From the IMG/VR virus record IMGVR_UViG_3300043409_001137, positions 1-42,535 of that record: a DNA stretch of 42,535 nt; one strand, 5' to 3'. Source of the stretch: a virus. Lineage: Duplodnaviria > Caudoviricetes. The notes under the pieces were generated by a model. The model did not search any database. It was not told the origin of the DNA and saw only the letters and a list, made by a program, of their open reading frames with translations. Positions 1 through 42,535 of this stretch are shown in pieces (positions within the stretch are counted from its first letter, which is position 1; every line of letters begins with the position of its first letter). The position numbers and the translations under genes are program-made.

Positions 1-1178
1 GCACCGGCCCGGCACCCGGCACTGGCACTGGACCGGGCACTGGCACTGGAACGGGCACTGGCACTGGCACTGGAACGGGCACTGGCACTGGAACGGGCAC
101 TGGCACTGGAACGGGCACTGGCACTGGAACGGGCACTGGAACGGGCACTGGAACGGGCACTGGCACTGGAACGGGCACTGGAACGGGCACTGGCACTGGA
201 ACGGGCACTGGCACTGGAACGGGCACTGGCACTGGAACGGGCACTGGAATCCCAACGGGCGGAACATCTATGCCAACGGCCACTTCCGCACTTGATGAGG
301 CCAAGGCACGTTTTGCGCGTATCGCCGGCAACGGTGCAAAGTACGCGCCAATCGCTCTCAAGCAGCTCTACGACAGCGTCGTTCAAAAGGACGCCCCCAC
401 GGCGGAAGACTTCAAGGCCGAGCTCTTTGGCCGGCCCAAGACGGACACCGGTGACTCATCCAATCCCGAGGATGCGTACAACCCGCTCGGGTTCACCGGG
501 TTGGATTTCCTGAAGATGTTCGCCAAGGAAGGCGGCTCCATACACCATTACTCGACAGGATCCACCGTGGACGCCACCCAGAGCTCAGAGACGACGGACT
601 ACGCCGCCAAGATCGCCGCGTTGAAGGCCGACATGGCGAACCGGGACATGCAAGACCTCAAGGACACCTTTGCGAAGCTGGGTGAGGTGTCACCACCCAT
701 CGCGCCAATGTCGCGCCCTACGGTCGCCCAGGGGCGCCACGCGGGGTCCGCCTACGCGCCCAGGCCGATGTCCCAGATGTCGGTGGTGCCGCAGCTCGCC
801 GCGATACTCCAGCGCCGGGGCATGACCATGGCCCAAGGCGGCAACGTCGCCGACCAGTCGCACCCCAACTACAATGGCATCCCGGCGTTTCGCACGGGCG
901 GCCTTGAGGGCCTGGGCGGCAAGTACGTCGAGGGTAAGGGCGACGGCACCAGCGACGACATCGCTGCCATGCTCGCCAACGGGGAGTACGTCTTCAGCGC
1001 CGACGTGGTGGCGGCCCTGGGCAACGGGTCCAACAAAGCCGGTGCATCGGCACTCGACCAGATGGTCAGCAAGATCCGGGAGCGCGCACGATCGGCTCCG
1101 CCTGACAAGCTATCGCCGGATGCCAAGTCGCCCCTAGAATACCTCAAGTCCTCGGCACCCACGAAAGGGGCACGATAA
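1..1178 (+). CDS. Putative virion/internal protein, 5'-truncated; (Gly-Thr)n tract and C-terminal G-x-G-x-S-D-x-I-x-A-x-L-x-x-G-E-Y-V domain
   Basis: The frame of the 270..1178 ORF is open back to the window edge (codons from position 3: T G P A P G T G T G P G T G T...), so ATG 270 is probably internal. GKGDGTSDDIAAMLANGEYVF resembles the GPGTGTSDSIPAxLSNGEFV motif seen in phage tape-measure/virion proteins. Confidence 0.75.
   Translation, partial: TGPAPGTGTGPGTGTGTGTGTGTGTGTGTGTGTGTGTGTGTGTGTGTGTGTGTGTGTGTGTGTGTGTGTGTGTGTGTGTGTGIPTGGTSMPTATSALDEAKARFARIAGNGAKYAPIALKQLYDSVVQKDAPTAEDFKAELFGRPKTDTGDSSNPEDAYNPLGFTGLDFLKMFAKEGGSIHHYSTGSTVDATQSSETTDYAAKIAALKADMANRDMQDLKDTFAKLGEVSPPIAPMSRPTVAQGRHAGSAYAPRPMSQMSVVPQLAAILQRRGMTMAQGGNVADQSHPNYNGIPAFRTGGLEGLGGKYVEGKGDGTSDDIAAMLANGEYVFSADVVAALGNGSNKAGASALDQMVSKIRERARSAPPDKLSPDAKSPLEYLKSSAPTKGAR
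18..248 (+). repeat. Hexamer tandem array (GGCACT/GGAACG) encoding about 38 Gly-Thr dipeptides
   Basis: Directly visible mix of ggcact and ggaacg units, in frame with the downstream ORF. Confidence 0.95.
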
Positions 1179-2320
1179 TGGGTCTCACCACCTCGTCAGC
1201 AACCGAAACTACCACCGCACCAAGCTACTACACGGACTACCTGACCGACCTTGCGTCGAAGGGTAAGACGGCGGTTACAAATGCCCAATTTGCGGATTCC
1301 AACGCAAACCAGTTGGCAGCATTCCAGAACGTCGGCACGAACGTCGGGAACTACCTGCCGGGGCTAACTACCGCAGGCACCACCACCGGTTTGGCGGGTG
1401 GTCTGAACATGGCGACCGCCGCCAACCCGTACCTCGGGACTCCGGCGGCGGGTGCATCGGCGCAGGACTACCTGAGCGCCGGGGCCACCGGTGCCGATAA
1501 GATCGTTGGCAACTACATGAGCCCGTACATGACGAACGTCATGGACTCGATCCGGAACGCAAACCAGCAGAACATCCAGCAGAACCTCGCGCCGGGCCTG
1601 ACCGCAGCCTCGGTAGGCGCCGGCCAGTTCGGCTCCCAGCGGGGCGCCAATGCCCTCTCAATGGGCATCTCGAACGCCAACATCGGCGCGCTGAAGGAAC
1701 AGTCCACGGCCCTGCAGTCCGGGTACACCCAGGCCCTGGCGGCGGCGCAGAAGCAGCGCGAGAATCAGCTCACGGCGGGGTCGAGCCAGATCCAGGCTGG
1801 CACGGCGGCGGCCAATGCGGCCTCCCAGGCGGCGCAGAACTACCTCAACACCGGCAAGCAGCAGGCTTCCCTTGCGGAGCAGCTCCAGAGCGCCGGGCTG
1901 GCCGACACGAACGCCCTGGCGACCCTGGGTGCGCAGCAGCAGGCGATCGCCCAGAACAAGGCCGACTACCCGATGAAGATGCTGGGCCTGCAGGCCGGGC
2001 TGATGTCGGGGCAGTCGATCCCGATGACCGTCACGAAGACGGCAACGGGGTCTACGTTGGGCGCGATCGCCGGCTTGGGGTCGATTGCCGCAGGTCTGTT
2101 CACCAAGAACGCAAGCGGGACGACGCCTTGGGACAATATGACTCAAACGATGCGGGATTGGTATCGCGGCCAAGGGGTGGATCCAACCAAAGCGACTACT
2201 GATTCCACGACGGGTGTGGGCAGCTACGCTGACGCGGCGGACTGGTCCAACCGGAGTTACTCGTACGACCCGATCACCGGTGGGTATTCTGAAGACAATA
2301 TGGGCGGGGCCCCCACTTAA
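1178..2320 (+). CDS. Putative ejection/internal virion protein (Ala/Gln/Gly/Thr-rich, 380 aa)
   Basis: TAATG coupling to upstream gene; A/Q-rich helical composition with a hydrophobic Gly-rich segment (STLGAIAGLGSIAAGLF); position at end of late operon. Confidence 0.6.
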   Translation: MGLTTSSATETTTAPSYYTDYLTDLASKGKTAVTNAQFADSNANQLAAFQNVGTNVGNYLPGLTTAGTTTGLAGGLNMATAANPYLGTPAAGASAQDYLSAGATGADKIVGNYMSPYMTNVMDSIRNANQQNIQQNLAPGLTAASVGAGQFGSQRGANALSMGISNANIGALKEQSTALQSGYTQALAAAQKQRENQLTAGSSQIQAGTAAANAASQAAQNYLNTGKQQASLAEQLQSAGLADTNALATLGAQQQAIAQNKADYPMKMLGLQAGLMSGQSIPMTVTKTATGSTLGAIAGLGSIAAGLFTKNASGTTPWDNMTQTMRDWYRGQGVDPTKATTDSTTGVGSYADAADWSNRSYSYDPITGGYSEDNMGGAPT

Positions 2321-2332
2321 AGGATAACGAAC

Positions 2333-3841
2333 ATGGCAACAGATTCCGGGCTCACCGCTACCGCCATCAACCCGGCTGGGTTGACGCCGGAGAACCTCGC
2401 GAAGTACGAGGAGGCCCTCAAGGCCAGCATGGACGCGCTGCAGGCGCGCTACGCCAACCCGAACTGGTTCAACGTCGCTGCCGGCTTCCTCAAGCCCCAG
2501 CTAGGGGGCTTTGCGGCCTCCCTGGGCAGCGCAGGAGCCGCCCTGGGTGACTGGCAGGAGAAGCAGCGAGCCAACGAGCTGCCGGTGGCGCAGATGCGCG
2601 CGCAGCTTGGTCTGGTGGGGATGCAGCAGGAGCAGAAGAATCAGGCTGATGCGCGGTACGCCCAGGCCATGGCCCGAGGGGGCTTCACCGAGGCCGACGT
2701 GGCCTACATTGCGGCGCGTGATAAACAGAAGGGTGAACAAGCGGCTGAAGCGTTTGACCGGGCCAAAGGCATTAAGATAGCGCGGGGGAACCGGGCAGAA
2801 ACATTGGCAAGTTCTATAACAGGCCGGCCCGCAAGTGTCTCACAACAACAGGTTGACTTTACGCCTGGATTTGAATCGTTTAATGGGCAAGGGGTTAAAT
2901 TCGGCGCGCCCTCCGACGCAACTCCAGTTGTAGCAACGCCTGCACCGGTGCCCGGAGCTGCGCCTCCGGTACTTGGTGCCCCACCGGCGCCCTCGGTTGA
3001 TTTTCAGGTGCCTGAAATACCAGGGGGGCTAACTCCGGCGCAAGCATCTAAGAAAACTGAAACGCAAGTTGCTGAAACTCTGAAATTTACAAATCAATTA
3101 ACTGATCAAGTTGCGGAAATACCCAAACGCTACGGGAATTTGTCAACAGCGTACGATCTGTTAAACGATCCTAACGTGCAAAAAGTTTTGGGTAGAACTA
3201 GAACAGGTGGTGTTTCCGCCATACTACAAGCGGGTTTGACCAGCGATAGCTCGCCAGATGCTGTTAAGAAAATAGTAAGTCTTCTAGTTAATCCTGACAC
3301 TACCAAAGATATTAAACCAATAAAAGATGCAAAGGGCAATAATGTCCCAGGCGGTAGTGTAAAAGATCAAATAGCAAGCCTTAATGAAAAAATAGGTATG
3401 TTGGCGTCAACTGCTGCCCAAGAACAGCTAAACATAAATCAAATGATGAAGAGTCCTACAGACTACTCTAGGGCTGCGGAAAGAAACCTTGCCATAAACT
3501 TAGACGATACCGCCCGTTCAAATCAACGAAAGATAACAACCGCGCTACACGATATGTCTAGGACGACTAGGTTAAGTGATGTTGTGCAAAAGTTAAAAGA
3601 CAAAAATTTGGGTTACTCTGATTTGATTGCAAACCCCGAATACAAGAAAGTTGAAGAGGCGTGGGCAAAAGAGCATAACGTGTTGGCAAAAACAGCTTTG
3701 CGCGAAACGTTGCCTACAGAGTTGCGGTACCCTTTCAAACCCGTTGTTGCGCCGGCAGCACCCGGAGCTGCTGGGACGACTTCTTCAATAGTGCAACAGC
3801 TCAGAGCAAACGCGGCGCGAACTGCGGCTCCTACACCGTAA
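2333..3841 (+). CDS. Putative ejection/internal virion protein (502 aa)
   Basis: AAGGA RBS at about 2320; N-terminal WFNVAAGFLKP..GGFAASLGSAG segment followed by coiled coil; lies between two other candidate ejection genes. Confidence 0.6.
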   Translation: MATDSGLTATAINPAGLTPENLAKYEEALKASMDALQARYANPNWFNVAAGFLKPQLGGFAASLGSAGAALGDWQEKQRANELPVAQMRAQLGLVGMQQEQKNQADARYAQAMARGGFTEADVAYIAARDKQKGEQAAEAFDRAKGIKIARGNRAETLASSITGRPASVSQQQVDFTPGFESFNGQGVKFGAPSDATPVVATPAPVPGAAPPVLGAPPAPSVDFQVPEIPGGLTPAQASKKTETQVAETLKFTNQLTDQVAEIPKRYGNLSTAYDLLNDPNVQKVLGRTRTGGVSAILQAGLTSDSSPDAVKKIVSLLVNPDTTKDIKPIKDAKGNNVPGGSVKDQIASLNEKIGMLASTAAQEQLNINQMMKSPTDYSRAAERNLAINLDDTARSNQRKITTALHDMSRTTRLSDVVQKLKDKNLGYSDLIANPEYKKVEEAWAKEHNVLAKTALRETLPTELRYPFKPVVAPAAPGAAGTTSSIVQQLRANAARTAAPTP

Positions 3842-3852
3842 AAGGATAGAAC

Positions 3853-5328
3853 GTGGATTATTCTAAACTGAGCAAAGAACAAACTGACATAGGTTTGGCT
3901 ATCGCAAGAGTGGCGGAGAAACACGGCCTAAACCCAGATTTTGTTATCCCTCTGTTCATGGGGGAGAGCGGGTTGGCCCACATCCCCAGTAAAAAGACCG
4001 ATAGCGCGGGCAAGCCTATCGCCTTTGGGGTGGCCCAACTGACGCCCGCTACTGCGGCTAGGTACGGTGTGCCGGACTACATGAGCCCCGATGCTGAAGC
4101 TAATATCGACGCAGGTGTCCGTTATCTAAAAGACTTGATGAAGAATAAGGCGATAGGCAATGACCCCGAAAAGATAATCATTGGCTACAACGCCGGTGCG
4201 GGGGCGCCTTTCTTAAAATCTGGAAACCTGGAAGACTTGTTGCCAGAGACGAGAGCGCACTTGTTGAATGTGTCGGGGCATTCCCCCACCGGTGAGCTGG
4301 CACGGCCCGCTTCTACTGCGGAAGGAGCGCCCACTGCTACGGCAGAAGCACCGACGGACGGAAGCGCACCGGCGTTCACTTTTGAAGAGGGGGCCCGTGA
4401 GTTGTCGGATGTACCCACCGAAAAACGTGTACCCGACGACAACACCCTAAAAGGTGCTCTTGCTGGGGCTGCTGTTGGGAGCGCCGGGGTACTTGGGTCA
4501 AAGGCCCTTGATTATTTGGCCTATAGGCTAAGGGGCACTCCAGCAGTAACTCCGGCAACTTCGGTACCGGCAGGAACTTCGGGTGCTACCGGGGTTACCG
4601 GAGCGGCCTCTACCGGTAGAGACAATTTTACACGGTATCTCAACAGTCAACTGAATGAACGAATACACGTTCCTGTTGCAGAGTTTGAAAATATAGCCGG
4701 CAAACCCTTGTACACCCAGGGGGAGGTTCAAACAGCCTTAAAACAAGTACCCGAGATTGAAACAAAGCGCGTTCCTGTTATTAAAAAAGTAAATGGCGTA
4801 CCGAGACAAGTGTCTTTTAAGGTAATTCCTGGACGCCCTCAAATGGATTTAAGCGCCTTTGAACAGCCTGGGCCAACAGCAAAGGAACAAGCCGCTGTAA
4901 AAGCCGCCGCCGCAAAACTTGCATTTCAAAATTCTACATTAGGTCGTATTGCAACGGCCTTGACCCCCGCTGCTAGAGTTGCAGGTAGTACTCTAGGCGG
5001 CATTTCTGCGGCCAACAATCTGGGTGAGGCGTACGCCAACTACCAAGAAGAAGGTGGTTTGAATATGCGGAACATAGCGCAAGGCGTCGCTGGTTTAGGC
5101 GGTGTGATTGGGATGGCGCCTCATTTGCGTGCGCAACTTATTGGCGGCGCAATGCAAGGCGCGATGGCCTACCCCGACATTTACGATTACGTGACTGACG
5201 CAAGCGGCACCAATAAGGAACAGGTGTACCCACGTACAGAAGAAGGCGTTGAGTACGTACCGAACATACCAATCCGACAGCCACGCCGTCTCGCTAATCC
5301 GTCAATAGCTCCAGCAGGGTCCCGATAA
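3853..5328 (+). CDS. Virion-associated lytic transglycosylase (SLT domain) ejection protein
   Basis: N-terminal SLT motifs: GES (catalytic Glu), GVAQLTPATA, NIDAGVRYL, YNAG; GTG start with AAGGA RBS. Confidence 0.8.
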   Translation: MDYSKLSKEQTDIGLAIARVAEKHGLNPDFVIPLFMGESGLAHIPSKKTDSAGKPIAFGVAQLTPATAARYGVPDYMSPDAEANIDAGVRYLKDLMKNKAIGNDPEKIIIGYNAGAGAPFLKSGNLEDLLPETRAHLLNVSGHSPTGELARPASTAEGAPTATAEAPTDGSAPAFTFEEGARELSDVPTEKRVPDDNTLKGALAGAAVGSAGVLGSKALDYLAYRLRGTPAVTPATSVPAGTSGATGVTGAASTGRDNFTRYLNSQLNERIHVPVAEFENIAGKPLYTQGEVQTALKQVPEIETKRVPVIKKVNGVPRQVSFKVIPGRPQMDLSAFEQPGPTAKEQAAVKAAAAKLAFQNSTLGRIATALTPAARVAGSTLGGISAANNLGEAYANYQEEGGLNMRNIAQGVAGLGGVIGMAPHLRAQLIGGAMQGAMAYPDIYDYVTDASGTNKEQVYPRTEEGVEYVPNIPIRQPRRLANPSIAPAGSR

Positions 5329-5389
5329 CCCACACGCACACCATAAAGCTGATCATCCTGTTCTCTCCTTAGCCTGTCTAGAGGCTTTC

Positions 5390-5418
5390 AGGGCCCCCGT
5401 GTGGGGGCCCTTTTTTTT
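5390..5418 (+). terminator. Rho-independent terminator ending the late operon
   Basis: AGGGCCCCC-GTGT-GGGGGCCCT stem followed by a T run, between convergent operons. Confidence 0.9.
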
Positions 5419-5671
5419 AGGCGGCTTCCCACTTGTCGAACGAGAAGCACCCCTTGCAGGGCTCGTCCTTCGACGACACGATCGCGTGCTTGCACCGGAC
5501 GCAGGCCCGCTCGGGCTCACGCGGCGCCTGGGACAGCCGGTACATGAGCAACTGCTCCATCTTGTCGGCGAACTCCAGCAGGTCGACATCGTTGGCGTAC
5601 ATGCCGCTCGGGTCGCGCATGTCGCACGCGAGGTAGACGTTCTTGACGTCGGCGGGGGTGAGCTTGCTCAT
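5417..5671 (-). CDS. Hypothetical protein with C-terminal CxxC...CxxC (84 aa)
   Basis: ATGA overlap with upstream gene; CVRC...CKGC. Confidence 0.7.
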   Translation of the reverse strand: MSKLTPADVKNVYLACDMRDPSGMYANDVDLLEFADKMEQLLMYRLSQAPREPERACVRCKHAIVSSKDEPCKGCFSFDKWEAA

Positions 5672-6135
5672 GTGTTCTTCTCCTCCAGCTTTGCTTCTAC
5701 TTCAAGGCATAGGTCGTGCGGCCCTAGTGCCATATTCTCAAACTCCTCAATTTCTGCATTCGTCAGCCCTTGCCATTGGGGTTTCGGTTCAATCCAGAAC
5801 AACTCACCAATCTGCTCTGCCGTGTACTCTGCAAAATCGTCATTGCCCCACTTAACAAGCGCTTTGCCGGTGGTGGATGTAGCCTCTACAGTGCACAGTT
5901 CGTCGGTTTCAATGCAACGCAAAATGTCTCCTCGGGCTAGCGCCCCCAACTCTTTTGAACAGGCATAGCAGAGATTGGCCCTCTTACACGTTTCCCCGCA
6001 GCCCCCAACCTGCGCTAGGTCAACACGCCCAGCCCGCCAAGCCGCCCACTCCCCGCAGGTCCGGCTCTTGTGCAAGTACGAACTTGTTTCCCAATAGTCA
6101 TCACACCATGCCTCAAACGCAGTGCGCTCGGTCAT
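5668..6135 (-). CDS. Hypothetical modular accessory protein (155 aa)
   Basis: ATGA overlaps at both ends; Cys cluster and WQGLTNAEI module. Confidence 0.7.
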   Translation of the reverse strand: MTERTAFEAWCDDYWETSSYLHKSRTCGEWAAWRAGRVDLAQVGGCGETCKRANLCYACSKELGALARGDILRCIETDELCTVEATSTTGKALVKWGNDDFAEYTAEQIGELFWIEPKPQWQGLTNAEIEEFENMALGPHDLCLEVEAKLEEKNT

Positions 6136-6332
6136 GGCTCAATCCCAAAATGGTTACAGATTAAGAGCTTGACGTTGCCGGTATAGCCGGTGCTCAACTC
6201 GGCGCACTCCATGATGATGCGGTCGGCAAACTTCTGCACGTTGATAAAGTCGGCAGTGCATTCCTCCCGCCCACGACCGTCAACCGTAACGTCGAACAGC
6301 CCTTCCATTAGTTTTCTAATTCGTTCGTTCAT
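6132..6332 (-). CDS. Hypothetical protein (66 aa)
   Basis: ATGA-coupled; MNERI...FADRIIMECA...HFGIEP. Confidence 0.7.
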   Translation of the reverse strand: MNERIRKLMEGLFDVTVDGRGREECTADFINVQKFADRIIMECAELSTGYTGNVKLLICNHFGIEP

Positions 6333-6538
6333 GGCTCAATCAGCTTTCTCATTTTGTCAGACCAATCCGTAGCACTATCATCTGGCGAGTAGCAGTTGAT
6401 ACACTCCAGCACAATCAACTCGGCAAGTTTTTTCGAGTACAACTGCTCCCGTGTGTATCCGGTTTCTTTGTAGTTGTACTCCTCATAACTCCACTCATTC
6501 GCTTTCTCAATAAGTTCACTGACTATTCTGTTGTTCAT
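6329..6538 (-). CDS. Hypothetical protein (69 aa), paralog-like to the neighbour
   Basis: ATGA-coupled; KKLAELIVLECI resembles QKFADRIIMECA of 6132..6332. Confidence 0.7.
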   Translation of the reverse strand: MNNRIVSELIEKANEWSYEEYNYKETGYTREQLYSKKLAELIVLECINCYSPDDSATDWSDKMRKLIEP

Positions 6539-6765
6539 GGTTCAACCCTCTGCTTAATGCCCAACATCTCTCGATGCAGGTTCTCCAGCATCACCCGGTA
6601 GGGTGACTGGGGCAGGCAGTCCGTTGCCAGCTTGCATCGTTCTGCAAATGCATCAGTGCGTACAGCTTCGCGTACAACTGCCCGCACCTTCGCAAGCATG
6701 TCATCAGGATGGAGGCTGGTCGGCCAACGCCACCCCATCAGTTCCGCAATGCGCTCATCGGTCAT
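6535..6765 (-). CDS. Hypothetical protein (76 aa)
   Basis: Start reassigned to ATG 6765 (MTDERIA), which overlaps the upstream stop as ATGA. Confidence 0.65.
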   Translation of the reverse strand: MTDERIAELMGWRWPTSLHPDDMLAKVRAVVREAVRTDAFAERCKLATDCLPQSPYRVMLENLHREMLGIKQRVEP

Positions 6766-6956
6766 GCCGACCACCACGTCGCCAGGGCGGCGATGCCAAA
6801 GACCACCACGATCGTGGCGATCGCGTCGCTCACGCAGCTCTTGCGCACCCCCAGCAGCCCCCGCTGGACGATGATCTCGTCCTCGGACATCTCGGTGGTG
6901 TTGGGCGGGGTGTAGCCCAGGCCGATCTTTACCTTGCCTGTGTTGTAGACGGTCAT
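6762..6956 (-). CDS. Small membrane protein (64 aa)
   Basis: AGGAGG RBS upstream; C-terminal hydrophobic helix IATIVVVFGIAALATWW. Confidence 0.7.
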   Translation of the reverse strand: MTVYNTGKVKIGLGYTPPNTTEMSEDEIIVQRGLLGVRKSCVSDAIATIVVVFGIAALATWWSA

Positions 6957-7030
6957 ACGTCCTCCTGTTGATGTGAAGTTACAGTGTACTACAACTCGGG
7001 GTTACAATGGCCGTTTCCACAAGGACTGCC
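6957..7030. promoter_or_regulatory. Divergent promoter region
   Basis: + strand -10 TACAAT at 7003-7008 preceded by AAC-N5-GTT (6993-7003); - strand -10-like TACACT at 6988-6983; RBSs on both sides. Confidence 0.6.
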
Positions 7031-7231
7031 ATGACCCTCTCCGAGTACTTCCAAACCGACGTCATGGGCGCCAAGAGCGAGATGGCCCAGTTCCTGGGCA
7101 TCACCCCCACCTGGATGAGCCTGCTCATCTCAGGCCGGCGCCAAGCCTCTCCTGTCCTTGCAATCGAGATCGAGAAGGCCACCAAGGGCCTCGTGACCCG
7201 TCAGGCGTTGAGACCAGACATCTTCTTCTGA
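7031..7231 (+). CDS. Cro/YdaS-like HTH transcriptional regulator (66 aa)
   Basis: AAGGA RBS at 7021; KSEMAQFLGITPTWMSLLISGRR helix-turn-helix and the IEKAT.G.VT...LRPD C-terminus typical of YdaS/Cro-like proteins. Confidence 0.8.
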   Translation: MTLSEYFQTDVMGAKSEMAQFLGITPTWMSLLISGRRQASPVLAIEIEKATKGLVTRQALRPDIFF

Positions 7232-8616
7232 CCGGCCTTCCTGCGGTGTTTCATGGCGTCCATGAGGATGTCCTGAACCTCCCGCTTGGTCTCCAGGCGC
7301 TGCAGCACCAGCAGGTCAACGGTGTCCCGGGCCAGGATGCGGTGGATGAACACCGGGCGGTCGTGGCCTGACTGGAGCTGCCGGGTCGGGCCGATGCGCT
7401 CGATGATCTGCAGGTGCTCCTCCAGGTTCCAGTTGACCGAGAAGAACACCAGGATGTTGCCGCCGTCCTGCAGGTTGAGCCCGTGGCCGGCGCTGGCCGG
7501 GTGGGCGAACAGGACCGGGATCTTGCCCGCGTTCCAGTCCTTGATCGTCTCGGGCTTCTTGTCCAAATGCTTGCCCTGGGGGAAGTGCTTCAGCAGCCGG
7601 GCCAGATCCGACTTGAAGTTGTAGGCCACCAGCACCGGCATGCCGGCTGCCTCCTCGATCACCGACTCCAGGGCCTCCAGCTTGGCCGTGTGGACCTCCT
7701 GCCACGCCAGCGCCCCGTCGCCCACGTACATCGCGCCGTTGGCGATCTGCAGGCACTTCTGAGTCTTCGCCGCCGCGTTGAACGCCTCGATCTCGTCGCC
7801 CGTGTCGAGGGCGGTGTACATCTCGTCCTCCATGTCCTGGTAGTGCTTGCGGGCCTTGAGCGGCAGCTTGACCATGATGTTGTTGATGATGGGCGTGCGC
7901 AGGTCGAACCAGTCCGCCGCCTCGATCGTCAGGCAGACGTCGCGCAGCTTGTCCTGGATCTCGACCTGGGCGATCGCCAGCGGCTCGACCCCGTAGCCGG
8001 TCCTGTCGGGCCGGAACCACCGCTGCGAGAAGGCGGTGAAGGTGCGGCCCAGGCGCACACCTGCGTCGATGAACCACGCCTGCCCCCAGAGGTCCTTGAG
8101 CCCGTTGCTGGCCGGCGTGCCGGTGAGCTCGATCAGGCGCTTGATGCGGGTGTGGGTGATGCTGCCCAGGGCCTGGGCGCGCTTGCCGCCCTGGCGCAGC
8201 CTGAACCCCTTGACCTTGGTGGACTCGTCCAGGACCACCGTGGCGTAGGGCCACTTGTCGCCCCAGTACGCCACCAGCCAGACGATCTGCTCGTAGTTCG
8301 TGGTGTAGACCTGTGACGGCGACCGCACGGCGGCGATGCGCTCGCGCTCGGTGCCCACGATCGGCACCACGTTCATGCCCGTCAGGTGGTCCCATTTGAG
8401 CACTTCTTCGGGCCACGTCGTCGTCGCCACGCGCAACGGTGCTATCACCAGCGCCGGGCCGTCCTCGACCATCTGCAGGATCTCCAGCGCCGACAGGGTT
8501 GCGACGGTCTTGCCGGTGCCCATGCCGGCCCACACCGCGACGCGCTTCCCGTCCAGGATGTGGTTGATGATCAGCGTCTGGTACGGGCGGGGGGTGAATT
8601 TCTGGCGCGTGCTCAT
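7201..8616 (-). CDS. SNF2-family (DEAD/DEAH-like) helicase
   Basis: GMGTGKT (motif I), VVLDEST (II), LTGTP (III), SAGHGLNLQ (V), QIIERI (VI). Start reassigned to ATG 8616 (MSTRQKF). Confidence 0.92.
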   Translation of the reverse strand: MSTRQKFTPRPYQTLIINHILDGKRVAVWAGMGTGKTVATLSALEILQMVEDGPALVIAPLRVATTTWPEEVLKWDHLTGMNVVPIVGTERERIAAVRSPSQVYTTNYEQIVWLVAYWGDKWPYATVVLDESTKVKGFRLRQGGKRAQALGSITHTRIKRLIELTGTPASNGLKDLWGQAWFIDAGVRLGRTFTAFSQRWFRPDRTGYGVEPLAIAQVEIQDKLRDVCLTIEAADWFDLRTPIINNIMVKLPLKARKHYQDMEDEMYTALDTGDEIEAFNAAAKTQKCLQIANGAMYVGDGALAWQEVHTAKLEALESVIEEAAGMPVLVAYNFKSDLARLLKHFPQGKHLDKKPETIKDWNAGKIPVLFAHPASAGHGLNLQDGGNILVFFSVNWNLEEHLQIIERIGPTRQLQSGHDRPVFIHRILARDTVDLLVLQRLETKREVQDILMDAMKHRRKAGQKKMSGLNA

Positions 8617-8768
8617 GCGCGGTACTTCGGCGGGGGCACGTAGACCCTCTCGTGCGTCGTGTACCTGACGCCGCAGGCCGTGCAGCACCGGCGGCGGACC
8701 AGGGTAGTGTCCCGGAGCTGCCGGGTGTATATGACGTCGCTCTTGAAGTTGTTGCATTTGGGGCACAT
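8613..8768 (-). CDS. NrdR-like N-terminal zinc-ribbon protein (51 aa; not in ORF track)
   Basis: Manual translation MCPKCNNFKSDVIYTRQLRDTTLVRRRCCTACGVRYTTHERVYVPPPKYRA matches the CPxC...RRRxCxxCxxRFTTxE pattern. Starts right after the VRR-NUC stop and overlaps the helicase start as ATGA. Confidence 0.8.
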   Translation of the reverse strand: MCPKCNNFKSDVIYTRQLRDTTLVRRRCCTACGVRYTTHERVYVPPPKYRA

Positions 8769-9050
8769 TCAGCTTTTCGGTGGGTTGAGGAGGGCGATCA
8801 CGCCCTCGATGGAATCGATCACGTACACCAGCTCACCGAGCCGGCGCATGCGGTTGTGCTCGCGGACCTGCTGGGCGGTGGGCTTCTCGCCGGTGGCCTT
8901 GAGCTCGACCCAGAACGGCGTGCGCCCGGGCAGCATGACCCGGCGGTCAGGTGCGCCGGCACGCCCAATCCATTGGGCCTTGCGGATCTCACCGCCCATC
9001 AAAATGACGTGCCGGGCCAGATACTTCTCAATCGCGGATTCACGCATCAT
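8769..9050 (-). CDS. VRR-NUC domain nuclease
   Basis: MRESAIEKYL...GAPDR...FWVELKA...Q PD-(D/E)XK pattern; usual position between PolA and SNF2 helicase. Confidence 0.9.
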   Translation of the reverse strand: MMRESAIEKYLARHVILMGGEIRKAQWIGRAGAPDRRVMLPGRTPFWVELKATGEKPTAQQVREHNRMRRLGELVYVIDSIEGVIALLNPPKS

Positions 9051-11113
9051 TGCTTCCGATAGCGGTAGGTCTCAAAGCCTTTGGCGGCCAGCGGCATGTC
9101 CGCCGCCCAGGCCGGTGGCGCCGACATCAGCTCCGACAGGTGCTCGGCGTTGAACTCGGTGCTGTCCGGTGCCTCGGCGATGATCTCGTCGTGCACCGTC
9201 AGGACGATCTTGTAGCCGGCGGCCTCGATCAGCGGCATGCTGTGCGCCAGGACGTCCCGAGCGATCGCCTGCACCAGATTCTCGAACAGCTTGCCGCCGT
9301 GCGTCTGAATGCGGGTCCACTTGCGCGTGAACTGGTCGATGCCCATGTACGTGATGGCGTTGTCCTTAATCTGCGGCGCCGGGTAGCACGCCACCCGGCC
9401 CGACGGCAGCGTGATCAGCAGCCACGTCTTCGTGACCTTGACCCGCAGGCCCAGGTCGACGTACTCAATGCCGCGCGTGCCCAGGGCCTGCTTCACCAGC
9501 GTCTGCAGGCGCTTCCAGTAGTCGGTGATGTTGGGGTGCGCGTAGCGCCAGACCCGCTTGAGCGTGTCGCAGGCCACGAACGCATCGTCGGACAGGTTGA
9601 ACAGCGATCGCTTCTCGCGCAGCGTCCACTCGAAGAACCGATCGGCCTCCTCCACCACCAGCTCAGGCGCCAGCGGCAAGACCTTGGCGGCCATCGCGTC
9701 GAGGTTGATCCCGTAGGCCCCCGCAAACGTCACGAATGCCCCCACGCCGCCCGCGTAGGCCAGGGCCAGCTCCTGTACCTTGCCGACCTGCCGCTGGTCG
9801 TCGGTGACGTCCTCCGGCCTGACACCGAACGACTTGCTGTACGCCAGCTTGTAGAGGTCGGGGCCGATGCCGGCGTCGAAGTTGCGGAACGCCTGGAGCT
9901 TCCACTCCTCGTTCGCCAGCCACGCCTGGACCCGGCCCTCAATGTTCGCCAAGTCGGAGACCACCAACTTATTTCCGGGCGACGAAATGATCGTGCCGCG
10001 GATGGCTGATGAAAGCATTTCCATCGGGTTGTCGGTAATCAGGTCCACGCACCCCATTTTGATGGCGTCAATGCCGGCATCCAGCATTGCCCCGTGAATC
10101 GTCCCCCGTGTAATATTCTGAGGCTGGAACAGCCTGCCGGCCCACCGGCCCGTGCGCGCCGCGCCGTTGAACTGCAGGGTGCCGCGCAGCCGGCCATCGG
10201 AGCTGGCGCCGTTGATGAGGGTCTGGTACTTCTTCGTGCTGGTGCTGCTGGCCTGCAGGCGGACCTCCAGCAGCTCCTTGAGCGCATCGGGCACCGCCGG
10301 GTCGGCGAGGTACTTCTCGACCGTGCCCATCTGCAGGTCGGGCATGTCGATCCCGAACTGCTCCAGGATCTGCAGACGCAGCGCCGCGCCCTGGGTGGTG
10401 CTGCGCACCGCCCCGCCGGTGATGTCTTGGGCCTGTTGCTTCAAACTGACTTGGGCCTTGGCTACCGCGTCGATCGCCGCCCGGGCCAGACCCAGGTCAA
10501 TCGCCACGCCCCGGTCGTTGATCGTCTGGTCGAGCTCCCACAACGCGCGCTCGGTCGGGGTGTTGTTCACCGACGGCATGCGCCGCATGCACTCGCGCAT
10601 CGCGACGATGTCGTTGGCCGCGTAGGCCCGGAACCGCTCCCACTCCGCCGGGTGCGTGGCCTGAGTCGCGCGCCGCAGGATCCGGTTGTCGGGCAGCGGC
10701 TTGCAGAACAGGTGGATGAGCTTCTTCCCGTCCTTGTCCTTGGCCTTGTCCGCCGGCAGGCCCAGGACCTCGCCGAGCTGCCCCAGGCTGGGCGGCAGGC
10801 CGTGGCTAAGGGCCTGGACCATGGTGTCGTGGATCCGGCTCGTGGGGATCACAACACCCATGGCGTGCCGGAGGATCGTGCGGTCGAAGTGACTGTTGTG
10901 GATGACTACCCGGACGTGGGAATCGTCGAGCGTGGCCCGCAGTTGCGCCCAACGATCGCTGTGGATCTCGTCGGGGAACTGCAGCACCTGCGGGTCGTCT
11001 TCACCAACAGCGTAGGCCAGCAGCATGACCTCCGCCTTCTCGGCGTAGGCGTGCGTACCGTGCGCAATCGGCACGGTGCAGTACGTCTCCAGGTCCAGGT
11101 AGAGGTCGATCAT
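9047..11113 (-). CDS. polA: Family A DNA polymerase with 3'-5' exonuclease
   Basis: Exo I DLET, Exo II HNSHFDR, Exo III YAANDI; polymerase motifs RTGRW, DLANIEGR (A), RQVGKVQELALAY (B), VHDEI (C). Confidence 0.95.
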   Translation of the reverse strand: MIDLYLDLETYCTVPIAHGTHAYAEKAEVMLLAYAVGEDDPQVLQFPDEIHSDRWAQLRATLDDSHVRVVIHNSHFDRTILRHAMGVVIPTSRIHDTMVQALSHGLPPSLGQLGEVLGLPADKAKDKDGKKLIHLFCKPLPDNRILRRATQATHPAEWERFRAYAANDIVAMRECMRRMPSVNNTPTERALWELDQTINDRGVAIDLGLARAAIDAVAKAQVSLKQQAQDITGGAVRSTTQGAALRLQILEQFGIDMPDLQMGTVEKYLADPAVPDALKELLEVRLQASSTSTKKYQTLINGASSDGRLRGTLQFNGAARTGRWAGRLFQPQNITRGTIHGAMLDAGIDAIKMGCVDLITDNPMEMLSSAIRGTIISSPGNKLVVSDLANIEGRVQAWLANEEWKLQAFRNFDAGIGPDLYKLAYSKSFGVRPEDVTDDQRQVGKVQELALAYAGGVGAFVTFAGAYGINLDAMAAKVLPLAPELVVEEADRFFEWTLREKRSLFNLSDDAFVACDTLKRVWRYAHPNITDYWKRLQTLVKQALGTRGIEYVDLGLRVKVTKTWLLITLPSGRVACYPAPQIKDNAITYMGIDQFTRKWTRIQTHGGKLFENLVQAIARDVLAHSMPLIEAAGYKIVLTVHDEIIAEAPDSTEFNAEHLSELMSAPPAWAADMPLAAKGFETYRYRKQ

Positions 11114-11337
11114 TTCGGCGCGCGGTTGACGTAGTAGTCGTACATGCCGCTAGACAGTCTTGTAGGCTCGTCCCAAAACACCCGGTACTTGAGCGAATCC
11201 GCAGTGTGGAACTTGTCTGGGCACGCCGTTTTAATCTCCTCAATCACCGCCGCCAACGCGGCATTGGTTTTGTTGTAGTTGGTGCTAGGAACCTTCACCG
11301 CTTCCTTGAGCATGTTTTGATAATGTTCTGTCAACAT
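11110..11337 (-). CDS. Hypothetical protein (75 aa)
   Basis: GAGG RBS; ATGA overlap with polA. Confidence 0.65.
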   Translation of the reverse strand: MLTEHYQNMLKEAVKVPSTNYNKTNAALAAVIEEIKTACPDKFHTADSLKYRVFWDEPTRLSSGMYDYYVNRAPK

Positions 11338-11347
11338 TTCGGGGTCC

Positions 11348-11854
11348 TCAGATCAGTGGGGCTTCAGACGCTGCGATGGCCGTGTTCTCGGCTTCCGATA
11401 GGCGGCCACGGCGCTTGGCGGGCGTGCCGTCCTTCTTGCGGCCCCATGGTGCCTCGGGGTCGATCACCTTTGGCACCGCCTTCTTGGCGTCGCTCCGCTT
11501 CAACTTGCTCCAATGCTTCGCGAGGGACTTCTGCGCAACCGCTCTGGTGTCTTTGGGCTGCGCCATAGCGGCATACAGCATTACGTCAACGACTTTGCCA
11601 ATTGCATTTTCGTAGGCCGTATCCCGACCAATCTCCCAGTCGTAATTTTCGGCATTCGCGCACATCGACTGGCCTGTGACGATGAACCCGCTGCGCAGGA
11701 CCAAGACGCAGAACGTCACCAGCTCTAGGCGCTTTGGCGTGTTGGGGAAACCAATCGTGGTCCGAAAATGTTGGCCGTTGTACCCATCCGCGCCGCTGAA
11801 GAACACCTTGTCCTGGATGTTGTCTTCCACGTCTTTCACAGTAATTTTGATCAT
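11348..11854 (-). CDS. N4 Gp49/Sf6 gp66-family protein with basic AT-hook-like C-terminal tail
   Basis: TFCVLVLRSGFIVTGQSMCANAENYDWEIGRDTAYENA matches the family pattern; tail APWGRKKDGTPAKRRGR. Confidence 0.75.
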   Translation of the reverse strand: MIKITVKDVEDNIQDKVFFSGADGYNGQHFRTTIGFPNTPKRLELVTFCVLVLRSGFIVTGQSMCANAENYDWEIGRDTAYENAIGKVVDVMLYAAMAQPKDTRAVAQKSLAKHWSKLKRSDAKKAVPKVIDPEAPWGRKKDGTPAKRRGRLSEAENTAIAASEAPLI

Positions 11855-11881
11855 CTCGTTTCTCCGTCTCTTGTTGAAGGT

Positions 11882-11911
11882 GGGGCGCCGCTGATCACCG
11901 CAAAGCGCCCC
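11882..11911 (-). promoter_or_regulatory. Intergenic hairpin downstream of the SSB gene
   Basis: GGGGCGC...GCGCCCC 7-bp stem; no U-tract. Confidence 0.5.
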
Positions 11912-11917
11912 GGTAAA

Positions 11918-12454
11918 TCAGACCAAGTCCTCGATCGTCAGGTCGTCGAAGTCGTCCGCGTCGGCCACGCCACCACCAACGAACGACTCGCCGTCCTTGT
12001 AGAACTGGACGCCCATCAGCGTCGCGTTGACGCGCTTGCCGTAGTTGTTGTCCTGCGTCCAGAGCTCCAACACCGCGTTGACGTAGCAGCCGGCGTAGGG
12101 GCGACCGTCCTCGGCCACCAGCGGGCTCTTGTTGGTGTCCACCACCGAAGGCTTGAGAGGGTTGCGGGCGCTGATGTACATCATCCCCTCGAACCCGTCG
12201 TAGTTGGACTTCAGGTCGCCCGAGTGCAGGCAGGTCTTGTCCGCCGCGCGGATCGTCTTCAGGATGGCGTCGGCCTTGGCGCCCCACTTCTCGGCGGCGA
12301 CCGTCGTGATGGCGGTGTTGATCATCGCGATCTGCGGGTCCTTGGGGCTGATCAGGAACGCCGCGCTGAAGGCCGGCTTGCCCTCACCGTTGACCGTTTT
12401 GGCTTCAAAAAGTTGGGGAAACGACAGGCGCACTGCGTTGAGTTTGATCTTCAT
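11918..12454 (-). CDS. DUF2815-family ssDNA-binding protein
   Basis: VRLSFPQLFE, YAGCYVN, NATLMGVQFYKDGE and an acidic C-terminal tail (DADDFDDL). Confidence 0.9.
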   Translation of the reverse strand: MKIKLNAVRLSFPQLFEAKTVNGEGKPAFSAAFLISPKDPQIAMINTAITTVAAEKWGAKADAILKTIRAADKTCLHSGDLKSNYDGFEGMMYISARNPLKPSVVDTNKSPLVAEDGRPYAGCYVNAVLELWTQDNNYGKRVNATLMGVQFYKDGESFVGGGVADADDFDDLTIEDLV

Positions 12455-13605
12455 GCTTCTTCTCCTTGGGGGGTTGGTGTTGTCACGTCATCGAAATCGG
12501 AAGCGGCTGCTGATGTGACCAGCGCAGGCCGTTTGTCTGTCTCGGGGGCCACCGACGGGCGGCCCTCGGCTTGGGTGATGAGCTCCTGGACCTTGGCCCA
12601 CTGACGCGGACCCAGGTCGCCCTGCTTGAAGACCCACTCGATGTTGGTCGGGCTCGCCAACGAGTAGTTGTACATCTGGTCGTGCTTGATGCGCATCTTC
12701 TTGAGCGCCTCCTCGGCCACCGCTGGGTCACCCCAGGCCCGATTGCCACGCTTGCCCTGCACGAGCTTGTAGCCCCGCACAGACTCACCGGCCAGCAGGC
12801 GCCGCTCGACCTCGGCCCGGACCCCCTTGACCCACGCCTCAATCAGCGGTGCGTTGGTCATCACGCGGCCCAGGTCGGCATCGTCGGCGGTCTCGGGCAC
12901 CACCACATCAAAGTCGGCCAGGACCTGCTCCCGGATCGCCGGGCACGTTGCCTTGGCCCGGCACCACTGGCACGCCTTGGGGCTGGGGTTCAGGGTCTCG
13001 TCTTTCCAGCCGATCGCCCAGGTGGCGTCCTGGACCTTGATGGCAAACATTTCGAGCTCAAGCACCGAGATCGTCCACTCAGACAGTGCGCCCAGGCGAG
13101 GCTGGTCGACAATCATGCGCACGCGCGTCGGTGAGTAGACGTGCCCGAACTCTACGTACGCCGCATGCGCATACATCATGAGCTGGGCGTTCTCCACCAC
13201 GTCCACCACCACCCCACGACCGAACTTGGCGTCGATGACGATGAACTCGTCAGGCGTCAGGATGACCGCGTCCGCCGTGCCGGTGGCGCCTTCCTCGCCG
13301 GTCATGTGCTCGATCGGCAGGCTCTGCTCGACCAGCAGGATGCCCCCGGTGGCGGCGACGATCGACCGCACGTTGTTGACGTAGGTCTGCACCGACTGCG
13401 CCTGCTCCGGCGTGAGGCTCTCGAAGTCAGCGGCGGCGTCTAGGTTGTTGTCCAGGCACTCCGAGGCAACGAGGTGCATCATCGTGCCCTCGTCGGCGGC
13501 CTTGCTCGACCTGTCCTCCAGGCCCTCGCACAGGATCACCGAGCCGGGACAGGTCATCCAGCGCGCCGCGCTGCTGGGCGAGAGTTTGGCGTGGGTGCCG
13601 GCCAT
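12451..13605 (-). CDS. DUF2800-family Cas4-like PD-(D/E)XK exonuclease
   Basis: HAKLSPSSAARWMTCPGS, GTADAV, IDAKFGRG, NAQLMMYA, CQWCRAKATC. Confidence 0.9.
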   Translation of the reverse strand: MAGTHAKLSPSSAARWMTCPGSVILCEGLEDRSSKAADEGTMMHLVASECLDNNLDAAADFESLTPEQAQSVQTYVNNVRSIVAATGGILLVEQSLPIEHMTGEEGATGTADAVILTPDEFIVIDAKFGRGVVVDVVENAQLMMYAHAAYVEFGHVYSPTRVRMIVDQPRLGALSEWTISVLELEMFAIKVQDATWAIGWKDETLNPSPKACQWCRAKATCPAIREQVLADFDVVVPETADDADLGRVMTNAPLIEAWVKGVRAEVERRLLAGESVRGYKLVQGKRGNRAWGDPAVAEEALKKMRIKHDQMYNYSLASPTNIEWVFKQGDLGPRQWAKVQELITQAEGRPSVAPETDKRPALVTSAAASDFDDVTTPTPQGEEA

Positions 13606-13868
13606 CAGTCGCCCTCCATGTAATTGTCGCGATGGTCAGCCAAAATTTCCGCGATATCGAAAACTTCTTGCGCTAGCGTATGCGGATTGGTGTGCTTCGC
13701 CACCAATGCCGGGAGCAGCGCCAACACGTACTTGTCAACCATGTCGATCTTGCTGTGCCGCTTTGCGCGCTCGTACTGGTTGTACTCTCGATGTTCAATC
13801 TGTTCGCTCAAAAACTTGAGCTGCTCTCGCAAGCTCTCAACCGTGTCCACCGGATCGCCGGTGATCAT
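13605..13868 (-). CDS. Hypothetical protein (87 aa)
   Basis: Overlap-coupled to both neighbours. Confidence 0.65.
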   Translation of the reverse strand: MITGDPVDTVESLREQLKFLSEQIEHREYNQYERAKRHSKIDMVDKYVLALLPALVAKHTNPHTLAQEVFDIAEILADHRDNYMEGD

Positions 13869-14272
13869 GCCAGCTCCGCCAGGAACGCGGCGTAGTCGCC
13901 AACCTTGAGCTCGGGACCCTTCTTGGCGCCGAACTTGCCCAGCGCCGCGATGACCTTGGTCCGGTCGACCTTGAACGAGTCAATGATGGCCTGGGCCACC
14001 TGGGCGTACTCGATGGCCGCCGGTGCGTCCACCACGACCTCGCGCGGCTGGAGCGCCGGCATGACGTACGGCACTTCAGGCGCGGCCTTCTCGTCCGGTT
14101 TGACCAACACCGGCAGCCCATCGACGCGGGCAACGATCGTGCTCACGTCGTCTTTGGTCGACTCGACGTGGTATGTCATCACGGGTGCGGCGACTGACGC
14201 TGCCGGGCGCATCGCCGCGATCAACTCGCGGATGGCGGCGGTGTTGTCCGCCAGGGCTTGTTCTAGACTCAT
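13865..14272 (-). CDS. Hypothetical replication-module protein (135 aa)
   Basis: Start ATG 14272 (MSLEQAL) with AGGAG RBS; C-terminal ALGKFGAKKGPEL...YAAFL pattern like small genes that usually precede DUF2800. Confidence 0.7.
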   Translation of the reverse strand: MSLEQALADNTAAIRELIAAMRPAASVAAPVMTYHVESTKDDVSTIVARVDGLPVLVKPDEKAAPEVPYVMPALQPREVVVDAPAAIEYAQVAQAIIDSFKVDRTKVIAALGKFGAKKGPELKVGDYAAFLAELA

Positions 14273-14401
14273 GAGGGCTCCTACATAGGACAAACGAAAT
14301 GTTGTCCAGCCCAAGTACTATAGCATTGTTGTGAGGCACCACAAGCCCCCTACAACAACTTTTTTGGGGTACCATCGGTTTTTGTACAAAGGAGCAACAC
14401 C
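14273..14401. promoter_or_regulatory. Divergent promoter region between the replication operon and cro/primase
   Basis: - strand extended -10 TGcTATAGT (14325-14317); + strand -10-like TACCAT near 14370; palindrome TTGTG-AGGCAC-CACAA; AAGGAG RBS before 14402. Confidence 0.6.
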
Positions 14402-14611
14402 ATGACCGGGATAGAGCAAGCCGTCGCCGTCGCTGGCAGCCAGCGCAACTTGGCCGAGATGCTGGGCGTCACCCAGCAGCTCGTGAGCTACTGGATCAAA
14501 CAAAAATGCGTGCCCCAGCGCCGCATCGTCGAGGTCGAGCAGATGACCGGCATCAGCCGCGACCTGCTGATCGACCCGCGCCTTGCCGAGCTGCTGTCGA
14601 AGGAGGTGTAG
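14402..14611 (+). CDS. Cro-like HTH regulator (69 aa)
   Basis: AGSQRNLAEMLGVTQQLVSYW helix-turn-helix; strong RBS. Confidence 0.85.
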   Translation: MTGIEQAVAVAGSQRNLAEMLGVTQQLVSYWIKQKCVPQRRIVEVEQMTGISRDLLIDPRLAELLSKEV

Positions 14612-14621
14612 ACTGGCCCCC

Positions 14622-14690
14622 GAACCCCGGCTAGGTGTGGCTGATCCCCATGCCGAAAGGCAAACCCGTCTCTGCCCCGCCGGTAAGTTC
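14622..14690 (+). ncRNA. Candidate structured RNA (three-way junction) in the primase leader
   Basis: Pairings CCGGC/GCCGG, GGTGTGG/CCATGCC and GGCA/TGCC, with a GAAA junction. Function unknown. Confidence 0.45.
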
Positions 14691-14731
14691 ACCATAACCC
14701 GACCGAGACGCGGCCAGAGATTGGGACAACA

Positions 14732-16792
14732 ATGACAACAGCACACCCGCCGATTGGCGAGGTCTATGAGCCGGGCAACATCCCCGGCGAGCTCAAGGCG
14801 ATGGCGCGGTGGTCGCCCTGGCGAGCGCAATGGAACGAGAAGCGAGGCAAGTGGGACAAGATTCCGGGCAACGGACGCAGCACTGCCAAGCCCGAGACGT
14901 GGCTCTCGTTCGAGGCCGCGCAGGCCGAGTTGCAGGCCAACCCGGGCGCCTTCGCGGGCCTGGGGTTCGTGGTGACAGGGCTGCCCGAGTTCACGTTCAT
15001 CGACATCGACAAGTGCATTGACGAGGCGGGTGCATTCTCAGCCCGTGCGATCGAGATCATTGCGGCGGTCGGCAGCTACACCGAGATCTCACCGAGCGGG
15101 CGGGGCCTGCGCATAGTTGCCCGGGGCGCGTCACCGACAGACTGGAACAACCACGAATTGGGTGTCGAGGTCTACGCCGGCCACGCGGCGAGGTTCCTCA
15201 CCATCACCGGCGACATCTGCGGCGACTCGTTGGGGGTCCACGCGATCACCGAGGCGACGCAGGCCGACCTGCGCAGCCGGTACGGCAAGAGCGCCGCGCC
15301 CAAGCTCACCGTCATCCCCGGGGGCGTGCCGCCGATGCCCGAGGTGTGGCCCGAGATAGTCCTGCCCGACATCAGTACGTTGGACCTGCCCGCCGACACC
15401 AGGGCCTTCCTGCTGGAGGGCCTGGACGAGGGCGACGGGTCCGCCGCGTTGCACCTTGCGGGCGTGCGCCTGTACAGCCTGGGCCTGTCCGACCAGATGG
15501 TGCTGTCGCTCCTGGCGAGCAGCTACGCGATGGACGTGGCGATGCGCCACCGCGGCGACAACGAGTTGCGCGCCCAGCAGTACCTGTGGGTCGAGCACTG
15601 CGTCAAGGCCAAGCCCAAGGCCACCGCCCACGCGGAGATCAACGCCATGTTCGACGACCTGGGGCCGCCCCCGGGTGAGAACCCCGGGGTTCTACCCCGG
15701 ATCGGAGCGGCCCCCAAGGCCGAGCGATTTCGCATCGAGACCGCGCCCGAGTTTGCCGTGAGACGGCAGTCGACGTGGCTCTGCAAGGGCGTGGTTCCCG
15801 CGGCCACCCTGGGCGTGATCTACGGGGCCAGCGGCAGCGGCAAGACTTTTGTGGCGTTCGACCTGATCGCCACCCTGACCCTTGGGCGCGACTGGCGCGG
15901 TCACCGGACCCCCAGGCCGATCGCGCCCCTGTGGATCGCCGCGGAGGGCGTCGAGGACATGCGCAAGCGTCTGGCCGGCGCCTGCCAGCACATGGGCGTT
16001 GCCCTGGCGGACCTCAACATGCGGTTCGTCGGCGACGCCCCGAACTTCCTGGAGGAGATTGACGTCAAGGCCCTGCTCGCGCAGATCAAGAAGCAAGGCA
16101 GCGGGTTCGACGTGATCATCATCGACACCCTCGCCCAAGTCATGCCCGGCGGCAACGAGAACAGCGGCGAGGATATGGGCAAGGTCCTGGGCTACTGCAA
16201 GGCCATCAGCCGGGCCACCGGCGCCATGGTCATCCTGATCCACCACAGTGGCAAGGACGAGAGCAAGGGCGCCCGTGGCTGGTCAGGGCTGCGCGCGGCG
16301 TCGGACTTCGAGATCGAGGTGCTGCGCCTGGACGACGATCGCGTTGCCACCGTCACCAAGATGAAGGGCGGCCTGGACGGCGGCGAGTACGGGTTCGAGC
16401 TCTTGACCGTTGTCGTTGGGCAGGACGCGGATGGGGATGACGAGACCACTTGCGTTGTGCATTTCACTGATGTGGGTCGGCAGGCGGTGATGGGCCAGAA
16501 GGGCAAGCCCAAGGACATCGACCCCAAGGCCGTCTGGCAGCCTCTGGTGCTTGAGGAGGCCACGACCCTGCTGGCGACCAACGCCGGGACCCTGACCCAG
16601 GCCGAGCTGGTCAGGGCGGTGTTAGCCCGGCGCCCGTTCGTGCCCGACCCGGACAGACCGGACAAGCGGGACCAGCGCGGCACCAAGATCAACGGCGCGA
16701 TCGTCGAGCTAGTGGCCGCCGGGAGGCTGTCGGTGGACGAGGGCGGCAGGGTCGAAATGCCCAACAATGAGGCAGGAATGTGGGCGGAATGA
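14732..16792 (+). CDS. Primase-polymerase (AEP, NrS-1-like) fused to RepA/AAA_25 helicase
   Basis: N-terminus GLGFV..FIDIDKC..YTEISPSGRGLRI..EVY..RFLTITG; C-terminus GASGSGKT (Walker A), IIIDTL (Walker B), IHHSGKD..RGWS. Confidence 0.9.
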   Translation: MTTAHPPIGEVYEPGNIPGELKAMARWSPWRAQWNEKRGKWDKIPGNGRSTAKPETWLSFEAAQAELQANPGAFAGLGFVVTGLPEFTFIDIDKCIDEAGAFSARAIEIIAAVGSYTEISPSGRGLRIVARGASPTDWNNHELGVEVYAGHAARFLTITGDICGDSLGVHAITEATQADLRSRYGKSAAPKLTVIPGGVPPMPEVWPEIVLPDISTLDLPADTRAFLLEGLDEGDGSAALHLAGVRLYSLGLSDQMVLSLLASSYAMDVAMRHRGDNELRAQQYLWVEHCVKAKPKATAHAEINAMFDDLGPPPGENPGVLPRIGAAPKAERFRIETAPEFAVRRQSTWLCKGVVPAATLGVIYGASGSGKTFVAFDLIATLTLGRDWRGHRTPRPIAPLWIAAEGVEDMRKRLAGACQHMGVALADLNMRFVGDAPNFLEEIDVKALLAQIKKQGSGFDVIIIDTLAQVMPGGNENSGEDMGKVLGYCKAISRATGAMVILIHHSGKDESKGARGWSGLRAASDFEIEVLRLDDDRVATVTKMKGGLDGGEYGFELLTVVVGQDADGDDETTCVVHFTDVGRQAVMGQKGKPKDIDPKAVWQPLVLEEATTLLATNAGTLTQAELVRAVLARRPFVPDPDRPDKRDQRGTKINGAIVELVAAGRLSVDEGGRVEMPNNEAGMWAE

Positions 16793-16808
16793 CCGTGCAA
16801 AATTTTAC

Positions 16809-16953
16809 TGTTCCAGATGTTCCAGACTGTTCCAGACGTGTTCCAGATGCGATCTAGAGCAAATGTGCATGCTCTACTTGTTCCAGATACCACCTGGAGC
16901 ACCCCCTGACAGGGGTGCTCTAGGTCTGGAACATAGAGCAGGGGTTCGGAACA
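16809..16953. repeat. Putative replication origin: TGTTCCAGA iterons plus long inverted repeat
   Basis: TGTTCCAGA at 16809, 16818, 16828, 16839 and 16879, inverted at 16925; hairpin GAGCACCCC/GGGGTGCTC at 16897-16920. Confidence 0.7.
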
Positions 16954-17000
16954 AACCCCCGGTGAAAAAAAAGTTGAGGAGGGGGCGTGTGGGCCACAAA

Positions 17001-17031
17001 GAACTTGTTGTATGATCTCTACATCAGCAAC
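17001..17031 (+). promoter_or_regulatory. Early promoter/leader repeat, copy 1
   Basis: -10 TATGAT at 17011-17016 followed by CTCTACATCAGCAAC. Confidence 0.7.
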
Positions 17032-17051
17032 CCACCCCGAAGGACTTGACC

Positions 17052-17351
17052 ATGAACGCAATCGCAAACACCGCCGCCAACGCCGACGAGCTTGGCTCGC
17101 TGCTCTCCCAGATCGCGGCCTTGACCGCCAAGGCCGACGCGCTCAAGGAAAGCTTCCGCGACGCCGCAACGGCGTCGGTGGACGCGCCCAAGGCGTTCGA
17201 GGGCGAGTTCTTCAAGGCCACGGTCGTTCAGGCCGACCGCACCACGGTGGCCTACGGCAAGTTGGTCAAGGACCTGGGCGTGGCTCCCGAGGTCGTGGCG
17301 AAGTACGCCACCCTGAGCGCGGTGTTCACGGTCAAGATTTCCCTCAAGTAA
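17052..17351 (+). CDS. Hypothetical early protein (99 aa)
   Basis: GAAGGA RBS then ATG 17052; phage-typical codon usage. Confidence 0.75.
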   Translation: MNAIANTAANADELGSLLSQIAALTAKADALKESFRDAATASVDAPKAFEGEFFKATVVQADRTTVAYGKLVKDLGVAPEVVAKYATLSAVFTVKISLK

Positions 17352-17356
17352 ACCCC

Positions 17357-17370
17357 GGGGCTCCGGCCCC
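17357..17370 (+). promoter_or_regulatory. Short hairpin before an RBS
   Basis: GGGGC-TCCG-GCCCC followed by CCAGGAGAA. Confidence 0.45.
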
Positions 17371-17388
17371 CCTTTCCAGGAGAACCAC

Positions 17389-17556
17389 ATGTACGCTTCC
17401 CTCTACAAGGCCCCCAAAGGCTGGCCCGCAAAGTTTCGCGTGATCGTCCACGCGACCCCGAGCATCAACGACCAGACCGGCGAGTTCCTCGCCGGCACGC
17501 TCGGCGAGGCCCGCCGCATCTGCAAGGCCCGGGGCATCAAGCCCTGGAACTTCTGA
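17389..17556 (+). CDS. Small hypothetical protein (55 aa; not in ORF track)
   Basis: AGGAG RBS; MYASLYKAPKGWPAKF...GIKPWNF; TGATG coupling to the next gene. Confidence 0.7.
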   Translation: MYASLYKAPKGWPAKFRVIVHATPSINDQTGEFLAGTLGEARRICKARGIKPWNF

Positions 17557-17705
17557 TGTACAGCCGGGACAGAAACCGGCGGCAGCACTACGTGCCCGAG
17601 CCGGAGCGGTCCTTCGTGGACGCATTCATCGGGGAGCTGATTGCCGGCTCCGTCGTGTTTGCGGTCTTTGCGGCCATCGGCGTTGCCCTGGCGTTGTTTC
17701 TATGA
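17556..17705 (+). CDS. Small membrane protein (49 aa; not in ORF track)
   Basis: MYSRDRNRRQ...LIAGSVVFAVFAAIGVALALFL; coupled at both ends. Confidence 0.7.
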   Translation: MYSRDRNRRQHYVPEPERSFVDAFIGELIAGSVVFAVFAAIGVALALFL

Positions 17706-18010
17706 CGCAGAAATTCAGGGGCAACGCCCCGGTCACCGACGAGTGGATGCACCTGCACTCGTTCCGCTACGAGGACCTGGACTGGCGCCTGTTCTTTCGG
17801 GTCAAGGACCAGTCCGGCGGCTGGATCAGCGGCAAGCTGGTCGTCGACGGCAGGGCGCCGCGCAAGGCCAATTACTGGCTCGGCTGGCGGGATGGCCGGT
17901 TCGCCCGTACCCGGGACGCGGGGTCCCTGTACATCGGCAGGCAGGAGCTGTACGAGCAAGTCGAGAATTTCATCAACCAAGGACACACCAATGGCAACCC
18001 AAACGCTTAA
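17702..18010 (+). CDS. Hypothetical protein (102 aa)
   Basis: ATGA-coupled; GC3-rich codons. Confidence 0.7.
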   Translation: MTQKFRGNAPVTDEWMHLHSFRYEDLDWRLFFRVKDQSGGWISGKLVVDGRAPRKANYWLGWRDGRFARTRDAGSLYIGRQELYEQVENFINQGHTNGNPNA

Positions 18011-18257
18011 AACAGCCCCAGCAGCGCGAAAGCTGGCCCGGGTGGTACCCAAGCCCCAGCCAGAGCCTGCGGCGGCCCCTGTGGCCTCCACGGCCACCTA
18101 CCGCATGCCGGTGGACGTGGCGGACTGGATCGAGCAGGCGGAGAGCCGGCTGCGGCACGCCGCCACCGAGATCGCCCGGCTGAAGGAAGAGAACCGCCAG
18201 CTCAAGCACTCGAACCGCGTCATGGAACAGCGCGTCATGGGGCGCAGCGATGATTGA
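17991..18257 (+). CDS. Hypothetical coiled-coil protein (88 aa)
   Basis: AAGGA RBS before ATG 17991 (MATQTLK). Confidence 0.7.
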   Translation: MATQTLKTAPAARKLARVVPKPQPEPAAAPVASTATYRMPVDVADWIEQAESRLRHAATEIARLKEENRQLKHSNRVMEQRVMGRSDD

Positions 18258-18468
18258 AATAGAAGACGACTCAACCCCGGCGCGCGACGCGGCTCGGTTC
18301 CGTTACCTGAGCCAGCGCGTGGTGGCGATTCAGTACGGCGACCGGGTCGGCATGGCGGTCGACACCCGGGACCTGGAGGGCGTCGAGTTCCCGGAGACAC
18401 CGACGTTCCGGGAACTGGTCGACGCGATGATGACAAATTCTGTGGACCGAACAACGAAAGGACACTAA
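18250..18468 (+). CDS. Hypothetical protein (72 aa)
   Basis: DAARFRYL...VDAMM pattern common in small phage proteins; overlaps the upstream stop. Confidence 0.65.
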   Translation: MIEIEDDSTPARDAARFRYLSQRVVAIQYGDRVGMAVDTRDLEGVEFPETPTFRELVDAMMTNSVDRTTKGH

Positions 18469-18469
18469 C

Positions 18470-18745
18470 GTGGAACTGACACAGTGGTTTGACCCCGACG
18501 AGAAGCCGACCCGCACCGGGTGGTACGACACCCGGTGGTTTGCGGGCGACCGGTTTACCGAGAATCGACTTTGGTGGCGGAAGGGCTGGCGTCTGGATTC
18601 GCGCAGCCCGCTCTTGCCGAATCAGCACAGGCCGTGGCTGGGTTTGCGGCCAACGGATGCCGAACTGGAGCGTCGCACCGGGGAGCCACACATCGACGGG
18701 TACCCACTGCAAAGCGGGTTACCGCCGGCAAAGGAGAAGACATGA
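18470..18745 (+). CDS. Hypothetical Trp-rich protein (91 aa)
   Basis: AAGGA RBS with GTG start; TQWF...KP.RTGWY...WLGL. Confidence 0.65.
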   Translation: MELTQWFDPDEKPTRTGWYDTRWFAGDRFTENRLWWRKGWRLDSRSPLLPNQHRPWLGLRPTDAELERRTGEPHIDGYPLQSGLPPAKEKT

Positions 18746-18942
18746 CCGAGACCGAACGCGAGCTCGACCTCATGTTGGGGGACGCGCTCACCGAGAACGA
18801 ACGCCTCCGGAAGCGACTTCAGTACCAGGAGGACAGGGACGGGTGGATCGGCACCCACAACCCCGATTGCTGGAGCTACGGCCCCCGGCACTACGAGTGC
18901 GCGCTGCGGCGCATCAAGGAGCTCGAACGTGCTGCGACTTGA
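18742..18942 (+). CDS. Hypothetical protein with THxxxCW...HYEC motif (66 aa)
   Basis: AAGGAG RBS; ATGA overlap. Confidence 0.7.
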   Translation: MTETERELDLMLGDALTENERLRKRLQYQEDRDGWIGTHNPDCWSYGPRHYECALRRIKELERAAT

Positions 18943-19378
18943 GACGCGGCTGCTGGTGGACCTCGCCGGGTCACTGGCGGGGGACTACCCCCAGGGCGTC
19001 AAGTGCGAGACCCTGGCAACGCGGATGGCGATCCGGCACGACCACTGCGGCAAGATTCTGCATCTGGCGCGCAAGGCCGGCCTGATCGACATCTCGGGCA
19101 GCGGCGTGGCGGCGCGGTGGGGCACCTTGGCGATCGTGGCCGAGCTCAACACGGCGTACTGGACCCGCAACCGGCTGCGGGGCAAGAAGGCGCGCGAGGC
19201 CAAGGTGGCACGCGAGCAGGCCCGGCTCGACGCGGCAGAGCTGGCGCCCAGGCGTAAGGCCCCGTTGTTCACGGTGCGCGCGCCTAACAGCGTCTGGCAG
19301 CTCGGTGAGTTCATGGACTTGCCACCGATCGAAATCCAACGCAAAAAGAAGTTGCACAAGGCTCAAACTTCAAGTTAG
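18929..19378 (+). CDS. Hypothetical protein, possible winged-helix DNA-binding (149 aa)
   Basis: AAGGAG RBS with GTG start; TLATRMAI...KILHLARKAGLI; PNSVWQL tail. Confidence 0.55.
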   Translation: MLRLETRLLVDLAGSLAGDYPQGVKCETLATRMAIRHDHCGKILHLARKAGLIDISGSGVAARWGTLAIVAELNTAYWTRNRLRGKKAREAKVAREQARLDAAELAPRRKAPLFTVRAPNSVWQLGEFMDLPPIEIQRKKKLHKAQTSS

Positions 19379-19409
19379 AATCTCTACATCAGCAACGGAG
19401 ATCGACATG
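19352..19409 (+). promoter_or_regulatory. Early promoter/leader repeat, copy 2
   Basis: TTGCAC-18 bp-TAGAAT; AACTT-C-AAGTT palindrome; CTCTACATCAGCAACGGAGATCGACATG. Confidence 0.85.
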
Positions 19410-19877
19410 AGCAGCACCATCCCTGGCAAGACAGACACGACCATCAAGACCGGCGCCCCCGCCGGCGACCGCCTCCTCGAGGCAATCTTTGGCGATCGCG
19501 TCGGCGATGGCCTGAGCGATGCCGAGCGGGCGATGAACGCCCGCCGGGCGGTCTGGGCCGCCGAGGACGCGGCCAAGGCCGCTGCCCAGGCTGCCGCCGA
19601 TGCGGCACGCGCAGCCGCCCAGGCTGCCGTAGAGGCCGCCAAGGCCGACGCCGCCGTCACCGCTGCTACGGTAGCCGACCGTGTCCGCAAAGCGGCGGCA
19701 GTGCTGGTCGCCGAGGGCTCAGTCGAGTGGTCACGGACCGAGACGATCGTGGCGTTCCGGACCGGCTATCGCGGCTCGGACACGCTGGTCAAGGCATGCG
19801 GGATCCTGGCCGCCGAGCTGGACGCTTGCGACGACCGCGTCGAAGACATCGTGGCCGAGTGCTACGGCCTGATCTAA
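19407..19877 (+). CDS. Hypothetical Ala-rich early protein (156 aa)
   Basis: ATG is part of the repeated leader; GGAG RBS. Confidence 0.75.
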   Translation: MSSTIPGKTDTTIKTGAPAGDRLLEAIFGDRVGDGLSDAERAMNARRAVWAAEDAAKAAAQAAADAARAAAQAAVEAAKADAAVTAATVADRVRKAAAVLVAEGSVEWSRTETIVAFRTGYRGSDTLVKACGILAAELDACDDRVEDIVAECYGLI

Positions 19878-19894
19878 ACCTAAAGGAGAGCAGC

Positions 19895-20242
19895 ATGGCA
19901 TACGTTCAATACGACGACGAGAAAGAAAGCTTCGAGATGTACCGGGTGTCCGACGACGCCCGGATCTTCGCCCCGGAGTACCGGGCGGCGATCGAGAAGG
20001 CCCGCGAGGCCCTGGGCAACTTCCTGGAGTGCGCCTGGGAATTCCGCGATGAGATCAGCGACGAGGGCCTGCTGGTCACGCGCTTTGACGAGATCGCTGA
20101 CGCCATCGCCAAGGCAGCCGCGTTGCCGCTGTACATCGTCGGCGAGTGCCTGACCGTGATCGTCGGCGTCACCCTGCCCGACACCGAAGAGTACGAAGAC
20201 GATATCCACGACAACCTTGTCCGCTACTTCCTGGAGGATTGA
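19895..20242 (+). CDS. Hypothetical acidic protein (115 aa)
   Basis: AAGGAGAGCAGC-ATG; very Asp/Glu-rich. Confidence 0.75.
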   Translation: MAYVQYDDEKESFEMYRVSDDARIFAPEYRAAIEKAREALGNFLECAWEFRDEISDEGLLVTRFDEIADAIAKAAALPLYIVGECLTVIVGVTLPDTEEYEDDIHDNLVRYFLED

Positions 20243-20243
20243 A

Positions 20244-20513
20244 ATGAACCGCACCCACACCGAGAACGAGCTCGCTGCCTACGTGGCGGGCGACACCCTT
20301 GCAACCGGCCTGCACGCCGCCCTGGCGGACCAGGAGGCCGAGCTCGACCGCATGCGCTACCTGCTCAAGGAGGCGGTAGACACGCTGCGCTACATCAGCG
20401 CTCACCGCAAGCACGCGGAAACGCTTGTCGACCTTGCCGAGACGCTCGAAGGCGTCGCTGACGTGTGGCTGTTCGACCACGCGGTCGAGGCCGACAACCT
20501 GACCGGGTCCTGA
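20244..20513 (+). CDS. Hypothetical protein (89 aa)
   Basis: GGAGG RBS; ATG 20244. Confidence 0.7.
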   Translation: MNRTHTENELAAYVAGDTLATGLHAALADQEAELDRMRYLLKEAVDTLRYISAHRKHAETLVDLAETLEGVADVWLFDHAVEADNLTGS

Positions 20514-20539
20514 AAATAGTTGAAGAAAAAGCCCCACGG

Positions 20540-20594
20540 GGCTCAAACTTGAAGTTAGAATCTCTACATCAGCAACGCAACGGAGATCGACATG
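20540..20594 (+). promoter_or_regulatory. Early promoter/leader repeat, copy 3
   Basis: Matches copy 2 at 35 of 36 nt over 20541-20576; carries an extra GCAAC duplication before GGAGATCGACATG. Confidence 0.85.
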
Positions 20595-21320
20595 GCCCAA
20601 CTCTTCACCCGCACCGGCACCGCCCGCACCGCCAACTGCACTGGCGGCTACAGCTACACGTCGAAGTGCACCCGCTGCGGTGGCGCTGGTGGCCGCCCGG
20701 AATGGAACCACAGCGGCTATGTCTGTTTCTTGTGCGGCGGCTCCGGCGTCGGCAAGGTTAAGGTCGACAAGCTCTACACCCCCGAGCAGAACGCCAAGCT
20801 CGACGCCACCGCAGTCAAACGCGCTGAGGCGTCGACCGCCAAGGCCAACGTTATCCACGCCGCCCGCGAGGCCGAGCTGGTCGCCCAGCGCGCGGCCTTC
20901 GTGGCCGACAACGCCGAGTTCGTTGCCAAGCTGCGGGGCCTGGACGGCGACTTCTGGGTCGGCTTCCGCGAGTCCTTCCTGGCCCGCGCCAAGGCCCCCA
21001 CAGAGCGCCAGATCGCCCTGGTCGATGCCGAGGTCGCCAAGCGTGCCAAGGCCCCCAGCGCGCACGTCGGCGCGGTCGGCGACAAGGTCACCCTGACCCT
21101 GACCTGCGAGCGCGAGGTCCGCCTGGAGTCCCAGTTCGGTGTGAGCTGGATGAGCATCTGCCGCGACGCAGCCGGCAACGTGGTCATCTACAAGGGCAAC
21201 GCCCAGTTCCTGGGCCTGGACGAGACCGGCGAGGTCAAGGCCACGATCAAGGACCACGCGGTCTACAACGGCGTGGCGCAAACCATGATCATGCGCCCCA
21301 AGGTCACGCAGGCAGCGTAA
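20592..21320 (+). CDS. Hypothetical protein with CxxCxGxG zinc finger and probable C-terminal OB-like domain (242 aa)
   Basis: CTRCGGAG and CFLCGGSG; beta-rich C-terminus HVGAVGDKVT...VKATIKDH. Confidence 0.75.
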   Translation: MAQLFTRTGTARTANCTGGYSYTSKCTRCGGAGGRPEWNHSGYVCFLCGGSGVGKVKVDKLYTPEQNAKLDATAVKRAEASTAKANVIHAAREAELVAQRAAFVADNAEFVAKLRGLDGDFWVGFRESFLARAKAPTERQIALVDAEVAKRAKAPSAHVGAVGDKVTLTLTCEREVRLESQFGVSWMSICRDAAGNVVIYKGNAQFLGLDETGEVKATIKDHAVYNGVAQTMIMRPKVTQAA

Positions 21321-21327
21321 AAAATTT

Positions 21328-21384
21328 ACCCGGGGACTCAAACCCCGGGTTACAATCTCTACTTCAGCAACGGAGATCGACATG
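21328..21384 (+). promoter_or_regulatory. Early promoter/leader repeat, copy 4
   Basis: AACCC-C-GGGTT palindrome; -10 TACAAT at 21351-21356; CTCTACTTCAGCAACGGAGATCGACATG. Confidence 0.85.
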
Positions 21385-21648
21385 GCTTACCGCCAAATGC
21401 ACCTCAACAAAGCCGGCAGCGGAATGGCTGCCAAGACCGCCTGCGGGCGCAACATCCTGCGCGCGCCGGTCTCGTGCGGCTGGGCCGGCTTCAAATTGAC
21501 CCCGGAAGACCAGCAGTGCGAGAAGTGCGCGGCCAGCAAACAGGCCGAGCTGAATGCTCGCCGCGACGCTGACCTCTGGGTCCCGGAGAGCCCGGACGCC
21601 TGGATGGTGGCCGACGACGCATTGATCGCAGCAAGGAGAGCAGCATGA
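21382..21648 (+). CDS. Hypothetical Cys/His-containing protein (88 aa)
   Basis: ATG is part of the repeated leader; H...TACG...CEKC. Confidence 0.75.
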   Translation: MAYRQMHLNKAGSGMAAKTACGRNILRAPVSCGWAGFKLTPEDQQCEKCAASKQAELNARRDADLWVPESPDAWMVADDALIAARRAA

Positions 21649-21812
21649 CCAACAACCAATTCAACGCCCTAATCAGCCAGGACATCCAGGCCCGCGTGGC
21701 CGCCGCCCAGGCCCGCTACGAGGCCGAGCTGGCCGACGAGGAGTACTTCGAGGCCGGCATGACGCCCGGCGAGCAGGCGTACTGGGACGCCATCGAAGGG
21801 GCAGCGCAATGA
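21645..21812 (+). CDS. Small acidic hypothetical protein (55 aa; not in ORF track)
   Basis: AAGGAGAGCAGC-ATG; MTNNQFNALISQDIQ...YWDAIEGAAQ. Confidence 0.7.
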   Translation: MTNNQFNALISQDIQARVAAAQARYEAELADEEYFEAGMTPGEQAYWDAIEGAAQ

Positions 21813-22057
21813 TGGTCCTTTCGCCCGCCTACGGGCGTGACTACGCGAACAAGGCGGCGGTCCGGGCCGACTGGGAGGCCGACAAGGACTTCATCGTCGC
21901 GAGCTACAGCGTCTGGACCGGCAAGCCGGTCAACCGCGCGCAGCTCGTCGAGGCGTCGGCCTGGGCCAGCAAGGCCATGCCCGAGCAGCCGCAGCGCGTC
22001 AGCATCCGTTACGCGCGACTGCGCAGGACCCTGGTCATCGACATAATTCCGAGATGA
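21809..22057 (+). CDS. Hypothetical protein with PAYGRDY motif (82 aa)
   Basis: ATGA-coupled at both ends. Confidence 0.7.
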   Translation: MMVLSPAYGRDYANKAAVRADWEADKDFIVASYSVWTGKPVNRAQLVEASAWASKAMPEQPQRVSIRYARLRRTLVIDIIPR

Positions 22058-22296
22058 CTGACGCCAAACGCATCGCCAAGCTGGAGGCCCAGGTCGAGGC
22101 GCTGCGCGCCCGCCTGGACGCCCGCACGACGCAGCTCACGCTCGTGCTGCTGCAGATCTCGGACATGACAGGGCAGCTCAAGGGGCCATTGCCCGAGGGC
22201 TACGAGCCCCATGAACTGCCGGCGGACTACACCGGCAAGCTCTGGATTGAAGGCCAGCTCCGGCAGCGTTTGCAAGGGGTGCTTGACGCGATGTAA
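22054..22296 (+). CDS. Hypothetical protein (80 aa)
   Basis: ATGA-coupled; N-terminal coiled coil. Confidence 0.65.
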   Translation: MTDAKRIAKLEAQVEALRARLDARTTQLTLVLLQISDMTGQLKGPLPEGYEPHELPADYTGKLWIEGQLRQRLQGVLDAM

Positions 22297-22299
22297 ACT
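22270..22299 (+). promoter_or_regulatory. Candidate sigma70 promoter for terS/late genes
   Basis: TTGCAA-18 bp-TAAACT, ending 7 nt before ATG 22307. Confidence 0.45.
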
Positions 22300-22306
22300 C
22301 GCGCGC

Positions 22307-22792
22307 ATGGCTACAAAAGGACGCCCCAAGGGCATAAGCAACTTCCCCAACAAGGCCGAGCTCAAGCTCGACGTTGCGGCCTGGATCGCATCGAGCAAGC
22401 CGCTGGCGCAATGGTGCGCATTGGCCGGGAGGCCGAGCGTAGTCACAATCTCCGATTGGCAGCGCGAAGACCCAGACTTCGCCTTAGCGTACGCACGCGC
22501 ACGGGATACCGGATACGAGATCATCGCGCAAGATTGCATGCGCCTGATCGATACTGAGCCGCTCGCCGTTCACGACGACCTGGGCAATAAGCGGTACGAC
22601 CCGGGCAGTATCTCGTGGCGCAAGAATCAAACCGACGTCCGCCTGCGCCTGCTTGCCTGCTGGGACCCCAAGAAGTACGGTTCGCGTCAGAATGTGACGG
22701 TGGACGACTCGAAGGTCGAGCACACAGTCAGCTTCGACATATTCGGCGAGCTGCTGAAGAACATGGCGCTCAAGCGTCAATCAGAGGAATAA
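22307..22792 (+). CDS. terS: Terminase small subunit
   Basis: GRP..; LAQWCALAGRPSVVTISDWQREDPDFALAYARAR HTH and PKKYG motif of Sf6 gp1-like TerS; start reassigned to ATG 22307. Confidence 0.8.
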   Translation: MATKGRPKGISNFPNKAELKLDVAAWIASSKPLAQWCALAGRPSVVTISDWQREDPDFALAYARARDTGYEIIAQDCMRLIDTEPLAVHDDLGNKRYDPGSISWRKNQTDVRLRLLACWDPKKYGSRQNVTVDDSKVEHTVSFDIFGELLKNMALKRQSEE

Positions 22793-22795
22793 CGG

Positions 22796-23029
22796 ATGGA
22801 TCCCCAGCACCTAATCGATATTGGACTGGGGATTACGTCCGCGGTCACCGGATGGTTTGCCCGCGAGCTCTGGGCGGCGGTGAAAGAGTTGAAGGCCGAC
22901 CTTGCCAAGCTGCGCGAGGACCTGCCGCGGACCTACGTGGCGCGCGACGACTACCGATCGGACATGCGCGAGATCAAGGAGATGCTCAACAAGATCTTCG
23001 ACCGGCTCGACGGCAAGGTTGACAAGTGA
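22796..23029 (+). CDS. Small membrane/coiled-coil lysis-associated protein (holin-like, 77 aa)
   Basis: N-terminal hydrophobic segment then coiled coil; directly upstream of the endolysin. Confidence 0.6.
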   Translation: MDPQHLIDIGLGITSAVTGWFARELWAAVKELKADLAKLREDLPRTYVARDDYRSDMREIKEMLNKIFDRLDGKVDK

Positions 23030-23445
23030 CGCTCACCGAACAACTCCGGCGTGACGAGGGCACCGAGTCCTGCGCCTACCAGGACAGCCTGGGCTACTGG
23101 ACGATCGGCGTCGGGCGCCTGATCGACGCGCGCAAGGGCGGCGGCCTGTCGAACGAAGAGATCGACTACTTGTTGGACAACGACATCAAGGCCAAGACCG
23201 CCGAGGTCCTGCGAGCCCTGCCGTGGGCTGCGAGGCTCTCAGAGCCCCGTAGAGCCGTTTTGGTGAACATGGCCTTCCAGATGGGCACCAAGGGCCTGCT
23301 GGCCTTCCGCAGGACCCTGGGCAGCGTTGAGGACGGCCACTACGGCGAGGCCGCGCTGGGCATGCTCGACAGCACCTGGGCGAAGCAGACGCCCGCCAGG
23401 GCGATGCGGCTCGCGACGCAGATGGAGACCGACAAGTGGCAGTAG
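23026..23445 (+). CDS. Endolysin, T4-lysozyme-like (GH24)
   Basis: DEG.....YQDSLGYWTIGVG gives the E-x8-D-x5-T catalytic triad; NMAFQMG; SxWAKQTP.RA. Confidence 0.92.
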   Translation: MTLTEQLRRDEGTESCAYQDSLGYWTIGVGRLIDARKGGGLSNEEIDYLLDNDIKAKTAEVLRALPWAARLSEPRRAVLVNMAFQMGTKGLLAFRRTLGSVEDGHYGEAALGMLDSTWAKQTPARAMRLATQMETDKWQ

Positions 23446-23816
23446 ATCCGCTGACCGCCGGCATCGAGCTCGCCACCGCAGCGATCGCCCGCATCTGGCC
23501 GGACAAGAGCGCAGCCGAGGCGGCGCAGCTTGCCGCTCAGGTGGCAATTGTCCAGGGCCAGCTCGACACCAACAAGGCCGAGGCGGCGAGCCCGAGCGCG
23601 TTCACGAGCGGCTGGCGCCCGGCGATCGGCTGGGTCTGCGCTGCGGCGCTGGCCGGCCAGTACGTCGCGCGGCCCCTGCTGCAGTGGGCCGGCATCATGA
23701 CCGGGCACGCATGGCCGGCGCTGCCGGGCATCGACAACAACCTCTGGGAGCTCATGCTCGGCATGCTCGGGCTCGGGGGCTTGCGCTCGCTGGAAAAAAT
23801 TAAGGGCGCCGCGTAA
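23436..23816 (+). CDS. Holin, 3-TM (GTA holin-like)
   Basis: SGWRPAIGWVC and LLGMLGLGGLRS.EK-type motifs. Confidence 0.8.
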   Translation: MAVDPLTAGIELATAAIARIWPDKSAAEAAQLAAQVAIVQGQLDTNKAEAASPSAFTSGWRPAIGWVCAAALAGQYVARPLLQWAGIMTGHAWPALPGIDNNLWELMLGMLGLGGLRSLEKIKGAA

Positions 23817-25234
23817 TGCTGGAGCTGCTCGAAGACCCGGCGGTCCTCAAGCAGTACTCGCAGCTACCCGCAGCGCAGCGGGCGGCGTTCGACTGGCGCG
23901 CGCGCTGGCTGATGCGGGCGCACAAGCACCAGATCGAGCCGCCGGGGGACTGGTGGAGCATCTGGCTGATGTGCGCGGGGCGCGGCGCCGGCAAGACCCG
24001 GGCAGCCGCCGAGACACTGGGCTGGTGGGCCTGGGAGCAGCCCAACACCCGCTGGCTGGTGTCGGCGCCCACCAGCTCTGACCTGCGCAGCACCTGCTAC
24101 GAGGGCGACAGCGGCCTGCTGGCGGTCATCCCGCCGGTGCTGGTGTCCAAGTACAACAGCACGCTGCACGAGCTCACGCTGACCAACGGCACGCTGATCA
24201 AGGGCATACCGGCATCGGAGCCCGAGCGGTTCCGGGGTCCGCAGTTCCACGGCGGCTGGCTCGACGAGCTCGCGGCCTGGGAGTACCTGCAGGAGAGCTG
24301 GGACATGATCCAGTTCGGCATCCGCCTGGGCACCCACACCAAGCTGATCGCGTCGACCACGCCCAAGCCCAAGGACGTGGTGATGGCGCTGATCGACCGA
24401 GACGGCGACGACGTGGCGGTCACGCGCGCGTCGACCTACGCGAACATCAAGAACCTCGCGCCATCGTTCCAGAAGCAGATCCTGCAGTACGAGGGCACGA
24501 AGCTGGGCCGTCAGGAGATCCACGCCGAGATCATCGACCCGGAAGAGGGCGGCATCGTCAAGCGGGACTGGTTCAAGCTCTGGCCGGCGGCCAAGCCCCT
24601 GCCCAAGTTCGAGTTCGTGCTGCAGAGCCTGGACTGCGCGACGAGCGAGAAGACGATCAACGACCCGACGGCGCACATCACGATCGGGATCTTCAAGCCC
24701 GAGGACGGCAGCATGTGCGCGCTGGTGGTGGACTGCTGGCAGGAGCACCTGCAGTACCCGGACCTGCGCCCCAAGGTGCTCGACGAGTACGAGACGGTGT
24801 ACGGCGAGGGCAAGAACAAGAAGCGCGTCGACCTGCTGCTGGTGGAGGACAAGAGCGCCGGCATCAGCTTGATCCAGGACCTGCAGCGCGCCGGCGTGCC
24901 CGTGCAAGCCTACAATCCGGGCCGGGCCGACAAGATCCAGCGCCTGTCAATCGTGTCGAACATCATCAAGGCCGGGCGTGTCTGGGTGCCCGAGAGCAGC
25001 AACAAGCGCGGGTTCGTGCGTGACTGGGCCGAGGGCATGATCAGCCAGATCTGCTCGTTCCCCGAGGGCACGGCGCACGACGACTTCGTGGACGCAATGA
25101 GCCAGGGCCTGCGCTACCTGCGCGACGCCGGCTGGCTGACGATCGACTACCCCAAGGACTGGCTGGACGAGGACGACTACGCGGACGCCGACAAGACGAG
25201 CAACAAGCGGCGGGGCAACCCGTACGACCAGTAG
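23816..25234 (+). CDS. terL: Terminase large subunit
   Basis: AGRGAGKT (Walker A), WLDE (Walker B), STTPK, RQEI, nuclease HDDFVDA. Confidence 0.95.
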   Translation: MLELLEDPAVLKQYSQLPAAQRAAFDWRARWLMRAHKHQIEPPGDWWSIWLMCAGRGAGKTRAAAETLGWWAWEQPNTRWLVSAPTSSDLRSTCYEGDSGLLAVIPPVLVSKYNSTLHELTLTNGTLIKGIPASEPERFRGPQFHGGWLDELAAWEYLQESWDMIQFGIRLGTHTKLIASTTPKPKDVVMALIDRDGDDVAVTRASTYANIKNLAPSFQKQILQYEGTKLGRQEIHAEIIDPEEGGIVKRDWFKLWPAAKPLPKFEFVLQSLDCATSEKTINDPTAHITIGIFKPEDGSMCALVVDCWQEHLQYPDLRPKVLDEYETVYGEGKNKKRVDLLLVEDKSAGISLIQDLQRAGVPVQAYNPGRADKIQRLSIVSNIIKAGRVWVPESSNKRGFVRDWAEGMISQICSFPEGTAHDDFVDAMSQGLRYLRDAGWLTIDYPKDWLDEDDYADADKTSNKRRGNPYDQ

Positions 25235-25243
25235 GGCACCACC

Positions 25244-28200
25244 ATGGCTAAGGCACCCAGCACCGAGCAGATGAGCGCCGAGCTGCGCGAGAAGGGCCGG
25301 CAGGCGTTCCTGGAACCGAGCAAGGTCAAGGACGTGCTGTACCACGGGTCGCTCAACGACATCAACGAGTTCAAGCCGGGCGCCAAGGGCCTGCTCGGCC
25401 CGGGCGTGTACCTGACACCCCACGCAAAAGCGGCGAGCGGGTACGCGAGCTTCCGGGGCAGGATCAAGGGCGACGCTACCGGCGCCAACGTCGTGCCGGT
25501 GCACGCCCAGATCAAGAACCCGTACTACTTCGACAACGATCCGCTGGTGCCAATGACGAGCGAGCACGTTGAGAGACTGAAGGCGCTCGGGCACGACGCG
25601 GCGATACTGCGGGACACGGAAGGCAACATCAATCAGGTGAACGTGTTCCACCCGCACCAGATCAAGTCGGCAATCGGCAACCGTGGCACGTACGACACGA
25701 CGAACCCAGACATCACCAAGGCCCAAGGAGGCGCTGTGCACCCCACCATCAACCAAATGCGGCAGGCTGTTGCTGCGCGACAAGCAATGCCAAGGTTGGC
25801 TGGCGGCGGCGAGCCGCCCGCTACCCCGCACCCAGGCTATCTGCCCACCGACAACCCCAAGCGGGTATTGATGCCGGCGGAGGGCCCCGGGGGCATCAAG
25901 GGTATCGTCCAACCCAGCCACATGTGGTTGGGCGGAAAACTCCCGGGGGGTAGCCGGTTGGCGGGGATGGGGGAGATCAACGAGGCGCGAGCCTCGGTGT
26001 ACGGGGGCGAACAACGCCCGCCCTTGAAGATCGGGCAGGTAGGCGCATTGCACAAGCGCATACTGGATGCGCACTTCCAGAAGCCGATAACGCAACAGCT
26101 CGCCGATGAGAGCTCGGCGCTGGAGAAGCTCAAAGCGGCCAAGCACATCAGCGGCAACGCGAACACGTTGGACAAGAGCGAGAAGCTCGACACCGTCAAC
26201 CACGAAACCGATTCGGAAGGCCGGCACTACACCGGCATCGCATCCAAAGGCGTGGCGGGGCACTCGCTGTACACGTCGGGCCATGGCGCCGAGCAAAAGC
26301 GCCACGTCATCAACACATGCCCAGGCCAGACCGTAGGCTGCGGGGGCGGTGTCGATGCCAACGGCATTGTGGACACGAGCAAAGGGATTTGCTTTGCGCC
26401 CAATGCGGAAGCACAGTACGCCGGCGCGGCCATCCGGCGGGCGTGCCATGAACAGGCCAAGCACGATCCTGCAATGTCATCCGATTGGATCCTGGCGCAC
26501 ACCGGATCGCTGCGTGGCGTGGCGAACGCGGCGGACAAGCAGAACAAGGTCACGCTGTTCAGGCCCAACGTGGTGGACGAGACCGACGTCTCTTCGCGCC
26601 ATGTGCTGCGCCACCTGAACAAGCAACGCAGGGCGGAAGGCAAGCCTGGGATGATTGCCAACTCCTACGGCAAGACCAACGAGCTGCACGACCCCGAGAA
26701 CGGGTACTACGTCACGCATTCCAATGTCGGGCCAAAGACCAAGCTGGGCACGTCCATCGAGGACCACATTGCCCGAGACAAGCAGCGGGTGCGCAACACC
26801 ATCACCGCCACCGACGCCAGTGGCCGAGACTTCACCAATGACGACGGCAACCCAACGCCACCCAAGAACGCCTACGCGGTAACGGACGTCAAGCGGCACT
26901 CGCCGTTCGATCAACGGATGCAGAAGACGATCACGCACGCCAAGTACTGGGGCGTGGGCAAGCACGTAGAAGAGCTGACGCCTGCCGAGAAAGCCGAGGG
27001 GCCAGAAGGGCACTTCAATGGCGCAGGCAAGCCGGTGTCGGAAGACGCTGCGCACTACGGGCACACGACAGTCAACGACCACCGCTACGACTACCAGAAA
27101 CAGCACATACTGCATCCGCGCCTTGTGCAAGTTGGGAAGAATATCGACGGCACGCCGCACATGATCCCTACCGATTCTCGGTTCAAGGACGACGATTTTC
27201 TGCCCAAGAATCGGTTCAAGACCAAGAACGGTAAGCAAGCCGGCGCAATCATCCTGACTACGCCTACGGAATCAACCAGCAACCTACAGCACCAAGCGTC
27301 TTTTACCCATCACGTAGGGGAAGAAGACATAGCGCATGCGCAAGCGCGCAAAGGTGAGTATGAGATTGACGCACCGGCCAAGCAAGAAGCCAGTCGGGGC
27401 AAAGAGTATGTCCAACCCAAGGGCATCAAATTCTTTGCGCATGGCGGTTCGGTGCACATCACCGGGGGGCGGCACGAAGGGTTGGAGCATGATGATTTCT
27501 CGGCATTCCCCGAGAGAAATTTTGCGGCCCAATGGCACCACTCAAAGCGTGTAGGCATTGAAGACATATCGGAAATGCCGCATGGGCACCTGCCTAAGCG
27601 CCAGCATGCGCCAGTTGTACGGGCCAAGGCAGGCGGCCCCATAGGCTCTGTCTCCATGGACGAGATGCTGGCGCACACCACGTTGGGCAGGAAAATGCCC
27701 AACGTCAGAAACATCGGCGCGGACGAGGCGCCGGACATGAAGGTCAAGCAGTACATCCCGCCGGGTCCGGGCAAGGGCATCGACCTGCCTGCCGGTGGCG
27801 TTGACTTCCAGCCGGAAATGCCGGGGCACCAGCTCACGCAGGCAACGCCCGCCGGCCCTGGCGGCCTCGCTATGGCGGGAATGCCACCAGGAATGCCAGG
27901 GATGCCGCCGGGGATGCCGCCAGGCGGCCCTGGAATGCCCCCAGGCGGCCCTGGCCCGGGCATGCCGGGTATGCCACCGCCGCTGCCCAGGAACCAGCCA
28001 GGGATGCCCACCGGCAAGCCTGCCGGCCTGGAGCCGCCGAACATCCCGCCGCCCAAGCAGAAGCCCACCGGCAGCAACATCCTGACAATGACGCCGCAGG
28101 GGCAGGCGTTGGCGGCACTCGGGCCAATGCGCAAGATGGCCGATGGTGGTGGTGTCAAGCGCAAGGTCGAGGTCAGGCCCACGGTGAAGGACGAGACCCT

Positions 28201-28930
28201 GCAGCGCAAGATCCCCGAGATGGAAACCGCAGTGAAGGCGCTGCACGCGGGGGTAATCGACCACGCCGAGTACGACCGCATCGTGTTGAAGCACAAGCCG
28301 GTCAAGCCCTACGACTTCGTGCCGCAACCGGCCAGCAACGAAGACGCGGCGCGCGCGCTGAAAGATACCCAGAAGCCACACTGGCGCGGCGCAGAACAGT
28401 GGCCTGCGGGCCGCAAGGTTGGCCTGCGCCTGGACATCCCGGCCTACGAGCGCCACGGGGTTTGGGTCAACTCAATCCACGACGAAGAGGGCAAGGAAGG
28501 CGACAAGTTCAACACGTCCTACGGGCCGGTGTCGTCGGTCAAGAATGCCGTGTTTGACCCCAAGCCAGAAAAAGCGGAAAGAGTTGCCACCGGTGAACAG
28601 GATAAGTCACCGTTTGCGCGCATCAAAGGTGAATTACACCCCATAAGCGAAAACGACGCCGTCAAGCTCATGCAGGAGCACCTGCACCACCCCGACTGGG
28701 CCCAGGTGGGTATGGACCCCCGCCGGCACGGGTTCTTCTACGACCGCAAGACCCTGCAACCGGTGACCCACTCCGAACACGTTGTGCAGATCGGCCCGCT
28801 GGTACTGGCAAAGAAACCAAAGTACGGCAAACGCGAAACTTACTCACATGGTGGCGGAGTTACACTCCCGCCATCGACCGAGCAAATGCGGCAGGCCCTG
28901 AGTGCACGACGCTCAAACTCGAAGGCATAG
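25244..28930 (+). CDS. Large multidomain (polyvalent-like) protein: ADP-ribosyltransferase-like N-terminal domain, Cys-containing central domain, Pro/Gly/Met linker, C-terminal domain
   Basis: LYHGS...GPGVYLT...GANVVPV...VFHPHQIKSAIGNRGTYD resembles the ART-PolyVal pattern; TCPGQTVGC...CFA...RPNVVD is GP88-like (weak); 1228-aa open frame between terL and portal. Confidence 0.7.
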   Translation: MAKAPSTEQMSAELREKGRQAFLEPSKVKDVLYHGSLNDINEFKPGAKGLLGPGVYLTPHAKAASGYASFRGRIKGDATGANVVPVHAQIKNPYYFDNDPLVPMTSEHVERLKALGHDAAILRDTEGNINQVNVFHPHQIKSAIGNRGTYDTTNPDITKAQGGAVHPTINQMRQAVAARQAMPRLAGGGEPPATPHPGYLPTDNPKRVLMPAEGPGGIKGIVQPSHMWLGGKLPGGSRLAGMGEINEARASVYGGEQRPPLKIGQVGALHKRILDAHFQKPITQQLADESSALEKLKAAKHISGNANTLDKSEKLDTVNHETDSEGRHYTGIASKGVAGHSLYTSGHGAEQKRHVINTCPGQTVGCGGGVDANGIVDTSKGICFAPNAEAQYAGAAIRRACHEQAKHDPAMSSDWILAHTGSLRGVANAADKQNKVTLFRPNVVDETDVSSRHVLRHLNKQRRAEGKPGMIANSYGKTNELHDPENGYYVTHSNVGPKTKLGTSIEDHIARDKQRVRNTITATDASGRDFTNDDGNPTPPKNAYAVTDVKRHSPFDQRMQKTITHAKYWGVGKHVEELTPAEKAEGPEGHFNGAGKPVSEDAAHYGHTTVNDHRYDYQKQHILHPRLVQVGKNIDGTPHMIPTDSRFKDDDFLPKNRFKTKNGKQAGAIILTTPTESTSNLQHQASFTHHVGEEDIAHAQARKGEYEIDAPAKQEASRGKEYVQPKGIKFFAHGGSVHITGGRHEGLEHDDFSAFPERNFAAQWHHSKRVGIEDISEMPHGHLPKRQHAPVVRAKAGGPIGSVSMDEMLAHTTLGRKMPNVRNIGADEAPDMKVKQYIPPGPGKGIDLPAGGVDFQPEMPGHQLTQATPAGPGGLAMAGMPPGMPGMPPGMPPGGPGMPPGGPGPGMPGMPPPLPRNQPGMPTGKPAGLEPPNIPPPKQKPTGSNILTMTPQGQALAALGPMRKMADGGGVKRKVEVRPTVKDETLQRKIPEMETAVKALHAGVIDHAEYDRIVLKHKPVKPYDFVPQPASNEDAARALKDTQKPHWRGAEQWPAGRKVGLRLDIPAYERHGVWVNSIHDEEGKEGDKFNTSYGPVSSVKNAVFDPKPEKAERVATGEQDKSPFARIKGELHPISENDAVKLMQEHLHHPDWAQVGMDPRRHGFFYDRKTLQPVTHSEHVVQIGPLVLAKKPKYGKRETYSHGGGVTLPPSTEQMRQALSARRSNSKA
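27873..28030 (+). repeat. Low-complexity GMPP/GMPG repeat linker
   Basis: GMPPGMPGMPPGMPPGGPGMPPGGPGPGMPGMPPP. Confidence 0.85.
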
Positions 28931-28931
28931 T

Positions 28932-31547
28932 ATGAACAGAGATACCCGCGACGAAGACCTGGACGAGAATGACGACGGGTCGGTGGACGTAGACCTGCCG
29001 GACGATACCGCCGACATAATGGAAATGCCGGACGGCTCGGCTGTTGTCACCATGGAGACAGTCGGCCCCGAGGAGTCGCGCGACTTCTACGCCAACATGG
29101 CCGAGACGATGGAGACCTACGAGCTTGACCGGCTCGCCATGCGCTACATCGACTTGCTGGAGAAGGACAAGAATGCGCGTGAGGACCGGGACAAGCAGTA
29201 CGAGGAGGGAATTCGGCGTACTGGCCTGGGCAAGGACGCACCCGGTGGTGCCAACTTCATGGGCGCCAGCCGCGCGGTGCACCCGATCATGGCCGAGGGC
29301 TGCGTGGACTTTGCATCACGCGCTATCAAGGAGATGTTTCCGCCTGACGGCCCTGTCAGAACCAAGATCATCGGCGAGGTCGATGACTTGAAGCAGCAGC
29401 GCGCCGAGCGCAAGCGGGACTTCCTGAACTGGCAGATCACCGAGCAGATCGAGGAGTTCCGGGACGAGCAAGAGCAGATGCTCACCCAGCTCCCGCTGGG
29501 CGGCTCGCAGTACCTCAAGGTTTGGTACGACGAGCAACAGAAGCGCCCAACAATCGAGTTCCTGCCAATCGACCGGATCATCCTGCCGTTCGCCGCGTCC
29601 AACTTCTACGCGGCGCAGCGCGCTGCCGAGGTCCACGAGATCACCGAGTGGGAGTACAAGCGGCGCGTCAGCAACGGCATGTACATCGACGGGTTCTCGT
29701 TCACGTCGTCCATCGAGCCCGAGCAGACCAAGGCGCAGAAGGCCAACGACAAGATCGAGGGCAAGGCGTTCCAGGACAACGAGGACGGCCTGCGCAAGGT
29801 CTTCCACATCTACACCTACCTCGAATTCGACGACGACAAGCACAGCGACGGTGAGATGGCCCCGTACATCATGATGGTGGACGAGCAGTCCAGCAAGGTG
29901 ATCGGCCTGTACCGCAACTGGGAGGACGGCGACGACACGATGACCAAGCTCGACTGGATCGTCGAGTTCAAGTTCATCCCCTGGCGTGGTGCATTCGCAA
30001 TCGGCCTGCCCCACCTGATCGGCGGGTTGTCGGCGGCGCTCACCGGCGCGCTGCGCGCGCTGCTCGACTCGGCGCACATCAACAACGCCGCGACGATGCT
30101 CAAGCTCAAGGGCGCCAAGCTCTCGGGCCAGACCCAGCAGGTCGAGGTCACCCAGGTCGCCGAGATTGAGGGCGCGCCGGGCGTGGACGACATCCGCAAG
30201 ATCGCGATGCCCATGCCGTTCAACCCGCCGTCACCGGTGCTCTTCCAGCTCCTGGGCTGGCTCAGTACCGCCGCCAAGGGGGTGGTGACCACCAGCGAGG
30301 AGAAGATCGCTGACGTCACGTCCAACGCGCCGGTGGGCACCACCCAGGCGCTGATCGAGCAGGGCGCGGCGGTCTACTCCGCCATCCACGCCCGCCTGCA
30401 CAAGTCGCAGGAGCGGCTGATCAAGATCCTGTGCCGCCTGAACCGGTGGCACTTCGACGAGATGCGCAAGGGCGACATCGTCGAGGACATGAACATCCAG
30501 CGCGACGACTTCAACCGCAACACCGACGTCATCCCCGTCAGCGACCCGCACATCTTCAGCGAGACGCAGCGCATGGCGCAGATGCAGTCGGTGCTGCAGC
30601 GGTCGGACAAGAACCCGGACCTGTACGACGCGAAAGCGGTGGAGGAGCGGTTTCTCAAGCAGCTCAAGATCCCCAACGTCAGCGAGCTCTTGCGCAACGT
30701 GCCGGCACCGGAGCAGCGCACCCTGGCGGACGAGAACGCGGCCATGTCAATCGGCCAGCCGGCGTACGCCTACCTGCAGCAGGACCACATCTCCCACATC
30801 CAGGGCCACCTGATGTTCGGCCTGGACCCGTCGTTCGGGTCGAACCCGTTCATCGCGCCGCAGTTCACGCACAACGCGATCGAGCACATCAAGCAGCACA
30901 TGACGCTCTGGTACCTGAACCGCATGAATGGTTACGTGGCGAACCTGCGCGGCGGCAAGCCGGTGGCGAACTACGACAACCCCAAGCTGACCGCGATCAT
31001 CGACCAGCTCTACGCGAGCGTTGGGCAGCACGTCGCGCTCGACAGCAAGGAGGTCTTCTCGCAGATCCTGCCGCAGATCCAGCAGCTCCAGCAGGTCGCC
31101 CAGCAGTACGCACCCGCCGCGGTCCTGCCGCCCGACGCCCAGGTGGTCAAGGACACCTCGATGGCCGAGACCAAGCGCAAGGAGGCCAAGGACCAGCAGG
31201 ACATGCAACTCGCCCAGGCCAAGCTGCAGTCAGACATGCAACGCGATCAGGCCGACACGCAGAACAAGGGCCAGCTCGAACAGGCCAAGGCCCAGGCCGA
31301 CGTCCAGCGGGCCCAGGCTCAGATGCAGATTGAAATGCAGCGCGAACAGGCCAAGGCCCAGGCCGACATGCAACGCGAGATGGCGCAGATCCAGGCCGAC
31401 ATGCAGCGCGAGCAGTTGCGCAGCGATACCCAGATCAAGATTGCCGAGATGCAGCGTGAGGCGCAGATAGCGATCGAGAACGCTAAGATACTGCACCAAA
31501 CAGTAGTAGCAACCCAACCCCAAGGAGTACCAAATGGCAACATCTGA
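28932..31547 (+). CDS. Portal protein (P22-like, long C-terminal coiled-coil barrel)
   Basis: Start ATG 28932; size and position after terL; HPIMAE..VDF, GLPHLIGG, APVGTT.ALIE motifs; Q/A-rich 11-residue repeats at the C-terminus. Confidence 0.88.
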   Translation: MNRDTRDEDLDENDDGSVDVDLPDDTADIMEMPDGSAVVTMETVGPEESRDFYANMAETMETYELDRLAMRYIDLLEKDKNAREDRDKQYEEGIRRTGLGKDAPGGANFMGASRAVHPIMAEGCVDFASRAIKEMFPPDGPVRTKIIGEVDDLKQQRAERKRDFLNWQITEQIEEFRDEQEQMLTQLPLGGSQYLKVWYDEQQKRPTIEFLPIDRIILPFAASNFYAAQRAAEVHEITEWEYKRRVSNGMYIDGFSFTSSIEPEQTKAQKANDKIEGKAFQDNEDGLRKVFHIYTYLEFDDDKHSDGEMAPYIMMVDEQSSKVIGLYRNWEDGDDTMTKLDWIVEFKFIPWRGAFAIGLPHLIGGLSAALTGALRALLDSAHINNAATMLKLKGAKLSGQTQQVEVTQVAEIEGAPGVDDIRKIAMPMPFNPPSPVLFQLLGWLSTAAKGVVTTSEEKIADVTSNAPVGTTQALIEQGAAVYSAIHARLHKSQERLIKILCRLNRWHFDEMRKGDIVEDMNIQRDDFNRNTDVIPVSDPHIFSETQRMAQMQSVLQRSDKNPDLYDAKAVEERFLKQLKIPNVSELLRNVPAPEQRTLADENAAMSIGQPAYAYLQQDHISHIQGHLMFGLDPSFGSNPFIAPQFTHNAIEHIKQHMTLWYLNRMNGYVANLRGGKPVANYDNPKLTAIIDQLYASVGQHVALDSKEVFSQILPQIQQLQQVAQQYAPAAVLPPDAQVVKDTSMAETKRKEAKDQQDMQLAQAKLQSDMQRDQADTQNKGQLEQAKAQADVQRAQAQMQIEMQREQAKAQADMQREMAQIQADMQREQLRSDTQIKIAEMQREAQIAIENAKILHQTVVATQPQGVPNGNI

Positions 31548-31695
31548 TCAAGAGCAGCAAAGTATCCTCGTGCCCATGCACAAGCGCATGGCGCAGGGCG
31601 CGAAACTCGACGGCACCAGCATGCAACCCAAGGGCGGCAGTAAAGCCCCGGCCAAACCCACCGGGGGCTTGAGCCACCTGAAGAAGCAGAAGTGA
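31534..31695 (+). CDS. Small basic hypothetical protein (53 aa; not in ORF track)
   Basis: AAGGAG RBS; MATSDQEQQ...LKKQK. Confidence 0.65.
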   Translation: MATSDQEQQSILVPMHKRMAQGAKLDGTSMQPKGGSKAPAKPTGGLSHLKKQK

Positions 31696-31865
31696 TTGGT
31701 GCGCTGATCCATGTGATCAAGGACCGGCAGGCGGCGCTCCGCCTGTCGCTTGCGCAGGGCCACGCCCCTAATTTTGAAACCTACCAGCGCCTTGTCGGTG
31801 AATACCAGGGCCTGCAGTGGATGTTGGATGCGATTGACGCGAAACTCGCGGAGCAAGACGAATAA
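31692..31865 (+). CDS. Small hypothetical protein upstream of groES (57 aa; not in ORF track)
   Basis: GTGA overlap; LAQG...FETYQRLVGEYQGL. Confidence 0.7.
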   Translation: MIGALIHVIKDRQAALRLSLAQGHAPNFETYQRLVGEYQGLQWMLDAIDAKLAEQDE

Positions 31866-31883
31866 GGCCATCTGGCCCCAAGT

Positions 31884-31924
31884 GCGCTGAAATATGCGCT
31901 GTCAAAACGCACTGAAATATGTGC
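31884..31924 (+). repeat. Two tandem mini-hairpins with identical TGAAATAT loop
   Basis: GCGC-TGAAATAT-GCGC (31884-31899) and GCAC-TGAAATAT-GTGC (31909-31924). Confidence 0.85.
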
Positions 31925-31940
31925 TTTGTGTGGAGTTTGT

Positions 31941-32396
31941 GTGGAAAACGTAGCGAAAATTCACCTTATCGAGGGTATTTCGAGGCCATCTGACGAGTCC
32001 GAGCTTGCTTGGTCTTTCCCAGACGTCGATCCGGGCCTTGCCCCGCTCGGCGGGCGCATTCTGGTGCAACTCAGGCGCACCAAGAAGCAAAAAGGCCGCA
32101 TTATCTTGGTCGAAGAGACCCGCGAGACCGAGAAATGGAACGGTCAGATCGCCAAAGTGGTCGCCATCGGCCCGTTGGCGTTCAAGAACCGCGACACCAT
32201 GGCCTCCTGGCCCGAGGGGAGCTGGACAGCGATCGGCGACTACATCCGCGTGCCCAAATGGGGCGGGGATCGGTGGGAACGCCCCGCGCCGGGCGACGAT
32301 CGTCACGAGGACCCGGTGCTGTTCATGGTGTTGAACGACCATGAGATCATCAGCAAGGTCACCTGTGACCCGTTGAGCTTCAAAGCCTTCGTTTAA
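31941..32396 (+). CDS. groES: GroES/Cpn10-like co-chaperonin
   Basis: PLGGRILV...GRIIL...KVVAIGP...GD...KWGG...LNDHEII; GTG start after GGAG. Confidence 0.85.
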   Translation: MENVAKIHLIEGISRPSDESELAWSFPDVDPGLAPLGGRILVQLRRTKKQKGRIILVEETRETEKWNGQIAKVVAIGPLAFKNRDTMASWPEGSWTAIGDYIRVPKWGGDRWERPAPGDDRHEDPVLFMVLNDHEIISKVTCDPLSFKAFV

Positions 32397-32406
32397 GGGG
32401 ACGACC

Positions 32407-33351
32407 ATGGCCGAAAAAGACAAGAACGAAGAAATAATGCACGTCGAAGAGGACACCGACGGCACCGCGACCGTTGAGCTCCCCGATAGTGTTGATTTCT
32501 CGCAGGGCGGCGATGCTGGTGAGCCTCGCCAAGCCGATGACGGCGACGTCGACCACCCGGACGACAGCGAGGCCGTCAGGGCCGCGCGCAGGGCACGCCG
32601 GCGCTCCAAGAAGGACCTGATCCGCAAGACGAACGAGGAGAAGGACGTCCGCCTCGGGATGCTGCAGCGTCAGAACGAGGAGCTGATGAACCGGCTCTCG
32701 AACGTCGAGCGCAAGACCCAGCAGCACGACCTGGGCCGGCTCGACAAGGCGATCGAGGACCAGGGCGTGCGGCTTGAGTACGCGAAGATGAAGTTGTCCG
32801 AGGCCACGGCCAACGGCAACGGCGATGACGCGGTGCAGGCGCAGGAACTGCTCTACGAGGCCCGTAAACAGCTCGACGAGCTCTCGGCAGTGAAGCGGCA
32901 GGCCAACCAGCCCCAGGCGCCCCAGCAGCGCCCTATCGACCCCGGGGTGCAACGCCACGCGGCCAAGTGGATTGACCGCAACGAGTGGTACAAGCCGGAC
33001 CTCTCCGACACCGACAGCAAGATTGCCAAGCAGGTCGACGAGTCCCTCGTCACCGACGGTTGGAACCCGGGGACAGCCGAGTATTGGGACGAACTTGACA
33101 GCCGCTTGCAAAAGTATCTGCCGCATCGTTACAATCGGGCCGAAGGGGGTGGATCCAGATCGCCCCGGAATGTCGTGGGAAGTGCAGGACGCGAGGCATC
33201 AGCCGCTTTTGGGGGCACGAACCGCACCTTTACGCTATCAGCCGAACAGGTTCGAGCGATGAAGGACGCGGGGATGTGGGAAGACCCTGCAAAGCGGGCC
33301 AGGATGGTCAAGCGTTACGCAACCGAATCACGAAACAACCGGGGGTATTGA
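32407..33351 (+). CDS. Capsid scaffolding protein (putative)
   Basis: Acidic N-terminus, long coiled coil, C-terminal LSAEQVRAMKDAG helix; lies upstream of capsid genes. Confidence 0.7.
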   Translation: MAEKDKNEEIMHVEEDTDGTATVELPDSVDFSQGGDAGEPRQADDGDVDHPDDSEAVRAARRARRRSKKDLIRKTNEEKDVRLGMLQRQNEELMNRLSNVERKTQQHDLGRLDKAIEDQGVRLEYAKMKLSEATANGNGDDAVQAQELLYEARKQLDELSAVKRQANQPQAPQQRPIDPGVQRHAAKWIDRNEWYKPDLSDTDSKIAKQVDESLVTDGWNPGTAEYWDELDSRLQKYLPHRYNRAEGGGSRSPRNVVGSAGREASAAFGGTNRTFTLSAEQVRAMKDAGMWEDPAKRARMVKRYATESRNNRGY

Positions 33352-33352
33352 A

Positions 33353-33901
33353 ATGGAATCACGTCTCAAAAAATCTTTGAATGCTGGTGGACGCGAAACT
33401 CGTGCGAACGAGGACGCAAGCCGGGCAGCACCAGAGGAGAAGTTTGCTTCTACGCAGGAACGTCGCAAGATGTGGAGCGAGGAGTGGACGCAATCAGCAC
33501 TGCCCAGACTGCCAGAACTGTCAGGTTGGCACCTTTGCTGGCTTTCAACCACCAACAGCTACGACTCCATCGACAAGAGAATCCGCCTCGGGTACGTTCC
33601 AGTTAAGTCTGAAGAGTTTCCCGGGTACGAAGACTATCGCGTCAAGGCAGGCGAGCACGTTGGGTACATCTCATGCAACGAGATGCTGCTGTTCAAGTTG
33701 CCGATGGATGTTTTCCAGGAAGTGATGACGGTCATGCACCATGAGCGCCCTCAAGAGGAAGCGGACAAAATCCGACTCCAGATGGAGAACCTGCAGAACG
33801 CACGCGACAGCAACGGTCGAGCTCTGATGTCCCCGGTTGAGGGTGAAGGATCAAGCAACCCTGACAGGCAACCAAATCGCACGCCGGTGTTTGCCGGCTA
33901 A
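33353..33901 (+). CDS. Hypothetical head-module protein (182 aa)
   Basis: Coupled to the scaffold gene; GWHLCWLS...RLGYVPV...LLFKLP. Confidence 0.7.
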   Translation: MESRLKKSLNAGGRETRANEDASRAAPEEKFASTQERRKMWSEEWTQSALPRLPELSGWHLCWLSTTNSYDSIDKRIRLGYVPVKSEEFPGYEDYRVKAGEHVGYISCNEMLLFKLPMDVFQEVMTVMHHERPQEEADKIRLQMENLQNARDSNGRALMSPVEGEGSSNPDRQPNRTPVFAG

Positions 33902-33915
33902 CAAGGAGTACGAAT

Positions 33916-34485
33916 ATGTCAGCGACATCAGCTCCGTTCGGCTTTCGCCCCGCTTACCACCCGACAGGGTTGGACCGAGCGACGGTGTTGGCAAACGGTA
34001 TCGCCAGTGCTTATAACACCGGCATCCTCAAGGGCCAGCCAGTCGCTCTTGACACCAACGGCAACATCGTCATTGCCACGGCAGGCTCCGCCTTCATTGG
34101 CGTGTTTGCTGGTGTCGAGTACACCGACCCGTCGGGCCGTCGTCAGATCAACAACCAGTGGCCCGCGAACACCGCGTACCAAACTGGCTCTTGCCTCGCC
34201 TACTTCTACCAAGAACAGACGATCGTGTACGAAGTGCAGTCGAACGCCACCCTGGCGCAGACTTCCATCGGTGACCAAGCCAACATGGCAAGCGCCACAG
34301 CCGGTAGCACGACCACCGGCCTGTCGCAAGCAATGTTGGGCACCGTTGTTGGAGCGAGCTCGCAAGGCGACTTCCGCATCATCGACATCGCACCCTACAT
34401 CGACAATGAGTGGGGCGATCCTTTTGTGATTGTGCGCGTGCAGATCAGCCGCCATCAGTACACAGCTAACATCGTCGCCATCTAA
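33916..34485 (+). CDS. Putative capsid decoration/cement protein (189 aa)
   Basis: AAGGAG RBS; APFGFRP N-terminus, beta-rich; immediately upstream of the major capsid gene. Confidence 0.65.
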   Translation: MSATSAPFGFRPAYHPTGLDRATVLANGIASAYNTGILKGQPVALDTNGNIVIATAGSAFIGVFAGVEYTDPSGRRQINNQWPANTAYQTGSCLAYFYQEQTIVYEVQSNATLAQTSIGDQANMASATAGSTTTGLSQAMLGTVVGASSQGDFRIIDIAPYIDNEWGDPFVIVRVQISRHQYTANIVAI

Positions 34486-34496
34486 GGAGTCCAATC

Positions 34497-35411
34497 ATGG
34501 CCGCACCAATGCGCAGTACGGACTTCCGGAGCATCGTTGAGCCTATCCTCAACGAGTGCTTCGATGGGGTCTATGACCAACGAGCCGACGAGTGGAGCCG
34601 AGTGTTCCGCGAGGAAGACGGCATCCCCCGCAACTACCACGAAGAGCCGGTTCTGTACGGTTTCGGAGCGGCACCGCAACTGCCTGACGGCACACCGGTG
34701 ACCTACCAGCAGGGCGGCGTGCTGTTCCTGCAACGCTACCTGTACAAGGTCTACGGTCTGGCGTTCGCGCTGACCAAGGTCCTGGTAGAGGATGGTGACC
34801 ACATCCGTCTGGGTCAGGTGTACGCACGTCACCTTGCGCAGTCGCTCGTGGAGACCAAGGAGCTGCTGTCCGCCAACGTCTTGAACTACGCTTTCAACAG
34901 CTCGTTCCCAGGCGGCGACGGCGTTTCCCTGATCAGCGCCTCGCACCCGATCGTCAATGGTGTCTTCAGCAACCAGCTTGCCACCGCCGCCGTGCTGTCG
35001 CAGACCTCGCTTGAGCAGATGCTCATTCAGGTCCGCTCTGCCGTCGACAACAACGGCAAGAAGATCCGTCTGGTCCCGCGCCAGCTCATCGTTGCCCCGG
35101 GCAACATCTTCCAGGCAGAGGTTCTGCTCAAGTCGGTTCTGCGTACCGGCAACGCCAACAACGACATCAACCCGGTCAAGTCGATCGGGCTGCTGGACGA
35201 AGGCGCCGCCGTTATCAGCCGCTTGACCAGTGCCACCGCTTGGTGGGTGCAGACCGACGCGCCTGAAGGGTTCAAGATCCTGATGCGCCGTCGCCTGGAG
35301 AAGACGATGGAAGGCGACTTCGAGACTGACTCGATGCGCTACAAGGCAACCGAGCGGTACGCTGTCGGCTTCACCGACCCGCGCGCCGCCTACGGCACGC
35401 CCGGCATCTAA
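34497..35411 (+). CDS. Major capsid protein (304 aa)
   Basis: AAGGAG RBS; GFGAAP...YGLAFALT...DGVSL...LIVAP...AWWVQTD...RYKATERY..GFTDPR; followed by a strong hairpin. Confidence 0.88.
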   Translation: MAAPMRSTDFRSIVEPILNECFDGVYDQRADEWSRVFREEDGIPRNYHEEPVLYGFGAAPQLPDGTPVTYQQGGVLFLQRYLYKVYGLAFALTKVLVEDGDHIRLGQVYARHLAQSLVETKELLSANVLNYAFNSSFPGGDGVSLISASHPIVNGVFSNQLATAAVLSQTSLEQMLIQVRSAVDNNGKKIRLVPRQLIVAPGNIFQAEVLLKSVLRTGNANNDINPVKSIGLLDEGAAVISRLTSATAWWVQTDAPEGFKILMRRRLEKTMEGDFETDSMRYKATERYAVGFTDPRAAYGTPGI

Positions 35412-35422
35412 GATGCCACCAG

Positions 35423-35445
35423 GGGCGGGGATCTGATCCCCGCCC
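35423..35445 (+). terminator. Strong hairpin after the capsid gene (terminator/mRNA stabiliser)
   Basis: GGGCGGGGAT-CTG-ATCCCCGCCC; no U-tract. Confidence 0.55.
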
Positions 35446-35490
35446 TACCCAATTCAACAGTGTTTGGTCAAACTTTTCAAGGAGCAGACC

Positions 35491-36459
35491 ATGCCCCAGT
35501 TTTCAGATGACCTTTTCCTGGGTCCCGCACAGGGCTACCAGGGAACCGGTTCGTACGCCAACACGGCGACCTTTACGGGTTCAGTTGCCACCACCGTTCT
35601 GACGGTCACCGAGATGCTCTCGGGCGACCCGATCACCGTGGGCATGTACGTCGACAGCGCCAACATCTCTGTGGGCACGTACATCACGGCCTTTGGTGGT
35701 ACCGGCGCTGGTGGCGTGGGCACCTACACGGTGAACACCTCGCAGACCGCAGCCAGTGCCACGGTGACTGGTGCAGGCAACGCCCTGGCGGGTAACCCCG
35801 CGCCGATGTCGCTTGGTGTTGGCCCCCTGGGCCGGATCTACGTCTTTGACGTGGTGCCGCAGACCCTCAACGCGGCGAACATTGCTGCCTCGCAGACGCC
35901 TACCGGTACGAGCGTCACCCTGACTGCTGGCACCACCGTCAAGTCGGTTGTCCGCTCAAACGGTGCCACCGTCCTGCAGTTGGACTGCCCGCGTGCGTTG
36001 TCGGTGTCCCTGTTGGTGGGCGGCACTGCCCGCGCCTACACCATCTCCGGGTTTGACTACTACGGGCAAGCGATGTCCGAGGTGATCACCAGCGTTGCTG
36101 CTGCGACCACCAACGGCAAGAAAGCCTTCTACCAGATCTCCGGGGTTACCGGCGCTGGCGGTTCGGTTACCGCGATCACGATCGGAACCACCCAATTGAT
36201 CGGGCTGCCGGTTCGTGTCACCGATGCCGGGTACATTGGCACCGCTGGCTGGGGCAACACCCTGGCCCGCAACGCTGGCACGCTTGCGGTTGCGGCGACT
36301 GCTGCGGCCACTACCGCCACGGGCGACGTCCGAGGCACCTACAGCCCGTCGTCGGCGCCGGATGGCATCAAGCGGCTGGTCCTGGGCATCCTGTTGCCGG
36401 GTATCGCTGTTGGTCCGAATGCCACCCGCGTCGGCGCGTTCGGCGTCACGCAAGCCTAA
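35491..36459 (+). CDS. Virion structural protein (Thr/Gly/Ala-rich, 322 aa)
   Basis: AAGGAG RBS before ATG 35491 (MPQFSDDL); beta-rich; follows the capsid gene. Confidence 0.7.
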   Translation: MPQFSDDLFLGPAQGYQGTGSYANTATFTGSVATTVLTVTEMLSGDPITVGMYVDSANISVGTYITAFGGTGAGGVGTYTVNTSQTAASATVTGAGNALAGNPAPMSLGVGPLGRIYVFDVVPQTLNAANIAASQTPTGTSVTLTAGTTVKSVVRSNGATVLQLDCPRALSVSLLVGGTARAYTISGFDYYGQAMSEVITSVAAATTNGKKAFYQISGVTGAGGSVTAITIGTTQLIGLPVRVTDAGYIGTAGWGNTLARNAGTLAVAATAAATTATGDVRGTYSPSSAPDGIKRLVLGILLPGIAVGPNATRVGAFGVTQA

Positions 36460-36471
36460 AGGGAGAGCGAC

Positions 36472-38058
36472 ATGGGTCAATTCAAACCAATGGTCAAGAT
36501 GATGACCACCGAGCCATCGGTGATCCTCAAGCTCAAGAAGGGCGGCCACGTCAACATGAAGGACGACGCTTGCGAGCAGGACGGTCACTCGCCCATGCGC
36601 AAGGGCCTGACGGTCGCGATCGCCGTGGGCAAGCCACGCGGCGGGGATGCCGAGGGCGCGAGCCCCGGCAAGCCGTCAATGTCCGAGCGTCGCAAGGCCA
36701 TGGCCGCGCCCTTCATGTCCAAGAAGGGCGGCAAGGTCATGAAGAAGGCCGACGGCGGCATGGTCGATCCGAACAACTTTGCCAATATGCCTGCGGGTCC
36801 TGCGCAGACCGCAGCGATGCGCAGTGCGGTTGGCTTGCCTGACACCACCGACAACTTTGCCAACATGCCTGCGGGTCCTGCGCAGACCGCAGCGATGCGC
36901 AAGGCCGTTGGCTTGTCTGATGCGCCTACTGTCCCCACTCCCAGGGTCCGACCACCGATGCGTGGTGGCCGGGGCATGATGGGCATGGCAGAGATGAAGA
37001 AGGGCGGCAGCACCGACATGGCGCAAGACAAGGCCATGATCAAGAAGGCCATGCGCCAGCACGACGCCCAGGAGCACAAGGGCGGCAAAGGCACCAAGCT
37101 GGCGCTCAAGGGCGGCGGCGCCAGCTCTTTTGCCAACACCAAGATGCACGACGGCGACAAGACTGACCGCGCCAAGGGCACTGGTGGCGTCCGCACGGGC
37201 ACCGCGGGGTACAAGAACGGCGGCTCAATTGCGCCGTTCGTGAACACCAAGATGCACGACGGCGATCGCTACGACTCGGCCAAGGGCACTGGGGGCGTCA
37301 AGATGGCGAACTCCGGCGGCTACAAGTCGGGCGGATCCATCGACTGGGCCAACCGGCCTGCCAACACCTCGAAGCCCGGCATGACGGGCACCAGCACCGC
37401 TGGTGTGCGCAATGGCAACGCAGGCGGCTACAAGATGGGTGGTGCCGCAAAAAAAGCCTACGCCACGGGGGGCAGTGTTGACACTGGTCGTCCCGTGGCG
37501 TACGCCAGCAAGCCGGCTTCCAAGCCGGTGAGCAACACGGCGCAGTCAGGCACCTTCAAGAAGGGCGGCAAGGTCACCATGAAGGCCGATGGTGGCCCCA
37601 TGGTTGACCGCAGTCGCGGCGCTTACGCCAAGGCCATTGGCCCTGACGAGAGCGACATGGACATGGCCCGCTCGATCCGCAGCGCCCCAGGCAAAGCCTA
37701 CGACGCGGTCAAGCGGTTCGTGACCCGGGACCCGGGTGCCGGCGCTGGACGGGGGTTCGTGAACCCCCCGATGGCCCGCAAGAAGGGCGGCGTGATGTGC
37801 AAGGCTGACGGCGGCATGGTTGGCCCGGACGCTTTGCCGCAAGGCATGCCGGGGGCTGGTGTACCGGCGGGCATGCCCACCGGGATGCCGCCCATGGGCA
37901 TGCCCACGATGGCGAATCAGCCTTCCCTGGAGGCGCAGCAGGCCATGCAGAAGGTGCTTGGGGCCCCCGATACGGGTGGCCTGTCGGGGTACAAGCGTGG
38001 CGGGTCCGCCAAGCGGGTACACCGGCATACTTCCGCAGCCCTACGGGCCATGCAGTAA
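36472..38058 (+). CDS. Lys/Gly/Met-rich low-complexity protein with 14 xxxGG motifs (528 aa); possible -1 frameshift short form
   Basis: GGGAG RBS; repeated KKGG/ADGG/YKxGG units; internal duplications. Confidence 0.8.
   Translation: MGQFKPMVKMMTTEPSVILKLKKGGHVNMKDDACEQDGHSPMRKGLTVAIAVGKPRGGDAEGASPGKPSMSERRKAMAAPFMSKKGGKVMKKADGGMVDPNNFANMPAGPAQTAAMRSAVGLPDTTDNFANMPAGPAQTAAMRKAVGLSDAPTVPTPRVRPPMRGGRGMMGMAEMKKGGSTDMAQDKAMIKKAMRQHDAQEHKGGKGTKLALKGGGASSFANTKMHDGDKTDRAKGTGGVRTGTAGYKNGGSIAPFVNTKMHDGDRYDSAKGTGGVKMANSGGYKSGGSIDWANRPANTSKPGMTGTSTAGVRNGNAGGYKMGGAAKKAYATGGSVDTGRPVAYASKPASKPVSNTAQSGTFKKGGKVTMKADGGPMVDRSRGAYAKAIGPDESDMDMARSIRSAPGKAYDAVKRFVTRDPGAGAGRGFVNPPMARKKGGVMCKADGGMVGPDALPQGMPGAGVPAGMPTGMPPMGMPTMANQPSLEAQQAMQKVLGAPDTGGLSGYKRGGSAKRVHRHTSAALRAMQ
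36775..36921 (+). repeat. 78-bp tandem duplication (NFANMPAGPAQTAAMRxAVGLxD x2)
   Basis: Near-identical copies start at 36775 and 36853. Confidence 0.9.
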
Positions 38059-38083
38059 AAATGGGGGCTCCGGCTCCCATTTT
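38058..38083 (+). terminator. Hairpin/terminator
   Basis: AAAATGGGGGC-TCCG-GCTCCCATTTT. Confidence 0.7.
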
Positions 38084-38103
38084 CCCAATACCAGGAGAAG
38101 TAC

Positions 38104-38835
38104 ATGGGCACTTATTCTTCCGTAACGCGCCAAGGCACGTATGAGCCATTTGAACTGCAAGTTGCCCGTGGACAAATCCAAGGGCATGAAGTTCTCAACA
38201 TCTTTGGCTTTGCTTCTGCTGTTAGCACCAGCTTCGTAGCTGTGTGGGAAAACAACGCTGCGTATGTGTTTCCTACTGTTGCATCAACTATGGTTGTGTC
38301 TAGTAGCTCCGCTTCTGACACGGCGGTCAGCGTTCAAATTTTTGGATTAGATGCAAGCTATAACCGTATTACGGAAGTAGTTGCTTTGAACGGCACAAGC
38401 AATGTAGCGACAACAAACGTATATTGGCGCATTAACAATGTGATAACTACCGCTGGAACCGCCGCTGGAACCGTGTATGTTAAGAATGCTGGCGGTACGA
38501 CCTATGCCCAAATTGCTATTGGCAACGGTAAAACAAATATGTCTGTTTTTACTGTCCCCGCAGGCTACACGGCATACATGACTCAGTTTGATGGGTTCTC
38601 ATCTACCTCGGTAACTTCTGGCGTATTTGCAACCATCAGAGCACTTATTACAAGCTCCACAGGCATCAGTAACGTGGTGATCGCTGCTCCGTTTCTAAAT
38701 ACTTTTGCTGTTACACGGCCATATCCAAATGTGCTTGTTGAAAAGGTAGACTTTCAATTGCAGTGTAAGTCTAGTGGCGCAGGCTTAGGCATCGGCGTTT
38801 TGGGGATTGGCGCGTTGATCAAAAACGCGGACTGA
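38104..38835 (+). CDS. Putative virion structural protein (243 aa, lower GC)
   Basis: AGGAG RBS; FELQVARGQI.GH...FG; beta-rich; many A/T-ending codons. Confidence 0.7.
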   Translation: MGTYSSVTRQGTYEPFELQVARGQIQGHEVLNIFGFASAVSTSFVAVWENNAAYVFPTVASTMVVSSSSASDTAVSVQIFGLDASYNRITEVVALNGTSNVATTNVYWRINNVITTAGTAAGTVYVKNAGGTTYAQIAIGNGKTNMSVFTVPAGYTAYMTQFDGFSSTSVTSGVFATIRALITSSTGISNVVIAAPFLNTFAVTRPYPNVLVEKVDFQLQCKSSGAGLGIGVLGIGALIKNAD

Positions 38836-38837
38836 TC

Positions 38838-39212
38838 ATGCCGAGCAAGTCACTTGCCCAGCATCGTCTCATGGAGGCCGCCGCCCATACCAAGGGCGGG
38901 TTCGGTGGCGTCCCGCAGAAGGTCGGCAAGGAGTTTGCCAAGGCCGACAAGGGCAAGTACGCCGGCGGTGGCGTGTCTCTCGCCGTGGGCCGCAAGGAGA
39001 AGCTGCCCGTTGAGCGCGGCGCTGGGCTCACCCAGAAAGGCCGCGAGAAGTACAATCGGGAGACCGGATCGCACCTCAAGGCGCCGCAGCCCGGCGGGGG
39101 TGGCCGCAAGGACTCGTTCTGCGCCAGGATGTCCGGCGTGGTGGAGCACTCGAAGGGTGACGCACCCCGCGCCAAGGCGTCGCTGAAGCGTTGGAAATGC
39201 CCCGGCTGGTAA
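38838..39212 (+). CDS. Small basic two-module protein (124 aa)
   Basis: MPSKS.AQH.LM module, YAGGGV linker, then GLT.KGR..YN..TG..LKAP...SFCARM...W.C module. Confidence 0.75.
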   Translation: MPSKSLAQHRLMEAAAHTKGGFGGVPQKVGKEFAKADKGKYAGGGVSLAVGRKEKLPVERGAGLTQKGREKYNRETGSHLKAPQPGGGGRKDSFCARMSGVVEHSKGDAPRAKASLKRWKCPGW

Positions 39213-39221
39213 AGGACTGAC

Positions 39222-40292
39222 ATGGCGTACTCAGGCACCGTTGGACAGACGACCATCAGCGTCCAGAAACTGATCGACCACGGTGCTCGTCGTGCGGGTA
39301 AGCTCGCCGAGGAACTGACGGTCGAGCAGGTCCAGGCCGCCAAGGAGTCGCTCTTCTACGTCCTGAGCAACCTGATCAACCAGGGCATCCAGTACTTCGC
39401 CATCAAGAAGCAGGTCATCGGCCTGATCGCCAACCAGTACGAGTACTCGCTCGCGGTTGGTGGCAATGACGTCCTGAACGCGCTGTACAGGACCATGACG
39501 CAGCCCTCTGGCGGGTACACCAGCTCTGCCGGCGGCACGGTCGCCAACGTCTACGACCAGAACACCACGACGTTCTGCGCGCAGACGTCCGCCAACGGCA
39601 ACATCTCGGTCGACTACGGCGCCAGCAACTCGCAGTACTTGGGCTCAATCGGGTTCATGCCGTACGTCTCTGGTGGCGGCGCGACCTGGAGCTACGTGCT
39701 TGAGGCGTCCGCCGACAATGCCACCTGGACGGCCCTGTACACCGCCACGAGCGAAGCGGTGACGGATGGGCAGTGGGTCTGGCAGGACATCGACCCGGGC
39801 GCCAACGTGTCGTACTACCGGATGCGCGCCACCGGCGGCACCACCCTGGCGCTGCGTGAGCTGTACTTCGGGAACAACTCGACCGAGATCACCATGTCGC
39901 GGCTCAACCGTGACGACTACACCAACCTGCCCAACAAGAACTTCACGGCCAACCAGCCGTTCCAGTTCTGGCTGAACCGCACGATCCCCCAGGCCACCAT
40001 CACGGTCTGGCCGACACCGTCAAGCTCGTTCGTGCAGATGACGGTCTGGTACTCGGCTTACATTGAGGACGTCGGCGCCCTGAGCGGACAGCTCGCGATC
40101 CCCGACCGGTGGCTGATGGCGATCCAGAACATGCTGGCGCACCAGATGGCCCAGGAGCTCCCCGGTGTTGACGTCGGGCGGATCCAGTACCTTGAGGTCC
40201 AGGCCGAGAAGTACTTCAACATGGCGGAGCAAGAAGAGCGCGACAAGTCGCCGATCTACTTCGCCCCGAACGTGTCGGTGTACACAAGATGA
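39222..40292 (+). CDS. Putative head-tail adaptor/tail tubular protein with inserted beta-sandwich (discoidin-like) domain
   Basis: Helical N- and C-termini; ITVWPTP; central YVLEASADNATWT...W.WQD...YYRMR. Confidence 0.6.
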   Translation: MAYSGTVGQTTISVQKLIDHGARRAGKLAEELTVEQVQAAKESLFYVLSNLINQGIQYFAIKKQVIGLIANQYEYSLAVGGNDVLNALYRTMTQPSGGYTSSAGGTVANVYDQNTTTFCAQTSANGNISVDYGASNSQYLGSIGFMPYVSGGGATWSYVLEASADNATWTALYTATSEAVTDGQWVWQDIDPGANVSYYRMRATGGTTLALRELYFGNNSTEITMSRLNRDDYTNLPNKNFTANQPFQFWLNRTIPQATITVWPTPSSSFVQMTVWYSAYIEDVGALSGQLAIPDRWLMAIQNMLAHQMAQELPGVDVGRIQYLEVQAEKYFNMAEQEERDKSPIYFAPNVSVYTR

Positions 40293-40942
40293 ACTACGCG
40301 GTTATTTACGCTAGTTTAATTGCAAAAGCGGGCAACCGTGTTCAACCGGGCGGTTACGTAGAGCGCCACCATGTGGTGCCCAAGGCGTTGGGTGGAAGTG
40401 ACGATAAATTGAATATAGTATGTTTAACGGCTAAAGAACATTTTGTAGCCCACATGCTGCTTGCTAAGATACATGGCGGCCTTATGTGGCAGGCTATTAT
40501 GGTTATGAAAGGTGGTAAAAACCGTTATATTAACGGGAGGCTTTTTGAAATAGCCCGTAAAAAAGCACCTTTTGAAAGAGAAAAAGCTATTTGCCAAAAA
40601 AGGTTGTCCGACCCTCTTTTTGATGCGCGCATGCACGCAGTGCGGTCTAGGGCTACTGAAAACAGGCAAGAAGGCTATCAGAAAGAAGCGGGTAAACTTT
40701 TCACTGTTCGTTTTAATGCCGAGCCTGTTTACGCTAAAACTATCTCTGATAACAGAAAAAAAGCAAAAGCGGCAAGCATGGCAGTGGTATATTCCCGCGA
40801 CGCAAATCGAGTACGTTTAGTTCGTACTTTGCGTTTAGGTGGGGCAGATTACCAAACAATCCGTGAAAAAACTGGATTCTTTCCGTCCGTGATTTCTGGA
40901 ATCCTAAACAATAAAAAGTACATTGGCGTGGGGGCTATCTAA
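40289..40942 (+). mobile_element. Free-standing HNH homing endonuclease
   Basis: YVERHHVVPKALGGSDDKLNIVCLTAKEHFVAHMLL; visibly AT-richer than the flanks; ATGA-coupled into the late operon. Confidence 0.88.
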
Positions 40943-40943
40943 T

Positions 40944-41291
40944 ATGCCACGCTTCCTTGATACTCGCGGCAATTCAGATATAGCAATATTCATTTGTGAC
41001 AGGTGTAAGTTCAAAAGGCCGCACTCGGTGGCCCGGTCAGACCCAAACTTTCCCGGTTTGCTAGTATGCGACCAGGGATGCGCGGACGAGAAGGACCCGT
41101 ACCGGCTGGCGCCGCGTCCGACGGAGAAGATCACGATCAGGTTCCCCAGGCCCGATGTCAGCATCGCCACGGACCCGAACGCGATCGAGACCACCGGCAA
41201 CAACCAGTTTGACCTGTCACCAGAACAGAACACGCAGACCCCATCGAACAACGGGAACCTCGACACCTTGACCACCTCCCCGGGGCAGTAA
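40944..41291 (+). CDS. Cys-motif (Zn-binding) tail-region protein (115 aa)
   Basis: ATG 40944; ICDRC...VCDQGC.DEKDP...RPD. Confidence 0.75.
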   Translation: MPRFLDTRGNSDIAIFICDRCKFKRPHSVARSDPNFPGLLVCDQGCADEKDPYRLAPRPTEKITIRFPRPDVSIATDPNAIETTGNNQFDLSPEQNTQTPSNNGNLDTLTTSPGQ

Positions 41292-42535
41292 TGGCAAACG
41301 TAACAATCACCGAACTACCTGCCGCTGGTGCGATCACGGGGACGGAATCGGTCCCGATCGTCCAAAACGGGGTGACGGTACAGACGACAACTGCGGCGCT
41401 GGCCGGGTCGCCCGTGCAGACCCAGACCTTCCTGACCAAGAACCAGGAGCCCACGCTCAACAACAGCCGCGCGCTGTCCAACGGGACCGGTGTGGGGCTC
41501 GTGGATGCGGGGGCGCAGTCTACCCTCACCATCACCCTGAACGCGGCCTCTGGGAGCCTTGAGGCGGCCTCCAACGGCATGATCGCCAAGACCGCCAGCA
41601 ACGCGGTGGCCGCCAGGACGATGTCCTCGACCACCACCGGCCTGTCGGTCACGGATGGTGACGGCGTCGCGGGCAACCCGACGTTCGCACTGACCGGGGT
41701 TGCCCTGGCGGTGGCCGGCGCAACGGGCACCGGCGCCCTGGCGTTGACGAGCTCGACGACGGTGTCGACCCGGACGATCCTGGGCACGTCCAGCCAGATC
41801 GACGTCACCGACGGCAACTTCGCCAACTCGCCGGTCATCGCGATCTCGGCGGACCCGGTGCTGTCGGGCAACGGTGGCCTAGTTGTCCCGGTGGGCACTA
41901 CCGGGCAGCGCGGGTCGTCCACCAACGGGAACTTCCGGTACAACTCGACCACGGCCACCTTCGAGGGCTACGCGAACAATGCCTGGGGCGCGGTCACTAC
42001 CGGCACCGGTGTGGCATCAGTCGCGCAGTCGTTCACGGGCGGGCTGATCTCTGTCGCGGGGTCTCCGATCACCAGTGCGGGCACCCTGGCCCTGACGGTC
42101 GCCGGCACGTCCGGCGGCGTCCCGTACTTCTCCAGCGGCACGACCTGGGCGTCGTCTGGCGCGCTGACGGCCAACGCGATCGTCCTGGGCGGCGGCGCTG
42201 GCGCTGCTCCCGCGCCGCTGGCGAGCCTGGGCACCACCACCACGGTCCTACACGGCAACGCCGCCGGTGCGCCTACCTTCGGGGCGGTGAGCCTGACGGC
42301 GGACGTCTCGGGCACGCTCCCGATCGCCAACGGCGGTACCGGGGCCACGACCAGCGCCGGTGCGGCTTTTGCTCTAAAGGGCGCTAACACTGACCTGACC
42401 TCGGTTGCGTTGACCAGCGGCACGGTATCAACGGTGCCTTCTGCCGCCTTTGACCTAGCCAACAAGGCTTACGTCGACACGCTTGTTGCTGGGCTGAACT
42501 TCCACGTTGCGGCTCAATACGCAACGGCAGCAGCA
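41291..42535 (+). CDS. Tail fibre protein, 3'-truncated (not in ORF track because there is no stop codon)
   Basis: TAATG-coupled ATG 41291; MANVTITELPAA...; tail-fibre motifs VPVGTTGQR...FRYNSTTATFEGY...W, GTLPIANGGTGAT, ANKAYVD. Confidence 0.85.
   Translation, partial: MANVTITELPAAGAITGTESVPIVQNGVTVQTTTAALAGSPVQTQTFLTKNQEPTLNNSRALSNGTGVGLVDAGAQSTLTITLNAASGSLEAASNGMIAKTASNAVAARTMSSTTTGLSVTDGDGVAGNPTFALTGVALAVAGATGTGALALTSSTTVSTRTILGTSSQIDVTDGNFANSPVIAISADPVLSGNGGLVVPVGTTGQRGSSTNGNFRYNSTTATFEGYANNAWGAVTTGTGVASVAQSFTGGLISVAGSPITSAGTLALTVAGTSGGVPYFSSGTTWASSGALTANAIVLGGGAGAAPAPLASLGTTTTVLHGNAAGAPTFGAVSLTADVSGTLPIANGGTGATTSAGAAFALKGANTDLTSVALTSGTVSTVPSAAFDLANKAYVDTLVAGLNFHVAAQYATAAA

Follow-up and report, generated by a model that had tools for sequence, protein, structure and literature searches.

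Introduction

Adenovirus protease and ASFV pS273R, both of clan CE, cleave after Gly-Gly, and the prohead proteases T4 gp21, phiKZ gp175 and SPN3US gp245 process internal proteins. As is proposed below for our phage, prohead-protease systems place a short sequence code in many head proteins and free small basic peptides. However, the sites of those systems have Glu at their end and require a protease of the assemblin fold, and the capsid protein of our phage itself lacks the motif. The adenovirus and ASFV systems resemble this phage in that Gly-Gly separates the modules of their structural precursors.

The T5 tape measure protein pb2 is reported to be cut after R1127, from proteomics and intact-mass LC-MS (PMC10038345). 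The site is disputed: an earlier study mapped the cut behind V1148+/-1, and trypsin, too, cleaves at R1127 (PMC11937520). Lambda gpH is cut into pieces of about 78 and 14 kDa, how and where being stated as unknown (PMC12617516). The accessible literature yielded no mapped cut sites for Douge, JBD30, TM4, phiCbK, phiTE, DT57C or phiRIO-1, and the JBD30 tape-measure site given there, 1066, is a software prediction.

In crAss001, gp45 (C1) is a proven internal cargo protein, resolved in two pieces, residues 214-245 in the tail and 425-552 at the portal; within the accessible text, its authors take it to stay uncut and to thread the portal whole, and do not propose cleavage (PMC10172136). Polyvalent proteins, like the 1228-aa protein below, combine ART-PolyVal with other swappable modules in a late gene beside portal and terminase; the accessible text of Iyer et al. 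2017 names no shared joint motif, with 0 occurrences of 'glycine' (PMC5512222).

Results

The window, a stretch of 42,535 nucleotides, has a podovirus-type gene layout. The family of this phage counts about 2,800 stored stretches with a close capsid match, and the hosts of its distant relatives are Caulobacter, Pelagibacter and cyanobacteria. Several proteins of the window carry a motif with consensus [F/Y/M/K/L]-[A/K]-x-G-G-x-[V/I] and core x-[A/K]-x-G-G; a literature search, mostly of papers outside subscription, found no description of it in print. The features are:

3..1178, + strand: C-terminal end of gene 1, its start lost at the window edge; Gly-Thr repeat; orthologues found
927..1175, + strand: 'G-E' domain (G.G.G.SD.I.A.L..GEYV), common to siphophage tape measure proteins
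25244..28930, + strand: 1228-aa polyvalent protein
25718..25738, + strand: motif KAQGGAV at the end of the ART module; x[AK]xGG kept in 14/16 aligned relatives
25796..25816, + strand: weaker motif LAGGGEP; x[AK]xGG kept at 5/7 aligned positions
27434..27454, + strand: motif FAHGGSV, kept in 12/12 aligned relatives
27623..27643, + strand: degenerate motif AKAGGPI where a module begins; x[AK]xGG kept in 4/10
28136..28156, + strand: motif MADGGGV, kept in 13/14 aligned relatives
28841..28861, + strand: degenerate motif YSHGGGV preceding a 28-aa basic C-tail; x[AK]xGG kept in 2/4
28932..35411, + strand: motif-free context (portal, GroES-like, scaffold-like, conserved 182-aa, cement-like and major capsid proteins)
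36472..38058, + strand: 528-aa protein rich in Lys and Gly; its motif copies (36532-37990) comprise 11 that score high and 3 weak ones
38838..39212, + strand: 124-aa protein comprising a 40-aa module, a degenerate motif (38958) and a DUF6321 module

An earlier note on this DNA had listed ten copies in the 1228-aa protein, the 124-aa protein and the first gene, all of which translate exactly as listed, and 14 in the 528-aa protein, all present in its translation. On scoring, AKAGGPI (-2.9), YSHGGGV (0.0), YAGGGV (-0.3), SKKGGKV (0.6), RKKGGVM (-2.5), FRTGG and LKGGGAS (both below -3) did poorly. YQQGGV in the capsid protein, set aside earlier as a chance partial match, scores at chance (-2.3).

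A first matrix, whose sole training set was the 528-aa orthologues from 12 relatives, matched the window 11 times. All of these matches lie in the 1228-aa or the 528-aa protein; the remaining window genes, with 11,376 aa and 74 GG, have 0. A second was trained on 64 proteins from the terminase-to-portal slot, a set that excluded the window as well as its two closest relatives, and compared with a null in which GG positions were fixed and other residues shuffled. Its matches number 4 for the 1228-aa protein (expected 0.33; p=0.001), 11 for the 528-aa protein (expected 0.80; p=0.0003), 2 for gene 1 (expected 0.14; p=0.007), and 0 for both the 124-aa protein and the 52 other window genes. Training sites were chosen by a pattern derived from the earlier note's, so that the locations and not the pattern are independent. 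The motif is real and enriched beyond chance, and the enrichment over shuffles for which the note proposed a check is seen for the 1228-aa protein, the 528-aa protein and gene 1.

At 697 motif sites synonymous codons are free and all 16 of 16 Gly-Gly codon pairs are used, which places the signal at the protein level and rules out a DNA repeat. Positions -3, -2 and +2 are constrained, with V/I conserved at +2. The motif may bear some resemblance to HINT-like autoprocessing; its position -4 is mostly G/H/K/R, rather than Cys/Ser.

The 1228-aa protein is a polyvalent protein by its diverse effector modules and its late-gene location, between terminase and portal among late/virion genes. It comprises an ART-PolyVal module (~1-159, E=1.3e-15), a GP88-like module (~190-731, E=0.005), a short module, a Pro-rich module (795-965), a module at 966-1200 and a basic tail, and MuF, zincin and assemblin domains were absent from it by Pfam and PHROGs. 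These modules are shuffled among relatives, and the motif copies do fall at module boundaries, as had been suspected. For comparison with the conservation listed above, aligned GG sites outside the motif keep their GG in 64 of 145 cases.

The same arrangement extends across relatives. Alignment ends, which mark their module breakpoints, lie within 15 aa of the motif in 94 of 302 cases (29.5+/-5.1 expected), against 67 (67.7 expected) for other GG sites. Alignment ends and starts both include the motif, which makes it a shared joint rather than a property of the upstream module alone. Of 32 stand-alone modules that begin near a motif, 21 do so at its first two positions, and two families supply most of these cases. 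Of 163 small slot proteins, 41, belonging to 15 unrelated families, bear a C-terminal copy with only 6-35 residues behind it, as do 0 of 614 core proteins. An N-terminal tag was rejected, as no ORF among the examined loci begins with the motif.

The predicted motif-to-motif pieces of the 528-aa protein are 1-8 kDa, and 13 of 14 are basic; its orthologues have 8-13 copies each, some in tandem 8-9 residues apart. The fold model of the conserved 182-aa protein is poor (pLDDT 42), and its ESM Atlas neighbours are unnamed.

What had been called the first gene does carry motif copies, at 522 (AKEGGSI) and 828 (MAQGGNV) with a degenerate one at 888 (FRTGG), but it is a cut-off end rather than a whole gene, its frame being open from nt 3. 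Orthologues of 281-1578 aa are present in 19 of 20 relatives searched, and gene 1 is predicted to be the first gene of the ejection block. Its G-E domain matches PHROGs tape-measure families, the tape measure proteins of Douge (E=4.9e-9) and JBD30 (E=0.042) and a segment of lambda gpH (pairwise hhalign, E=6.3e-5). The Glu is invariant across 150 homologues, and the GG directly ahead of the domain is lost in many family members. The order x-A/K-x-G-G then G-E domain is seen in gene 1 and its orthologues, together with the Douge, JBD30 and lambda matches. The G-E domain may be a reader of the motif or a self-processing domain.

Profile comparisons (HMM and hhalign; for T5, on short segments) detected no homology between the gene 1 domain and crAss C1 or T5 pb2C: the crAss_CARG1 (PF25725) HMM matched in 0 of 5 genomes, and hhalign gave 0.3-0.7% against the gene 1 domain. 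Its nearest Pfam cluster in the ESM Atlas is that of crAss C1, at 0.82, a lead only. Fold searches with a weak model of the C-domain (pLDDT 56) reached at best Z 4.0 or E 3.6.

Both cut tape measures have the order found in gene 1. In T5 (pb2 to pb2* and pb2C) and lambda (gpH to gpH* and gpHC), x-A-x-G-G is followed by G-E within 15-45 residues. The reported T5 site reads R|AEGG, and we had written down the register x|A before inspecting it. The site scores below the matrix threshold; pb2 has three x[AK]xGG among its five GG, and a further site that fits is RALGG at 138-142. Among 4 distant T5-like phages, 3 retain RAxGG and the fourth has RAVGN. Lambda gpH has FATGG at 733-737, ahead of the segment that matches the gene 1 domain, in a Gly/Ala-rich region with several candidate sites. 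Unlike the window phage, with its many copies across predicted head cargo, T5 and lambda have one cut in a tail protein.

crAss001 gp45 occupies the genomic slot of gene 1, after the tail genes and before the remaining ejected proteins, and shares its modular build, with the pattern at each joint and a basic C-tail past the last copy. In gp45, x-[AK]-x-G-G lies at seven joints, the final copy directly ahead of that tail. Each of the two resolved pieces falls between two motifs, and residue 425 is a motif Ala; the modelled chain begins at A425 and passes the Gly-Gly, and the density extends across A425-F-G-G-W (PMC10172136). Among 119 close gp45 variants, precisely 266-375 is missing from 61 and 261-329 from 3, each deletion running from one motif to another. 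That the gp45 joints and the reported T5 cut share the motif is new here. crAss C1 differs from the window phage in its looser consensus, x-A-x-G-G, in the restriction to a single protein and in the lack of a PF25725 match to gene 1; the G-E element behind its motif is seen by pattern only. Against its own composition the loose pattern is not significant in gp45 (9 vs 5.4, p=0.076), and within crAss001 it is limited to that protein (1 of 55 GG in 22 others).

When the published crAss001 MALDI peak lists were re-matched, gp45 (91 kDa, 12 copies) exceeded chance in none of the 13 bands. In the same gel lists the portal (93 kDa, 12 copies) and gp47/49/50 are detected at full length, and gp46, which is motif-free, is likewise not clearly detected.

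The earlier note saw no recognisable protease, and this holds: Pfam peptidase families are absent also among 121 proteins of four complete relatives (mostly at least 90 aa, one per cluster). Neither a recognisable clan-CE cysteine protease fold among those proteins nor, in the phage and these relatives, an assemblin-fold protease gene with Glu-ending sites of the T4/phiKZ type was found. The PHROG 'head maturation protease' matches of the capsid protein are to fusion profiles, of which they span just the capsid half.

Discussion

The motif marks module joints and C-terminal ends of probably head-packaged proteins, and we somewhat favour the reading that it is a maturation site, cut between its first residue and the Ala/Lys. 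Because it lies at the reported, if disputed, T5 cut and brackets the gp45 pieces, it is likely a cutting site, before Ala, and the register is likely x|A/K-x-G-G rather than GG|x. The earlier note was right to pair cutting with docking as the options, and the balance of support now lies with cutting.

The cargo would comprise the ART module and others of the polyvalent kind, together with the basic 528-aa protein, gene 1 and small proteins of basic character. It would enter the procapsid as long precursors, anchored there through short tails that are basic or helical. A cut at every motif would then free modules small enough for portal passage and remove the tails, and new modules could be gained by recombination provided the motif flanks them. 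The candidate enzyme would be the G-E domain behind the motif, present in gene 1 and tape measures and, by pattern only, in crAss C1; it would process itself first and other cargo afterwards. Tentatively, and with more doubt than confidence, this could extend to an ancestral self-processing module of x|A-x-G-G plus G-E that cuts the lambda and T5 tape measures and chops crAss C1 into head and tail pieces; in this abundant aquatic podophage family it would have become a plug-in polyprotein code, a portal-bound G-E ring maturing tagged cargo without a classical prohead protease.

The strongest alternative, which we consider rather unlikely, is an uncut docking tag bound by the scaffold, portal ring, capsid interior or G-E domain, which would load the procapsid and gain avidity through its copies. 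The C-terminal copies on unrelated small-protein families suit such a tag, as do the 8-13 copies per 528-aa orthologue and the ordered A-F-G-G of the portal-bound crAss domain, together with the lack of a recognised peptidase in the four complete relatives; tandem copies, and 11-14 copies in one protein, are as compatible with multivalent binding as with cutting. However, docking leaves unexplained both the T5 cut reported at the same register and the missing 91-kDa gp45 band, the motif occurs in siphophage tape measures, which do not enter heads, and DUF6321 also stands alone in relatives, in the same slot, without the motif. A second recurrent helix, P-S/T-x-x-Q-M-R-x-x-L, and W/C-ending tails could instead be the true tags.

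It is improbable that the motif is a flexible joint and recombination seam, its short identity permitting module swaps with no protein reader. Breakpoints and natural deletions do coincide with motifs, but the free codons and the constrained positions speak against a seam, C-terminal copies join nothing, and the reported T5 cut coincides with the motif. Least probable of all is cleavage behind the Gly-Gly pair by a cysteine protease, whether of C39 type or of clan CE (adenovirus/ASFV-type), the latter being the analogy first drawn and likely in the wrong register: an invariant GG with an upstream hydrophobic residue presumably resembles such sites, but the gp45 density extends across the GG, the reported T5 cut falls two residues before it, at the Ala, V/I is conserved at +2, and no such protease family was recognised in the four complete relatives.

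If the maturation-site reading is true, it gives exact testable sites, lambda F733|A734 and T5 R1127|A1128, plus a candidate enzyme. Twelve gp45 chains, if cut to pieces of 4-29 kDa, need not thread through the portal. It would also explain how virions of this family gain effector modules without a MuF loader, and would offer a portable cargo-release tag for engineered phage heads. The motif is also borne by phages MinM2, HTVC027P and RW.

A Gly-Gly motif with matrix matches in only three window proteins

The motif under study reads [F/Y/M/K/L]-[A/K]-x-G-G-x-[V/I] (short form x-[AK]-x-G-G). It was examined in the following features:

3..1178 (+), gene 1, only its C-terminal end present
927..1175 (+), G-E domain of gene 1 (G.G.G.SD.I.A.L..GEYV)
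25244..28930 (+), 1228-aa polyvalent protein, putative cargo
36472..38058 (+), 528-aa protein, Lys/Gly-rich
38838..39212 (+), 124-aa protein with a DUF6321 module

All motif copies listed in the earlier note are present in these proteins, and the motif is enriched over shuffles with GG positions held (p 0.007 for gene 1, 0.001 for the 1228-aa and 0.0003 for the 528-aa protein). Scored with two motif matrices, both trained with the window excluded, most copies were borne out; about one third scored weakly, several of them where relatives have strong copies. Window matches of both matrices were confined to gene 1, the 1228-aa protein and the 528-aa protein, with 0 matches at 74 GG sites in the other 52 window genes. 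Across 12 relatives, none occurred in terminase (29 GG sites), portal (49), capsid (23), adaptor (39), tail fibre (149) or two tail proteins (52, 95); the scaffold gave 2. A motif-like copy lies near residue 40-60 of the scaffold orthologues in one sub-group only (G014, G017, G019, G020). Codons vary freely at 697 sites, so the signal acts at the protein level. We found no description of the motif in open-access papers.

Placement at module joints and C-ends

We establish the motif, its confinement, its placement at joints and C-ends, and its association with the G-E domain. Among 66 proteins of the terminase-to-portal slot, 94 of 302 internal alignment ends had a motif no more than 15 aa away (null 29.5±5.1; maximum 49 in 2,000), as did 87 of 366 starts (35.8±5.5). 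Control GG sites gave 67 of 302 ends (67.7 expected) and 102 of 364 starts (83.1 expected). Breakpoints accounted for 129 of 220 motifs; another 58 lay no more than 80 aa from the C-end, 13 were clustered and 20 lay elsewhere. The window's 1228-aa protein, whose copies had been said to fall between domains, indeed splits at motifs as its relatives do.

Modules of the 1228-aa protein
ART module: ends at residue 165
Large module: ends at about 770-790
Pro-rich module: ends at 972
Last module: ends at 1207

Stand-alone DUF6321 proteins lack the motif, and their start aligns with the first motif residues of the fused form.

Of the 163 distinct small proteins encoded from the 528-aa gene up to the adaptor, 79 carry the pattern. 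Copies within 45 aa of the C-end occur in 41 of the 163, spanning 15 unrelated families (0/614 in core proteins); hence the motif also occurs outside fused modules. That it is a passive seam left where modules join is, in our judgment, improbable. Nearly all of these small, basic, unrelated proteins (loci L002-L081) end in W or C (37 of the 41), perhaps as a common C-terminal signal.

Another short helix, P-S/T-x-x-Q-M-R-x-x-L, is often found just after the motif or at the start of a protein; it occurs at 25250-25290, 25739-25780 and 28860-28910 and in many relatives, and may itself be what tags proteins for loading. In the 528-aa protein, about 60 relatives share nearly identical first 25 residues (36472-36545), a likely anchor; the remainder varies (248 to 628 aa).

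The motif precedes the G-E domain

Tape measures of hundreds of siphophages contain the G-E domain (E=4.9e-9 for Douge, 0.042 for JBD30), with the motif immediately ahead of it there and in phage RW, which lacks the 1228-aa and 528-aa genes. It also aligns with the segment behind FATGG in gpH, the lambda tape measure (hhalign E=6.3e-5, pairwise on a hand-picked stretch). Among 10 distant relatives, mostly partial regions, 5 gave a match to the domain, 1 a weak match and 4 none. Observed/expected motif counts in the first group were 5/1.1, 6/1.0, 8/1.3, 2/0.5 and 0/0.4; the weak case had 2/1.1, and the four with no match had 0/0.7, 0/0.3, 0/0.6 and 1/0.6. These counts fit a link between motif and domain in a small sample of kindred phages. 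Gene-1 orthologues of six relatives (G002, G003, G006, G007, G008, G013) carry the domain in tandem duplicate, the second copy opening with its own motif.

Cargo protein gp45 and the tape measures

A lead from the ESM Atlas (crAss_CARG1, score 0.82) pointed to crAss001 gp45 (cargo protein C1), placed inside virions by cryo-EM and MS (PMC10172136). Its x-[AK]-x-G-G copies have GG at 209, 263, 332, 373, 427, 562 and 828, the last ahead of a basic tail. Two pieces are resolved, residues 214-245 (tail) and 425-552 (portal), and each lies between two motifs. The portal piece begins at motif Ala 425, implying a cut between x and A of x-A-x-G-G, a register noted before T5 was examined. Among 119 close variants, motif-to-motif modules were lost in 61 and 3, representing few independent events; of 24 other large indels, 22 were not at these motifs. 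The loose pattern in gp45 alone is not significant (9 vs 5.4, p=0.076); in 22 other crAss001 proteins it occurs at only 1/55 GG. Profile comparison detected no link between gene 1 and gp45. On re-matching 13 MALDI peak lists (source data of PMC6235969, supplement 8), portal, gp22, gp23, gp25, gp26, gp32, gp36, gp44, gp47, gp49 and gp50 stood out in their own bands; gp45 exceeded chance in 0/13, and motif-free gp46 was likewise not clearly detected.

The T5 tape measure pb2 is reported as cut after R1127 (PMC10038345), where the sequence is RAEGG, cut between R and A, then G-E. Three of its 1,218 bonds are compatible with this register, and RAxGG is present in 3/4 distant T5-like phages. The site is contested: an earlier study gave V1148±1, and R1127 is a trypsin site (PMC11937520). 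Lambda gpH is cleaved to about 78 + 14 kDa, with site and enzyme stated as unknown in PMC12617516; a cut between F733 and A734 would give 79.8 + 12.5 kDa, and adjacent Gly/Ala-rich sites match equally well. In Aeromonas phage AhSzw-1, the unannotated tape-measure C-terminal stretch (NC_047950.1 90814-91335) has two in-frame stops, which read as either sequence errors or recoding.

A proposed cleavage site

Virion proteins that mature by proteolysis are a known kind, as is polyvalent cargo; new here are the proposed cut register and its connection with two classic, still unsolved cleavages of tape measures. We lean towards the motif being a site cut directly before its Ala/Lys. Motif carriers would be packaged in the virion, loaded via tails or helices later cut off. 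Such cuts would release pieces of 17, 62, 7, 17, 27 and 3 kDa from the 1228-aa protein and 14 peptides of 1-8 kDa, 13 of them basic, from the 528-aa protein; these predicted peptides would be similar to digested core proteins. Among 121 proteins of four complete relatives none was recognised as a peptidase, so the cutter would be a host enzyme or a protein whose fold went unrecognised. The G-E domain is the favoured candidate and the 182-aa protein another; predicted folds of both were poor. A docking tag that stays uncut seems unlikely, and cutting after Gly-Gly very unlikely.

Genome setting

The window, a linear virus record, is about 71% complete; by comparison with 12 relatives of 50-59 kb, the missing part carries tail genes and the beginning of gene 1. 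Gene 1 opens a predicted ejection-protein block, its role inferred from position and a lytic transglycosylase at 3853. The podovirus-type late block comprises terminase, 1228-aa protein, portal, GroES-like, scaffold-like, 182-aa, cement-like, capsid, 331-aa, 528-aa, 243-aa and 124-aa proteins, adaptor and tail fibre. The capsid protein has close matches in about 2,800 stored stretches. Cultured kin are Caulobacter phages RW/GB2A/RLK/KcrB (capsid identity 76%), Pelagibacter HTVC023P/027P, Roseobacter CRP-901 and cyanophage MinM2.

The GroES-like (31926-32396) and 182-aa protein genes (33353-33901; the latter with about 2,000 homologues, no family) stay beside scaffold and capsid even at about 40% capsid identity. 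The replication block (7201-16792; PolA, SNF2 helicase, primase) is common to relative G010 and phage RW, most relatives having a different set. An F5/8 type C (discoidin) domain is inserted in the adaptor (39222-40292), which is followed by an HNH gene in some relatives only, and gene 1 has a long Gly-Thr repeat (ACTGGC/ACTGGA-type) at positions 3-250, where the window truncates it.
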